Shown here one piece after another: positions 1 through 64,000 of a DNA stretch of 64,000 bases. The stretch is from NCBI GenBank assembly GCA_977017575.1, contig CDRNVI010000052.1:186001-250000 (forward strand), read 5' to 3'. Source of the DNA: Paramoeba atlantica (lineage: Eukaryota; Protista; Discosea). Each line of letters starts with the position of its first letter. The first letter of the stretch is position 1. The translations under genes and the position numbers were made by a program. The notes beneath the pieces were generated by a model. The model was given only the letters and a program-made list of their open reading frames with translations. It had not been told where the DNA came from and ran no database searches.

Positions 1-1
1 T

Positions 2-1219
2 ATGGTCTCAAAAGGATTTTATGATTCATCTTCATCAACAAAAAATCAGCACGCTGAAGTAAATCTTGCGTCCCATCCAACCGTGCCAATCACCCATATT
101 GATGTGTTTGATTTTGATGGCACCCTTTTTCGTTCTCCCATGCCCACCCGCGAGTTTTGGTCTTCGTTACTTGCCTCAGAACATATACAGGTCGCGTCCA
201 ATCAACGACAAATATTTTCCTACCAGTCCTCATGTAGGAAACGGGCCGCCAGTCTTTGTGGTCGTTTCATGGATACGGTCTCCAACGGTGGGCTAGGTTG
301 GTTTCAAAGCGTCGAAACACTACTGTCTCCGGCCACTCCTCTTGGTGCGGAACACCTTGATGATACCTTTTTACCTGATAATTCTGCCACACACCATGTC
401 TTGTCCTCTTCTGAGGGCAGGTTAGAACCTCACTGTTGTCTTGGAGAGAGGAGCGCTACTCTCTCAGAGCACTGGTTCTCGCCTACTGTACTTCCCGCCC
501 TACAGGCCTCCGCGTGTGATCCCGCCCACTTAACTATTGTTCTCACGGGACGCGCAGAGACCTTCCGCCCGCTTGTGGAGGAAGTGATTCGCTCCATTGG
601 GGTTTCGCCCGACGATGTTCATTTAAAGCCCTTCCCGAGGCAAGGAAGTCCTCAAGCCTCGTCTCGGAGGAAGGGCAACGAACCTGCAGTCCGTACAACG
701 CTGGACATGAAGTTTGAATATTTGCTTCCGATTGTACAGTATTTTTGTTTTGATTCTTCGTCAGCTATAGAGGACGAAGACTCAGATACGCCGAAGTCAA
801 ATTCTGTCAATGCAAAGAGTCCAGGAAGCCCAGTTTTTATCACCATTTACGAGGACAGAGTGCGACATGTTCAGCGTTTCCATGAGTTTCTTTCCAGTCT
901 GGACGGTTCCTCTTGCTCTATTGATGTCAGTTCTTACCTCAAATCTCACACTAAAAAGAATATAAATGTTTGTTCTGGGAAAGCCCGTTTCAACTTTTCG
1001 GTTCAGCACGTGACGGATGGTATATCTGTGCCTCTTAAATCTGAATTGGAGCTTGCCATGGTGTCGCATTTACAGCACATAAATCAGGTTCGCTTTATAG
1101 ATCTTTGTCATAAATGTTGTTTTCCGGGACATCGAGAACACGAATGTCAGTCAGAGCCTAATCGATATTTGCAACTTATCAGGGACAGTAAACTACATTT
1201 CAGTTATAGAAATACTTAA
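2..1219 (+). CDS. HAD-superfamily 'Swiss Army Knife RNA repair-like' phosphatase with C-terminal CCHC zinc knuckle (may begin upstream of the window)
   Basis: HAD motif I DVFDFDGTLFRSP, LTIVLTGRAE, LKP, and IYEDR..H motif IV-like. CHKCCFPGHREHEC fits C-x2-C-x4-H-x4-C. Confidence 0.7.
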   Translation: MVSKGFYDSSSSTKNQHAEVNLASHPTVPITHIDVFDFDGTLFRSPMPTREFWSSLLASEHIQVASNQRQIFSYQSSCRKRAASLCGRFMDTVSNGGLGWFQSVETLLSPATPLGAEHLDDTFLPDNSATHHVLSSSEGRLEPHCCLGERSATLSEHWFSPTVLPALQASACDPAHLTIVLTGRAETFRPLVEEVIRSIGVSPDDVHLKPFPRQGSPQASSRRKGNEPAVRTTLDMKFEYLLPIVQYFCFDSSSAIEDEDSDTPKSNSVNAKSPGSPVFITIYEDRVRHVQRFHEFLSSLDGSSCSIDVSSYLKSHTKKNINVCSGKARFNFSVQHVTDGISVPLKSELELAMVSHLQHINQVRFIDLCHKCCFPGHREHECQSEPNRYLQLIRDSKLHFSYRNT

Positions 1220-1765
1220 AATGACAAGGCTTTGGCATATGATGCTTTCTATTTTACTGGTGACGTTAGGTAAACAAAGTGCTGAATTTCCACGGTTACG
1301 CTGTAAAGTTTTCAAGCCGTTTTATATGGAATGCCCTCCGAGTTCCTTCTCACGTTCTTCGCTTGTTTTTACTTTCTTGTATTTTCCTCGAAAATGCTTG
1401 TAAACGCTTTTTGTGCTAGCGTCTAGAACTTTGATAGCAACTCCCGACAGTCGGCTTCCTACCCAACACGGCCTTTGAGACAGTCTGGGAGAAAATTTAG
1501 AACTTACTCTGTGAAAGTGTCATTGTAAGTTGAATATGATTAACCTGATCAAGGGCGTGGCAGAAGCATTATACAGTGCTTCAATGTGTATAAAGTTCCA
1601 AAGAGTATTTTCTTAAATAATGAATCCTTTTTGTGGGCTTTTTTCACGTTTTTGGGAGTCTATTATGCTAATCCGCTTTCTATTTTCAGCACTTAACTGA
1701 ACTTATGAATCGAATTTAGTGTAGTGGATTATCACGATTCGGAACACATCAAGAAAAGTCTATCC

Positions 1766-2755
1766 ATGGCGAGTAGCCATGCGAGTACTGAGTACTTGCT
1801 GGAGTCAAGAAAATCATACGTATTTCTAAATCGCATCCGACGCGACCTACACCTATCACAAATCTGTGCGGCCACAGCTATGGTATACTACCACAGTTTT
1901 TATCGCGCACAAACAACATTTTCCCGTCAACTTAACTCACATCTTGTTGCGCTGGCATCTTTACTTCTGGCTAGTAAAGTGGAGAACACACCTTGCACTC
2001 TCAGCTCTCTGGTGCATACCGCTTTTTCCTCGGATAACGACAGCGAACGGTACGCCCGAGAGCAGCAGCTGTTGCGCGTGGAACGGGTCTTAATTATGGC
2101 CTCACATTTCACATTCACGATTATTCATCCCTATGCTGCTCTGGGAAATTTTTTGACTACATTTCTTTCCGCCGCGCTTGAGTACAGATCAGAATCAGTA
2201 ACTATGGAAACTCAAAAGGGTACCAATGAGAATAGGTCCAATGGAATAGATTGTCTTCATTTAAAATCGCTTTGTGGCAGTCTTTTGAATGAAAGTTACG
2301 GCACCCCACTGTGTATAATGTTGACTTCAATGCCATCGAACAATACTACCACACTCATGCATGGTAATCCCGATAATGATCCAGCTCTTTGCAGTAGATT
2401 TTATCGAGAAGCACTTACTACAGCTATTCTGCGTGTCGCAACTCGATGCCTGCAGCGAATGCCTCAATGTTCCCAATGTAAGTATTTTGTTGAGAAAGAC
2501 GTAATCACTCTTTGGAAGGACTACGAAACAAATGAAGGCATGGATGATAAAAATAATCTATCATCAGAATTTATGGTGGCTTCCGACGGAAGTGACTCGA
2601 AAAGAAAATCACCTGATTTGGATAGCAAAACATCTTACGAGGTCCGTTCCATTTATGACACATTGTTGAGGTATTACGAGATCTTTGATCCTACTTCGAA
2701 CGTGTGCATCGTACTTCGTGACTTGGTGGGTGTCGATCCTACTTTACATGCATAG
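1766..2755 (+). CDS. Transcription-associated cyclin (cyclin T/K/L-like)
   Basis: Cyclin box: ATAMVYYHSFY, ALASLLLASKVENTP, ERVLIMASHFTFTIIHPY. First ATG is at 1766; the ORF track starts at GTG 1724. Confidence 0.8.
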   Translation: MASSHASTEYLLESRKSYVFLNRIRRDLHLSQICAATAMVYYHSFYRAQTTFSRQLNSHLVALASLLLASKVENTPCTLSSLVHTAFSSDNDSERYAREQQLLRVERVLIMASHFTFTIIHPYAALGNFLTTFLSAALEYRSESVTMETQKGTNENRSNGIDCLHLKSLCGSLLNESYGTPLCIMLTSMPSNNTTTLMHGNPDNDPALCSRFYREALTTAILRVATRCLQRMPQCSQCKYFVEKDVITLWKDYETNEGMDDKNNLSSEFMVASDGSDSKRKSPDLDSKTSYEVRSIYDTLLRYYEIFDPTSNVCIVLRDLVGVDPTLHA

Positions 2756-3191
2756 TTTTGCCCGTTACAGTGCATTCATGAGCGTTCTCTGAACGGAAAA
2801 GTGGTGCTGCAACCCCCACGGTTCCCCGTGCCCGAAAAACAACGGGGGTCTTATTCTTGTTGAGGGGTTTGAAGTACATGCCGTAGACCCTCCCCCAGCA
2901 AGAGAATGGGTTTTGGGTCAAAATGCCAAATCTCTCTTACTGGGGGGTATGCTTTTTTGGCCAGTTTTCTCCTTTTTCCCAACTTTTTCGAATTTTTTTT
3001 TGAGTATAATTTTATAATTGATTTTCCTTTCACCCATCAAACTGCGCTAATTTTCAAAATGCGTTAACATCATAGCAATGTCGCAATCATTGATTATTTT
3101 TAAATCCGGGAATTGCTTACGTAGCATAGCGAAGTGTTTTTAATGCGAAACGAATAAACTGATAAGCGCTGGACTCTCCTTTATTTTAATC

Positions 3192-4502
3192 ATGCTTCCC
3201 TTATCAAATGAAGACTCTGTATCAGTGGAATCCGCAACTTCTCCGAGAGAATGTGCGGTACGCGATCAGAGCGTTTCTGTGGAGCGATCGATCTCTGGTG
3301 TTGTTCCTGTTTCAAAAACATTTTCTCGGACCTCCAATCGAGGAAAAACATCTTTGTTGCACAGGGATACATCTGTGAAGTTACTGGACGCAGTGTCTTC
3401 TTTGCGTGTAAGACTTCGCTACGGTCTTCATCGTCGCAGAGAGCTGGAAGAAGCTCTATCAAAGACTTTCGAAGACGTAACTCTGCCCACTCCAGACAAT
3501 ACTTCATCGTGTGTCGGTGCTTCAGCTTTATCCTCATGTACGGATAGTTCTGAAAGCACATCAAAATTTAATCTTGTGGATAACAAAGGCATGCAAGAGA
3601 AAGACGAAACTTCTAATAAGATTCAAAAAATGTCAGAATCAGAACATGTTCCGGTATCCGGCATTGTGGATGAATCTTCTTTGACTTTAGAACATGAAAG
3701 TGACCCAAAAGATCCATCTTCAAATACTTTGAATAAACATTGTTCTGATCAAGAAACAGGTGCTCCTCTGTCGTCTGAAAATATGAATTCAAACAGTCAG
3801 ACTGTATCTTCATCAACGATTGTTTTTTCATTGTATCTTCATCAACGATTGAAAGACGATCTTTTGAAAGCTGAAGATAAGCAAACAACGAACTTCGTCG
3901 GTAAATCAGATTCAACAGAGATCGTACGTGACAGTATTGATACTCAGAAAATGAATTACGATAAGCCTGCGCCACCCAGCAAGGGTTCCACTTTGAAGAG
4001 AAAGCGTATCACGCTAAACACAAAGACAATTTCTATTGTATTTTCACATGCACGAAAGAGTCTGAATGAAGCTGAAAAAGAGCGACACACTGGTGAAGCG
4101 CTTCTTGCAAAGCAGAGGCATGTGCAAAATAGTGCTGAGAAGCGGAACGAAGAAACGCTTCTTCCCACGAAGGTCTTGGATTATCAAGACCCAAAAGCGC
4201 TTCAACAGTGTGTCGCCGATTTATCAGATAAGTTCAGTAAACTATCAGAAGTGTATGAGAAAGCATACATGGCTCGAGTACAACTTCTAAACTTGGCGAA
4301 AAGGTATGGGGACTCAAAAACAAATCTAGAATTAGTTCACGAAGGCGTTACAATATACTTTCGTCCTTCAAAAATGAGCAATGCAATTTATGATGCGTTT
4401 GCAGCTCAAGCCCGTGTAATTGAAAATGAATACGATGCTTTTTGTGTGACAGTTGATTCTATGAAACCTGATATTAATACCTCCTTGGGATTTATCTTGT
4501 AA
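3192..4502 (+). CDS. Hypothetical protein, Ser-rich middle and helical C-terminal half
   Basis: 436-codon ATG-started ORF co-oriented with neighbours; no recognisable family motif. Confidence 0.55.
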   Translation: MLPLSNEDSVSVESATSPRECAVRDQSVSVERSISGVVPVSKTFSRTSNRGKTSLLHRDTSVKLLDAVSSLRVRLRYGLHRRRELEEALSKTFEDVTLPTPDNTSSCVGASALSSCTDSSESTSKFNLVDNKGMQEKDETSNKIQKMSESEHVPVSGIVDESSLTLEHESDPKDPSSNTLNKHCSDQETGAPLSSENMNSNSQTVSSSTIVFSLYLHQRLKDDLLKAEDKQTTNFVGKSDSTEIVRDSIDTQKMNYDKPAPPSKGSTLKRKRITLNTKTISIVFSHARKSLNEAEKERHTGEALLAKQRHVQNSAEKRNEETLLPTKVLDYQDPKALQQCVADLSDKFSKLSEVYEKAYMARVQLLNLAKRYGDSKTNLELVHEGVTIYFRPSKMSNAIYDAFAAQARVIENEYDAFCVTVDSMKPDINTSLGFIL

Positions 4503-5311
4503 TTGAAATATTTTGAAGAATACGTCAAAAAGCTACAATGGCATTTTAGCTCTATTCGCTTGCGGACACATGTTTAAAAATACATTCTTCGTCATATGAA
4601 ATTTCATGTATCTATTGTTATCGACTGAAAGCATCTGTTTTTGCGTACACCTGTAAAAATCTATTCTTAACGATGTTTTCATGACATTCATAGCGTCGTT
4701 TGTGAAAAACTAAATAGATAACATGGGTGTTTTCTATGCAAATACATGTGATACACGCATAAAATACATGCATACAAATACCTGTGATACATGTATAACA
4801 GTACTGTTTCTACCATTTACTGTAAGTAACTTACGTATGCATCCATAAATTTATTTTTGTATCTTTCTTACTTCTGGATAGCTGAACTACCTATTCCGAC
4901 GAACATAAAGTTTGTTTATCATCTCAGTTTTTCTGCTGCACTCGGTGTTTTTGACTAGCGCTATTATTGAAACAAAAGTCTTTTTTTTTAAAATCGGTTT
5001 CTGTTAAAACATAGGTGGCACTTTTCAACGTGAAATCTCGTAGAGGACTAAGAGAAACCGCTATCCTGAACCACAGTAATAATCTTGAAGACTTTTCCCG
5101 GAACAAACCCGAGTTTTTTATTGCATCAAAACAAGATGTTCGTGAGAACTTCAATTTCCAACTTTTATTCGCTTAAAGCATAAAATTTCCTATTTCATAG
5201 TATAAATTTTAATTTTTATTTGACCAAACTTCACATAATAGGATAAAAAGGATCTTGTCTTGGTTAACTTGATGGATAGCTTCTAAATCAGATTGATTTA
5301 TTTTATTAAGC

Positions 5312-6241
5312 ATGATTCTTCGACCTCTTACAAAAGCCCGAAGAATATCTCAAGTATTACGAGCACGTCTTATAGAACCGGATGAAATAAAAATCAAGCC
5401 TAACCAGAGTATTACCGGTTCTGATAGTTCTAGTAGTCCTAAACACTCTTCAACTAATGCTAGAGGTATAAATAAAATTCGTTCTGACACCTATAACTAC
5501 ACAAAGTTAAGAGACTTATTTACTGACCCATACTGGAAAAGCAGCTTGCAAGCAGAATTTGAGAAAAAGTACTTTTTAAAACTAGAAAGACAACTAAATT
5601 TTCTCTGGAATCGCGGCATCACGATATATCCCCCAAGGTCTCAAATCTTTGCCGCTTTTAATGCCACCCCATTGAACCACGTGCGTGTCGTGCTCATTGG
5701 GCAAGACCCCTACCACGGTCCGAATCAAGCCCATGGACTTTGCTTCTCCGTTAGTCCCGGCGTCCCTCCTCCCCCCTCACTGCTTAATATGTACAAAGAG
5801 TTGGAGAGAGACATTCCTGGTTTCGTGACCCCTTCTCATGGCACGCTGCTGTCCTGGGCTCACCAGGGGGTACTGATGCTAAACGCCACGCTCACGGTAG
5901 AAGCCCATAAGGCGAACTCTCACTCTGGTATGGGGTGGCAAACCTTTACCGATGCGGTGATTGATTACGTCAATCGAAAGAAGAAAGGTGTGGTGTTTCT
6001 GCTTTGGGGAAAGTTTGCGCAACATAAGGCGACAGCAATTGACAAGAGTAAGCATTATACGATTGAATGTGCTCATCCGTCGCCGCTTTCGAAGAAGGGG
6101 TGGTATGGCTGCCGTACATTCTCGCGCTGTAACACCGCTCTTCGTGATTTGGAACTTCCGGAAATTGATTGGAAACTTCCCTATAAAATTGAAAATGTGG
6201 CAAGATCACAGCATAGTCCACATAAGAGCATATACACATAA
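5312..6241 (+). CDS. UNG: Uracil-DNA glycosylase family 1
   Basis: GQDPYH water-activating loop, PPPPSL, GVLMLNA, and HPSPLS leucine loop. Confidence 0.95.
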   Translation: MILRPLTKARRISQVLRARLIEPDEIKIKPNQSITGSDSSSSPKHSSTNARGINKIRSDTYNYTKLRDLFTDPYWKSSLQAEFEKKYFLKLERQLNFLWNRGITIYPPRSQIFAAFNATPLNHVRVVLIGQDPYHGPNQAHGLCFSVSPGVPPPPSLLNMYKELERDIPGFVTPSHGTLLSWAHQGVLMLNATLTVEAHKANSHSGMGWQTFTDAVIDYVNRKKKGVVFLLWGKFAQHKATAIDKSKHYTIECAHPSPLSKKGWYGCRTFSRCNTALRDLELPEIDWKLPYKIENVARSQHSPHKSIYT

Positions 6242-6314
6242 TAGCACAGGCCAAATAATTAAATTTCATCTACAGCCCCTCATACGTGTACCGTTACCTC
6301 CCCCCTTAGATATC

Positions 6315-6381
6315 CTAGTACGCTACTTATCCTCTTTTGTGGTGAAACCTCTGGGTCACGAGAGGATAAGTAGCGTACTAG
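6315..6381. repeat. 21-bp perfect inverted repeat (CTAGTACGCTACTTATCCTCT) with 25-nt loop
   Basis: Arm at 6315-6335 and its reverse complement at 6361-6381. The same motif is tandemly repeated at 7418-7487. Confidence 0.8.
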
Positions 6382-7417
6382 TTTACAGAGAAAATTTTCA
6401 GAATTTTTTCATAAAAAAAATCAGTAGTAATTTTTTTAAGAGTTGTGCATAGTTATATTCAGAATAGAAATATATCGATAGATACATGCGCGTGTACAAA
6501 AAAAATATGTTCACCATATAATATACATAGTATACTATAGTATATGTATAGTATAATATACATAGTATACTATTCTATACTACCATACAATATAGTAATA
6601 CTAGGAATACTATACTGTATGTTGTTCCGAGAACTGCTCTTTGTTCTCAGAACACTGAGAACACGATTCTATGATCCCACTTTACATGAAAGGTTCCGTT
6701 GAGCTTTAAAAAAAAATGAGAATCACGATTCGCAGATAGGACCAAACGTTTGTCAGTGAGTATGGCGTTCTTTTTCGACGAAAGATAGCCCATTTCTACC
6801 AAGGCGAGATTACTTTTTCAATTGCGCACTGAATGGTATCGTAATGGAGAGTATGTAGACAGTACCTATAGATCGCTGTAGGTCGCTGGCAGTTTCTGGC
6901 GGGAACTGGAGGACTAACAGTTTCTGGCAGTTTCCGTGGCACAAAAACGGCGAGCGTTAAGACATGTATCAAAGAAAAGGCCATGGTAACATTTTGGTTT
7001 TGGGCAATGTCTGTGCTTGCTCCCGGTGCTTGTTCCTCACCAGAGCAACGTACTTGGGAACATCGTTTGTTTCCACTACATCTGTTGTGGAGCGCTCAGT
7101 CTTGTCAAGGTCGAGTTGCACGGGAAACGAAGGCAGGATCAGGCTGGATAACAGGAGATTCCCTTTTTCAATGAATGATAAAGGATTCTTTTTGACACGA
7201 GCAAGTATCCACCCGGCAAGACTTTATTCGTGCTAGACTTGTACGTAAGTCACCCAACCGAGGCAGCCGAATCCCTTTTTCTTGATTTTGATGTCTCACT
7301 TGGGCAGCGTGCAACTCCGTCGAAAAGAACACATCGGCGAATACACATCGGCGAACACATCGGAGCGGTTGTATCATGCTAAAAACACTTTTGGCGCAAA
7401 GGTCGCTCGAACTTCTT

Positions 7418-7487
7418 CTAGTACGCTACTTATCCTAGTATGCTACTTATCCTAGTATGCTACTTATCCTAGTACGTTACTTATCCT
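7418..7487 (+). repeat. 17-bp tandem repeat x4 (CTAGTAYGCTACTTATC)
   Basis: Directly visible; same motif as the hairpin arm at 6315. Confidence 0.85.
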
Positions 7488-7719
7488 CAAACTGTCCATT
7501 TCGGAGACGGAATGCGGGATATCTAAGGGGTGGTAACGGTATGTTGTTTGGTCTAAAACCTAAATCAGTCGGGGTCGAACGGTGCCATGTGATATCATGC
7601 AATATAACACGAGATCATGTTATATCACACCCTCAGGCCCTCTATCGTAGGAATTCTTTTTGCGTCCAGTACACAAATTCTTAAATTTCTAACATTTTTA
7701 GGAGACGCTTTTTCGAGTC

Positions 7720-8336
7720 ATGTTCACTTTATTCACGGAGAATTTGGCTTTCGCTCCTGTCAAAACAAGCGACCTGCAAGAGCCTCCAACGAAACGACGA
7801 CGTCATGGCAGCAAAGTTAGCCGTCTTGTTCTGCCTGAGGAGGAGATGATGCGTCGCTTTGTTGAACACATCGAGCATCACCCAGCTCCCTGGAAGCAAT
7901 TCGCCTCACCATGTAATTGGAAAGGCGTAAAATGTGATGCAGAAAAAAGAATCACGGCCATTCATTGGAATTATAACAGGATTTCAGGTTCTCTTGCATG
8001 GGCTTATCTTCCGCACGATGTACAGACTATGGAAGCACGTTGTCCAGCGGGTCTGATTACCAAACTTTCTGGTAAGCTGCTCTCCACCGATTTACATAAG
8101 CCACTTTCCACTCTGCTCTTGACAGCTCAAAATCATACCGGAGAATTGGATTTGACACAGCTTCCCGAATCGATGCGTTATTTGGATGTGGGCTTTAATG
8201 AGTTGGCAGGGCCATGTGACTTGACGCAACTTCCTCAAATTCTTGAAAAATTGAACCAATGCGTTTGAAGGTGAAATACGATTGGACATGCTCCCTCCCA
8301 ATTTACGTGAGTTATTCCTTTCGCGAAATCGTTACA
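7720..8336 (+). pseudogene. Leucine-rich-repeat protein, frameshifted and truncated
   Basis: PCNWKGVKC cap and LRRs (GELDLTQLPESMRYLDVGFNELAG). The LRR continues in another frame after about 8220 (NAFEGEIRLDMLPPNLRELFLSRN) and is cut by a repeat at about 8336. Confidence 0.7.
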
Positions 8337-8790
8337 TTTTCAGCCATACGCGACGTCGTTAGTGGGAAGCAATTTGCGAAGCCGAAGGGGTGGTATGGCG
8401 AGGGTCCGCGTGAGTTGGCCTGAGCCATACGCGGCGTCGTTAGTGGGAAGCAATTTGCGAAGCCCCGTTTGACAACAGCCACTTTGCTTTTTAACGAAGC
8501 AGCTAGCACACCGACATTGCGGGGGTTGTTTACAACCTCTGTCTCTCCCTTCTTTATTGCGTCTGGGGTAGGACGGATCCAGGAGGGTGAGAAAAGGGGG
8601 TCCAGCCCCGCCCCCCTATCCTCGATTCGGGCACTAGTCACGGTGCTTAAAAACGATAGTCTCGGGACTCAAACCCAGACAGTCCAGTTGGGAAGACCTG
8701 CCGTTCATAATCTGGTAGTCACAGGTTCGATTCCCGGCGGCTACATTTTTAGCCGTACGCGACGTCGTTAGTGGGAAGCAATTTGCGAAG
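8336..8790 (+). repeat. Three ~40-45-bp direct repeats (AGCCRTACGCGRCGTCGTTAGTGGGAAGCAATTTGCGAAG)
   Basis: Copies at about 8342, 8423 and 8751, with unequal spacers (~40 and ~290 bp). Confidence 0.85.
8672..8744 (+). pseudogene. Degenerate tRNA (Met-like CAT anticodon loop)
   Basis: A-box-like AGTCCAGTTGG, loop TTCATAA, B-box GGTTCGATTCCC, followed by TTTTT. The 5' acceptor strand does not pair with the 3' CGGCTAC. Confidence 0.5.
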
Positions 8791-8970
8791 TCCCGTTTAT
8801 CAACAACAGTTCCCCTGGCATGTTAAGCTGTACCGCCGTTTAGGTTAGCTGTTCAGGAAAGAATTGTAATTAAAGCTGTAAGAATAAGAGTTGCAGAACA
8901 ATATTTACAAAGAAATATAAAATTGTTAAAAATGTGGAAAGGCTAAATTTGACTGAATTTAACCGAACAT

Positions 8971-9706
8971 TTTTCTTTTTTAGGCTCTTAGTTAAACGCG
9001 GTGGTTGTTTTCAACTTAGAAGTCACTCGTGCTGCTCGCTTTGCGTTGAAAACTACCTCCGCGTGTAACGAAGAGCCTAAAAAAGAAAAACCGCCAAAAG
9101 ATCATGAATAATCTATTTTTTTGGGTGAAAAAGCTGGATTTTTCGGCAAGAATTTCGAAATTTCAACCCGAATTTGGGACGTTTTTGATGCCTTACCAGT
9201 AGCGTCAGGAGTCGAATCTGTCGAAAAAAACGTCGTAGAATGGCAGCTGAGGTGCAAAACTCTTAAAATACGTTTTAGGAGTCAATTTTGGAAAACTAAA
9301 TTTTTACTTTTTTTTTGTGTCTAAAAAAAACAATTTTGGTCACCCCAAAAATTTCGGAAATTTTGACTTTGTCGGACCCCTCCCGCGCGTACCAGGGGGG
9401 GTACCCCCAGGTGGGGGTGGAAAGTCATCGACGCGGCCTACTCTACCACTTCCCTGCGCTCGATTTCGAAAAGCAAAAAATTCGAAAAAAGATTCGCGAC
9501 GTATGCCCCCCATGGACCCCCCCCATGGACCCCCCATTTTTTTCAATTTCTTTTTTCAATTTTGGACCACCGGAGCCCCCTTTTATATTTTTTTCTTCTA
9601 TTATAAACTTCTATTATTACTGTGTTCCTCTTTATATTTTCACTGTTTTTGTTCACTTTTTTTTCAATAATCGAGGGTAGAGCGGTAGTTATACAACCAC
9701 CGCAAT
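8971..9706 (+). mobile_element. Non-autonomous fold-back repeat, copy 1: ~119-bp hairpin 'HpA' plus ~620-bp G/C-tract module ending in a small hairpin
   Basis: Near-collinear copy at 45636-46395, inverted terminal part from 38394, and fragments at 53260-53450 and 57340-57430. Confidence 0.7.
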
Positions 9707-9849
9707 CGTTTTTTTAAACGCAATTTAGATTTTGTATTTTGGAGCATAGTTTCTGGCATATCTATTTTTGTTTTCAGATTATGTAAGCATACAAGAAGAC
9801 CAAAAGCCTCTTAGTTTGAATTTTGTTTATCTCTGAAAGAAAACTAAAA

Positions 9850-12800
9850 ATGAGTTCTGATTTTACCGATATTCCGCACTCTAGTCGAAGTGAAGAGATG
9901 ACGCAAAATTTAACAACTTCCGTAAATAGCACACTTCTTTCCGCTCAGGCTGAACCTTACATCCCATCTTCCTCTGTTCGCATAAAGCCTTCTCCACCAT
10001 CCAAAATGTCGAGCTCTCGCAAATCGCGCACTAAAACTAAATTAAAGAATGCCGTTAATCTACCTCCCTTCTCCTTCCCCGTATTGCCCACCCTCTCACA
10101 AACGCCAAACCCAATCCCTTCTTTTGGACTGGCTCATCCCCCCGTTCTCTCCCTCTCCTCTGGGTTTGCTTCCCCCGGTTCCCACAGCACGACTCGATCC
10201 TTTCGCTCGGAAACACCTTCCACTCAGCTCCCTTTCCCATCTCTTCCCCTCCCCACCTCGACATCCTTTACTCCCTTTTCCCACCCTTTTGGTTTCGGTC
10301 TTCCTTCTCTCTTTGCGACCCCCTCGGCGAATTTGTCTTCCATAGGCACCACTCCCTCCATCCCGCTCTCTACTACCCCCACTAAACCTCAAAATATTCC
10401 CCTCATGCCCTTTCTCACCCCATTACCTCATCGAACCTCTCAAATCAAAATATCGACAGACCGCGTCGATCCTATGTTGACCCCTCCCGCACTGTCAACC
10501 GTGTCGGCTTCACAAAAAGCTGAGTCCTCAATCAATACGCCTTCTTTAAATGCATGTATGACTTCTTCCTTAAATGCTTCTTCAAAAGGTCTTTTTCCGC
10601 ATCTTCCCGACAATACTACTGCAATGGAATCTCAACACGACACCTCCCCGAGTCGTTTTCTCGCCTATCAAACACCTCAACCCAAGACGTACCCCAAAAA
10701 GAAGAACGAAAGAACAAACTCCAAAAAGAAATCAGTCTCTCCTCACTCTATCCATCCCACTCCAAATAGGGCAGCAAACATTTTCACACATTCCCCCGAA
10801 AAACAACAAAACCTTTTTCCTTCCAACACAGCGCCATTTTCAACCCTCCACAACGAAACCACACAAACCGAACCTCCTTTGATTCAAACCAGCCCAATGG
10901 CGCCAAGACATTTTAAGTCGCCTTCTCCCCCTGCTGTCATTCTCCTCCTCGGGGTCTGTGGCAGCGGCAAGACCACCCAGGGACGGTTGCTGGCCCGCAA
11001 CCACCCGTTTTTATTTTTCAGCGGAGGGGAGACGCTGCGGCAGTTGTCCACACAAACCACACACAACTGGTCACTTCGTGTGCTCGCGAGTGAGGCGCTG
11101 GCGGCACAGTTAGCGCTGCTGGGGAAACCGGAGAGCGCGTACGGCAGTTCTAAAATGGAGGCTAAGCACGCAAGTAGAAATACAAGTAGATATAGAGGCA
11201 TTGTGATTGACCGTCAGGGGAAATCTGTAGAGGACTTTTGTTATCTATTGCACACCTTGCGTTCCAATGGGTTAAGGTTAAATGCGGTGGCGGTGTTAGC
11301 CCTGCAGGGGGAGATTGCAAAAGAACGTATGATGCGGCGGGAAGAGGAGGAAAAGGGAGAGAGGAAAAACAAAGAGGAGAAAAAGGGGGGAGTCGAGGCG
11401 GCAAGACCCGAAAGCGGCGACGCATATGCGATTGGGGAGCGCATCAAGGCGACGGAAGCACTGACCCGACGTTGTGTGCGGTTTATTTCGCAAGTGGAGA
11501 GATCTCGAGAGTTGGTGTGTGTTGTGGATACCACAGATAGCGTAGAATTGTCTCATCAAACGCTTTGTTTTTCTGTGGCGCATTTGTTCACGCCAAGTAT
11601 TCAACAGCAGGTTGCTGAAATTGATTTTTTCCCGCAGTTCATAGTGGGACCCATTGAACTTGTAGAGAGTTCAAAAGAATATGCCGAGGTCTTGGATCGC
11701 CTATTGCATTTGCTCGCATGTGAGAAGGCAACGAAGTTTCCCGGAACTGTCACAAGTCACTACGCAACGAAGAAATTTTTAGAGGAGCGTCAGATTTCAT
11801 CCCATCGCACTGATTATCGTATCTTTCACCGATATGAGGGTCTACGATGTCTTTGTCTGATCTCACCCAACACCCCTGGAGGTTATCTTATTCCTCGGCA
11901 CATGAAATGCATTTATCGAATTCGATCCGGAGTGTGGAATGAGGATCCCTTTGTGAAGCAGAAATTAACGACTCTAGATGGAGATTTCATCTTGGACGGA
12001 GAACTGGTTCCTATTTGTGCTTCAGGCTTCCCCGGTCACCCCCTTCAGTGGACACGTCCCGACAGTGGGATATCCTCTTTTTTATATTCCGTCTCTGACC
12101 TTCTTATGTCTAATGGTCAGCTGGTCACACGTCGGTCCTGGGAGGAACGTCACTCGCTTCTTAACCAAATACTTCACGTGGAGAATGAATTTCTCACGAG
12201 TTTGCTTCATACTTCACGTGTTTCTTTTTTGTTCTTGTCTAAAGGTGCCTTTCGGATTTCACAAGTCGAGGAGGCCTTGGAAAACACTCATCGCATTCCA
12301 GAGTTAAAAGTGGAAAGTTATTTTTTTCAACACAACGGGGAGTACCGCATGGGATGGGACGAGAACATTGCCATTTGGAAGCCACTGCATTTGCTTAGCT
12401 TTGATTTTCGCGTTGGGGATGTGCAATCACTTGAGGATAACGCAACCGCTCGGCTTTCTCTCGAATGTTTGGTCCATGAGTCAGGAACGCGTGCACGATA
12501 CGTCCAGATTCCTCTCCCCGATGTTGTCGAGGCTCCGCTGCACGAAACAACGCGATTTGATCTTGATTTTGGCTCCATTGTGGAGTGCACACTATTTGCC
12601 AGAGTCGATGGATCGTATATTCGTCAACTTCACTTTCTTCGCGTGAACTACGAGAAAACAGCGTCCGGCACCAAATCTCAACTGGACGAGCTAAGTCACC
12701 TACGGCTTCATCTAGCAACGAAGGCCGATTTAGCACATTTCTTGACCTTCAGAAACGCTGTGAGTACTTCTCCTGCCCACTCCCCTGCGGCTTCACAAAT

Positions 12801-13770
12801 TCATCGATCGCAATGGGGTACTCGAGGGCTTGTCGACGCGCATCTCTCTCCGTCATTTCAATCTCCTTCAACCCGCTCTCCTATATTATTTGCCTCCAAT
12901 CGTCCACGATCGGGGCTTGTGAATTCATCTCTACGTGAGATGACTACCTCACAAACGAGTGAAAACAAAATCAAAGCAGAATCACAAGCTTTACAAAACG
13001 AATACGCACAAATCTCAACAAAAAGGGAATCAGAAGAGGAAATACAACCTCTTGTCGCTCCTATTTTTGAAATGGACACAAGAAGTTCGTCGATGTCCAG
13101 TCATTCCTCCACCCGAGATATCTCACCCGAGTTCGGGGTTCTGCCGTCTTCCTATGCGAGAGCTCTTGATCCTTCCTCGGTGAGTCATCTCTCTTCAACC
13201 AGCAACCAAATCGTATCTACAAATTCTGAAAAAACTAGCACAGTTTTTGGGACTAAAAAATCTTCATGTGAAACAAATGCTACGAAAAATTTCAGCCCTG
13301 AAACGAGCAAACACAGAAATTCCAATACAAAACCAATGCAAACGAAACGAGAGCCACAACCCGAAACTGACGCCTCTCAAGTGGCTTCTGAAACGAATCG
13401 TTTGGCAATTTCCTCTGCCTCCGACAAACCTAAAACGGGTCCACGAAAATGTATGGAATGCGACAAACCAGCTCCTGGGCGCACCGACGACCGGTCGGCG
13501 ACATCCGGGATGTTTTACTGTTTCTCTTGCTGGCGAAAATACGGCCAAGACCACTGCCACGGGTGCCGAAAGTTTCGTGAGGTTCACCCATGGAAAGGGT
13601 ATAGTGTCTGCAGGGGCTGTTCTCACCTGTACGGGTGTTGTTCTGCCTGTGGAAAACCGCGAAAAGGCAGGGAAGACGCGGATGCCAAGTTTTACTGCGA
13701 CCATTGTTGGTCGGAGTATAGGTACGAATGGAGTAATTACAAATCCAAGCATCGAAATTCGAAAAAATAG
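9850..13770 (+). CDS. Ce1-like capping enzyme: Pro/Ser-rich N-terminus, adenylate-kinase-like P-loop, degenerate guanylyltransferase, C-terminal CxxC zinc fingers
   Basis: P-loop LLGVCGSGKTTQG. NTase motifs: I-like HRYEGLR, III ILDGELV, IIIa SVSDLLMSNG, V IWKP..L.FDF, VI RVNYEK. Six CxxC pairs at the C-terminus. Same domain order as T. brucei TbCe1. Confidence 0.7.
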   Translation: MSSDFTDIPHSSRSEEMTQNLTTSVNSTLLSAQAEPYIPSSSVRIKPSPPSKMSSSRKSRTKTKLKNAVNLPPFSFPVLPTLSQTPNPIPSFGLAHPPVLSLSSGFASPGSHSTTRSFRSETPSTQLPFPSLPLPTSTSFTPFSHPFGFGLPSLFATPSANLSSIGTTPSIPLSTTPTKPQNIPLMPFLTPLPHRTSQIKISTDRVDPMLTPPALSTVSASQKAESSINTPSLNACMTSSLNASSKGLFPHLPDNTTAMESQHDTSPSRFLAYQTPQPKTYPKKKNERTNSKKKSVSPHSIHPTPNRAANIFTHSPEKQQNLFPSNTAPFSTLHNETTQTEPPLIQTSPMAPRHFKSPSPPAVILLLGVCGSGKTTQGRLLARNHPFLFFSGGETLRQLSTQTTHNWSLRVLASEALAAQLALLGKPESAYGSSKMEAKHASRNTSRYRGIVIDRQGKSVEDFCYLLHTLRSNGLRLNAVAVLALQGEIAKERMMRREEEEKGERKNKEEKKGGVEAARPESGDAYAIGERIKATEALTRRCVRFISQVERSRELVCVVDTTDSVELSHQTLCFSVAHLFTPSIQQQVAEIDFFPQFIVGPIELVESSKEYAEVLDRLLHLLACEKATKFPGTVTSHYATKKFLEERQISSHRTDYRIFHRYEGLRCLCLISPNTPGGYLIPRHMKCIYRIRSGVWNEDPFVKQKLTTLDGDFILDGELVPICASGFPGHPLQWTRPDSGISSFLYSVSDLLMSNGQLVTRRSWEERHSLLNQILHVENEFLTSLLHTSRVSFLFLSKGAFRISQVEEALENTHRIPELKVESYFFQHNGEYRMGWDENIAIWKPLHLLSFDFRVGDVQSLEDNATARLSLECLVHESGTRARYVQIPLPDVVEAPLHETTRFDLDFGSIVECTLFARVDGSYIRQLHFLRVNYEKTASGTKSQLDELSHLRLHLATKADLAHFLTFRNAVSTSPAHSPAASQIHRSQWGTRGLVDAHLSPSFQSPSTRSPILFASNRPRSGLVNSSLREMTTSQTSENKIKAESQALQNEYAQISTKRESEEEIQPLVAPIFEMDTRSSSMSSHSSTRDISPEFGVLPSSYARALDPSSVSHLSSTSNQIVSTNSEKTSTVFGTKKSSCETNATKNFSPETSKHRNSNTKPMQTKREPQPETDASQVASETNRLAISSASDKPKTGPRKCMECDKPAPGRTDDRSATSGMFYCFSCWRKYGQDHCHGCRKFREVHPWKGYSVCRGCSHLYGCCSACGKPRKGREDADAKFYCDHCWSEYRYEWSNYKSKHRNSKK

Positions 13771-14459
13771 GTGAAGGGAGCGGAGCGTCATAAAAACCGC
13801 GAAGAGCGCATTGATTAGTCATAAACGCGAAGAGTGGAGAATACAGTGTATATACAGAATACGTATGTACCCCTAAGGGAGCACCTAACGCCTATAATAC
13901 TGGATTTGTAACCCTCTTTTTTCCGCCAACACAAATGTTTAGTAGCATTCACTGACCCGTTTTCATTTAATTAAGCACTTCCGCACTCTTTGTAGTGCTA
14001 TATGATGCTTTACATACATGTATGTACATACGATTGTTTGTCTTCTTTTCTCAACCTCGACTTTAGCTATTTGACTATACGTGGAGTATGGAATATAGCT
14101 TTTAGCTTTGTCATTCGTGTTTTTTCTATCTTTTTCTTTTCTCGAGAGGTTTATTATGAATTGTAAATCATAAACTTATTTTTTATCCGATAAACGGTGT
14201 ACTATTTGAAAGCAAGACTTGGAAAGGTGTTACTTTTCCAGCTTCTTCCTTCAGTAGTTTGTGCATAAGAAATGTTTTATTTTTTCCTAAACACTTCAAA
14301 GTTTATTAGCCTAAAAAGTTTAAAACCTAAATGGTTCAAATTTTCTTTCGCTGTTTCTAAGAAATTGATTAATGAAAAAAAGCTTTGTACTCCTAAGCTA
14401 TAGTCGTTTTTCTGACTCTATTTTCTAGTTTTTTTCTGCATTGTACACAACATGCCTTC

Positions 14460-16373
14460 ATGATCGCTTCTAAAGTCAAAGAATTCGCATCATCTTCTCA
14501 AACTGTTGAGGAGTTTTTATCTCTTTATTCCTCACAGCATTCCCTTTCAGTTCTCCAAAAGGAAATTAATGCTTTAAAAACTGATCTGAATAGCCAAAAA
14601 AATGAAAAGCTACGCGCTATATGGTTTGATCTCGTCTGTCCATTCTTAGAAGATGCTCCAAGTATTGGGCGGGAAATTGACATTTTGGTTCAAACGATAT
14701 CGCGCGAACTGAAAGATGTTGCTCACGTAGCTTCAAAAACTATCGCATTGCATCCCGATGCTCATTTCACTAAAAAAGTTAACAGGAGCGACTCGTCTTC
14801 CCCAGACATTAACAGTACCTTATCCGAACTTAAAGCTTTACAAGCCGCCAATCAGCCAGTACAACTTCCACTTTTACAGGAGGCATTGCTTTGCATAGAG
14901 ATAAGCAAAATGGATGCTTTTTCACAGTGTAGCACAGAGTCAGAAGCTGAAGCAAATGTGTCTCAGCTTCTGAGGTCCTACTCCTTTCATTTGGATAAAT
15001 ATTTTGTGAAATGTTGTCTCGAAAAAGAACAAAATTCCTACCACACATGCCTTGCGCTATATTTCAACGCGGGGTTGGTTTCGCACGCACAACACACATT
15101 TCGACAAGAAATCCTTTTACCTTATGTTTCCAATTTATCGAACCGCGTTGACATTTCCTGTAGAAATGTTTTACTTCGTGTATCCAAAGAATTGCACGAC
15201 ACCTTTTCTTCCCTGATCAATGCCTCCCACAAAGTATCCAATACGTTTTTTCTTGCCGGTCTTTGCCTATGGCCTATTCTTTCCGAGCATATTATGGATC
15301 ACTACACAGAAGTGTTTGCGTTTGACGACGCTCCTTCATTCATCGAAAGAGGCCAACAAAGCACTACTTTTATTAAATGCATTTCTTCACTCTGTCAAAG
15401 TTCGACCGAGAGAGACGAAATGCTTTCTAGTCCACAAAAAATACGGTGGGATCAAAAGTGGGAGATGAATTCATATTGTGAGGCACTGGCGAGAATTTTA
15501 GAAGTTAATACCGTGCGCATTTCGAAGGTGAATTCATCAGAAGACCTCGTTGAAATTTTTCGTTCTGCGTTTGATCTTTTTCGTCCCTCATTCTTCATAT
15601 TGGAATTGGCTGGCCGTCTCACCCACTTAACCTTCTTAGCGCTGCAGCGAATGACCAAAGCGATACATGAACTTACTTTTCTGCAACTTGATTCGTCGTC
15701 CGCAACCTTCGAATATTTTTATTCTTTTTTGACCTTTTTACACTCTTTCCCGAATTGGTTTCCAGAAATTGTGTGTGATACACTCGACAAATCTCTCGTT
15801 TTGGAGGTTCAAACTATTGTTTTGAGTGAGTATCTCCTACCTGTATGCAATGACTTTCGCCATCAGCTTTTTAATCAGATTAAAGCCGAATGCTCCAAGG
15901 AGTTGCCTACTATTTCTTCCTTCACCGAACAGCATACCGCTGAACAAACATTCGAACTTCATGCTAGTTTGATTTATGTAGAAAAGCTCTGGAATCCGAT
16001 TCTTCGATTCTGTGAGCGCATCGAGAAATCTTCTGTTCCGTTTCAAACTGAGGCAAAGCAACTTGCCTGGGTTGAGCATATTTCCTCGCAGCTTGCTGAA
16101 ATATATCACGACAAGGTATCCGAGGTGTGGGTGACTTGTTGCAATGCAGAAAGAAGGTTTGACGCATATTGTGCGCGATATCAGATTGTATCATCACCTA
16201 CGAGTCCTTTGTTGAATGGAAATACAGCCCGGGTGCGCTTCCAGCTACGGCGAGATATTGAGTGCTTTCTCGCTATTTTTACTCGTGTTACAAATATGAG
16301 TGTCGAAAATGCTTCCTATCGCATTCTGCGTTCTTTACTTGATGAATTATTCTTGCCGAATGAGATTTCGTAA
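14460..16373 (+). CDS. COG2: Conserved oligomeric Golgi complex subunit 2-like
   Basis: Pattern FL..CLWP..S..I......VFAF.D..SF..R...ST.FI..I..LC.S...R....S......W..KWEMNSY and C-terminal RVRFQL..DI, both resembling COG2; divergent. Confidence 0.6.
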   Translation: MIASKVKEFASSSQTVEEFLSLYSSQHSLSVLQKEINALKTDLNSQKNEKLRAIWFDLVCPFLEDAPSIGREIDILVQTISRELKDVAHVASKTIALHPDAHFTKKVNRSDSSSPDINSTLSELKALQAANQPVQLPLLQEALLCIEISKMDAFSQCSTESEAEANVSQLLRSYSFHLDKYFVKCCLEKEQNSYHTCLALYFNAGLVSHAQHTFRQEILLPYVSNLSNRVDISCRNVLLRVSKELHDTFSSLINASHKVSNTFFLAGLCLWPILSEHIMDHYTEVFAFDDAPSFIERGQQSTTFIKCISSLCQSSTERDEMLSSPQKIRWDQKWEMNSYCEALARILEVNTVRISKVNSSEDLVEIFRSAFDLFRPSFFILELAGRLTHLTFLALQRMTKAIHELTFLQLDSSSATFEYFYSFLTFLHSFPNWFPEIVCDTLDKSLVLEVQTIVLSEYLLPVCNDFRHQLFNQIKAECSKELPTISSFTEQHTAEQTFELHASLIYVEKLWNPILRFCERIEKSSVPFQTEAKQLAWVEHISSQLAEIYHDKVSEVWVTCCNAERRFDAYCARYQIVSSPTSPLLNGNTARVRFQLRRDIECFLAIFTRVTNMSVENASYRILRSLLDELFLPNEIS

Positions 16374-16816
16374 CCCCCTTGCTCATAAACCTCGCGTCAC
16401 GAAAAGTGACTCCCACTTTTTCTCTTGCAAGTGTCCAACTGAGCTAATTTTTGTTGCATTTTGAAGATCTCAACGCAAAGACTTTGCGCTTTAAGAAACG
16501 GAATAACAATCTCGAATGTGTATCTCTGAAAAGAGAATTACCACTTTTTCGCCCTCTTTAAAATACCGACTTCTTCACTCTTTCAAAAATGAAAGTTTTA
16601 AAAAAACTGTTCTATGTTTTTTTTGTTTTTCAAAGATACACCCCAGCCACATTTTTTTGGCGTTTTTGTGTAATTTTTGGATTTCTTAATATAGCTGTGC
16701 CTTCTTAATATACGTATACCTTCGTAATATACCGGGGGGTATGGTAAGCTGGGCAGTGGTTTAGTTCATATGTGAATTCTTCTCTGCACTCTTTTTTCTT
16801 TCGTACACACTTTTCA

Positions 16817-17632
16817 ATGGGTGTACAGTTCAGCTCTCCGAGTAGCGTCGAAGGATTTCAGGTTGTGCACGTTAAACCTGAGACACCCGCACACCGCTGT
16901 GGCTTACTTCCTTACTTTGATTTTATTCTTTCCGTTGACGATATGCCTTTGGATGCAGAGAATAAACACTTGTTTCCAGCTCACATAGGACGAAAAGTCG
17001 ACAACGAAGAAGTGGACCTTAAAGTCTATAATCTCAAAGTGAAACAAAGTCGCAATGTTTCCTTGGCTCTTGGCCGATCGTCTTCGGGTCAGGGTGAGAT
17101 GGGGTGTAGTGTTACGTGGAATAGTGTGGAAAACGCAGAACAATGTGTTTGGCACGTGACAAGTGTCGCATCAGAAAGTGCAGCTGCGCAGGCGGGTATT
17201 CTCTCAGAGCGTCATTTTCTGTTGGGCATGGAAATATTGAGCCTCGTTGAGGAGAAATCTAGGCCAATGATGCTGTTTTCAAAGCCATCCGACTTTCGTG
17301 AACGTCTGGAAAAGTGGAGCGCACAGCGAATCCGTCTGTTACCTAAATGCCACGAGAAGTCGGGGAAAATTTTGTTTCTTGTGTATGATACGATTACCAA
17401 CACAATTTCCGAAGTTTGTCTTGTTCTTCAAGATATTTCTCTTGGAATAGATGTCGGTAATGGTTATATGCACTCTATTCCAGTTTCGACACAGCTTCCT
17501 CTCTTAGAGACTTTTCATGAAAATAATAGAGTTGATACGAGCCTTCCACATGTCCCAGAATCTTCTTCATCTAGCCTTGCTGACCAGCCCACATATTCTG
17601 ATTCTTTCAATAATTTTAGACCAACAATATGA
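16817..17632 (+). CDS. GRASP: Golgi reassembly-stacking protein (GRASP55/65 family)
   Basis: MGVQFS myristoylation motif; tandem PDZ-like domains (GFQVVHVKPETPA..GLLPYFDFI, VWHVTSVASESAAAQAGI, LGIDVGNGYMHSIP). Confidence 0.9.
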   Translation: MGVQFSSPSSVEGFQVVHVKPETPAHRCGLLPYFDFILSVDDMPLDAENKHLFPAHIGRKVDNEEVDLKVYNLKVKQSRNVSLALGRSSSGQGEMGCSVTWNSVENAEQCVWHVTSVASESAAAQAGILSERHFLLGMEILSLVEEKSRPMMLFSKPSDFRERLEKWSAQRIRLLPKCHEKSGKILFLVYDTITNTISEVCLVLQDISLGIDVGNGYMHSIPVSTQLPLLETFHENNRVDTSLPHVPESSSSSLADQPTYSDSFNNFRPTI

Positions 17633-17771
17633 AATGATAATCAGCTTTGAACGTCTTTGAAAACCATTTTACCTATTTTTGTAGGGTAATACTACTCCAT
17701 AATACCACAACAACTGCTGTATTCGATTCTCTCGAACCTCTATCATAGTCTCATTCTCTTAACGTGGTGTA

Positions 17772-18575
17772 ATGTTCTTACTACCGTTTGCAGACAACTC
17801 AGCTCCTGTCTCAAAAAGACGTAAAACTGAAAGCGCTTTCTCAGACTCCGCCTCCCCAATCCCCAAAACAACTGCATCCAAAGTCCGGGGCGTCGCACTT
17901 CCCCAAGAATTTGAAATGGATTACTTTTTACGCAACATTACAAATCGTCATCCCTCATGGAACACTGATCGGTCCCTTTGTAAGTGGGAAGGTGTCCTGT
18001 GTTGGAAGGAAGGAAAGGTGTCTGAGGTTCGCTGGGGGAATTATCCGATTGACGGTACCCTTTGGTGGGACAGCACACCCCACTCCTTGCTGCGTCTTGA
18101 ATTACACTGCGGTATATTCCGTGAAAACGCTCTTTGCGGTGATGTGAAGCTCGCTGCTCTCCCGGACTCTCTGGAGCGACTCTATCTATGGGGTCAATCC
18201 TTTTCAGGAGAAATTGATACTCGTAGCTTGCCTCGCTCTCTGCTCATATTGCAGGCATATCTCAACAAGTTCTCAGGAAGTCTTGACCTCACAATCCTTC
18301 CCTCTGGACTGTTTCAAGCGTTTCTTAACAACAATCAATTTGAAGGAGAAATTAATCTCCGTGTGTTGCCAGCGTCATTGGAACAGCTAAGCCTTTCGTG
18401 GAATCATTTTACCGGTATTGTGGATATTTCTTCCCTTCCAGAAGTCATGTTCTCGCTCTGCCATAAATGGGATCCGGAATGCGAAGATCTCCCGCTTTGT
18501 AGCATCCGTCATGACTCTTACACCGCTCCCTTCCCGAGCAGCGCTTGTTCAATGGGGCCGCAGCACCTACAGTAA
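17772..18575 (+). CDS. Leucine-rich-repeat protein whose C-terminus is replaced by retroelement sequence
   Basis: LCKWEGVLC cap and repeats such as GSLDLTILPSGLFQAFLNNNQFEGEI. LRR periodicity ends near 18455. Confidence 0.75.
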   Translation: MFLLPFADNSAPVSKRRKTESAFSDSASPIPKTTASKVRGVALPQEFEMDYFLRNITNRHPSWNTDRSLCKWEGVLCWKEGKVSEVRWGNYPIDGTLWWDSTPHSLLRLELHCGIFRENALCGDVKLAALPDSLERLYLWGQSFSGEIDTRSLPRSLLILQAYLNKFSGSLDLTILPSGLFQAFLNNNQFEGEINLRVLPASLEQLSLSWNHFTGIVDISSLPEVMFSLCHKWDPECEDLPLCSIRHDSYTAPFPSSACSMGPQHLQ

Positions 18576-19200
18576 CATGAAATGCCCTATTTGCAACGAC
18601 CGAGTGCAAACCGTCAGACACACCCTTTCCGCCTGCACCACTTCACTTCAGCAAGGACGATATACTTTCCGTCATAACCTTGTCCTTGCCGAATTTGCGA
18701 AACATATTAGGGAAGCACAGGGAACTGAGTTTTCATATTTCGACCTACCAGGAGAGCGTAACCCACCAGCTTGGCTGAGGGAACACGATACACTGCTCCG
18801 TCCCGACGGTTACATTAAACTTCACAATGGGACAGAGTTCCTCATCGAACTCACAGTCCCATGGGAGGAGAATGCGGAGAACGCTCATCGGAGAAAATCC
18901 GAGAAGTACAACATCCTTTTACATACACGGCGACAGGAAAACCCGGACACCTACATAATAGCCTTTGAAATAGGTGCCCGGGGATTCCCCAATGGGTCAT
19001 GCAAATATATTAATGCCATCTTTAACGGCGACCATATTTTGGCCACAAAGTGTCGAGAAAGCATGACACAGATGGCCCTCAGGGGGAGTTACATACTCTG
19101 GGCTCGCCGAAATGAGGCGACATGGTCGGAGGAGGAAACGTATTGACATTATCTTCTAAAAAGGGGGCAATCCCGTTGAATGCGGGTCATACCCCCGACT
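18455..19200 (+). mobile_element. 5'-truncated RLE-type non-LTR retrotransposon (HERO/R2-like): CCHC finger plus restriction-like endonuclease
   Basis: LPSRAALVQWG..CPIC....TVRHTLSAC....QGRYTFRHN, RPD, IELTVPWE, KSEKY, FEIGARG. Frame ends at 19146; 3' boundary approximate. Confidence 0.85.
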
Positions 19201-19542
19201 TACTCTACTGGAAAGTATGAAAAAATAAAATCTTAGAGGAAATAATTTTGAAAGCATTGTACCCCTCCCCTTTCCCGACTTCGTGGAAGTGGGAGATACA
19301 CGTGTAAGTACATGGCGAAAACACATTCCTGGAAAATAAAAGAGTAAAAGGCGTACCTTTAAAAAAAATCTTTGAATTTCTGAACGTTAACGCAAAAGGG
19401 GAATCCGTTTTTTTATGCCTCGTTGGAAACAGTGTAGGCTTCCTATCTTTTTTTCTCTGTTTAAGGGTACATGTCAAACTATCGAAAAGCAACTCGATTT
19501 TTTTTCTAGCCTTCGCTCATTTATTTCTTTTTACTTGTCAGC

Positions 19543-21483
19543 ATGCACGACGCAGAATCTAGTGAAGCGACTCCGTTCATGGAGTTCCAGTTGCAAAAAA
19601 TTCACGCGATACATCTAAGAAGTATTGAAAATTATAGTCAAATGAAAAATTCTCTAGTTGAGGAATTAGAGCTTTATCGCACCTTGATTCCAGACTACAA
19701 AATATTAGCGCACAACAAGCGGGATCGCAACGCACAGGAAAATCACTCTCATCGCGGTCACATACTCAAAAAGAAAGAAATTATTGCTCTGGATAAAATG
19801 CAAGAATCTCTATTGGACTGTTACCAAAATTACCTTACCATGCTTATCTCTTTTACCCAGAAAAAGCATCCCGAAAGTCAAAGCTTGGGTAGTCGCTGCA
19901 TTGCGGAGTTGGTAAATTTTGCCAAAAACTTCAATTTCAACCAAAAACTTCTTTGGGCGGCGGTGCAAAACGCCAACTCCAAGCATCCTTCGGTCTCCAA
20001 ACCCTGCTTGCTGGCCCTACAAGAGGTACTCGCCTGTGAGGGCTCCGATGAGGCCTGTGTAATCGTGGTCGATCTGCTACTCGATTTAGTCCGTGCACGA
20101 AAGCACGCGCTGAATCCTCGACTTCTCTACGTCCTGCTTTACATTCGGGTGCGTGTCATCGACATTCACCGTACATGGGATCAGGACAGTGCTCATCGTG
20201 CCCATTCCAATGCCAAGAAGTCGAAAAAAGATGCTGATAAACTTTCCCACCGTCTACAGACCCTAGAGGGGACCAAATCTCGAGCCTCGATCGCGGCACG
20301 ACAAACCCGGCTGTTTCACAAAGTGATGACCATCTACCTACGCGTACTGGAGGCCTCTCAGCGGTGTTCCGAGTTTCACCAATCCCTTCTCCTCGCCCCT
20401 ACGCTGGAGGGATTGGTCAAATACGCCCACCTTATGAATGTGGAACTCTACGACACCCTATTGAGTGCCATCCGTGATCTTCTCCAGGATAATCAACACA
20501 CCTCGTTAAGTGTGGCCCTGCACGCGTTAGTCACCGTAACCTCCCTGGCGGAGCAACAAGCGAAACAGCTCCCGAAAACTTCGATTTCCTCATCTAACCC
20601 CTCTGAAAAGAATCCGATCAGCCCAACCCCGGCTATTGGAGATTTACAACAATTCCACGATATCCTCTACGCTCTGTTCGATGAGGTCTGGACTTCACCT
20701 CCTCGTGCAGAGAAGCGTGAGGAGCCGAATGTGTTGTTATCCTCCGCCGAGGAAGGGGAGGATGAAAAAACAACAGCGGCAGAGGGGGAGGATGAGGAGG
20801 TACGCTCGCTGTGCTCCTCCCAGGGAGGAGAGAGCAGCGGCACAACTACCTCCAAGGGCGCCTCCTCCTCCGATGGGGGGACGCTGTCGATTGCAAAAAG
20901 CATGGCGGAACGTAAGCACGTGCGGCACTCGGTGGCCCAGGAATGGAGTTACCGCACCAAACTGCTGCTGTCGGCGTGTGAGAAATTGTTGGTGCAAACC
21001 AAACGGCTTCCGGTGGTTCGTATTACCGCTTTCGTGTCTCGTGCGGCACGGTACTTGCCCCATCTTCCGTGCCATTTAGCTCTCGGAGCGCTGCAGTTGA
21101 TACAGAGTTTGTTGCGTGTCTACCCAACACTGTGGGGCATGTTACAAGGAGGGATGGAACATACCAGTGGGGTTGCGAAGGTGAGTAAGACACACCCGCA
21201 TATTGTGGGCTTGGAGTGCGCAAGTCCGGATTATGATGTCGGTGCACAGCGTCAGATGTTGTGGGAGTTGAGTTTGTTACGGCGCAGTTACCATCCAGGA
21301 TTGCGTCAGACGGTCCAAGAGACGTTGAAATCGTATCGTCAACTGGCGAAAAATCGAGATCGCACGCAGGTAAATCAGAAGAGTGTGGTTCTTTCTCAGG
21401 ATGTTGTAAGTCAGTATGATACCTCGAAAGGAGGCTTTTATCCGCAGCCTCAGATTCCGAAAAAACTCAAGTCAAGCGTTTGA
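19543..21483 (+). CDS. NOC3: Nucleolar complex protein 3
   Basis: LLDCYQNYL, CIAELVNFAKNFNF, LEGLVKYAHLMNVE, CBF-domain RITAFV, and LWELSLLRRSYHP. Confidence 0.85.
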   Translation: MHDAESSEATPFMEFQLQKIHAIHLRSIENYSQMKNSLVEELELYRTLIPDYKILAHNKRDRNAQENHSHRGHILKKKEIIALDKMQESLLDCYQNYLTMLISFTQKKHPESQSLGSRCIAELVNFAKNFNFNQKLLWAAVQNANSKHPSVSKPCLLALQEVLACEGSDEACVIVVDLLLDLVRARKHALNPRLLYVLLYIRVRVIDIHRTWDQDSAHRAHSNAKKSKKDADKLSHRLQTLEGTKSRASIAARQTRLFHKVMTIYLRVLEASQRCSEFHQSLLLAPTLEGLVKYAHLMNVELYDTLLSAIRDLLQDNQHTSLSVALHALVTVTSLAEQQAKQLPKTSISSSNPSEKNPISPTPAIGDLQQFHDILYALFDEVWTSPPRAEKREEPNVLLSSAEEGEDEKTTAAEGEDEEVRSLCSSQGGESSGTTTSKGASSSDGGTLSIAKSMAERKHVRHSVAQEWSYRTKLLLSACEKLLVQTKRLPVVRITAFVSRAARYLPHLPCHLALGALQLIQSLLRVYPTLWGMLQGGMEHTSGVAKVSKTHPHIVGLECASPDYDVGAQRQMLWELSLLRRSYHPGLRQTVQETLKSYRQLAKNRDRTQVNQKSVVLSQDVVSQYDTSKGGFYPQPQIPKKLKSSV

Positions 21484-21721
21484 TATCGGATGGTTTCTTG
21501 AATTTTACGTTTGGTCTTATTTTTTCATAATATCAAGGTTCCACATTGTACACATGTACCTTATGAGCGACATTTCCGTGCATTTTTTCAATTTTTCATG
21601 ATTTTTATTTGGATTTATGGAAACTACAGAACTAATGCTATGAATTGAATTGGGATGACTTTTCTACGAAAGGCGCTTTGGTTTTCTTTTCAGTTTACGC
21701 TAGAAATGGTACAGTAATGGT

Positions 21722-24700
21722 ATGTCATCCATGACTACACTACCAGGACAAAGTGAATCGTTTGAAGAAACGTATTCCAGCGAGGAAGATTGGGAAATAT
21801 GTTCAATTAGAGACCAAGGCAACTATTCACCCGTAGAAAGTGTCTTGAATGTACCCGCAAGCCCATCTTTTTCTAACAAAGATTCAAAGGCGTTTACTGG
21901 CACATCTAAATCAGATTCACTACGAAAACTAAAGCTGAAACAGTTTGAATTAGCCTTTCGGCGCAAAAACCTGCGACTATTATTGCGTTTTGGTGCTTTG
22001 CAGCTCATGCATCTTTATTCTCTTTGTTGTGCCAGCTGTGATATCAGTACTGATACTGTTGAAGTTACATGTGTGGATAGCCAAAGTGTTAAAAGGTCCC
22101 TACCATTGGGTGAACAAGGGACTCCTTCAACAAAAAAGAGGATTTTACGGAGACAGAATAGTAAAAAGACTTCGAAAAAGTCACATATTCCGAGTTCTTT
22201 TCACAATGTTCCTCCGTACTTGCTCACATGGTTTAACTCTGAAAAGGAAAAAGAAGCATCAAAACTTCCAAAGCAAAAGCAATGGATTCTTGCCTCTGAT
22301 ATTCTTAAAACTGAATTTCAGTCGAGTGAGAAACGAGGGCTTTCCTCATCTGAATATCCCACTTTTGAGCTTGTCCGAAGGCTGTTATTGGGCATGTATA
22401 ACCTTAATGGTAGACACACTGAGAATTTCTCGGCCTCAAAATCTTTATCTCATGAATTCACTGGAGTATTCTCCATCAGCTCTGATTTTACAGCTGCCTT
22501 GAGCTTTACTACATTGTGCTTGAAACATGGTCTCCCGGTTCGCCTTCTGGGATCCTTTGACACTTATGGCAAAGAGGTCACTCTTCCTTTGGATCCGCCG
22601 ACCACCGATTCCTTATCCAAAGAGACAGCAGATTCATCAATAGCTCTTTGGTGTGAAATTTACGTTGTTGAATGCAATCAATGGATTTCAATATTGCCTG
22701 GTATCGGTATCGCGTCAACGAAGCTGACAGAACTGTATACTTGTGGCAAACGAGCATTTCAAGCTGATTTTGACGAATTACATCTGAAATCAATTCACCA
22801 TGGATGGAATATGCCATACAGCTTAGCTGTTGGGTTACAACTAAACAACTTTCGTGTGCACTCTTCGAAAGTTTCAAACTCATGTTTGCAAGTACGGTCA
22901 AAAGAAAGTCTCACTTCTCCAGTTCGGTCACATTTTTACCTTCTTGACGTGACTCCACGTTACGTTTCCCTTTGGAGCGAAGTCTTGGCTTCTCAACGCA
23001 AAGATGACATCAAGGTTCCAAAAGTGTCCAACTGGCTGAACCAGGCTGTAGAGGCTAAATTGAATCGAAAGCAAGCCCAAACACCTACTTCAGTTGAGGA
23101 ATCATCTGAAATTGTCAGTCGTCATTTTAGTACCACCGCCTCACACTTATCTTCGGGTCATCCGTCGCTTGCGTCTGCTCGTTTGAAATCGCTTTCCTCT
23201 TCGGCCTTGGGGTCATCTCCTTCCAACTCCACACTCGCTAACAAAAAGGGTTACATGTGGGGCATTGTATCCTCATCCTCCTCTTCCTGTTCCGGGGATT
23301 ACAGCTCCGATGATACAACCTCCCCTTTACCATTTTCACCCCTGCTTCCCGACTCTTTTCCACCACCCCACCACGAACCACAACCACCCCCCTCTTCTTC
23401 CTCAACCCCCCTCCTCTCCTCACCCTCCACCCCTCACCTCCCCCAACCCCTCTCCCCCTCCCTCCCCTGGTTTACCTCCATGACCGCTCACCTCACCCAA
23501 TCCTCTTCTCACCTCGCTCTCTTCTTCTCCCACACCTTCTACACACTCTTCTGGACCACCCACTCATCTTCTTCCCCAAAACCTCAACCCTTCTCCGAAA
23601 CCTCAAAGAAAACTTCTTCAATGGTGTCTTCAACCGCTTCCTCAATGGTGTCTTCAACCGCTTCCTCAATGGTATCTTCAACGGCTTCCTCAATGGTGTC
23701 TTCACCAGCTTCTCCCTTGGTTTCTTCAACAGCTCCTTCAACCGCTCCTTCCATAACTTCCCCAACCGCCTCCTCCACCGCTTCTCCCAAACCCCACAAC
23801 AGCGCGCTCTCGTCCTGCTCCTGTTACTCTTCTTTTTCTTCTTCTTTTTCTTCTTCTTTTTCTTCCCCCCCCTCCCCTCCCCATGACTACCCCGGGGCGC
23901 CCCGCGAACACGCCCAGCTCACCGCCCTCCAACACGTCACCTCCCCCGTCCCCTCCACCCTCCGCCCCCTTCGTCGTCACCCGCTCTACACCACAGAGGC
24001 GTCCCTCCGGGGCGACCAGGCGCTCCACCCCGCCGTGGTCTGCCCCCACTGCGGGCACCCCAGCCCGGTGGTGGCGGGCTACGTCCGGGGGGTCCCGGTG
24101 GTCCACCGCTGGGGGGTGCACCGCGTGCGGACCCGGCTGCAGTGGATACGGCACGCCCGGGGGGTGCCGCGGGCGGGGGAGGTGCCGGTGAGGCTGCGGG
24201 GGGGGAGGGGGAGAAGGGGGTTGGGTGAGGGGTTGGGGGGGGGAGAAAACAACCCCGCGGGGGGGTTGTATGGGAGATGGCAGGTGGAGAGGTTTCGTCC
24301 AATGGAGTGGGTGGGGGGTCCGGAGGCGCCGTTACCGCGGAATGGGTATGGGAATTATGAAATGGTTCATCATAGGGTTCCGGGGAGGGGGCTTTATTAT
24401 GTCTCGGATAAGAATGCGCGTGAGGTGATTGAGGCGGAGCGTTTATCCCGTAGGAAGGAGCGGAAAGGGGGGAGTAAAAAGGGGGATGAAAAAGGCGATA
24501 GTTTGGAGATTCCGGAATATGTTCCCGTTCTGGTGGGTTTTGACCGTATTGAGCTTCACCGCTGGGTGCCACGTCTTCAAGGTGTGATTGTGAAGGAAGC
24601 GGAATATGAGTCAAAGTACAAGCCGTTACAAGATAAATGGGGGGCAATTTGGGATAGGGAAGAAAAGCAACGTGCAAAGGATAAGGCGATGGCCTTTTGG

Positions 24701-24772
24701 TTTTTCTACATTCGTCGTGTAGTTGCACACCATAGGCTACGAGAAACTTATCAAGGCTGGTCGTCTGTCTGA
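21722..24772 (+). CDS. XPC: DNA damage recognition protein XPC/Rad4
   Basis: Transglutaminase-like WCEIY....QWI, DVTPRY, BHD motifs HPLYTTEASL, PRNGYGNYEM, and PVLVGFD...W.PRLQGVIV. Confidence 0.85.
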   Translation: MSSMTTLPGQSESFEETYSSEEDWEICSIRDQGNYSPVESVLNVPASPSFSNKDSKAFTGTSKSDSLRKLKLKQFELAFRRKNLRLLLRFGALQLMHLYSLCCASCDISTDTVEVTCVDSQSVKRSLPLGEQGTPSTKKRILRRQNSKKTSKKSHIPSSFHNVPPYLLTWFNSEKEKEASKLPKQKQWILASDILKTEFQSSEKRGLSSSEYPTFELVRRLLLGMYNLNGRHTENFSASKSLSHEFTGVFSISSDFTAALSFTTLCLKHGLPVRLLGSFDTYGKEVTLPLDPPTTDSLSKETADSSIALWCEIYVVECNQWISILPGIGIASTKLTELYTCGKRAFQADFDELHLKSIHHGWNMPYSLAVGLQLNNFRVHSSKVSNSCLQVRSKESLTSPVRSHFYLLDVTPRYVSLWSEVLASQRKDDIKVPKVSNWLNQAVEAKLNRKQAQTPTSVEESSEIVSRHFSTTASHLSSGHPSLASARLKSLSSSALGSSPSNSTLANKKGYMWGIVSSSSSSCSGDYSSDDTTSPLPFSPLLPDSFPPPHHEPQPPPSSSSTPLLSSPSTPHLPQPLSPSLPWFTSMTAHLTQSSSHLALFFSHTFYTLFWTTHSSSSPKPQPFSETSKKTSSMVSSTASSMVSSTASSMVSSTASSMVSSPASPLVSSTAPSTAPSITSPTASSTASPKPHNSALSSCSCYSSFSSSFSSSFSSPPSPPHDYPGAPREHAQLTALQHVTSPVPSTLRPLRRHPLYTTEASLRGDQALHPAVVCPHCGHPSPVVAGYVRGVPVVHRWGVHRVRTRLQWIRHARGVPRAGEVPVRLRGGRGRRGLGEGLGGGENNPAGGLYGRWQVERFRPMEWVGGPEAPLPRNGYGNYEMVHHRVPGRGLYYVSDKNAREVIEAERLSRRKERKGGSKKGDEKGDSLEIPEYVPVLVGFDRIELHRWVPRLQGVIVKEAEYESKYKPLQDKWGAIWDREEKQRAKDKAMAFWFFYIRRVVAHHRLRETYQGWSSV

Positions 24773-25320
24773 AGTCTTGGTCAGTTTAAAGCTCGCAAAA
24801 CAACATTTCACTTCGAACACTTGATGCATTGTAGGGTTTACGGTGAAAGTCATTATTCTGAGAATTGGGTGTTGAACGTTGACAGAAAAATAATTTTTTT
24901 GGTCTCTATTTTCAGGATTGGGTGTTGAACGTTGACAGAGCCTCTGTTGATGGGTCGATCATGAATTCTCATTTTTGAGCGAAAATGCAAATTCTATTTC
25001 GAGAGGATTAGAACGTAAACTTTTGGGGAAGCTATTACGGTTCAAACTTAAATTCTACCATCACTCTTCAAGAACATGATGCACTAAATATTGAAGAAAA
25101 AGGCGATGGAGATACCAATAGTACAGGTTCTGCAATTTCCCACAGGAAAAACGATACATCCCTTATGGTGTGAGAGCATACACGCGCATACAAAGGTGAA
25201 GATGCCGTTTTTCATGTGGAAAACTGCCACATACATGTATGTACTATTTGTATCTCCCTCGTCCACTTTGATATGGGTTAAACGTTCTCTCTGTGTTGTT
25301 TCGGAACGTTTCTTTTCTTT

Positions 25321-25782
25321 GTGATGAAGATTGTCATTTCTCAGCTCACTTCGAACGTCCATGATACAATGAATCCTTCTATTGACTGATTAATTTGTTC
25401 ACAAACCCCTTCACGCTTATAATCAATCACTTACTGTGATTCCCCCTTTAATATACACCCTCTTCCCCCCTTAATCCCCCCTTAATATGCACGAATTTCA
25501 TCTAAATTTAATTAAGGAAAGGAACGCGACGCGAAGCGGTGCGTTTTTTGGGGGAGGGTCTCCACTTCTCTTACGCACCCTCCCCCCCTTTATCTTGTAG
25601 AAACCCGAAAAACGTGTGCATATTCGGGGGGGGGGGGGGGGGGGGGCACAGTACATTGATGAATCATACACTTTGTGATGAACATTATCATTTCTCAGCT
25701 CACTTCGAACGTCCATGATACAATGAATCCTTTTATAGTCTGATCGGTCTTTTGGATTTTTTACAAATCTCCTCACGCTTAT
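25321..25782 (+). repeat. Pair of ~110-bp direct repeats flanking a G21 run
   Basis: GTGATGAA..TT.TCATTTCTCAGCTCACTTCGAACGTCCATGATACAATGAATCC at 25321 and about 25675; G run at 25626-25646. Confidence 0.75.
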
Positions 25783-27540
25783 AACGCGGCCCTTTGGATA
25801 GCTTTTTTCATGTTGGACATCCCCAGTGATCAGGGGTTTATAACATTTTTTAAATTATAACTGATAATTTGAATATACAGTCCAGGTACTGGTTTCCCCC
25901 CCCCCTCCCAGGCTCCAGAACACACCGTAAGAGCTTTTGACCCAATTCCTTCGGCATTCAACAGATCTCGAAAAACTAGAGCGTTTCCCACCGTTTGTTT
26001 GCCTATCAGCCCTCCTGGGTCAAAAATATTTAGGAAAAACACGAAAAAATAGCATAATTTTACTAAACAAAATTCCAATATTTCAAAACTTTGGGAGTTT
26101 TTCATTCAAATATGGTTTCTCATTCTATGAATTTGAGGGATACTCCCATCAAATCTACTAAAGACCAGTACTAAAGGCCAGTACAACTCACCGAAAAGCA
26201 AGATACCCCCTATTACCCATAAAACGTCACGAAATGCACTCCCAGAGCGCCTTGACCGAATTGTAAAAGAAATTTTGAAACCGGGGACTGAAAAACATCT
26301 CCGGAAGGCGATAAAGAAAGCCATTTGTGATGCTTAAGCGTCGTCCTTATCGACGCCAATTCTTAATTTGTATAAATTCAGTTGCTAAAGGCTTGCGAAT
26401 TGTGCGGAGCGTTCAAGGAGACCAGTGTAGGTATTAAATCTGTCCCCCCCTACTTATGCGCAACCGTTTGACCCGGCCACTTAAGCGCAAATTTGACGCA
26501 TCGTTCAGAAGAACAGCGCCGCAAAGCGGCGCAATTTTCTTTTTTGTGGTACGAATTTTTGTACAGATTTTCGCTGCTCTTGAAATGGAGAGTCCCTTTG
26601 GGCGTTCAAAAATGATCTCCAGCGATCTCCTCTGATCCACACTGATCTCCACCGGTCTGTACGGCGAGTCTTTGCATACTATACTGTACTGTACATCAGA
26701 GGAACTCTCCTGCCACGTACTGTACGCTTTTGAAATGATCAGTGCACCAGCGTGCGGCACCGCCTAGATGTGGGGCGGGTAAAGATAACGTGGGTAATTG
26801 CACTACAAGTGCATGATAAACTTTCGGACCCACGCTCTTAAAAGTCCGTTCTTTTCCTACAATTGATCGGGTGCTCGCAAAAAAGGCACTTACCTCGTGA
26901 TGTGGTCATTCGCGGGCATAAGTAACCATACAAGCGAAGTACTGTACCTCCTCCCTAGTTATCTCTCACACGTCACCCCCTGTCCGACTGATCTTCCAAT
27001 GAATCGGTAAACCCTTCGAACCTCGAAAAAATACCCACAGCGTTCGCAACCGGTCGCGATCTGTCGTTACCGATCGCGATTGGTTGCCACCGTTCGACAG
27101 CGAGCTACAGGTACCGTCTGCACCCCTCCACTGATGGTACTAACGCCGACCAACTACCATTTTCATTAATTATTTTTTATAGATATAAAAATGGGCGAAG
27201 TATAAAGGGGGGGTCACAGTAATTATAACTCATTTTTTTTATAAAATATAATTTATAGAAAATGGAGAGGGAGTGTATAAAAAGCAGCCCCCCGGGTCAC
27301 CCCGCGTACATAACTCATGATTGAAACACGCGCCGCGAAGCTTTCTTAAAAAAAAAATTCACTCCTTTTTTTGACCCGGCTGCTTATGCGCAATTTTAGG
27401 CCAAAACCTGGTTGCGCTTAAGTGGGGGGGGGACAGCATGTAATCTCGAGTGCAAGATTATATTCTAATCGTTTTTTGTTACGACATTATACAATTAATA
27501 TTCAAATTACGACATTATACTCAAATGCGATTTGAATATA

Positions 27541-30500
27541 ATGTCGCCCCCCGGTTTACATACATGCACATGTACCTTTAGGGGATGCGAAAAATATGAT
27601 TCATACATCGCAATCCAATGCACCCTTATTACTGAATTACTTCAGAGTGATGTAATTGTACTGACTCAGTATATCCCACTCCATCTTAAACACAAAAACA
27701 GCGTTTGCGTAGACTTCTCTTTTATGAATGAAAAGCGTCGTTTTTCAATTCTTTTTGTCAACAAGCCTTCTTATCAGCCAAAAGTAGCAGCAGTACGTAA
27801 AGCATCCAACAAATCTAATTTATTAGGCTTCAGTTTGACTTATCATGATGTAGTTTCCCTTTTTGACGTCGACGGAAAAGACGGTTATCTTGATGTTTAC
27901 CTCAACCTTTGTCACAGGAAATATCCCGCAGCATCTTCCTGTCATCAAAACACGGATGTTAGCTGTTCGGCTTGTCTTGCTGCCAGTATTCTTCCTGATC
28001 AATTTCTTCGTGCTGAGCTGCAGGAGTCGTTTAACTTAAAAGACAGAAAGTCATTACTCGTAACAAAAAAACGCAGATCTGCTTCTAGGCATTCAACAGA
28101 GCATGCTCAACGCCACAAAGGCATACTTGCCACATGGAAAACTGGACAAATCGTCATGTCAACAATCGATTATGTTTCTTCGAATTCAGATTTCTCAGAA
28201 AATGTCGCGGTCACAAGTTCTGCTAACGAATCAAGGAATATGCAGGCATCGCAACTGACACTTTTCTCTTTATCCTCATTTTATCTTATCTGCTCGTGTG
28301 TTTCATGCTTTGGTAAATTATCTCATCTGACATCGGAACGACAATCAAAGATAGTTTCAAAGCCTGCGGTCAGATCAGGGCTGCTACCCCAGCAATCACT
28401 TAGCATTCGTGAATCTTTGAAATCATCGCCTTTGTCAAATGTCTCTCTTTCTCGCAAAGTTGAAATGTCGAATATTTCTTGTCGGGTGATGCTTTCTCTT
28501 CAACAAACGGGTCCTGTTTGGAAGACGGCCAAGTTTCATCAAATCGATGCTGTAAATTTCTGTCTTCGATGTGCATGTACGGACTCACTACGACACGATC
28601 TTACAGACGTTTATCTTTCCCATAAACTTTTTATGCATCCTGATGCTCCTAAAGACAATTTTCTTTTGATTCATGCTTCAACCTCAAGGAGTGATGCCGA
28701 AGTCCGCTCTGATTCAGAGCGAGGCCATAAAGATGACTTGACCAAGAGCCGAAGTTTGTCGAAGCAAATTGCTGAGGATCTTTTACGTGTTTTCGATTAT
28801 TCGATATCAGAATCTGCATTTCGTTCAGAGATAAAAAGCAGCGAAGGTACTACAACCGGAGTACCGAACTTACAAGCCACCACGGAGCATGGATCGAAAT
28901 TTGCTAAAATTCCTTTCATTTCCTTGCATACTGCTGCACATCATGAACATTGTTGTAGCCGTGATGCAGTAGAGGTATCCGTGGGCAAGCGATGCACTTC
29001 ACCTCGTGGTTGCATTTTGGCCGATGAAATGGGATTGGGAAAGACGTTATCTTGTCTTCTTTTTCTTCATCACACGATTCCCTCTATTTTTTCTAAGGCA
29101 ATCATTCTGTCTCCACTGTCTGTTCAGGATAATTGGATGCATCAACTTACCTGCTGGTTTGGAAGTTCCACTTCACTACGAATTCTACGGTATCATGCCT
29201 CATCAGAAACGGATTCTGATTTTTCATCCTTTTTTATTGGCTCAAAATTTAACATATTGTTGATAACGTATGACACCGCTCGATCCAAGCTGTCGAAACT
29301 AGCTATCACCAATTGCGATGTATTGGTGTGTGACGAGGCGCATCGATTGAAGAATATGGGAACACGCACACGTCATGTAATTCAGACCATTCCCTGTCGC
29401 TTTCGACTTGCAATCACGGGCACCCCCATGCCAAACCACTCGCGGGAGATCATCTCTTTGATGTCTTTCATCACAGAATATACACTGGTCGAAAACCTGG
29501 AACGACTTTCCGAGGATCATATTCGCATGCTACTGAAAAGTTTAATGCTACGAAGGACGATGAAATCTGTTTCTAAAGCTGAAGAAATGTTAGCCAAAAA
29601 TAATATTATTGAAGCTCCGCTCTTAAGTGATGGCTGTGAGAATTCGCACAATGCTAGTCGTCGTGGTGGAACAAGTGTGCCAAACGGCTCAACTAAAGAT
29701 TCTCCAACCTCTTCATCCGGTCTTCCTTGCTGTACTATTCATTTTGTTTCTTGTCGAAATCCGGTTCAAAGTAAAATTTCTCATATCTCAAAAGAAAAGT
29801 TGGAAGACAATTCCGGTGACTTTGAAATATCTTCATGGGTGACGACACTCGCAATGGATGCTGGCTCTTACGACAACGAACCTTCGTGTGTTGACCCTCT
29901 ACCGAAAATTCCCGCAGCCAAGTTAAACGCAAAAGACAGGAATACCTCTCGTCTAAGTCCAATTGAAGTCTCTGCACAGCAATCTCTTTTTGATAAAGAT
30001 TCATTGAACATAAAATCAGTACACTCTTGTCGACACGACTGCTCTACGAAATTAAACTTCCTCTCATGCTTCCTTACGTGTTGGATAAACGCTGATGAAT
30101 TTGCGGAGGAGCAGTTGATCATCGCTTCCTACTCGACCACAGTACTCGATTATGTCGCATCTTTCTGTACCTCTAACGGTTATTTATTTTACCGACTTGA
30201 CGGACAATCCTCACCAACCGTTCGCCAAACTGTACAAAGGCATTTTGGTCCTTTTTCAAAGCCACAGACGAATTCGTCTCTCCATCGTAGTGAACAAAAT
30301 TCTTCCAAGTCATCTTTCATGCAAACAGAACAGCGAAATTGTGTTCGAATTTTGCTCCTAAGTTGTCTTGCAGGTTCAGAAGGTATCAATTTACAACGGG
30401 CTAATCGGCTTGTTTTGATGGATGCCTACTGGAACAGTGCCGCAGAAAAGCAATGCATTTCTCGAGTTTGGAGAACGGGGCAAAAGAGAAACGTTTATGT

Positions 30501-30804
30501 CTATCGTCTTTTTCTGAACAACAGTGTGGAGGAGAATCTCTTGAAAATGCAGAATGACAAAGACCAATTGTGGTACAACTTAGTGAGGAATTCGTCACTA
30601 AGCGTTCAAAATCCTAATTTCTCAATGGCAGATATTGAGTCTAGCGATGCCCTTTTGGTTTCAATTGTCCAAGCTTCCTTTCCTTCGAAGCTAGAGAATT
30701 CTGGCATGCAGGCATACTCAACTTTTCAAAACAAAAGCATTAATTTGACAATTTCGATCTTTGCTTCTCAAATTACTTCTTATAAAACATTCGAATCATT
30801 GTGA
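27541..30804 (+). CDS. SNF2-family ATPase, Rad54-like
   Basis: GCILADEMGLGKT, DEAH, TGTP, RLDG, AGSEGINL, QCISRVWRTGQKRNV. Start codon uncertain. Confidence 0.85.
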   Translation: MSPPGLHTCTCTFRGCEKYDSYIAIQCTLITELLQSDVIVLTQYIPLHLKHKNSVCVDFSFMNEKRRFSILFVNKPSYQPKVAAVRKASNKSNLLGFSLTYHDVVSLFDVDGKDGYLDVYLNLCHRKYPAASSCHQNTDVSCSACLAASILPDQFLRAELQESFNLKDRKSLLVTKKRRSASRHSTEHAQRHKGILATWKTGQIVMSTIDYVSSNSDFSENVAVTSSANESRNMQASQLTLFSLSSFYLICSCVSCFGKLSHLTSERQSKIVSKPAVRSGLLPQQSLSIRESLKSSPLSNVSLSRKVEMSNISCRVMLSLQQTGPVWKTAKFHQIDAVNFCLRCACTDSLRHDLTDVYLSHKLFMHPDAPKDNFLLIHASTSRSDAEVRSDSERGHKDDLTKSRSLSKQIAEDLLRVFDYSISESAFRSEIKSSEGTTTGVPNLQATTEHGSKFAKIPFISLHTAAHHEHCCSRDAVEVSVGKRCTSPRGCILADEMGLGKTLSCLLFLHHTIPSIFSKAIILSPLSVQDNWMHQLTCWFGSSTSLRILRYHASSETDSDFSSFFIGSKFNILLITYDTARSKLSKLAITNCDVLVCDEAHRLKNMGTRTRHVIQTIPCRFRLAITGTPMPNHSREIISLMSFITEYTLVENLERLSEDHIRMLLKSLMLRRTMKSVSKAEEMLAKNNIIEAPLLSDGCENSHNASRRGGTSVPNGSTKDSPTSSSGLPCCTIHFVSCRNPVQSKISHISKEKLEDNSGDFEISSWVTTLAMDAGSYDNEPSCVDPLPKIPAAKLNAKDRNTSRLSPIEVSAQQSLFDKDSLNIKSVHSCRHDCSTKLNFLSCFLTCWINADEFAEEQLIIASYSTTVLDYVASFCTSNGYLFYRLDGQSSPTVRQTVQRHFGPFSKPQTNSSLHRSEQNSSKSSFMQTEQRNCVRILLLSCLAGSEGINLQRANRLVLMDAYWNSAAEKQCISRVWRTGQKRNVYVYRLFLNNSVEENLLKMQNDKDQLWYNLVRNSSLSVQNPNFSMADIESSDALLVSIVQASFPSKLENSGMQAYSTFQNKSINLTISIFASQITSYKTFESL

Positions 30805-31270
30805 TCAGTATTTCTGTATTGTAAGTTCGTCTTTAAATGCTATCTTTTCGTCTTTATGCAGTTAAGGATGGCTTGTCAGTCAAGGTTTTTATTCTTTTAA
30901 CCTTGCGAATCTTTGTTTTCTTTCGTTCCGTCATTTTCACTGTGTACTACGCTGTACTTGCCTGTTCATAGTTCATTTCCTTTTTCTTTTTCTGCCTTCT
31001 ATAGTTGCTTGTACTTCTATAGTTGACTGTACTTGCCTGTTCATAATTAATTTCCTTTTTCTTTTTATTCCTATAGTTGATTGTTTTTATTTTATGAATG
31101 CGATAAAATGACTTCACCCTAATACAGGTTCTTCGCTCTATTACATTCTGCTTCCCTCAGCAACTTCATACAAGTTTATATGTTCTATGGCTATTGAAGT
31201 CTATAAAAAGATTTTTTAGAATATTTATTCGTTTCTTTGTTTTTCATCTTTGCCTCATGTATTTATTTTG

Positions 31271-34240
31271 ATGTCAGTACCGGAACTAATTCGTCTCTCC
31301 TGCTTAAACGACATTTGCATCCTTGTTTCCAAGGGCACAGGCGAGGCACAAACACTTCACGTTTCTAAATTACTTTTATCAGTGCTGGAAAAATGCAACA
31401 CAATTGATAGCTTTCTCACTGAAATTCGCAAACTCGACGAAGATTTTCCTGAATCAATTTTGGAAAATGTTTATGCGCTGGCCAAGCCTCGTTTACAGCT
31501 CTGTTCTACTGTAGAAGATGACATCACAACGCTCATGTTACCAAATAAGAACACAGACAAAATATCCTATGACACGTTACTTAATAATTTGATTTATGCT
31601 GATATAAAAGTGTTGGAAACTCTTAGTTTGGATGGCCAAGGAGAGCACAATCCATTTTCGGCATTAAAAGAACTTTCCGAACGCGAAGAAAAGCTACTGT
31701 TTCCTATCCGCTCAGAGTTTAAGACTTCCGAAGAGAATCAATTCGTCCTACAACAAATACGAAAAACAGATTCAACTCAAAATTTATTTTCGGATTCTCT
31801 TCTTCCAGCAAAAGAAGCTAGAGCAGTGGCATCTGATTTCAACGCCGAAATGGAGGAACAAGAAATCAAAATAAGCATACAATTACCGAAGTTTCTTCAC
31901 TCTGAAATGTCCGAAGAAAGTTCTTACTCAGACTTCCTTCCTCACCATTCTTCTCTTCTGAACGAAAACTCTTCTGGCAATTTATCTTCTTTGATCGACT
32001 CTCAACGCAACATTTATAAAGAAAAACGTGAAATACGAAGCGCTGACCAACGAGAAAATACTGAATCAAATTTTCTAACTCTTTCCGAAACCGAGGCTCC
32101 AAAAATAACCAGCAGTGCTGCACATCAGAACGCCAACCTTTCTCTAGAATCCCAACGACAATCCCTCAAAATTTACGACCTCAAACACGAACTGCTCGAC
32201 GCTGTTGCGAGGAATAAAGTCCTCATTCTTATCGGAGAAACCGGAAGCGGAAAGACCACGCAACTCACACAATACTTAGCCGAGTCCGGATACACCACAC
32301 CCCAGCAACCTAAAACATCCCAAGAAGACACGGAACAAAAGTCTTCTTCAGCGACCCCTCACCTCTCAAAGCGTATCATCGGTTGCACCCAACCTCGACG
32401 ACTTCCCACACGTAGTGTTGCGGAACGCGTCGCATTGGAGTACGGCTGTGCGCTCGGGGAAGATGTTGGCTACGCAGTTCGCTTTGAAGACGTCACCTCC
32501 GAGAACCGCACGGTCATTAAATACATGACAGATGGTATTCTGCTCCGTGAGGCGCTGTCCGATCCGACGTTTTCGAAATATAGTGTCATTATCCTGGACG
32601 AGGCCCACGAACGCAATATCAACACCGATGTGCTGCTTGGTCTGCTAAAACAGGCGCAAGAGTTGCAGTCGTTTAAGCTTATTATCACAAGCGCCACCAT
32701 GAATGTCGGAAAGTTTTCTCAGTTTTTTAATGACGCAGAGGTTTTTCGCATCACTGGAAGGTCTTATCCGGTTGAACTGGTGTATTTAAAAGACCCCATT
32801 CCCGCCTCTGCGTCGTATGTCTTCGAAGCCGTTAAACAAGTCATGTCGATTCATCTCAACGAGGAGTCCGGAGACGTGCTTCTGTTTCTCCCGGGCAAGG
32901 AAGAAATTGAAGACGCCGCGGAACGACTTCGAAATTGGTCCCAAACGCTTCCCCCCTCTTTTTTGCAAATGCAACTACACTCCATTTACGCTTCGCTCCC
33001 TTCTGAAATCCAATCAAGGGTTTTTTCCTCGACCCCCGAAGGGACACGAAAAATTGTGATATCAACCAATCTTGCGGAGACGAGTGTCACGATCGACGGG
33101 ATACGGTACGTCGTAGACTGTGGCGTGTTCAAACAAAAAGTGTTCCACCCAAGTTCTGGGATAGAGGTTCTTCGTGTGTCTCCGATCAGTCAGGCGCAGG
33201 CTAACCAACGCGCAGGACGCTCCGGACGAACGGCTCCCGGGAAATGTTTCCGCATGTACACTGAGGAGACATTTGCTCATGAAATGTTACCTGAGAGTGT
33301 TCCAGAGATACAGCGTAGCAATCTGTGTCACGTTGTGCTTACGATGAAGGCTGCCGGGGTGATTGACGTGCTCGGATTTCAATTTCTAGATCCTCCCGCA
33401 CGGGTCTTGCTGATTGATGCACTTCATAAGTTGTACTTGCTGGGTGCATTAGACACGGATGGACTTCTCACACCATTGGGTCGCCGGATGTCGGAATATC
33501 CGCTCGATCCCTCATTAAGCGTTGTGTTGCTTGCCTCTCATGCCTTGGACTGTGCAAGCGAGGCCCTTACCATACTTTCTCTGTTGAACTCCGATGAGCT
33601 ATTTTATCGTCCAAAAGCACGTGCAGCCGAGGCTGATGCATGTCACTTACGGTTTCATCGCCCAGATGGAGATCATTTGACAATGTTACGCATATACAAT
33701 TTGTGGAGCTCTAGAAACTATGATAGGTCATGGTGTCGTTCGAACTTTTTGAACTATCGATCTCTGATGTATGCCAAAGACGTGCGCGGTGAGCTTTCCC
33801 GCATGATGCAACGTCAAGGATTGGAAATACAAGACGTAAATAACAACGAAATTAGCGAATCTCTCTCCAGGCGGATACGACAGGCTTTTACGGCAGGTTT
33901 TTTTATGAGCGTCGCCCGAAAAACACCTGAAGGCTATAAAAAATTGCAAGATCGTGAAGTGGTCCGTGTTTTTCCCAGTAGTTCAATGATGAACTCTTCT
34001 TCCCCCTGGGTGCTATATCACTCGTCGACCCTAACTTCACACGAGTATATTCGCATTGTTAGTCCTATCCATCCTCAGTGGTTGTTGGCTGCCGCTCCCG
34101 GATACTATTGCGAAATTACTTCTGAAGAGTTATTGGGAATTCGAAAGGATGAACGTCTAGATCCCTTATTCGGTAGAAATCGTGCACCTGATGATTGGAG
34201 GTTTTCTCGGCACTACCGAAAATACAGGAAACACAGATGA
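31271..34240 (+). CDS. PRP22: DEAH-box splicing helicase PRP22/DHX8
   Basis: GETGSGKT, DEAHER, SAT, STNLAETS, QRAGRSGR, HA2/OB regions, PRP22-type C-terminus RLDPLF.....DDWRFSR, and PRP22-like N-terminal helical region. Confidence 0.9.
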   Translation: MSVPELIRLSCLNDICILVSKGTGEAQTLHVSKLLLSVLEKCNTIDSFLTEIRKLDEDFPESILENVYALAKPRLQLCSTVEDDITTLMLPNKNTDKISYDTLLNNLIYADIKVLETLSLDGQGEHNPFSALKELSEREEKLLFPIRSEFKTSEENQFVLQQIRKTDSTQNLFSDSLLPAKEARAVASDFNAEMEEQEIKISIQLPKFLHSEMSEESSYSDFLPHHSSLLNENSSGNLSSLIDSQRNIYKEKREIRSADQRENTESNFLTLSETEAPKITSSAAHQNANLSLESQRQSLKIYDLKHELLDAVARNKVLILIGETGSGKTTQLTQYLAESGYTTPQQPKTSQEDTEQKSSSATPHLSKRIIGCTQPRRLPTRSVAERVALEYGCALGEDVGYAVRFEDVTSENRTVIKYMTDGILLREALSDPTFSKYSVIILDEAHERNINTDVLLGLLKQAQELQSFKLIITSATMNVGKFSQFFNDAEVFRITGRSYPVELVYLKDPIPASASYVFEAVKQVMSIHLNEESGDVLLFLPGKEEIEDAAERLRNWSQTLPPSFLQMQLHSIYASLPSEIQSRVFSSTPEGTRKIVISTNLAETSVTIDGIRYVVDCGVFKQKVFHPSSGIEVLRVSPISQAQANQRAGRSGRTAPGKCFRMYTEETFAHEMLPESVPEIQRSNLCHVVLTMKAAGVIDVLGFQFLDPPARVLLIDALHKLYLLGALDTDGLLTPLGRRMSEYPLDPSLSVVLLASHALDCASEALTILSLLNSDELFYRPKARAAEADACHLRFHRPDGDHLTMLRIYNLWSSRNYDRSWCRSNFLNYRSLMYAKDVRGELSRMMQRQGLEIQDVNNNEISESLSRRIRQAFTAGFFMSVARKTPEGYKKLQDREVVRVFPSSSMMNSSSPWVLYHSSTLTSHEYIRIVSPIHPQWLLAAAPGYYCEITSEELLGIRKDERLDPLFGRNRAPDDWRFSRHYRKYRKHR

Positions 34241-34499
34241 GGAGTTCATGTTTTTTTGTACACGTCCTTTTACTTGTGTTTCTCTATCATTTCACAAATT
34301 TTCGTATAAAAGAGGCTTACCAGTACCTCTTATTTCCTATTGTAAGTTACAGTAACTTCCACTTTAATGGAGGTTCACACGCCATGTTTCAATCTAAACT
34401 ACCTTAACCTACATGCATTCCAACGGACTTTCTTTCATACCCACCCTACACGAACACTATTTTCCTACACCCTATCTCTTCCCCCACCACACCCCCTCC

Positions 34500-36221
34500 A
34501 TGCACCGCCTTTCCCGTTTTCGCTACGGTTTCTCTACCACCACGAGCCAACAACCCTCTCCAACAACCCTCTCCAAAACCCTCTACCCCCTTCAACCCCC
34601 CACCACCCCCTCCTCCACCACCCCCTCCTCCTCCTTTTCTATCCTCTCCCTTTCCATCTCCCCCCTTATCCCCTCCACCCTCTCCCACCCTCTCTCCCCT
34701 ATCCCCCCCACCATCCCTTCCCCCACCATCTCTTCCCCCGCCTGCCTCTTCCCCCCCTCCCCCCTCCTGCTCTCCCCTCACCGTGCCTTCACCACCTCCC
34801 CCTCCCCTTCCTCTCTCCTCTCCGGGGGCCTCTCCGCGCGCTCCGTCGCCTCCGAGGCCGCGCGCATGAAGTCCGCCCACACCGCCTCCCCCTCCCCCGC
34901 GCTCGCGCAGCAAGCCCGGCGCCTGCTGCTCTCCGCGGCCCTGGACGTCGGTCCCCAGATCGAGGGCCGGGAGGTCAGCGCGATTCTCAGTGCCGCGACC
35001 TACTTTGGCCTCGGCAACGACTGCGGGGTGGTGCGGCAGGCGGTGGTGTGGTGTAAGAAGTTTGAACGGGAGATCATGCCCGAGAGTATGGGGCCGGTGG
35101 TGATGGCGTGTGCGGCGCTCGGGGATACGGTGAGTATGGAGGTGGTGTCGATGTTGAGTATCCGTGCGATGCGAATGTCGCGGTATTTGGATAGTAAGGC
35201 GGTGACGCATTTGATTGCGGCATTTGCCGAGGCGGGGGTGTTTCAGGATAAGTTAGCGTTGTATATGACACGGCGGTTTGTGACGTTGGGGAAAATTGGG
35301 GAGTTTAATGCGAAGCAGTTGGTGGTAATTATTGGTGGCTTGGCGAAGTCGCGGTACCATAATATTCACATTCGCAACGTGATTAGCCGCCGGATATCGT
35401 ACCTCCGAGAGCAGTTTAAAGTGACCGAACTTGTGCCGCTTGTGGTTGGCATTGCTCGTCTGCGCATCAAAGAGGAAAAAATTATCAAAAAACTTGCTGC
35501 TAAATCAGTCGAAATAGCAGACCACATGACCTCGACACACGTTTGTACTCTTTTTCAAGCGTTTGCATATTTTGGCGTAAAGTACGATCAACTATTTGGT
35601 GTGCTCACAAACCGTGCTGTCGAGCTTATGGACGAGTTTACGGCCAAACATGTCTCTTTGACTTTGGCATCTTTTCAAAAAATTAGCATTTCAAATCCTG
35701 AACTATTTGATAATTTGGCGGAGCGAGCGATGTCTGTCATGCAAGATCACGACGCTGCAGACGTTACGCATATATTGAACTCTTTAGTCCATTTCAGTAT
35801 TACTGATGAAGAACTTTTGCGTCGACTCGCCGAGCAAAGCATTTCTACAATTGATTGCTTTAACCCACTTCAGCTCACTTCTTCACTTTATGCATTGGCA
35901 AAATTAAATTATCGACATGACGAATATCTCCGCGTTTTCGGTATCAAGATTCTCAATTTTTGTAGCATGATGAATTCTGATCAATTGCGCCGCATCTTGT
36001 GGGCTTTCGCAAAACTTGAATTTAAAGATAACCAAAAACTTATTCGCATCTTACTCAACAAGGCTTACGCGCTACATTTCGAGTTCTTTCAGAAATCTGA
36101 AAACGCAGAAGAAGTAGAAGAAATTTTTGATGCATTTGGACGTGAATCTTGTCCAGAGCTCTATGATATGTATATCAGTCGAGGTACAGGTTCTGAGGAA
36201 ACTCATAAACCCTCCCAGTAG
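34500..36221 (+). CDS. Probable mitochondrial helical-repeat (HPR/FASTK-like) RNA-binding protein
   Basis: Arg/Ser-rich transit-like start MHRLSRFRYGFSTT; ~37-aa repeats such as ELFDNLAERAMSVMQDHDAADVTHILNSLVHF. Confidence 0.7.
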   Translation: MHRLSRFRYGFSTTTSQQPSPTTLSKTLYPLQPPTTPSSTTPSSSFSILSLSISPLIPSTLSHPLSPIPPTIPSPTISSPACLFPPSPLLLSPHRAFTTSPSPSSLLSGGLSARSVASEAARMKSAHTASPSPALAQQARRLLLSAALDVGPQIEGREVSAILSAATYFGLGNDCGVVRQAVVWCKKFEREIMPESMGPVVMACAALGDTVSMEVVSMLSIRAMRMSRYLDSKAVTHLIAAFAEAGVFQDKLALYMTRRFVTLGKIGEFNAKQLVVIIGGLAKSRYHNIHIRNVISRRISYLREQFKVTELVPLVVGIARLRIKEEKIIKKLAAKSVEIADHMTSTHVCTLFQAFAYFGVKYDQLFGVLTNRAVELMDEFTAKHVSLTLASFQKISISNPELFDNLAERAMSVMQDHDAADVTHILNSLVHFSITDEELLRRLAEQSISTIDCFNPLQLTSSLYALAKLNYRHDEYLRVFGIKILNFCSMMNSDQLRRILWAFAKLEFKDNQKLIRILLNKAYALHFEFFQKSENAEEVEEIFDAFGRESCPELYDMYISRGTGSEETHKPSQ

Positions 36222-37161
36222 AAATAAAGAGTTAACAAATTCATACCGATTGTTCTTTGACGCAAGACGTTAAACTAGAATTTTCGTATTGAATTTTTTT
36301 CAGTATAGAGCCCTCGGTCCAATTAATGCTAACTCCCCCCTGCGCGCATTACTTACTGTGAAAACATTAATTACATACCCCTGCCGGGTAAATGGGTAAT
36401 TACCCGGGTAATTTACCCGTTTACCCGCATTTACCCGCCTCACCAGAATTTAGTCCAGCATGCTATTGAATGTCTGTTTTTTATTAAAATATTTTGTTCT
36501 CTGATGTCGTTCGGTTACACGTTTGTACACACTTAATGCTGTTTAGTTTTCACTTCTCAACCCTTCTCCTTTGCTACAACTTGTCTAAAGAATCACTTCA
36601 ACTCCTATGACCCGACGCCGAAAGTCTTTTACCCGGCGGGAGACCACACCCGATTTATCCTCCTCAACAGAGTCACAAGGTGACTCTCCAAAAGAATTTC
36701 GCCTTTCACAGGAGAATCGCTATAAAATGAAGGCTTTCCCCAGTCACTTCGCGTTAACCCGGTGGCCCCCTGATTGCTCACACCCCCATGAGGATATCCT
36801 AACGGACCTTCTTCATCAGAAGGGTCATTTTGAGTGCACTAAGGAATGATGTGCATTCTCTTCGCACTGCCGCTTCAGAAATGTATATCACAAGCGCCGA
36901 CGAGAGTGTCACGAAGGGAGGGAGCGGGCTAGAGAATCTGAGGAGGAAATGTCACAACGATTTTCCTACTACCTTATACCTCCCAGTAAGAGATCCCCCA
37001 GTAAGAGAGATTTGTCTCGGGCGCCTCCACAGGAGGCGTATATGTCGTAGGGGGTGGGTGTCCGCACGTCGGGGGCCTTCGGGGGTTTTCAGTAGAAGAA
37101 ATAGAACAATTTGTCGAAACCGTTGCGGTAAAAGAGGAATTTTGAATGCGTTTGTAAAACC

Positions 37162-37216
37162 CCTTTGTCCAAGAGTGGGTGATCTGAATCAAAAATCACC
37201 CACTCTTGGACAAAGG
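37162..37216. repeat. Perfect 22-bp inverted repeat with 11-nt loop; second imperfect hairpin at 37230-37261
   Basis: CCTTTGTCCAAGAGTGGGTGAT / ATCACCCACTCTTGGACAAAGG. Confidence 0.9.
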
Positions 37217-37280
37217 CGGTAAAAATCATCCACTACTGGCAAAAACGTTTGCCACTAGTGGGTGTACCCCCCCTTTAAAA

Positions 37281-38285
37281 CTAATATGTATGACCCCCTC
37301 TCGCACCAATCACTGCTCTCATACGGCGAGGCATGCTGCTCACCGTAGACGCGCATAGGGCACTGGGAAGTGCGTCCCACACAACTTTGGCCCGGCCCCA
37401 AAGCTCGATCATTCCCTCTGTGTCCTTCTTATAGGCAGAGAGACGCCGTTTTGAGTGGCCCCACATGTTCTCAATAGGATTGAGATCTGGGGATTGCGGG
37501 GGCCACTTCAAAACCACATAGCTGTGGCTCGCCAACCACTCTTTGGCAAGCTTGCTTGTGTGTTTGGGGTCGTTGTCTTGTTGAAACAAGACCTCGTCGG
37601 GATCTAGCCCCACTTGCTCAATGGAGGGGGCAAGATTCTGATCCAGAATTTCAACGTACTGATGGGCGTTCAAATTGCCCTCAATCAAACGTATCTTGCC
37701 CACCCCTGCGTGCGCAATGCACGCCCATACCATCAAACTCCCGCCCCCATATTTCACCGTCCCTTCCGTGTTCCGGGAGTCGGGCTTTTCATTCACCCGA
37801 AGCCACACCCAGCGTCTCCCATCCCAACCGAAACGGTTTACTTTGGTTTCGTCCGTCCAAAGTACCCGCTTCCAGTCTTGGATGGTCCAATGCTGGTGCG
37901 CAATTGCAAAGTCTAACCTTTGACGTTTATGGGAGGCCGTGAGTCGTGGCTTCCTTTGCCTGCGCCTCCCGTGGAGACCCTCTTCTCGGAGGTGGAATCG
38001 TACCGTGTGGGTGCTCACATGAGTAACTTCATGGATTTTGAGGTGCTTAGCCACACCTACAGCTGTATCTTCCCGGCCGCTTTGGATGAGGCGGCGCATT
38101 TCACGGGCGCACGTCTCGGTGACCTTACGCGGCCTCCCCCGCTCTGGGTGCGTTACATCTGGACGATGCCGCTCCCGAACCCGACTTACCGTGGACCTGC
38201 TAACGTCCAGTTTGGAGGTGATTTCAAAGATAATCACTCAACAAAATATTTTTTCATAAGATTGAGACATTTTTTAACGTCACTG
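37281..38285 (-). mobile_element. Tc1-family transposon (DD34E-type transposase), 3' TIR missing
   Basis: WTDETK, QQDNDPKH, WPPQSPDLNPIENMW. In-frame ATG at 38270 is followed by TGA at codon 11. CAGTG-type terminus at 38285 with no matching left TIR. Confidence 0.9.
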
Positions 38286-38393
38286 CATATAAATGCAAAT
38301 GTTTAATATTAATAAAAATTTATTAGAAGAGGAGTACTGCATTTCTCTAATCATTGCTTTGCTGTGGGCTCTGCCCTCTGTCTTGTTACTCTT

Positions 38394-39520
38394 ATTGCGG
38401 TGGTTGTAAAACTACCGCTCTACCCTCGATTATTGAAAAAAAGGTGAACAAAAACAGTGAAAATATAAAGAGGAACATATTAATAAAGGAAAAAAATATA
38501 AAATGGGGCTCCGGTGGTCCAAAATTGAAAAAAATGGGGCTTCCAGGGGGCGGGGGTCCAGGGGGGGTCTTGGCGCGCATTTTCCACCCCCCTACCCGGG
38601 GGTGGCCCCCCTCGCGTATCCGCAGGACGGGTCCGCCAAGTTCAGATTTTTTCGGAAGAAACATTTGAAAAAAAATTCAACTTGGCGAAACAAATGGCAA
38701 AAAAAAATCCAAAATCGCTTCCCCTATTCTATTTTGATAGTTTGGGACCTACACTAGCTTTCTCCGCAGTTGTTTTCGCAAAACTACCGCCGCGTTTAAC
38801 GAAGAGCCTAAAAAAGAAAATTTATCCTGGAAAACGGAAAGATTATAGCCTAAAATAGCCGAATTTCGGGTAAAAATGGGGTGATTTTCGCGTATTTTTG
38901 CTGTCAGATCACTAAATCCGACATTTGCGCGTGGGAAATCACTCGTAGGCATGAATGGAAGCCTACCGAACGTATTGGGTAGAGAATGCGACTCCAACCA
39001 TGCCATTCTTTCGACACAAAAATGCCCCTTTAGGTCCGAAAAATACTTTTTCACCTTTTTTAGTCAAACATGGGTCATTTTGAGGGGCGCACCACGGTTC
39101 GAAGGGATACCTTGCGAAAACAACTGCGGAGAAAGCTAGTGTAGGTCCCAAACTATCAAAATACAATAGGAGAATATTTTTTTTGTCATTTTTTTCGCCA
39201 AGTTGAACTTTTTTTCAAAAACAATTTTCCGAAAAAATCCGAACTTGGCGGACCCGTCCTGCGGATACGCAGGGGGGTCACCCCCGGGTAGGGGGATGGA
39301 AAATGCGCGCCAAGACCCCGGCTACCCTTTCTGCGGTTTTTTTTCGAAAACTTATTTTTTCGAAAAAATTTGCTCGACCATGACCCCCCTGGACCCCCCC
39401 TGGATCCCCCCATGGACCCCCCCCATGGACCCCCCATTTTTTTCAATTTTTTTTTTCAGTTTTGGACCACCGGAGCCCCCTTTTATATTTTTTTCTTCTA
39501 TTATATTACTGTGTTCCCCT
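38394..39520. repeat. Large fold-back: ~400-bp inverted arms around a ~320-bp spacer
   Basis: 38394-38789 is the reverse complement of about 39110-39520 (with one insertion). The spacer recurs at 53460-53640 and inverted at 55640-55880. Confidence 0.8.
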
Positions 39521-39907
39521 TTATATTTTCTTTTTGCCGCGGCGACGACGACTTCCTCGCGTGGAAAGCTGTAAAGCGCCATAGGGAACATGTTCGGATG
39601 GCTATGTAATCCAGGATAAAGTGGACGAGGGTGATACTAAAGGCACCTTTGGAAAACCACCTCGAAACTGGAACGGTATCTCCCGGTTTGTAGAGCATTC
39701 TGATGTGGCAAAAGGGTCTTTAACGGGTGATACCGTTCCAGTTTCGAGGTGGTTTTCCAAAGGTGCCTTTAGTATCTCCCTCGTCCACTTTATCCTGGAT
39801 TACATAGCCATCCGAACATGTTCCCTATGGCGCTTTACAGCTTTCCACGCGAGGAAGTCGTCGTCGCCGCGGCAAAAAGAAAATATAAAGGGGAACACAG
39901 TAATATA
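39500..39907. repeat. Palindrome family P, copy P1 (~185-bp arms, ~38-nt loop)
   Basis: Arms near-identical by eye (two mismatches in the inner ~105 bp); loop GTTTGTAGAGCATTCTGATGTGGCAAAAGGGTCTTTAA. Confidence 0.9.
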
Positions 39908-40016
39908 ACAGTATATCAGTAATAACAAGTCAGAAGTTTCAAAGACAATTTAATAAATTTTATAAAATTGCGAAATTTATAAATTTTTTAAATATCGGTG
40001 ACGCACTTTTTAACGT

Positions 40017-40611
40017 ACCGGTCGAGCGGAAAATTTGGTCCACTTTTATTTGGCCCCAACAAATTTGGTCCACATAAATTTTGGTCCGACTTTATTTTTC
40101 CTTCGGCGGCGGTCCAAAATACTTTTTGACTTTATTGTCAGTCGTTTTTAAAGTTTACTAAATTTAGAACTCGTCATTAGAAATTTTTGCTTCTTTCAAT
40201 CGACACTTCGTTTTTTAGTCTTCGTGTAATGTCTCAGTCTGTTGAATGGGTGCAGAAAATCTTTGATCAAGATATTACTCTACGCACGTAGGGTCATCAC
40301 TATAACACATATAGTGAGGCTGAAGTTAGACCAATTTGAGAATTGTGTGTGACACGAAAGGTTGCAAGTGTTGTGAGCTACTGGAATAGCACGCAAAGCA
40401 AAAACAATCTAAAAGTACGGTCCTTCATTTTCTGGAAAACGAAAAATATAATAACGATATCAAGCCTCGAGGGAGGCCAAGAAAATATATCTTTTTTATT
40501 TCAATGCAGGAAAAATTTGGCCCCAACAATTTTGGTCCACATAAATATTGGTCCGACTTTTTTTTCGAGCTCGAAGGACCAAATTAAAAAAATGTCAAAT
40601 TTTTTGCTCGA
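40017..40611. mobile_element. Possible non-autonomous DNA transposon with imperfect ~20-bp TIRs
   Basis: TACCGGTCGAGCGGAAAATTT versus the reverse complement of AAATTTTTTGCTCGATCGGTA; internal repeated TTTGGTCC motifs. No clean TSD. Confidence 0.4.
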
Positions 40612-41223
40612 TCGGTAATTAAAATGTGCGTTTTTTTAATTAACGTAGCATATTAATTAACGTAACAATTAATTTTGGTAAAAAAATGGTAAAAAAATCT
40701 GTTCTACTTGGGGTCGGCCTAGAAAGGGCCATGTCTCTCTTACTGGGAGGTCTCTTACTGTTGGTTCTCCGGTATCTTTGGAAAGCATTCTCATTGATTT
40801 TTATAAACCCCGTTCCGGTTTAATGTACCTGTAGATCGCTATTGGAGCCCCTGCAACTTGGCGTCTTTTTTGGGTCCACTCGGGGTCACGGTGGGTCACT
40901 AGGGGCCGTGGTGGTCCCCTAGTGACCACTGCTACTTGTCCTTGTTGATCATTTTGTATGTATGTAATTGTTGAGGGAGATACGGAGTATCTAACTCGCT
41001 TACTAAGGTTAATTCCAAAAACTGAAAAAGATCCCCAAAGAAGCATAAGACTGAGTTTTTTCAAAATTCCAAAACGTAGCAGTAGGTCATTAGATGAACT
41101 CTTAAATACTCTAGAAATCATCTAAAACAACCTTATTTCCCAAATTTTAGAACATTTTTCGTAAACAAAAGTGCGTGTGCAAAGGTCTGCGATACGACAA
41201 ACTGGTTGACTAAGGAGCGTCCT

Positions 41224-41295
41224 TTGAGTAGTCCAGTTGGTAAAGGGGTTCCATTTTGACGCTGAACGTCCGCGGTTCGATTCCCGACATTGACA
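41224..41295 (+). pseudogene. Degenerate tRNA (Gln-like TTG anticodon loop)
   Basis: TAGTCCAGTTGG A-box, TTTTGAC loop, GGTTCGATTCCC B-box, downstream TTTT; stems do not pair. Confidence 0.45.
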
Positions 41296-41405
41296 TTTTA
41301 CTAAAAAAATCGAAAAAAAAATTATTTGCTCAAGATCGCCAAAAAAAACAAATTCGGAACAATTCTTTTTTTTCAGATTTTTTTTTCTCGTGCATACGTG
41401 TACAC

Positions 41406-41787
41406 GTGGCACTTACTCTTTCGTGGCAGTGGTGTACTGCCACGTGAGGCAGTGAACGCAGTGTAGATGCAGTGTAAGTGCACTGCCACGTGAGGCAGTG
41501 ACTGCAGTGCAGCTGCATCACGTACGTGAAAGAGTAACTGTACTGCCACGTGAGGCAGTGAACGCAGTGTAGATGCAGTGGCACGTGCGAGAGTAAGTGT
41601 ACTGCCACGTGAGGCAGTGAACGCAGTGTAGATGCAGTGGCGCGTGAGAGAGTCAGTGACTGCAGTGCAGATGCAGTATAAGTGCACTGCCACGTGAGGC
41701 AGTGACTGCAGTGCAGCTGCATCACGTACGTGAAAGAGTAAGTGTGCGGCCACGTGAGGCAGTGAACGCAGTGGTGCGTGAGAGAGT
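41406..41787. repeat. CACGTG-containing minisatellite (~59/76-bp units), left part
   Basis: Recurring ACTGCCACGTGAGGCAGTG hairpin plus GCAGTGTAGATGCAGTG; continues after the IS30 insertion. Confidence 0.85.
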
Positions 41788-43230
41788 TGTGGATTGTCAT
41801 ACTCAGTGCAACACCTTTTTGTCATACTCAGTGCAACAAAAATGAGAAAAATATGGGTGTGTTCCGGATGTCAGGATTTTCGCATACTCAGTGCAACACT
41901 GTTTTTTCGGTCGGACAGCACCACGAACGGACACGGGATTGTATGAGCCATGTTAAGAAAGAAACAATGGATTAAGGAAAAAAAATTATATAAGGAGAAG
42001 AAAAAAGGAGTACCTGGATAATCGATATTGACGGAACAACATAACGCGTTTCTTTAGTAAAGAGATAAACTTTTTACCTTTACTACTTTACAACTTACGG
42101 CTATACAACTTACTGCTTTCATGTATAGTACCGTCTCTTTATAGTAAAATTTGGCCTTCCAAGGTCTTTGGGGAGACCCATTTCAAGCACTTTCGTGGCC
42201 GTTTCTTCAGTTTGTTGGCCGTCTTACTAACTTCGCGCTGTGTCAACCCCTCAAAAGTATCTGACTTGGTGTGATACTACCGGACCAGACCATTCATGTT
42301 TTCAACGGCCCCCTTTTCCCATGAGTGGTAAGGATGACAAAAGTAAGATTTGCATCCTAACTTCCTGTTGATGGCTTCATAATTGGTGTTTTCAGTTCCA
42401 TTGTCATACGTTATGGTATGCACTTTGTATTTCTTTAAGGCTTTCAGCACCTGTGTTTCAACTTGTTTTGACTGCTTGGATTGAAATACACGGACAACAA
42501 ACCTTTCTTTCGTTCACAAAGGGTCAGGATGAAATACCCACTTTTCTTTGCTCCCTCAATTAAATCGGCCTCCCAATCACCATACCGACGTCGTGTGTTT
42601 ACTATTTGGGGACGATGATCGATAGAAACCCGGTTTGGAATGGTACTTCGACCATGAATGCGTCGAACATAAGGCCGCCTTCCGCGGATCCGTAGGCACC
42701 TATGAATCTTCCCCCCATTGTCTTTGTCTCGACGAACAAATCGATAGATTGTGGAGGTGGATGGTGAACCTTGTGAGCCGACAACAAGTGTATTAGCAAC
42801 CTGCTCCGGGCTGTGAAGCTTTCGGAGACGGGTCTTTACACTTTTTTCAAGACTGGCTCGAATTAGACGTGGTCTGGTCCCTTTATTAACCAGTCGTCTC
42901 TTGGCAACACGATGGGCACGTCTGGAACGATATTGCCCACCTCTTTTCCTGTTGCGTGCCAGCTCACGACATACCGCACTTGGGGACTTATCAATCGATC
43001 GGGCAATTTCCCTCTTCGTGGCGCCACTTTCAAACATCGTTTGAATATCTTTGCGATTGTTTTCAGATAATCTTCTGTACTTTGGCATGAATGAACTCAA
43101 TTATGTAGAAATTAGTATATGAAGTGTACTATGTAGAAATTAACCTTTTGTTGCGCTGAGTATGACAATTATTATTATTTTGTTGCACTGAGTAATGACA
43201 ATTTGTTGCACTGACATTGACAATCCACCA
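41788..43230 (-). mobile_element. IS30-family insertion sequence (1443 bp) with 26/27-bp terminal IRs and a 2-bp GT target duplication
   Basis: Left IR TGTGGATTGTCATACTCAGTGCAACA; right IR (reverse complement) TGGTGGATTGTCAATGTCAGTGCAACA. GT at 41786-87 and 43231-32; removing the element and one GT restores the array motif GAGAGAGTAAGTG. Confidence 0.9.
42139..43100 (-). pseudogene. IS30 transposase (~320 aa) with a 1-bp deletion near 42505 and TAG at 42277-79
   Basis: HTH LSENNRKDI...G...REIARSIDKSPSAVCRELARN; SPEQV; RP.IV..RRRYGDWEADLI; after the shift ERK(T)RF..TITYDNGTE..YFCHPYHSWEKGAVENMNGLVR..KRPRKCLKW.SP. Confidence 0.92.
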
Positions 43231-43960
43231 GTAAGTGACTGCAGTGTAGCTGCAGTGGCACGTGCGAGAATAAGTGCACTTCCACGTGAGGCAGTGAACG
43301 CAGTGTAGATGCAGTGGCGCGTGAGAGAGTAAGTGTACTGCCACGGGAGGAAGTGAATGTATTGATGTAGTGCAGCTGCAGTGGCACGTGCGAGAGTAAG
43401 TGCACTACCACTGTAAGTACAGTGGTACGTGAAAGAGTAAGTGTACTGCCACGTGAGGCAGTGAACGCAGTGTAGATGCAGTGGCACGTGAGAGAGTAAG
43501 TGTACTTCCACGTGAGGCAGTGAACGCAGTGCAGATGCAGTGGCGCGTGAGAGAGTCAGTGACTGCAGTGCGAGAGTAAGTGTACTGCCACGTGAGGCAG
43601 TGAACGCAGTGTAGATGCAGTGGCACGTGAGAGAGTAAGTGTACTTCCACGTGAGGCAGTGAACGCAGTGTAGATGCAGTGGCGCGTGAGAGAGTCAGTG
43701 ACTGCAGTGCGAGAGTAAGTGTACTGCCACGTGAGGCAGTGAACGCAGTGTAGATGCAGTGGCACGTGAGAGAGTAAGTGTACTTCCACGTGAGGCAGTG
43801 AACGCAGTGCAGATGCAGTGGCGCGTGAGAGAGTCAGTGACTGCAGTGCGAGAGTAAGTGTACTGCCACGTGAGGAAGTGACTGCAGTAATGCAATGCAG
43901 CTACAGTGGCAAGTTCGAGAGTAATGTACTGCCACGTGAGGCGGTGACTGTATTGATGCA
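43231..43960. repeat. CACGTG minisatellite, right part, with a ~134-bp higher-order unit
   Basis: Same units as 41406-41787; near-identical blocks repeat through 43430-43870. Confidence 0.85.
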
Positions 43961-44110
43961 GTGTGTAGCTAGAGTGGAACGTGGGTGCAGGTGGCTGCAC
44001 ATGAAACACCCACATGAGAGACCGTGCGCCACCAGTGGCTGCACTGGTGTTCCATTTAGAGAGTTTTGTTACAGATCGCCATGTTGTGGAAGGGTGGCCA
44101 GCTGGGAGAT

Positions 44111-44316
44111 AACCCAGATTGAAAGGGTCGAGGGAGATACGAAGCAACAGGCGTGGCAGATTCCCACTGAAAAGAAATGGTATCTCCCTGCACGAAGTTT
44201 GTCTCCGAGCTAGCAAGCGCAAAGGCTTTTCTCGTGCGGGGAGATACCATTTCTTTTCAGTGGTAATCTGCCACGCCTGTTGCTTCGTATCTCCCTCGAC
44301 CCTTTCAATCTGGGTT
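44111..44316. repeat. Palindrome family P, diverged copy P4 (~85-bp arms)
   Basis: Near-perfect arms. Shares AACCCAG..T.AAAG.G..CGAGGGAGATAC, GGTATCTCCC and the GTTTGT...CAAAGG loop with P1/P2. Confidence 0.8.
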
Positions 44317-44319
44317 GTG

Positions 44320-44709
44320 ATGGGAAAAATATATTGTCCTCGCTGCAAGGTGGACCGCCACGTGTCTTTGGGGGAACCTATAAGGTGTGTAATGTGTGCA
44401 TGCACCATTGAAAGTGATGCAAAGGATCCTTGCATCCAATGTCAAAGGGTCTCTGTAATCATAGGTACGAACTACTGTCCTCTATGTAATGCTCCACAGG
44501 ACTCTGAACGACTTCTGCCCAGTGCCATCGACCATCTACACGCTCGTGAGCTTCAAGGGAAGCACAATTTTCGCGCTCTTGCGGATGGAGGGTTTTATGA
44601 AAGTCGCACCAATATGCTGATACTGCCTCATTCAAAGACAATTCCCGTATCAGTTGTCCAAGCAAAAACAGGACCACAAGTGCGAACAATCTCTTTTACA
44701 CTTTCATAG
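44320..44709 (+). CDS. Small Cys-rich multi-zinc-ribbon hypothetical protein (129 aa)
   Basis: CPRC, CVMC, CIQC and CPLC pairs; ATG lies immediately after palindrome P4. Confidence 0.4.
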   Translation: MGKIYCPRCKVDRHVSLGEPIRCVMCACTIESDAKDPCIQCQRVSVIIGTNYCPLCNAPQDSERLLPSAIDHLHARELQGKHNFRALADGGFYESRTNMLILPHSKTIPVSVVQAKTGPQVRTISFTLS

Positions 44710-45078
44710 CTTTTTAGGTCATGTTTTCATAAAATCCATGAATTCCTTAGTGGGGTATTATCAATGCCTAGCACCTGTCCCTCGCCGGAGGTATTTCTCG
44801 TCGGTTTTTGGGTCCACTAGGGGCCACACTGGGCCACTCGGACCCTGCATTGAGTCCATTGTACCGGGGGTGGGGGACAATACGTGGGAACGCTTGGTTT
44901 TATTGTACACCCCCTGCGTAAAAGAGGGCCTTCTTTTGCCTTTTCACAGATTTTCTTTCTAAAAATGATTACATTTTTACCCAAATTAGCAGCGAAGACA
45001 TGAAAATAGCGAAGCTCCGACTATTTTCGGGGAGAATATTTCCCGACTATTTTCGGGGAAGCTCCGAATTCGGGGAAG

Positions 45079-45441
45079 AATTCAAAGTTTGAAGCACATG
45101 GTGCTCAGACGGCGAGTTCAAACCCGCTCATCCCAATATTCCCGGCGGCCTCACTCTAAGAGGCTGGGCTGATAACCGACTAGGTCCAGTACTCGGAGGA
45201 CCGTCCCGGACCCTCCCCTCAGGGAACCAGCTCCCTTACCCGGCTTACACCTCTTGGGTGAGCCGTGTTGACGTACAGTTCGTCGACGCAGCGTGTTGGC
45301 AACATCACGTTGGTGCCTTTGGACAAGCGGAAACTGGTAGAGGACGTCGGCCTCGGAACTTCCAAATCTGTCTGTGAAGGGTCTGGCTTGCCAGTGACCA
45401 TCCAGAGAGATCCGGAATGATTTGGATTTTTTTTGGATTTT
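45079..45441 (+). mobile_element. tRNA-headed SINE, 5'-truncated copy
   Basis: Highly similar to 54051-54441; GGATTTTT tail; possible 7-bp TSD GGGGAAG (45072-78 and 45442-48). Confidence 0.75.
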
Positions 45442-45635
45442 GGGGAAGCTCCGACTATTTTCGTTATTTTTCGGAGTTGTTATTGTACCTGTAGCTACGC
45501 ATTCTACCTGTAGCTAGTTATTGTACCGGGCGGGTACATTAACCCGGACGGGGGTTTAATTACCGGTGAAGCTTTTATTAAGAATAACATTAATTAAAGT
45601 AATTTCTGACGAGAAAAAATGTTTACTTTAATTAA

Positions 45636-46395
45636 TTCTTTTTTAGGCTCTTCGTTACACGCGCTGGTTATTTTCAACTTAGAAGTCACTAATGCTGCGT
45701 GCTTCGCGTTGAAAACTACCACCGCGTTTAAAGAAGATCCTAAAAAAGAAAAATCGCCAAAAGATCATGAATAATCTATTTTTTTGCGTGAAAATGCGCG
45801 ATTTTTAGGCGAAAATTGCGAAATTTTAACCCGAATTTGTACCATTTTTGATGCCTTACCAGTAGGGGTGGGAAGCGAATCAGCCGAAAAAAACGTCGTT
45901 GAATGGTAGCTGAGGCCCAAAACTCTTAAAATGCGTTTTAGGAGTCGATTTTGGAAAAATAATATCTTTACTTTCTTTTGGGTCAAAAAACTTTTTTTTT
46001 GGGTCACCCCAAAAAAATCGGACATTTTGATCTTGTCGGACCCCTCCTGCGCGTACCAGGGGGGGTACCCCCAGTGGGGGGGTGAAAAGTTATCGCCGCG
46101 GCCTACTCTATCACTTCCCTGCGCTCGATTTCGAAAAGCAAAAAATTTGAAAAAACTTTCTTGACGTATGCTCCCCCCTGGACCCCCCCTGGACCGCCCC
46201 CTGGACCCCCCCCTGGACCCCCCTCCCCTAGACCCCCCGTTTTTTTCAATTTCTTTTTTCATTTTCGGACCACCGGAGCCCCCTTTTGTATTTTCTTCTA
46301 TTATATTACTGTGTTTCTCTTTATATTTTCACTGTTTTTGTTCACTTTTTTTTCAATAATCGAGGGTAGAGCGGTACTTATACAACTACCGCAAT
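45636..46395 (+). mobile_element. Fold-back repeat HpA+B, copy 2
   Basis: Collinear with 8971-9706. Confidence 0.7.
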
Positions 46396-47549
46396 GCTAC
46401 GTTAATTAAAGTTACGTCAATTTATGTTTTTGTGGCGTAAGTAAATTTGAGATTTACTATTTTTAAGCCCATAAGATTGAACGTAGTTTGCACACTTTTC
46501 CAAAATTTCCCAAAAGGTAACTAAACATCAACGAATTCCAAAGAAAATCAAGAATAAGCACACTAGAAGGTTTCTGCACAAAACAATGCCCCATCCAACA
46601 AAACTCGTACCAGCGGACTTAACCTCACTTAACAGAAGACGTGTGACCATGATTTCACCCGTACCTGAGAACGTCAAAAGGTCAAAAATACTACAGTGTA
46701 GCAACGACTCTAAACTATGTATTTTGCAAGAAACAGAAACAAAAAAGAATTAAAAAATCGTTTTCTACTTTCGTGAAAAACTAAGCAAACATCGCTCAAT
46801 TCCATCTAAAGCGAAATACTCCACCGCCTATGGGTGTTGTTTCCAAGGGCAACTGGTCGTATTCTTGAGACATCTTCTAGAAATTTAAAAAATGAAATTA
46901 GTAATTATTTTTCGTCATTTTTTGACCAAAATTAATTATTACGTTAATTACCGTAGAAACTTCAATTAAGGGTAATTAAAATTAAGGCAACTTTAATTAA
47001 GGCAGCTTTAATTACACCCAAGCAAAAAATTATTATCGCTAAAATTATTGGCACAAAAATTATTGTTTTTTTAATTATAAGCTGTCAATTTTTGGCGAGA
47101 AACATTTTTTAATTTTTTTGGTCAATTTTTGAATTTCTCATGAGGTCTGATCTTGGCAACCACGTTTTAGAGAAGAGTTCCATAGATTTTACACAAAAAT
47201 TCAAATTTTATGAGAGGATTTGACGCGAGAGAAGCGAGATTGGCTTTATGTCAACACCCGGTCGTGAGATCATGCGAGATCACACCCGCATCCCATCATT
47301 TAATGACCACTTAATAACCTGCCCTTCGCAACGCATTTGGCAAGATTAGAGAGATGCAAACCACCGTCCGGGTTATACCTAGGGACACTTGTGCTTCCTA
47401 AGGATAATAATTTTTTGGCGATAAGCAACTTTCTTCCCCGTAAAAATTCTTGAATCTTTTTGGGAGCAAAAAAACCCTTTCGACCTAATTTTGGGGTTTT
47501 CCGCCCCTCTACTAACAACTTCTATTGTTTGTCAATATGTACAAATTTC

Positions 47550-48623
47550 CAGGGTTCGCAGAAACTATAAAACTATCAATATAGTACTATATAGTTACTA
47601 TAAACTTTTTTCGAAAACTATAAAAAACTATATTTTTTTGTTTCACATTTTAGGCACTCCGAAGCTCACCAACACGCCATAAATACACGGCGAATTCATT
47701 TGTGTACGATTTTTCTTATTTTTAAACCCGAAAATTGATGCCCGAAATTAAAGTTACGAGGGGTAGTTTCTGCAAAGATTATTTTATTGAACTGCTGCAC
47801 ACGGAGGGAAGTAAAAAAGCGGTTGAATGTAACTTGTGTCAGGAGGGGACGTACCCCAGTCCCATCGCGTGGCCTTGACAGATTGCCTTGTGCGAATCTT
47901 GCGTCCCGAACATCTTCTCACTGCATCGCTGTCGCCGCGCTTTGGCTGGAGCCACCGACGTTATGTCTTGGGACTGAATAACTGCTGCTCACAATTCTAT
48001 GAGTTTGAATAAATACAATCATATGAGTCTGAATAAATTACGCGGTGTGTTGTCGAGTGGAGAGTTTGTACTTCCTATCGTCACTCCTTTCGCATGCGTT
48101 TCATTGCCATTTCCGAGGAGATGACACACTAGTTGATGATATTTTTCGGCGGTGATGGAATCGCGGGGAAGAGGGAGCATGTTTCGATAGCTATGTAACC
48201 CAGGATAAAGTGGACGAGGGAGGTTCTAAAAGCACCTTTAAACCACCACAAAAATAGAATGATATCTCCCGGTTTGTAAAGGATTCCGACGTGCCAAAAG
48301 AATCTTTAAGGGACATACCCTTCCATTTTTATGGTGGTTTAAAGGTGCTTTTAGAACCTCCCTCGTCCACTTTAGCTTGGGTTACATTTTTTTCAGAATT
48401 TCTTGTCATATCATACGTATGTAAGCGTGTAAGAACGCATGTAAAGGCGTGTGTATGTCCTTCACAAGCGGAGAGGACTCAAAAAATATCACTTGTAAAG
48501 TGAAAAAAACTTTATAGTTTTCTTATAGTTTTATAGTAAAATATAGTAAATATAGTACTATATAGTAACTATATTCAATGAAAAAAACTATATTTTACTA
48601 TATTATAGTTTCTGCGAACCCTG
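47550..48623. mobile_element. Non-autonomous hAT element (1074 bp)
   Basis: TIR CAGGGTTCGCAGAAACTATA; exact 8-bp TSD CAAATTTC (47542-49 and 48624-31); ACTATA subterminal repeats. Confidence 0.88.
48193..48387. repeat. Palindrome family P, copy P2 (~78-bp arms), inside the hAT element
   Basis: Arms ATGTAACCCA...AAACCACCA / reverse complement; loop similar to P1. Confidence 0.85.
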
Positions 48624-49167
48624 CAAATTTCTACAAAAATTATTGGCACAAAAATTATTGATTTTTTAATTAAAAGTTGCAGAGCTTTGCCAATAATTAA
48701 AACCTCAATAATATTAGTCGGCAGTGTAAGGCAATAATTAATTTTTTGTCATTTTGGGGAAAAAATTGGGAAAAAAAAATTTCATGATTCCGTCTCAGAC
48801 TTTTCCTTTCAATGATCGTTTTAACTTTTCTCTCACACGTTGAACTGGTTGAAGACCGTAAAGTTAGGCGAAACAGGCGAAGCTCGTCTAGAAAAGTTCG
48901 AAAAACATGAAAAATGATAACAAATTGAGCACTTTTAGCAGAAATGTGATATTTATGCTACAAACGACAATATTTAAATAAGAACTTTTTGGGCTTTTAT
49001 CAGCGCCACTTTAATTAAGGCAACTTTGATTAAGGCAAAAATTAATTTTTAAATCCGTTCTGCCTTAATTACTTTTATCCTTAATAACCGTTTCCCCGGT
49101 AATCTCGAGTGCAAGATTATATTCAAATCGTTTTTTGTTGCGACATTATACAATTAACATCAAATTA

Positions 49168-49544
49168 AACGGGGGTACGACTTAATGTACCGGGTACCCT
49201 TTTATATACCGGGGGGGTATAATCGCTACCCAATATACCCCCCCCTGGGCACCGTGGAAAACAAGGGGGTGGTGGTATAAACGCTCAAAAGAAATAGAGC
49301 GTTTATGCCTCCCACCCCCTTGTTTTCCACGGTGCCATCATGTATTGTCCCTTTTAACCTCTTTGGTTACCGTAAAAAACAGGTCCTCTTTGGTTTACCG
49401 CAAAAAAACATTGGAGCTAATATACCCCCCACCCCCCCGCATTATACCCCCCACCCGGTATAAACGGTGAGCGAATATACCCCCCCTTAATATACAGAGT
49501 ACACTTTATTATACCCCCCCTGTACATTAAGTCGTACCCCCGTT
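49168..49544. mobile_element. Tc1/mariner-superfamily MITE (377 bp) with TA TSD and internal ~88-bp palindrome
   Basis: TIR AACGGGGGTACGACTTAATGTAC; TA on both sides; the empty site CAAAT-TA-CGACATTATACTC is visible near 27500; hairpin at about 49248-49335. Confidence 0.9.
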
Positions 49545-51247
49545 TACGACATTATACTCAAATACGATTTATTCCCATTTTCTCGAAAATAACGTTGTTT
49601 ATTCAACAACGCATTCCTTGAATAGAACTCATTCTGCACATGAACGTGTTTGTCCATAAAAAAAGGGCCGCGAAGCGACGCCAAATTTTTTTTACCCTTG
49701 TTTTGGTTTTTTCCGATATTTACATTATTAATTATTGTGCCTAGAGCCAATTATTGTGCAGGGGTGGAACAATAACCCGGAACAGGGTTTACTTTAAATC
49801 AACGAACGCTCAGCTAAAGCAAAAGAATCAGGCGGCAAAGGATGCACGCAGCAGAGATTTGCACTCAAGTCAAAAAGAGCAAAAGAGGAAAAACAAAAAT
49901 ATATAGGCGCTTTCTAATTAATAGTAAATGTTTGTTTAGCTTCTCCTACCTTCATATGCACATTGTTTATGATTTTTAACAATTGAATGAGTTTTCTTTA
50001 AAAAAAGGGTCGCTCTTACGTCGAATTTCTAGAACTCGCGTTTCGACCAAGTCTTTTCTTCCGCTTAAATTCAACCAGGACCGGTGGGATCGGCCGAGAT
50101 CGACCGGGATCGTAAATCTCTAGTTTCAGCCCTCTAATTATTACGTTCCTTAATTTTTAGGCTCTTCGTTAAACGCGGTGGTTGTTTTCAACTTAGAAGT
50201 CACTCATGCTGCGCGCTTCGCGTTGAACCTTGAGCAAGGCTTACGTTTTGCGTTTCCTACCGGTACACTTTTGTCATGTATAGGTCACATGATCAATTGC
50301 GTTTGTAAGACAGTTTTCAAGTCCTACGAAGAGTCTGCTTCTTTTAAATTTAAGAAAGCGTTCTCTCAAGCCTTTTATTCTTCCGGGAAGGTAGTGCTTC
50401 AAAGGGGAAGTACAAAGGTGTAGCGCTCGGGATGAAATTAGCTAAATGTGACGAGTCCTTCTTAAGAGCGTCGTCCAATTTTCGGACGTACTACAGTAGG
50501 TTCGGGGAGCGCTGCCTCAAACGCTATCGCCCAGGCCTAGAAAAGGGTGTTGTTGAAAGCCTTAGAGTTTTACAATCTGTAATCCCTAGTGAATCTCAGG
50601 AACTGCTCGCAAAGTTGGATCCATGTATGAACTTGATCAGTGCACAAGGTCCCGGGAGTTGTACTACCAAGGCAGTGAAGACTTACCACACAGTGAAGAA
50701 TACTTCCATTAAATTTCAACTTCTTACCCCTTCCGGACTCGTTCTCCATTTAAGTAACATCCCTCCCGCTGTACAAATTAGAATCCCGGATAGAACTCTT
50801 CATCCCTTCCCGACTCGTTCTCCATGTAACTAACATCCCTCTCGCTAAAAATATTTGCTTTCAGAATAGCAAGCTAACAAGCGAGCGAGAGATACCCACA
50901 CCAAGTTTTTGAATACGTTTACTATCCTAGTACGGTAGTTAGTACGTACTAGTACGAAAATAGGGGTCCGTACTAGATTTAGTACATCGTACCGTACTAT
51001 GCACATGTGTGTAGTATTAATTTGAAGGTACCTACTTCGTTTTTATGCATCAATAAATTGTGTTTTTCGTCTAAAAAATCTTACCTCGAAATTGCAAAAA
51101 AACTGTTCACATGTTTTTTTTACTTGCACCCGATCACACTTTTGTTACAAAGCTGATTGAGTCGGAAGCTCTATGGCAACATATACGTAGTATATGTAAA
51201 TTTTATATACATGTATGGAGTACTCACGCGTACACTACTCTGATATG

Positions 51248-52850
51248 AACCAGGGGACGGAATAATATTAAGATGCGGTTTATTATTAAGTTGCGGCTTA
51301 TTATTAAGTTAGACAAGTTATTATTAAGCTAGACAGGTTATTATTAAGCTGGACAAGTTATTATTAAGTTGTCAAGTTATTATTAAGTTTGTGTTTTTCG
51401 ATGGGAGAAGGAGATTCTTGGAGCTCGAGAGAACGATGCTTTGATAACAACCGAGATGGTGCGCCAAGAGGCATTTCGCATGCTGAAAAAGGAAAACCGC
51501 AAATCACCAGAGCAGAACAAAACACGGGGGATTACAAGAGTAAGCGAACGTTGGATAGGTAGATTCCTCCACTCTTACAAATGGCCTATAAGATTAGTAA
51601 AGAGATCAACTCAGCTATCAAGTGAAGAGATAAAGAAAAGAATTCATTCCTTTCATGCGTTTGCCTATCGTTGTCTTAAAACAAAAAAGTTTCGTTCCGT
51701 TCTGAATTTTGATGAAATTCCCATATCATTTCGCGGGTCCATGAAATCTTTAAAAACAATTGCACAGCGAGGAGAAGAAGATGTGCGAGGGCGTTGCAAT
51801 CCGGATGATATGAAGCGATGCGCAACGCTTATCTGCGGTGCTGGCGTGAAACTGGATAAAAATGGAAGTCCAAAGAGTCATTTCTTTCTAAAACCTTTTA
51901 TCGTGTGGAAAGGAGCTGGAAATGGATCTAGTCACGAGATATTTGATGCGAGGACGGCTCGAGCTTTTACTCCGAAAGGTGTCGTGAACAAAGATTTTTT
52001 TCTCCAAGACTTTATTCCCTTTCTCAAACGTGAACTGGATATAAATGACGCAGGCCACACTTTAATTTATCTAGACTCCTGCCGATCTCACATAACAAGT
52101 GACGTTCTCGATGCGTTTGCCACTGTGGCTAACTGCTATTGTGCCATATTACCCCCTGCAACAACATCCTGGATCCAATGGATTGATGTATTTTATGCTT
52201 CTTCGTACAAACGCGAGCAAGTAAACATTTGGCACAGAGAACAACATATCCGTCGGACCGCCCGCCAAAAAAGACAATGGATACATAATGCCGTTGCCCG
52301 AGCGCACGAACAAGTTATAAACCTCGACAACGACTCTCTTGATGAATCAAGGACCCTTTCCTCTTCTATGAACGTTGTTCAACAATTCAAAAGCTTGGGG
52401 TATATCGACCCTTGTGATGCATCGTGGTCGCATGTGAAATGTTTAGAAGGATATGTCTTTGTTCCACCAAGCGATGACGATGAGAGAGACGAAGCTAAGG
52501 GAATCGAAGATGCCTTTAAGCGTGGGAAAAGCGTCCAGGCACGAAAGTCATTCCAAGGACGGCTCGATAAATGGTGTAACCCACGACGCTCCACCGAATA
52601 AAGGTAAAGAAAAGAAAGATTTATGAAGTTTATGAAGTCGGGTAAAGATTCAGATAAAAAAAATATTGTTAAAGATTGCATACATAAAAAAACAATTTGT
52701 TAATTTTATTACAAACTTAATAATAACCCGCCGACAAGTTAATATTAAGTTTCAAAACGTTGACAGGTTATTATTAAGTTTGACAGGTTGTTATTAAGTT
52801 GTCAAGTTATTATTAAGTTTCAACAACTTAATATTATTCCGTCCCCCGGT
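51248..52850 (+). mobile_element. pogo-type DNA transposon with N-terminally deleted transposase
   Basis: TIR AACC(A)GGGGACGGAATAATATTAAG; right end followed by TA; arrays of TTATTATTAAG near both ends; a solo right end recurs at about 55033-55097. Confidence 0.85.
51441..52601 (+). CDS. pogo/DDE_1 transposase (starts within the CENP-B-type HTH)
   Basis: LNFDEIP, LIYLDSCRSH, LPPATTSWIQWIDV. The frame is open upstream (WEKEILGARENDALITTEMVRQEA) without an in-frame ATG. Confidence 0.8.
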   Translation: MITTEMVRQEAFRMLKKENRKSPEQNKTRGITRVSERWIGRFLHSYKWPIRLVKRSTQLSSEEIKKRIHSFHAFAYRCLKTKKFRSVLNFDEIPISFRGSMKSLKTIAQRGEEDVRGRCNPDDMKRCATLICGAGVKLDKNGSPKSHFFLKPFIVWKGAGNGSSHEIFDARTARAFTPKGVVNKDFFLQDFIPFLKRELDINDAGHTLIYLDSCRSHITSDVLDAFATVANCYCAILPPATTSWIQWIDVFYASSYKREQVNIWHREQHIRRTARQKRQWIHNAVARAHEQVINLDNDSLDESRTLSSSMNVVQQFKSLGYIDPCDASWSHVKCLEGYVFVPPSDDDERDEAKGIEDAFKRGKSVQARKSFQGRLDKWCNPRRSTE

Positions 52851-52934
52851 TTACTACTTCAATGCACACGACACCTGGCCAACACTTGGCAGGGAAACAC
52901 CAACAACAAAAAAGTGTCAAACATGTGAACAGTT

Positions 52935-53750
52935 TTTTTGTATACTGTACTTTTTTTGCCATTTTTTTCGCCAAGTTGAAATTTTCTATAATTCTCTTTT
53001 TCCGAAAAAATCCGAGCTTGGCGGACCAGTCCTGCGGATACGCGGGGGGTTCACCCCCGGGTAGGGTGGTGGAAAATACTCGCCAAGACCCTATCCCTTC
53101 TGCGGGTTTGTTTCGAAAAATAAGTTTTTCAAAAAAAATCTTGCGGTATAGACCCCCCATTTTTTTCAATTTTGGACAACCGGAGCCCCCTTCAAAAAAC
53201 ATTTTAATTAATTAATTAAAAAAACCACCGTAGCCCCCCCTAAAAAAAATTTTCCTTTATTATATTACCCCAAAAAATTCGGAAAATTTGACCTTGTCGA
53301 ACCCCTCCTGCGCGTACCAGGGGGGGGGGGGGGAATTATCGCCGCGGCCTACCCCACCACTTCCCTACGCTCGATTTTGAAAATCAAAAAATTCGAAACA
53401 TAAATTCGCGACGTATGCCCCCCCTCCCTGAACCCCCCATTATTTTGGATGGGGGGTTCCCCATGAATGGAAGCCTACCGAACGTATTGGGTGGAGAAAG
53501 CGACTCCAACCATACCATTCTTTCGACACAAAAATGCCCCTTTAGGTCCGAAAAATATTTTTTCACCTTTTTTAGTCAAAAATGGGTCATTTTGAGGGGC
53601 GCACCACGGTTCGAAGAAGTGATACCTTGCGAAAACAACTGCGGAGAAAGCTAGTGTAGGTCCCAAACTATCAAAATAGAATAGGGGAAACAATTTTGGA
53701 AAAATATTTCTTTTGCCATTTTTTTCGCCAAGTTGAATTTTTTTTAGCTA
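52935..53750. repeat. Shuffled modules of the fold-back family
   Basis: Segments match 39180-39360, 9340-9520 and 38950-39170 in rearranged order. Confidence 0.7.
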
Positions 53751-53968
53751 GTTGGGCGATGGGGTTCAGGTAGGGGGGCGGAAAAAAAAATCCAAGGTTA
53801 AAGCACCACAGTCTGACAAAGATTCTGTTGCAAAGAAGTTTGTACGGCGTAAAGCGAGAGAAAGACGCGAGAGAAAACCACTTTCAGAAAAACGGAAGAG
53901 GCGGACCATAGGGTACACGACAATGAGTTACGCGATAGGGAAGATTTGCTTGCAATGGAGCTTGATCC

Positions 53969-55035
53969 ATGTTCGACGCAACTAACGACAACCCAAATAC
54001 AGACTGCGTCCGCTGGATCCACGATTCACGACCAAGCTGCCCCCTATCCCTAGGGTGGAGGTGGCGGAGTGGCAAGAATTCAAAGTTTGAAGCACATGGT
54101 GCTCAGGCGGCGGGTTCAAACCCGCTCATCGAAATATTCCTGGCGGCCTCACTCTAAGAGGCTGGGCTGATAACCGACTAGGCCCAGTACTCGGAGGACC
54201 GTCCCGGACCCTCCCCTCAGGGAACCAGCTCCCTTACCTGGCTTACACCTCTTGGGTGAGCCGTGTTGACGTACAGTTCGTCGACGCAGCGTGTTGGCAA
54301 CAGCACGTTGGTGCCGCCTTGGACAAGCGGAAACTGGTAGAGGACGTCGGCCTCGGAACTTCCAAATCTGTCTGTGAAGGGTCTGGCTTGCCAGTGACCA
54401 TCCGGAGCAATCCGGAATGATTTGGATTTTTGGATTTTTTTTGCCCCCTATCCCCCATCATCGCAACAACGAGGAATGCCCCCAGCAACCAATTCTGCAG
54501 AGAACGCTGTCTCAGCAGAATTGAGTCAAGGACAACGGGAAGATGGGTACTCCGGCTCACAAGGCGCATCTTTTCCCCTCAACGGAGACGATTCTCGACA
54601 GTGCCCGGCTCAGGGATGTTCATGACGGAGCTTGCCAAACGTGTCGTGGCAAGCTTTTTACAACCACGTCGCTTGCCGGCACGGAAGCAGCATTCCCGCA
54701 GAGTGGTGGGATGGAGAAGGTCGCTTCCTTTGTTCTTCTTGCGGGCGAAACTACGGCAAAAACAAACGTTCATATCACCCCCATAGCTGCAAAGCAACAA
54801 TGGCCTCTCCGCCATCCGAGCTTCATGCGCAAACCCTTCCTGACGCGGAGAGCCCAGGACGGAGAGCCGTAATCACTCAGTTTGAGATTCCATCTTCATC
54901 AACTATCTGCTCGCTACCGCTTAGTACATGCAAGGACGCACCACATCGATGCCGAAAAAAAAAAAATCGATGCCGCCAGCTGTGGGGTGAAATTCTTACG
55001 GAGACCATGGATAACGCCGTCAAAAACAATTCACT
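53969..55035 (+). pseudogene. CRE-clade-like non-LTR retrotransposon N-terminal relic, split by a SINE
   Basis: CPAQGC*..NHVACRH, FLCSSCGR..HPHSC, then EIPSSSTICSL..ST.K..P.RCR..W.EIL...M.NAVKNN, resembling the CRE pre-RT region; cut by a pogo end. Confidence 0.5.
54051..54441 (+). mobile_element. tRNA-headed SINE, full-length copy (391 bp)
   Basis: A-box TGGCGGAGTGG (54062-72), B-box GGTTCAAACCC (54113-23), GGATTTTT tail, exact 13-bp TSD TGCCCCCTATCCC (54038-50 and 54442-54). Confidence 0.88.
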
Positions 55036-55489
55036 ATTATTAAGTTGTCAAGTTATTATTAAGTTTCAACAACTTAATATTATTCCGCTCCCCGGTTTAC
55101 ACGCGGCACATCTTCAGATACAGGTTCTAGCTGTGAAAGTGATTTTCTTCTCTTTCCTATTTCATTACCAGTCTACTTAACATACCTATACCTTGATAAC
55201 AAACCTATACCTTGATAACATACCGGGGGAGTATGTTAAATGGGTATGTGGTTTATATGACGTTTTTTCGATCAGATACCTAAACACCCCCTACTGGTAA
55301 TGAATTCAAAATCCTAGGTCAAAACACTGGGACCTGTTATACCTGTATACGCTTTGGTTTCATTCGATAAGTCTTCACCCTGTACTGGTAATACACTTAC
55401 AAAGGCCAACATTCAACTTGAAGTGTGTGACACGCGAGGCCGAAGAGGAATGAGGAGGCGCAAGGAAAAAAGGCAGAAGGCGGTGCCTT

Positions 55490-56070
55490 CTGTCTTTTTG
55501 CCGCGGCGACGACGACTTCCTCGCGTGGGAAGCTGTAAGGGGTCCTAGGGAGCATGTTTCAATGGCTATGTAACCCAGGCTAAAGTGGACGAGGGAGATA
55601 CCAAAGGCGCCTTTGGAAAACGACCACAAAACTTTGACTAAAAAAAGGTGAAAAAGTATTTTTCGGACCTAAAGGGGCATTTTTGTGTCGAAAGAATGGT
55701 ATGGTTGGAGTCGCGTTCTCTACTCAATACGTTCGGTAGGCTTCCATTCATGCCTACGAGTGATTTCCCACGCGCAAATATCGGATTTAGTGCTCTGAGA
55801 GTCAAAATACGCGAAAATCACCCCATTTTTACCCGAAATTCGGCTATTTTTAGCTATAATCTTTCCGTTTTCCAGGCTAAATTTTCTTTTTTAGGCTCTT
55901 CGTTAAACGCGGCGGTAGTTTTCAACGCGAAGCGCGCAGCATGAGTGACTTCTAAGTTGAAAACAACCACCGCGTTTAACGAAGAGCCTAAAAAAGAAAA
56001 TAGTTACCGTCCGATCCATAATTAAGGAATTTCTTTTTTAGGCTCTTCGTTAAACGCGGTGGTTGTTTTC
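55490..56070. repeat. Half of palindrome P, inverted spacer module, and HpA copies
   Basis: 55500-55627 matches the P1 left arm; HpA inverted at 55882-56000; extra HpA arm at about 56030-56070. Confidence 0.75.
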
Positions 56071-56206
56071 AGAAGTGTGTGTTCCGCGCAAAACTCTCAC
56101 TGAACCATCCGTGTAGAAATGTACAGATTTAAGTTTGGTGAATGGAACGCTAGATTCTTCAATAAATTGCAGATCTTTATACCGTCCGATCCATAATTAC
56201 TGCGGT

Positions 56207-56606
56207 GAAAAATCATTCCAAAAAAAAAAATCCAAATCATTCCGGATTGCTCCGGATGGTCACTGGCAAGCCAGACCCTTCACAGACAGATTTGGAAGTT
56301 CCGAGGCCGACGTCCTCTACCAGTTTCCGCTTGCCCAAGGCGGCACCAACGTGATGTTGCCAACACGCTGCGTCGACGAACTGTACGTCAACACGGCTTA
56401 CCCAAGAGGTGTAAGCCGGGTAAGGGAGCTGGTTCCCTGAGGGGAGGGTCCGGGACGGTCCTCCGAGTACTGGACCTAGTCGGTTATCAGCCCAGCCTCT
56501 TAGAGTGAGGCCGCCAGGAATATTGGGATGAGCGGGTTTGAACTCGCCGTCTGAGCACCATGTGCTTCAAACTTTGAATTCTTGCCACTCCGCCACCTCC
56601 GCCCTA
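56207..56606 (-). mobile_element. tRNA-headed SINE, inverted full-length copy
   Basis: Reverse complement of 54051-54441, with the same TAGGG(C/T)GGAGG start; no TSD seen. Confidence 0.82.
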
Positions 56607-58003
56607 AAGAGTACAACACTCAGGGTTCCCGAGCGATCGCTCACCTCAGTACTAACTGAGCCTGGCGGTGCTTAACCTCACAAAGAACAGGATGTGGTGT
56701 TTTCACCGTAGTATGGCCGTACAACCTGCAGGTTGGTGGTTAGATTCCCGCTATCGACAAAACTCGCAACCTGGCGGCCTCACTCAAGGGGAAGCGATCA
56801 GGAGTTCCTCCAAGGCCCATACTCAACCCCGCTCCCCTGGAGGACCGATCTGGAACCGCCGAGCTGAACCAGGCTCCGGCGCAACCGCTAAATTGCGATC
56901 TGCCTACGCAAAGGAGGCTTGAGACACAGCCTAAACGATTCGAGGCGGTTGGACGCCCGTCCTGGTAGCTACGGTTGCGTAGCCGTTCTCGGGCTGCAAG
57001 GTGTCGAGTGCCGTCTGGGAAGGGGGTAGCAAGACAATGAAGGTCAGTGACCTGAAACTCTACCCTAACGGTTGGCGCTGCAGAGCCCTCCGTGTCTTCT
57101 TCTTTTTCTTCTTCTTCATCTTCTTCTTCTTCTTCTTCTTCTTCTTCCGCAAGGAATACATAGATGCATTCCTTGGCAATGTTGTGCCACATGTTTGGTC
57201 ATAGCCTCTTTTTCAAGAGGTGTTTCGGAACACCTGGTATGTGTTTTCCGTTTCAAGGACGTTTTCTGTCCAAAGAAAAGCTGTCCAAAAAAAGCTTCTG
57301 CGGGTTTTGTTCGAAAAAAGTTTTTTTCAAAAAAAATTCGTGCGGTATCCCCCCCCCACTAGACCACCCCCATGGACGCCCCCCATGGACCCCCCATTTT
57401 TTTCATTTTTTTTTTAAATTTTGGCCCTTTTTGATCTTTTGCACAAAGTTGAGCTTCGGGATTCGGAAGGTCACTTTCGAGAAGAATAACTCACCAATTG
57501 TAATAAGTTGATCGTCGTTCGTTCGCTTTTTGTACCTTTTTATGCACTCTTCTTGAGCTTCCGTACTGACTGAAAAATCTTAAAAAGGAAGACGATCACA
57601 ACAACACAACAACAAAGACACTGATATTTGAATATCAGTTAAAGGGTCTGTAATTTACACCATAAAATAGAACCCACCTACGTACAAGCTCACTTGGCTT
57701 TTACGCGTAGAAGCATCTTCTACGACCATGACATACATACTTCCTCATTACTTTCTTTGGTAAATAACCCGTTAGGTGCGAATGCGGCTTCCGGCGCTTT
57801 GCTTTCATAACCATTTGACTTCCTTATCTGTTGGCTCTATATTCCTGTTTTTGCCTAGGGCAAAGAGCGAAAAAGCTTAATAAATCCAAACCTTATTGAC
57901 AAAATCAATATCCTATCTCTCTTCTTCATAAAACGTATATTAATACTAATGGCATAGTGTATTTAACGACTTCCCTTAGCATGGTTTTGCTTTCCTTATT
58001 TGC

Positions 58004-60480
58004 TCAATGAGATCTCCTGGTAGATTTTTGCGTCTTGCTTTCATCCTCTCTAAGCGAGCGTTTTCTCTGAGGGGTTCTTCCCGTAAGTACTGATATGCAA
58101 ACTGGGATCTCATTCTTGACGCGTGTGTCTTCTGCACTCTTGCGCAGTTTTATGCCAATTTTTTCATTGGTTTTGGTTGATTTCCCCTTCGAACGGGTGC
58201 GTTTCAATGTTTTTGATGAAGGGGTTCTACTAACAACTTCATTTTGAGAAAGAGCCTCAGATTTTGGAGGATCGGGTGTTTCCTCTTCAGCCCTCACCTG
58301 TGTAAATGCAAAAACTGGCAAAGTCCGTTTTTGTAACGATTTGAACTTTTGGTCTGTGTTCAGTGGGGTCATGTTTCGTCTTTTGGAGCAGGATTTTTCT
58401 TCCAAACCACGGAAAAAAAAGGAGGCGTTTTCGTCAGACTGTTGATAAGCTCTTTTCGCAAGCCAGTCCGATGTGTCATTATGTGGGTTCCCTTCATGCC
58501 CCCTAACCTTGATGATGAACACGCGTCGGTCAGCTTCTAATTGAAAGCAGGCACGATGTATCTTTGATAAGAGGTCCGAATTTTCAAATTGGTGAAACCC
58601 GAATAGAGAAAACCTGTTCCGAATCACATGGAAAAATTCCCATACATACGCAGAGCCTGTGTGAATGATAATATCCTTCTCATGCTTCATTGCCATCTGC
58701 AGAGCCTCATAGACAGCATAAAGTTCCGCAGCTGTTATTGTGAGTGATATTTCTGACGGAGGTTTTAGTCCTACAAGTGTCTTTTCTACCCGATTGCCCA
58801 ATAACACAATACCGCAACCTGATGAAATTCCTGTTTTCGTTGTTCTTAATGCGCCGTCTGTGTATAAATGCAAGGAAGTGAAAAGGCACCGCACCTTCTT
58901 CTACGAATTGTAATGACGAGTAGACTTTTTGCTTCATTGAATCCTGTTTGGTTTTTTCCCATCTTGGAGATTCTATAGGAAGATAATTCGGACGTGGCTC
59001 AAGGCGCGCCTTTAAACGATCAACATTAGAGCGCCAGCGTGTTCTGTCTTTAGAAATTTGAATAACATCGGGAACAGACAAGCCTAGATCATCGGAACAA
59101 GATTCAGACAGACAGGTTTGCGTCTTTCGTTCCGCCACACTGAAAGGAGAATCGTGTCGAAGAAGATGGCCTATAAGCTGCGCTCTCTGTATTTTCGCCA
59201 CCGTGCTAAGCTTTGAATCATTTTGGTACAGAGCTTCTGTTCGAATACCCCTTTTCCCATCCCAAGTACGGCCTACACCACACACCATTCTGCGCATTTT
59301 GTTTACCTCAATATCTAATTCCCGGAGCCTATTGGTTGATATATCCCATGTTCCTGAATTATATTGCACTACTGGCATCACAAGTGTACGGAATACTGTC
59401 ATACGGCTCGAGATTGGCAAAGGTGATTTCCAGATCGGCCTAAGTTTATGCATCAATGCCCACCCAAGTCTCATTCGTTCGTTGGGTGCAACATTTCGAT
59501 CCTCGCTTTCCTGCGTGCTTCCTAGGTAGCGGTATTTGTAAACTCTGGGGATATGCCCTATACCCGGTATTATAAGTTCGCCCCCGCTATCAGAAACCTT
59601 TCCAACAGTCATCCAAGCAGTTTTATTGACCCCCAAGTTAATACTGAGGTTTTCGTTCCGAGCAGCTCGGTAAAGACTCTCTAACATGTCAGTGAGTTCT
59701 ACTTTAGATGAGGCAAATAAGACTATATCATCGGCGTAGTCGATATCCGAGATACGCAAATGTTTCTCACCACGGCTTTTCGATCCTGTAGAATATGTTA
59801 TTAAACCAGACCCTTTAGTATCGAGCGCTTCTGCCAATATCCGATCGAGTACCATGATAAACAGATAGGGTGCGAGAAAGTCTCCTTGCAGAGTACCATT
59901 GGGTCATTATGGTAACACCGTAACTCCGCATGAATGCCACGGCCTGGTGTAGACGATAACTGCGACGTAGAGCAAATGCGTCCGCGGACTTGCATTTCAA
60001 TGTGTCCACATTTAGGGTGCTCACCACAAACCCCCCTCTCATAGCTTGAATCTTCGGTCTCTGCTCTCGGGCGCCACGCCGAAAACAGGTTTTGCGCTTC
60101 CGATTGCGTCCGTGTAATGATTTTGGGAGTATTCCAACCCTGCCGCCCAGCACATGGACACGTTCATCTCTCGGTGGAAACGGGAGGAGCCGTCCATTCA
60201 TCAAGTCGTACTTAACAAGCCAATTAGACCCGCCAAGCGAAGAATGAACAACCCCTTCCCAAAGTGTAATGCGTTTGCGGTAGGCCATGCGCCAAACAAC
60301 GGCCACACGTTTTCCAACTCCAAAAACCTTCGACATCTGCAAACGGGCCTGCTGCCGGAGTTTTATTACACCACCCCTCTGCTTTGGTTGCAAAAAGAGG
60401 TTGCCCCGACCACACCTGGCCGTTAGGAGTTTGTCACGAACTTCCAACAAACCATCGAACGGTCCGGAGGCCTCCGCCAT
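58004..60480 (-). mobile_element. Degenerate, internally deleted APE-type LINE (RTE-like RT) with RNase H
   Basis: APE start VSTLNVDTLK joined at about 59900 to RT GTLQGDFLAPYLF, YADD, YRYLGS. Frameshift to RNase H: YTDGA, AELYAV, TGSAYV, KVRGHEGNPHNDTSD. Confidence 0.85.
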
Positions 60481-60494
60481 TTTGTATCAACGTA

Positions 60495-63400
60495 TTAATA
60501 CAAAAAGTGATCTCAATACAAAAAGTGATCTTAATACAAAAAGTGATCTTAATACAAAAAGTGATCTTAATACAAAAAGTGATCTTAATACAAAAAGTGA
60601 TCTTAATACAAAAAGTGATCTTAATACAAAAAGTGATCTTAATACAAAAAGTGATCTTAATACAAAAAGTCATCTTAATACAAAACGTGATCTTAATACC
60701 AAAAGTGATCTTAATACAAAAAGTGATCTTAATACAAAAAGTGATCTTAATACAAAAAGTGATCTTAATACAAAAAGTGATCTTAATACAAAAAGTGGTC
60801 TTAATACAAAAAGTGATCTTAATACAAAAAGTGATCTTAATACAAAAAGTGATCTTAATACAAAAAGTGATCTTAATACAAAAAGTGATCTTAATACAAA
60901 AAGTGATCTTAATACAAAAAGTGATCTTAATACAAAAAGTGATCTTAATACAAAAAGTGATCTTAATACAAAAAGTGATCTTAATACAAAAAGTGATCTT
61001 AATACAAAAAGTGATCTTAATACAAAAAGTGATCTTAATACAAAAAGTGATCTTAATACCAAAAGTGATCTTAATACAAAAAGTGATCTTAATACAAAAA
61101 GTGATCTTAATACAAAAAGTGATCTTAATACAAAAAGTGATCTTAATACAAAAAGTGATCTTAATACAAAAAGTGATCTTAATACCAAAAGTGATCTTAA
61201 TACAAAAAGTGATCTTAATACAAAAAGTGATCTTAATACAAAAAGTGATCTTAATACAAAAAGTGATCTTAATACAAAAAGTGATCTTAATACAAAAAGT
61301 GATCTTAATACAAAAAGTGATCTTAATACAAAAAGTGATCTTAATACCAAAAGTGATCTTAATACAAAAAGTGATCTTAATACAAAAAGTGATCTTAATA
61401 CAAAAAGTGATCTTAATACAAAAAGTGATCTTAATACAAAAAGTGATCTTAATACAAAAAGTGATCTTAATACAAAAAGTGATCTTAATACAAAAAGTGA
61501 TCTTAATACAAAAAGTGATCTTAATACAAAAAGTGATCTTAATACAAAAAGTGATCTTAATACAAAAAGTGATCTTAATACAAAAAGTGATCTTAATACA
61601 AAAAGTGGTCTTAATACAAAAAGTGATCTTAATACAAAAAGTGATCTTAATACAAAAAGTGATCTTAATACAAAAAGTGATCTTAATACAAAAAGTGATC
61701 TTAATACAAAAAGTGATCTTAATACAAAAAGTGATCTTAATACAAAAAGTGATCTTAATACAAAAAGTGATCTTAATACAAAAAGTGATCTTAATACAAA
61801 AAGTGATCTTAATACAAAAAGTGATCTTAATACAAAAAGTGATCTTAATACAAAAAGTGATCTTAATACCAAAAGTGATCTTAATACAAAAAGTGATCTT
61901 AATACAAAAAGTGATCTTAATACAAAAAGTGTTCTTAATACTAAAAGTGATCTTAATACAAAAAGTGATCTTAATACAAAAAGTGATCTTAATACAAAAA
62001 GTGATCTTAATACAAAAAGTGATCTTAATACAAAAAGTGATCTTAATACAAAAAGTGATCTTAATACAAAAAGTGATCTTAATACAAAAAGTGATCTTAA
62101 TACAAAAAGTGATCTTAATACAAAAAGTGATCTTAATACAAAAAGTGATCTTAATACAAAAAGTGATCTTAATACAAAAAGTGATCTTAATACAAAAAGT
62201 GATCTTAATACAAAAAGTGATCTTAATACAAAAAGTGATCTTAATACAAAAAGTGATCTTAATACCAAAAGTGATCTTAATGCAAAAAGTGTTCTTAATA
62301 CAAAAAGTGATCTTAATATAAAAAGTGATCTTAATACAAAAAGTGATCTTAATACAAAAAGTGATCTTAATACAAAAAGTGGTCTTAATACAAAAAGTGA
62401 TCTTAATACAAAAAGTGATCATAATACAAAAAGTGATCTTAATACAAAAAGTGTTCTTAATACTAAAAGTGATCTTAATACAAAAAGTGATCTTAATACA
62501 AAAAGTGATCTTAATACAAAAAGTGATCTTAAGACAAAAAGTGATCTTAATACAAAAAGTGATCTTAATACAAAAAGTGATCTTAATACAAAAAGTGATC
62601 ATAATACAAAAAGTGATCTTAATACAAAAAGTGATCTTAATACAAAAAGTGATCTCAATACAAAAAGTGATCTTAATACAAAAAGTGATCTTAATACAAA
62701 AAGTGATCTTAATACAAAAAGTGATCTTAATACAAAAAGTGATCTTAATACAAAAAGTGATCTTAATACAAAAAGTGATCTTAATACCAAAAGTGATCTT
62801 AATACAAAAAGTGATCTTAATACAAAAAGTGATCTTAATACAAAAAGTGATCTTAATACAAAAAGTGATCTTAATACAAAAAGTGATCTTAATACAAAAA
62901 GTGGTCTTAATACAAAAAGTGATCTTAATACAAAAAGTGATCTTAATACAAAAAGTGATCTTAATACAAAAAGTGATCTTAATACAAAAAGTGGTCTTAA
63001 TACAAAAAGTGATCTTAATACAAAAAGTGATCTTAATACAAAAAGTCATCTTAATACAAAAAGTGATCTTAATACAAAAAGTGATCTTAATACAAAAAGT
63101 GATCTTAATACAAAAAGTGATCTTAATACAAAAAGTGATCTTAATACAAAAAGTGATCTTAATACAAAAAGTGATCTTAATACAAAAAGTGATCTTAATA
63201 CAAAAAGTGATCTTAATACAAAAAGTGATCTTAATACAAAAAGTGATCTTAATACAAAAAGTGATCTTAATACAAAAAGTGGTCTTAATACAAAAAGTGG
63301 TCTTAATACAAAAAGTGATCTTAATACAAAAAGTGATCTTAATACAAAAAGTGATCTTAATACAAAAAGTGATCTTAATACAAAAAGTGATCTTAATACA

Positions 63401-64000
63401 AAAAGTGATCTTAATACAAAAAGTGATCTTAATACAAAAAGTGATCTTAATACAAAAAGTGATCTTAATACAAAAAGTGATCTTAATACAAAAAGTGATC
63501 TTAATACCAAAAGTGATCTTAATACAAAAAGTGATCTTAATACCAAAAGTGATCTTAATACAAAAAGTGATCTTAATACAAAAAGTGATCTTAATACAAA
63601 AAGTGATCTTAATACAAAAAGTGATCTTAATACAAAAAGTGATCTTAATACCAAAAGTGATCTTAATGCAAAAAGTGTTCTTAATACAAAAAGTGATCTT
63701 AATATAAAAAGTGATCTTAATACAAAAAGTGATCTTAATACAAAAAGTGATCTTAATACAAAAAGTGGTCTTAATACAAAAAGTGATCTTAATACAAAAA
63801 GTGATCTTAATACAAAAAGTGATCTTAATACAAAAAGTGATCTTAATACAAAAAGTGATCTTAATACCAAAAGTGATCTTAATACAAAAAGTGATCTTAA
63901 TACCAAAAGTGATCTTAATACAAAAAGTGATCTTAATACAAAAAGTGATCTTAATACAAAAAGTGATCTTAATACAAAAAGTGATCCTAATACAAAAAGT
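60495..64000. repeat. 18-bp tandem satellite (TTAATACAAAAAGTGATC)n, about 195 units, extending past the window
   Basis: Constant 18-bp phase with substitutions only. A cluster of variant units at 62261-62385 recurs 1386 bp (77 units) later. Confidence 0.97.

Follow-up and report, generated by a model that had tools for sequence, protein, structure and literature searches.

How do the two arms of a long palindrome stay alike while copies of that palindrome diverge from one another? The window analysed here (64,000 nucleotides of the Paramoeba atlantica genome, on contig C52; positions are counted from its first letter) raises this question with three palindromes, P1, P2 and P4. A preliminary description had proposed that the arms co-evolve within each copy and that something actively maintains their symmetry. 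We find that P1, P2 and P4 are giant 3' terminal palindromes of Helitron2-like (HLE2) rolling-circle transposons. It is likely, as a joint claim, that they are HLE2 end hairpins and that their arms are kept matched by the need for a hairpin together with template switching or fold-back synthesis.

Three palindromes of one architecture

As the preliminary description held, P1, P2 and P4 are genuine palindromes that have arm boxes and loop motifs in common. P1, which it had placed at 39500-39907, is real with different measured bounds (Table 1), and its arms are 98% complementary. The near-perfect arms reported for P4 were confirmed (85 nt, 98% complementary), and those of P2 (48193-48270 and 48310-48387) are 78 nt long and 91% complementary. 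Folded as single-stranded DNA, P1 reaches -245 kcal/mol (z = -48.8) and P4 -110 kcal/mol (z = -22.9), values matched by no shuffle. The three palindromes share the outer motif AA(C/T)CCAG, an outer box CGAGGGAGATAC (with the variants GGGTGATAC in the left arm of P1 and GGGAGGTTC on both arms of P2), an inner box GGTATCTCCC, and a loop starting with GTTTGT and ending with CAAA(A)G. The tRNA and Rfam scans of the window returned a 5S rRNA as their sole match and none at the hairpins, and no open reading frames longer than 100-200 aa were found within 1.5 kb of the latter.

Table 1. Coordinates of the palindromes and of the elements that harbour them.
Feature	Position	Strand	Details
P1, full extended palindrome	39498-39911	.	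Arms of 188 nt (39498-39685 and 39724-39911); loop of 38 nt
Piece of unrelated abundant repeat 'Y' (...ATATTACTGTGTTCCCCTTTATATTTT)	39498-39528	+	Left of the truncated element; mirrored at 39881-39911
5'-truncated non-autonomous Helitron2-like element	39529-39801	+	Body 39529-39607 and canonical 3' terminal palindrome 39608-39801
Canonical left arm of P1	39608-39685	+	Outer box CGAGGGTGATAC at 39626-39637; inner box GGTATCTCCC at 39675-39684
Asymmetric loop of P1	39686-39723	+	TTTGTAGAGC...GGCAAAAGGGTCTTTAA; sequence partly conserved across subfamilies
Canonical right arm of P1	39724-39801	+	Inner box GGGTGATACC at 39724-39733; outer box GTATCTCCCTCG at 39772-39783
Fold-back-copied tract	39778-39911	+	Mirrors 39498-39631; starts between 39778 and 39793
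Complete non-autonomous Helitron2-like element, P4 type	40971-44316	+	Mini-hairpin 5' end TTGAGGGAGATACGGAGTATCT; ends in P4
IS30-like insertion	41788-43230	.	Nested in the P4-type element; missing from the related L031 and L056 copies
P4 terminal palindrome	44111-44316	+	Arms of 85 nt (44111-44195 and 44232-44316); loop of 36 nt
hAT-like MITE carrying P2	47550-48623	+	1,074 bp; TIRs CAGGGTTCGCAGAAACTATA... and ...TATAGTTTCTGCGAACCCTG
Helitron-derived passenger fragment in the MITE	48172-48391	+	21 nt of body and P2 palindrome 48193-48387

Placement among Helitron2-like transposons

These elements share a number of features with Helitron2/HLE2 transposons (PMC3627910; FoHeli, PMC5148889; HELIANO survey, PMC11417382), namely a common 5' inverted repeat hairpin, a complementary 3' repeat and a 3' hairpin, T-T insertion without duplication, a DUF6570-Rep-helicase protein, abundant short non-autonomous copies, copies of the 3' end only, and compensatory hairpin changes, which were reported for Helitron2 already in 2013 (PMC3627910). 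A full element begins with TTGAGGGAGATAC, folded as a small 5' hairpin (TTGAGGGAGATAC(TAC)TCCCTCG at more than 20 element starts), and ends in a palindrome of ~195-205 nt that reaches the terminus. Each arm harbours the same box twice, in opposite orientations, by its outer end and by the loop. The 5' end has its inverted partner in the last box, GTATCTCCCTCG, located 18-20 nt from the 3' terminus; in P1, it is this outer box of the right arm that constitutes the 3' copy of the repeat. Positions 32-304 of P1, which correspond to the 273-nt 3' part of the element, are the only ones matched by at least 40 copies in the genome, and these copies share a sharp 3' end, ...CCTGGATT, at which the truncated P1 element also ends. 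Positions 1-33 of P1, considered as the terminal inverted repeat of a MITE, were rejected as such, because they belong to the abundant repeat 'Y'.

P4 is an intact 3' element end. The P4-type element contains internal minisatellites, and both its ends are common to the L031 and L056 copies. Helitron2 elements insert between T and T (or T and C) without duplication; correspondingly, an empty paralogous site (L039, n=1) reads ...GTAATTATTGTGATGGG and the filled site ...GTAATTG/TTGAGGG...CTGGGTT/GTGATGGG (slashes mark the element boundaries), so that the P4-type element sits in TT with no target-site duplication.

Candidate enzymes are encoded in the genome, which holds 29 Helitron_like_N matches, with PIF1 colinear in individual frames reaching 2,975 aa, and 24 matches to DUF6570 (PF20209) directly upstream of the Rep matches in the same frames. 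On contig C99, for example, DUF6570, Rep and PIF1 follow each other at 18450-18854, then 17394-18077, then 14718-15281. The location of DUF6570 upstream of Rep is a marker of HLE2 (PMC11417382). By coordinates only, a hairpin lies 4.4-7.2 kb downstream of a RepHel frame and on the same strand in six places (P1 type on C34, C82 and C86; P4 type on C99, C102 and C40), against ~0.2 expected by chance in a rough estimate. Of the partners and DNA forms envisaged in the preliminary description, an HUH enzyme is borne out by the RepHel frames upstream of hairpins, and protelomerase, tyrosine recombinase and hairpin-ended extrachromosomal DNA received no support.

The hairpins themselves depart from the described ones. 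In Helitron2, the 3' hairpin is short and directly preceded by the 3' repeat (PMC3627910), the whole hairpin lying within the last 20-50 bp, whereas the 3' hairpin found here is several times longer, the box occurs four times per palindrome and the loop is present in both orientations. With stems of 78-85 bp and the 3' repeat inside the 3' arm, these elements represent a variant of Helitron2/HLE2. Our literature search found no work joining Helitron, palindrome and flip-flop.

P2 is a dead Helitron relic riding in a hAT-like MITE. MITEs of the hAT type have TIRs beginning with CAG or TAG and generate 8-bp target-site duplications, and the carrier of P2 displays both traits. Its TIR is 20 nt long (CAGGGTTCGCAGAAACTATA), and 8-bp duplications flank the window copy (CAAATTTC, at 47542-47549 and 48624-48631) and seven others.

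How the arms stay alike

The preliminary description had read the differences between P1 and P2, including a 3-nt indel, as mirrored, and they are indeed found on both arms of the P2 copy in the window. Between the consensus arms of subfamilies, differing columns are mirrored in 28 of 29 cases for the P1 type versus P4, in 28 of 35 versus L002:2284-2473 and in 6 of 10 versus L024:2782-2972. The proposed covariation check, performed on 66 copies and 78 pairs, showed that 94.8% of cells pair versus 84.4% in shuffles, a level reached by 0 of 500 shuffles, and that pairing drops to 39-50% of cells when the partners are slid; 33 pairs have changed on both sides, and the covariation score is 0.315 versus 0.137, with both the mirrored-change and the covariation counts resting on approximately five or six independent lineages.

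Arm-to-arm identity inside a single copy amounts to 0.95-1.00, and left-arm identity between subfamilies to 0.57-0.64 for two distant pairs and 0.91 for a close pair. The claim that arms are more alike within a copy than between copies holds at this level; inside families it fails, since copies of one family resemble each other more than the two arms of a copy do. Changes in inserted copies mostly affect a single arm (P1 family, 143 versus 8 mirrored; P4 family, 35 versus 5), indicating that conversion is infrequent or tied to source copies. Mirrored private changes exceed chance expectations (8 versus ~0.9, and 5 versus ~0.06). Co-evolution of arms in each copy largely describes the source lineages, and the decay of inserted copies mostly proceeds arm by arm.

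Consensus arms are matched at 76/77 and 78/78 positions in the two functional families, versus 66/77 in the passenger P2 lineage, which suggests that selection retains the paired stem in lineages still transposing. Selection on a functional hairpin probably adds to template switching, the respective shares of selection and conversion not being separable in quantity. The four boxes are probably recognition sites for RepHel, and the 37-38 nt between boxes may need only to pair.

At the hairpin, template switching or fold-back synthesis copies one arm onto the other. Of what the preliminary description offered for active maintenance of symmetry, arm-to-arm conversion and self-primed fold-back synthesis stand, with direct examples in the P2 family and in P1. 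Asymmetry prevails in the P2 family: it is already present in the ancestral arms, and the right arm of the youngest copies has been rewritten to mirror the left. Three changes of the right arm in these derived copies, a 3-nt deletion and two substitutions, mirror the left arm exactly, and we identified one intermediate (L065) and a second lineage (L074).

The exceptional length of P1 is a one-off at its locus and no family trait. Its 188-nt arms are the product of one fold-back copying event, coincident with a 4.8-kb loss. A near-identical second copy of the window locus, on contig C8, is devoid of the fold-back tract: the match runs to ~39802 and picks up again at 39921, and a C8-specific segment of 4.8 kb (of which the first 1.5 kb were read) is absent from C52 at this locus. 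The tract, known from one assembly contig (C52) only, carries 110 mirrored bases past the normal 3' end (39801) and a G-to-T change at 39793 that converts a mismatch. The family consensus has G at this converted site, which gives the direction of change between C52 and C8. The right arm was resynthesised off the left arm over a stretch that starts 10-25 nt ahead of the normal end and reaches 110 nt past it. Break-associated fold-back inversions near short inverted repeats, in which a 3' end anneals in a nearby inverted repeat and extends, with an associated deletion, follow a pattern that the P1 extension fits (PMC7999016, PMC3834830). It differs from them by a 118-nt filler rejoined to the same chromosome, with no chromosome-scale inverted duplication. 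No inverted dimers besides P1 turned up in the 74 copies that were examined. The palindromes of greater size in L010 and L016 are inverted pairs of other repeats.

Relative to the body, the loop can point either way. In the P4 family, 7 copies have one orientation and 6 the other, with bodies and arms 97-100% identical, and a second body type of this family is split 2 versus 2. The ratio is 24 versus 1 in the P1 family, indicating that loop flipping is not automatic. As both isomers have spread, loop orientation is irrelevant to mobility.

Template switching between the arms of inverted repeats is known to homogenise arms and invert the spacer (PMC8604942), to expand arms (PMC13100816) and to maintain hairpins (PMC8794818). 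Arm homogenisation, arm extension and spacer inversion, the same three signatures as in template-switch mutation and quasipalindrome correction (see also PMC7202029), are present here, which points to template switching at inverted repeats; the process that rewrites arms also extends them and inverts the loop. Most described cases concern short repeats of 5-30 bp, in contrast with the 78-188-bp arms of a mobile element in this genome, where one event was moreover coupled to a 4.8-kb deletion. The loop in both orientations, the P1 fold-back event and the rewriting of P2 arms are new here.

Other readings and significance

Among the alternatives, a parvovirus-like rolling-hairpin step fares best, and we regard it as unlikely. 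RepHel would bind the four GAGGGAGATAC boxes and nick the base of the palindrome stem, and the 3' end would snap back and prime synthesis on itself. The right arm would be renewed from the left in each cycle, with flip/flop isomers and occasional inverted dimers such as P1. That this one mechanism produced arm identity, isomers and dimers alike is doubtful, as is an origin of the giant palindrome in an ordinary short Helitron2 3' hairpin lengthened by fold-back extension. Consistent with such a step are the approximately 1:1 flip/flop ratio among near-identical elements of the P4 family, the linkage of the hairpins to an HUH Rep and helicase, the near-perfect consensus arms in two functional families, and P1 itself as a partial inverted dimer arising from fold-back synthesis near the normal 3' end. 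However, the P1 family is unmixed at 24:1, its P1 tract begins within the arm rather than at a terminal nick site and is joined to the 4.8-kb deletion, as in break repair, and body sequence lies on both sides in just 1 of the 74 copies. Arm conversion also occurs in the passenger P2, a cut-and-paste mover, and generic template switching explains all three signatures. The likeness to parvovirus/AAV inverted terminal repeats would lie in a terminal palindrome by the nick site of an HUH Rep (with helicase), Rep-box repeats in the stem, flip/flop isomers and a self-priming 3' hairpin. The elements described here differ in that they are chromosomal transposons and have the palindrome at just one of their ends, with no linear replicative form known and with flip/flop not 1:1 in every family. 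If true, the rolling-hairpin step would link rolling-circle transposons mechanistically to viruses with rolling-hairpin replication.

Selection on a long hairpin RNA, in which ~80-190 bp of dsRNA would feed RNAi for host defence or regulation and be kept intact by compensatory changes, appears distinctly improbable. The stems are long and nearly perfect and Piwi/Argonaute genes are present (7 matches), but the palindrome stops exactly at the transposon terminus, its conserved boxes correspond to the element's 5' end, and both the arm extension into unrelated DNA and the loop inversion are DNA-level events. Double-stranded RNA may be a by-product of transcription through the elements.

Foldback- or MITE-type DNA transposons, whose arms would be terminal inverted repeats cut by a DDE transposase, are very improbable as an explanation. 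DDE elements do exist in the genome (the hAT-like MITE, IS30-like elements), and solo hairpins of the P4 family are flanked by unique DNA on both sides. Against this, nearly all copies have a conserved body on one side only, a distinct small hairpin, as much as 3 kb away, forms the 5' end, insertion occurs in TT with no target-site duplication, and the sole true TIR element here just carries P2 as cargo. A long-TIR element was rejected for P4, whose body is found on either side of it, because symmetric ends predict one loop-to-body configuration and two are seen. Drosophila Foldback and palindromic MITEs resemble the present hairpins in their long inverted arms, internal repeats and strong hairpin potential; they have duplications and symmetric ends, unlike the one-sided bodies without duplication and the RepHel partner described here. 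Least probable of all is a fold-back artefact of sequencing or assembly, for which the extra P1 arm length on a single contig and the difficulty of assembling palindromes might speak, as the hairpin copies number more than 100 and have unique flanks on dozens of contigs, C8 and C52 are concordant at P2, P4 and canonical P1, and a chimeric read should give a read-length inversion rather than the 118-nt filler seen at a clean deletion junction.

HLE2 end hairpins with arms matched through hairpin need and template switching thus remain the likely reading. One consequence concerns annotation: a Helitron-like host element comprises both the minisatellite 'arms' of the window and the hairpin that surrounds the IS30-like insert. 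To our knowledge, the recognition of Helitron ends is poorly understood so far, and this hairpin family tells the conserved parts (four boxes, their spacing and parts of the loop) from the stretches between boxes, which may need only to pair. It also offers a natural experiment on long palindromes, in which functional copies are perfect and a passenger decays and is later rewritten arm from arm. C8 and C52, for their part, capture a fold-back extension at one locus in two copies of it.

Hairpin class and its carrier elements

The assembly searched is eukaryotic and comprises 45.7 Mb in 248 contigs; the window (G000:C52:186001-250000) contains intron-less ORFs in long same-strand runs. The motifs that the preliminary description had proposed as common to palindromes P1, P2 and P4 were all found in the sequences, as was every P1/P2 difference that it listed as mirrored in both arms. 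As single-stranded DNA, P1 and P4 have folding energies of -245 kcal/mol (z = -48.8) and -110 kcal/mol (z = -22.9), respectively. A genome search with P1 retrieved at least 40 copies, nearly all of which align to P1 positions 32-304 alone, i.e. 79 nt of upstream sequence and a 194-nt palindrome (window 39608-39801). P1-type copies stop sharply on the 3' side at ...CACTTTAGCCTGGATT and can be aligned upstream, through tandem repeat units, to a common start ~610 nt from the end, a small hairpin TTGAGGGAGATAC(TAC)TCCCTCGCTACCGTAGG. P4-type and P2-type hairpins are multi-copy as well, and the window plus 88 fetched loci (L-numbers hereafter) contain 74 distinct hairpins of this class (27 P1-type, 24 P2-type and 23 P4-type). 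The 5' box TTGAGGGAGATAC is the inverted counterpart of GTATCTCCCTCG, located inside the right arm, 18-20 nt from the 3' end, and each arm has a further, oppositely oriented copy of the box at its inner end, giving four boxes per palindrome. A second, unrelated palindrome family (TTTTTTAGGCTCTTCGTTAAACGCGGTGGTTGTTTTCAAC...) is devoid of GAGGGAGATAC boxes. The window also harbours a 5S rRNA gene (56608-56724, minus strand; Rfam, 75.6 bits).

The P4 hairpin is the 3' end of a complete 3.35-kb non-autonomous, Helitron2-like element (window 40971-44316), in whose minisatellite region an IS30-like segment (41788-43230) is nested. Loci L031 and L056 have both ends of this element without that segment, indicating that the hairpin and 'minisatellite arms' of this window are parts of the host element rather than of the IS30. 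The filled site reads ...GTAATTG/TTGAGGG...CTGGGTT/GTGATGGG... (slashes at the element ends) and an empty paralogous site in L039 reads ...GTAATTATTGTGATGGG...; the element entered a TT, without target-site duplication.

Published hallmarks of the Helitron2/HLE2 group are a 5' hairpin that contains an inverted repeat, a 3' hairpin together with a subterminal repeat on the 3' side (PMC3627910, PMC5148889), T-T insertion and the DUF6570 marker (PMC11417382). The elements found here show these hallmarks, but their 3' hairpin departs from the published ones in size and layout. Helitron_like_N has 29 matches in the genome, with DUF6570 just upstream and a PIF1 helicase ~2.7 kb downstream, all within common open frames that reach 2,975 aa. 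The search for a partner enzyme, suggested earlier, yielded an HUH-type Rep: at six places, judged by coordinates, Rep is followed on its own strand by a listed hairpin at a distance of 4.4-7.2 kb, with ~0.2 such pairings expected by chance (our estimate, for ~125 listed hairpin sites in 45.7 Mb). A dead remnant of a RepHel protein (Helitron Rep plus helicase), with DUF6570 and Rep fragments and stop codons, abuts a P1-type hairpin element. On contig C21, each unit of a tandem array contains a P4-type hairpin, which identifies the array as Helitron-derived, satellite-like DNA.

Members of the P2 family can be aligned over ~1.08 kb, which includes sequence to either side of the hairpin. The unit that carries it has 20-nt terminal inverted repeats (CAGGGTTCGCAGAAACTATA...) and, in all copies checked, 8-bp target-site duplications; it is a hAT-like MITE that acquired 21 nt of Helitron body and the hairpin. 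At least 30 copies are 96-100% identical, indicating recent activity of the family.

Coordinates of hairpins, carrier elements and associated repeats
Feature	Location	Details
P1 arms	window 39498-39685 / 39724-39911	188 nt, 98% complementary; inverted-repeat scan
P4 arms	window 44111-44195 / 44232-44316	85 nt, 98%; inverted-repeat scan
P2 arms	window 48193-48270 / 48310-48387	78 nt, 91%; inverted-repeat scan
P2-carrying unit	window 47550-48623	1,074 bp; CAAATTTC flanking both sides
Rep with downstream P1-type hairpin	contigs C34, C82, C86	
Rep with downstream P4-type hairpin	contigs C99, C102, C40	
Dead RepHel remnant	L005:463-1504 (C52:288852-289893)	C8 copy in L008
Tandem array	G000:C21:764730-782370	1,995-bp period; L040-L046, L053
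Mosaic P1-family copies	L020:1570-1783, L021:1570-1783, L024:1491-1704, L025:1569-1782	
Repeat 'Y'	window 9613-9640, 38460-38487 (-), 39502-39529, 46302-46329	>50 sites in loci
Second palindrome family	window 45636-45750, 8970-9090, 55881-56071; L011:689-885, L037:1759-1959	

Arm symmetry between and within families

The arms co-evolve between subfamilies. Of 78 columns in the consensus arms, 29 differ between the P1 type and P4, 28 of these being mirrored, and comparisons of the P1 type with hairpins L002:2284-2473 and L024:2782-2972 gave 28/35 and 6/10 mirrored columns, respectively. Subfamilies have in common the boxes, their 37-38-nt spacing and the outer AA(C/T)CCAG; the inter-box stretch is unrecognisably different, with pairing kept. 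The covariation check that had been proposed came out in the same sense: across 78 pairs in 66 copies, pairing holds in 94.8% of cells, versus 84.4% after shuffling (0/500 shuffles reach the observed value) and 39-50% with partners slid, and 33 pairs have changes on both sides, these pairing and mirroring counts resting on only ~5-6 independent lineages.

Private changes within families are mostly one-armed, with 143 against 8 mirrored in the P1 family (~0.9 mirrored by chance) and 35 against 5 in the P4 family (~0.06 by chance; both rough estimates). Divergent sub-lineages, for example L028 and L010:759-972, are where the mirrored ones are concentrated. The proposed co-evolution of arms holds between subfamilies but not for most within-family changes. 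As changes in individual copies are mostly one-armed, inserted copies decay, and it is chiefly the lineages giving rise to new copies that are symmetric. Consensus arms match at 76/77 positions in the P1 type and 78/78 in P4, whereas the passenger P2 family reaches only 66/77 and has a 3-nt indel in addition. Mosaic P1-family copies have a P1-type left arm with the loop and inner right arm of another subfamily, implying recombination or template switching between elements.

The P2 family provides a direct example of arm-to-arm conversion, one of the candidate processes of the preliminary description. Its majority, including the most diverged copies, reads GAGGGAGGTTC...CTTTAAACC on the left and GGTTTGCCAAAG...GTATCTCCCTC on the right. 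P2 of the window and four 99-100% identical copies lack GCC, reading GAACCTCCCTC, and the three changes of this group exactly mirror the left arm. L065 has the deletion alone; L074 has all three changes, and its other markers place it in another sub-lineage. Selection by RepHel is an unlikely cause of this rewriting, since the hairpin rides in a cut-and-paste MITE.

Fold-back extension and loop inversion

Contig C8 has a counterpart (G000:C8:224718-241341) of window 37999-49900 at 99.7-99.9% identity, which is either a haplotig or the product of a recent segmental duplication. The match runs to the normal 3' end (39801/39802) and picks up again at 39921, with 4,836 nt in C8 where the window has 118 nt. 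Self-primed fold-back synthesis, also suggested previously, is borne out by these 118 nt, which are the mirror image of the P1 left side and are missing from C8. An arm mismatch just inside the 3' end is converted (G to T at 39793) and another, at 39777, is retained; G is present in the family consensus, which makes the C8 form ancestral. A 3' end inside the right arm would have annealed to the left arm and been extended by at least 119 nt, through the element body into an unrelated repeat (P1 positions 1-33), before being joined downstream with loss of 4.8 kb. From this comparison of contigs, the 188-nt arms of P1 appear to be a one-off product of fold-back extension; a comparable extension, of 15 nt, is present in L010.

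Two further box-class hairpin elements lie within the first 1.5 kb of the DNA that is specific to C8. An abundant repeat, 'Y' (...agttttggaccaccggagcccccttttatattttttt cttctatt ATATTACTGTGTTCCYCTTTATATTTTCACTGTTTTTGTTCAC...caaccaccgcaat), is adjoined by several Helitron-like 3' ends exactly at ATATTACTG, and directly upstream of P1 two Y-type repeats (arms ~300-400 nt, spacer 330 nt) form an inverted pair of ~1 kb (window 38481-39535).

With all copies oriented by their asymmetric loop, we recorded on which side the conserved body lies. The body is on the left in 24 P1-family copies and on the right in one (L024:2782-2972), P1 itself having it on both sides; the P2 family has 24 left and 0 right. 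P4 copies are divided between 7 left and 6 right for body type a, and 2 and 2 for type b. When the 13 type-a copies are aligned by their bodies, identity is 97-100% over the arms and 160 nt of body, and the two groups have the central ~36 nt and an adjacent C3/G4 bulge in opposite orientations. Both groups include a 3-nt deletion in the body as well as loop variants. Each copy has a separate flank on the hairpin side, indicating that both loop isomers have transposed.

Origin of the symmetry

Polymerase template switching between inverted-repeat arms causes arm homogenisation, spacer inversion and arm expansion (PMC8604942, PMC13100816, PMC8794818), and fold-back priming is also established for breaks close to inverted repeats (PMC7999016). 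We regard these processes as the demonstrated mutational component behind arm symmetry. A parvovirus-like hairpin-primed step driven by RepHel would fit the flip/flop loop isomers, but it is improbable given that loop orientation in the P1 family is 24:1, that the fold-back tract of P1 starts internally and that arm conversion occurs in passenger P2 as well.

Argonaute genes exist in the genome. Bao and Jurka (PMC3627910) had previously remarked on compensatory changes in the hairpins of Helitron2. The perfect consensus arms of functional hairpins versus the decayed passenger point to a further force in active lineages, which might be either selection for a paired stem or homogenisation linked to a single-stranded intermediate of transposition. 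A 6-bp stem-loop follows the inner box in P4, as in the canonical Helitron2 layout, suggesting that the giant palindrome may have originated from an ordinary 3' end by fold-back extension.

Follow-up and report, generated by a model that had tools for sequence, protein, structure and literature searches.

Bacterial insertion sequences of the IS30 family, such as IS30 of E. coli, IS1655 and ISApl1, encode one transposase, about 315 residues long, in which an HTH_38 domain at the N-terminus precedes a D-33-E core; they have terminal inverted repeats of about 26 nt and produce target duplications that range from 2 to 3 bp within the family. IS30 itself duplicates 2 bp of its target and moves by a copy-out-paste-in route through a circle or abutted inverted repeats, followed by staggered cuts in the target (PMC9333248). 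Other DDE families are found in both bacteria and eukaryotes, namely Merlin with IS1595-IS1016, IS3EU, IS481EU and Tc1-mariner with IS630, all of them present in multiple copies with terminal inverted repeats and target duplications. Eukaryotic IS607 elements are shared between bacteria and eukaryotes in the same manner but use a serine transposase. To our knowledge only a few prokaryotic IS families have entered eukaryotes and kept transposing there. When all the major IS groups were compared with 430 eukaryote genomes, IS607 was the only one found (Gilbert and Cordaux 2013, PMC3673617). The statement made in a preliminary description of the present DNA, that IS30 is not an established eukaryotic superfamily, agrees with that survey and held in the literature searched. 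In this search, which had most subscription journals as well as Repbase and Dfam outside its range, the term 'IS30EU' gave no matches and nothing relevant was retrieved on IS30 in kinetoplastids, in protists or among eukaryotic superfamilies.

The window, by which is meant the whole stretch of 64,000 nucleotides that was analysed, contains a broken IS30-family transposon that transposed within a eukaryotic nuclear genome. It shares with the bacterial elements the single transposase with its HTH_38 domain and D-33-E core, terminal inverted repeats of similar length, the short target duplication and the tip GG[C/T]GGATT, which is that of the nearest bacterial clade. Unlike the bacterial elements it is located in a eukaryotic nuclear genome, with flanks of one-directional, kinetoplastid-style genes, and it measures 1.44 kb, with a 350-bp non-coding 3' part, whereas its bacterial relatives measure about 1.08 kb. 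Moreover it has three 20-nt motifs at each end, as against a single inverted repeat in the bacterial relatives that were examined. Its multiple copies, terminal inverted repeats and target duplications are those of the DDE families common to bacteria and eukaryotes, but its protein scores as IS30. Several inward-pointing transposase-binding repeats per end are also characteristic of the IR-DR ends of Tc1-like elements (Sleeping Beauty, Tc3) and of the subterminal repeats of hAT, P and CACTA elements. The transposases of all these are nevertheless unrelated to the one described here, for which the 20-nt sites are putative binding sites. Taken as a whole, the locus is very probably a defective DNA transposon with an IS30-family DDE transposase, one of a family that resides in the nuclear genome of a protist of deep-branching, kinetoplastid-like type.

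The element and its transposase gene

The element is placed on the minus strand at 41788-43229 (1442 bp) and has a single gene inside; homology with a full copy at another locus (L003) begins and ends exactly at these positions. No second IS30 copy was detected within the window by tblastn and blastn. With 140 bp of non-coding DNA upstream of the gene and 350 bp downstream, the element exceeds the size of compact IS30 elements (about 1.0-1.25 kb). Its GC content is 44%, like that of the host. Patterns of bacterial promoters and terminators were found within it at chance level and no more, and a structured RNA in the 3' non-coding part was considered and set aside, the fold z-score of -1.68 not being convincing.

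The transposase pseudogene occupies 42139-43088 on the minus strand (316 codons). Its N-terminal and middle pieces matched the IS30-family profile NF033563 of NCBIfam with 112.8 and 84.3 bits respectively, both above the cut-off of 80 bits, and Pfam recognized HTH_38 at residues 3-46 together with the integrase core rve. The other IS profiles reached 30 bits at most on the same pieces (IS21 30, IS481 26, IS630 15), and the IS3 profile was absent among the NCBIfam matches. Membership of IS3EU or IS481EU was rejected, since IS481 obtained only 26 bits against 84-113 for IS30 and IS3 was not matched. These profile matches agree with the preliminary description, which had recognized an IS30 transposase from a set of motifs, all of them present in the translation. 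For alignment the gene was read through with an X placed at both breaks, giving 316 codons. Aligned with 133 relatives, this reading keeps nearly all of the residues invariant in the family, including D175, D229 and E263, whose columns are 99-100% conserved among the 134 sequences; D229 and E263 are 33 residues apart. The intact protein of a sister subfamily in the same assembly aligns over 99% of its length, with about 40% identity, to annotated transposases of bacterial IS30 elements on plasmids.

The lesions of the gene were called by aligning the window copy with three other copies of the same assembly. Two deletions, within 42492-42506 of the minus strand, are private to the window copy: a 1-bp deletion at about 42504-42506, which causes a frameshift where the sister copies read ERK-S-RF, and an in-frame deletion of 3 bp at 42492/42493. 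The L003 and L001 copies have neither of them. An in-frame TAG at 42277-42279 (minus strand, alignment columns around 973) is common to the window copy and the L003 copy, which are at different loci, and is replaced by CAG in the L001 copy. The gene had previously been described as having only a 1-bp deletion and one nonsense codon; both are present in the alignment, although the word "only" has to be dropped in view of the 3-bp deletion. The dN/dS values among copies are 0.58-0.71, calculated from only 6-9.5 synonymous changes, and indicate near neutral decay.

Because the TAG is common to two loci, the window and L003 copies probably descend from a template that already bore the stop, with the transposase supplied in trans. 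The presence of TAG in both copies could instead be due to gene conversion or to a parallel change, and the 270-residue product, in which the DDE residues are kept, might still be active as a transposase. With descent from a damaged template as the preferred reading, the earlier proposal that the element was integrated by its own transposase can be maintained in part: transposition in the eukaryote is upheld, and the role of the element's own enzyme becomes doubtful, given that the TAG is also in L003. Intact copies, which the preliminary description had proposed to look for, are represented in the sister subfamily by a gene of 315 residues; no intact gene of the window copy's own subfamily was seen among the called proteins.

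Ends, insertion site and copies at other loci

The terminal inverted repeats at 41788-41813 and 43204-43229 match at 22 of 26 positions when aligned without gaps (25 nt at 88% by the inverted-repeat search, repeat I1). The repeat on the side of the gene's 5' end is GGTGGATTGTCAATGTCAGTGCAACA (43204-43229, minus strand) and carries the tip GG[T/C]GGATT, and that at the 3' end is TGTGGATTGTCATACTCAGTGCAACA (41788-41813, plus strand), conserved in L003 and L001. The same tip is common to the window element, to the sister subfamily represented at L004 and to the bacterial relatives, and reads GGTGGATTGTCA and TGTGGATTGTCA in the window element and GGCGGATTGTCA in the L004 element. The 20-nt motif TTGTCATACTCAGTGCAACA occurs three times at each end, always pointing inward, and one of the three falls within the terminal inverted repeat. 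The two subterminal copies on the side of the gene's 5' end are at 43149-43168 and at about 43181-43201, the latter with a 1-nt insertion (both on the minus strand; same layout in L003 and L002). On the opposite side they are at 41819-41838 and 41879-41898 (plus strand; same layout in L003 and L001). The sites span 110 bp from the tip at the gene's 3' end and 81 bp at its 5' end, and the complete 3+3 layout is conserved in L003. The 14-nt core of the motif occurs five times in the window, whereas 0.38 occurrences would be expected by chance. In the L004 subfamily the motif has diverged to TT-TCA....CAGTGCACCA, and one end of that element has three copies, the opposite end two or three; its right tip is too diverged for the boundary, tips or duplication of the element to be placed. 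In the L001 copy (3915-3945) two of the three repeats of the 5' end have been lost by a deletion between repeats 1 and 3, so the repeat arrays appear to recombine.

The element interrupts a 59-bp satellite of the host, and both flanks were assigned by the repeat analysis to one array, which extends over 41400-41787 on the left and 43233-43888 on the right (plus strand). The trinucleotide AGT is found at both ends, at 41785-41787 and at 43230-43232. When the flanks are joined without the element and without one AGT, the resulting 40 nt match an uninterrupted monomer of the array (41634-41673) at 36 positions, in agreement with the earlier observation that removal of the duplication restores the host array. 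The duplication had been described as GT and the end of the element placed at 43230. The GT is certainly doubled, but so is AGT, and the other copies in the assembly, which end ...CCACC, move the end to 43229. From the ends and flanks of these other copies a duplication of 3 bp is the most likely. A 2-bp duplication with a variable extra base may also be considered but fits less well.

As background to the choice of target, IS30 prefers near-palindromic hot spots. Two of the three target sites that could be reconstructed here are palindromic around the third duplicated base, AGATG-A-CATCT in L003 (about 5300-5320) and CGAC-AGGTG-GTCG in L001 (about 5110-5130), and the window site is not palindromic. 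A preference for palindromic targets is not claimed, two out of three sites being too few.

Copies of the same subfamily are present at three other loci (L001, L002 and L003) with unrelated flanks, and in all four copies homology ends exactly at the inverted ends, which in the window are 41788 and 43229. Three of the four have both ends, each bearing a short duplication of its own: AGT/AGT in the window, TGA/TGA in L003 and the imperfect pair AGG/TGG in L001. Further copies with different duplications, suggested beforehand as a check on transposition, have in this way been found. The L003 copy is full (3861-5307) and 96.2% identical to the window copy; the L002 copy is truncated at its 5' end and 99.6% identical. 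Among the neighbours of the sister copies are reverse transcriptase, Tc1/mariner and LRR genes. Every relative above 50% identity that was traced to a contig belongs to assembly ERZ24900291, where such relatives are spread over seven or more other contigs, and the closer matches that were looked up (P0301 and P0349) are fragments of the same assembly.

A second contig of 10.2 kb (ctg2714l, L066) repeats positions 39789-48087 of the window in its positions 1-8300 with 99.99% identity, the IS30 copy and its junctions included. This contig is either redundant or a haplotig, and since it derives from the same read set as the window its support for the junctions is modest. In the gene call of this contig TGA was read through as W, that is, another genetic code was used in the call. 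The L002 copy is surrounded by reverse transcriptase and tyrosine recombinase (Phage_integrase) genes at 374-3895 and 4796-6867, a setting that points to a DIRS-like retroelement, by which the IS30 copy may have been interrupted. Another prokaryote-related transposase family is represented at L001, where a Merlin-like gene with DDE_Tnp_IS1595 (1-111) is separated by about 4 kb from the IS30 copy there.

Bacterial relatives and origin of the lineage

GTDB was searched in a set of 185,579 prokaryotic species represented by a single genome each, and here the best matches that covered most of the query had 46-47% identity. All of these came from metagenome-assembled genomes (MAGs), including those of a betaproteobacterium and a member of the Akkermansiaceae, and one fragment of 48 residues reached 71%. 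The best match in the JGI metagenomes had 50% protein identity; on its contig the IS adjoins a putative IS66-family transposase. The intact protein of the sister subfamily was compared by HMMER with 1.84 billion representatives, and its best matches, once fragments of its own assembly are set aside, were at 43-46%. A near-identical bacterial copy, which the preliminary description had named as a point against its reading, was not found in these searches, bacterial and metagenomic matches remaining at or below 50% apart from the short fragment.

A maximum-likelihood tree of 134 sequences was calculated with midpoint rooting, only best hits being sampled. The window copy and two further host subfamilies (P0004, and P0006 with the intact protein of 315 residues) formed one clade with an SH-aLRT of 100 and a stem of 0.54. 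The three subfamilies are 56-58% identical to one another. Under midpoint rooting this clade is six nodes deep, nested among bacterial IS30 sequences, and its sister is a clade of 42 bacterial sequences from MAGs and metagenomes (SH-aLRT 94). Members of the latter are compact (1076-1089 bp) and have GGCGGATT at both ends. In two of them the ends were examined, and these bear one inverted repeat each and no subterminal repeats. The target duplications of the bacterial relatives are inconsistent, only L024 showing AAC/AAC, and no conclusion is based on them. The tree, the tip that has been kept and the repeats that have been added together fit a single entry from bacteria, followed by long residence and by co-divergence of the enzyme with its sites.

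It is likely, in our judgement, that IS30 founded a eukaryotic lineage, an 'IS30EU'. Its history would comprise one entry, long residence, division into subfamilies, the rebuilding of the ends with multiple sites and the recent mobilisation in trans of defective copies, for which the two copies with 99.6% identity and the intact 315-residue gene of the sister subfamily can be cited. The start would most likely have been one transfer from a bacterium to the protist, after which the element would have lengthened from about 1.08 to about 1.44 kb through the subterminal repeats and the 350-bp 3' non-coding part. By analogy with IS30, the N-terminal HTH of the transposase would bind the 20-nt motifs and the DDE core (D175, D229, E263) would cut at the GG[T/C]GGATT tips. 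Copying out would proceed through a circle or a junction of abutted ends, and insertion into a target cut with a stagger of 3 bp would give the AGT duplication. The window copy itself would yield no full-length enzyme; it was most likely made from a damaged template and moved by a transposase supplied in trans, and the frameshift and the 3-bp deletion would have arisen after insertion. Circle or dimer junctions with abutted ends, which had also been proposed as a check, were absent from the window and from the sister-copy loci examined.

Three other explanations have to be weighed. The lineage may be real and yet already catalogued, in Repbase, in Dfam or in a genome paper in a subscription journal, and then it would not be new. 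IS3EU, IS481EU, Merlin and IS607, which are also prokaryote-like families, were catalogued in this way, and the literature search was thin on subscription journals, with repeat databases outside it. However, 'IS30EU' was without matches, no paper in the literature searched pairs IS30 with eukaryotic transposons, kinetoplastids or protists, and the survey of 430 genomes yielded IS607 alone (PMC3673617), so that earlier cataloguing is considered unlikely. A passive transfer, in which bacterial IS30 DNA was integrated once and multiplied afterwards through segmental duplications alone, no transposition having occurred in the protist, would accord with the failure to see an intact gene of the window copy's subfamily. 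Against it, homology stops exactly at the inverted ends in all four copies, the copies have unrelated flanks and those with both ends, three in number, each show a short duplication of their own. In addition no bacterial flank accompanies the element, and the 3+3 repeat layout is derived and absent from the bacterial relatives checked, all of which makes such a transfer very improbable. That the assembler fused a copy from a co-cultured bacterium to protist DNA is hardly credible even though all the data come from a single ENA assembly (ERZ24900291), because both flanks consist of the same host satellite and form an intact monomer when joined, the sister copies have duplications of their own beside reverse transcriptase, Tc1/mariner and LRR genes, the GC content of 44% is host-like, bacterial matches do not exceed 50% identity and the second contig has identical junctions.

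The view expressed in the preliminary description, that the element transposed in host DNA and is not passive bacterial sequence, is therefore retained on account of the sister loci with their own duplications, the eukaryotic flanks of 36 kb, the bacterial identity of 50% or less and the second contig. If an IS30 lineage has indeed multiplied and diversified in a protist, it would constitute a link at superfamily level between the DNA transposons of bacteria and those of eukaryotes. It would moreover show a compact bacterial element remodelled for the nucleus, with multiple putative binding sites per end and a longer non-coding part. A polycistronic, trans-splicing host would offer a testable case for the expression of such a gene. 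It should also be possible to use the intact transposase of the sister subfamily and the defined 20-nt sites as a small system for testing at the bench.

Host DNA around the element

The long open reading frames in the first 36 kb of the window are nearly all on the plus strand and encode eukaryotic proteins, among them a cyclin, UDG, GRASP55/65, CBF/Mak21, Rad4, SNF2 and a DEAH helicase. The best named match of the DHX8/Prp22 reading frame is from Perkinsela sp., with 55% identity. Since the eukaryotic genes lie on one strand and a match to Perkinsela was obtained, the host is a eukaryote with a kinetoplastid-like gene layout, probably a deep-branching one, an assignment drawn from one protein (DHX8) plus the gene layout. 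The 3' part of the trypanosomatid spliced leader gave no matches as a query and has no share in this assignment, and a tRNA scan of the window found none. The sole Rfam match in the window is a 5S rRNA gene at 56608-56724 on the minus strand (75.6 bits). The paper on the host genome (PMC11613528) makes no mention of IS elements.

Other mobile and repeated DNA is present in the neighbourhood. An intact-looking Tc1/mariner-type reading frame of 318 residues (DDE_3 and HTH_Tnp_Tc3_2) at 37281-38237 on the minus strand is about 3.5 kb from the IS30 copy, and a similar gene is found near the L003 copy (7347-8078). Overlapping reading frames at 58004-59855 (minus strand), with RNase H and a weak match to RVT_1, are probably a LINE-like retrotransposon. 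From 60495 to 64000, and continuing past the end of the window, there is an 18-bp satellite, TTAATACAAAAAGTGATC, in about 195 copies with 97% matches, 23% GC and a strong skew of A over T.
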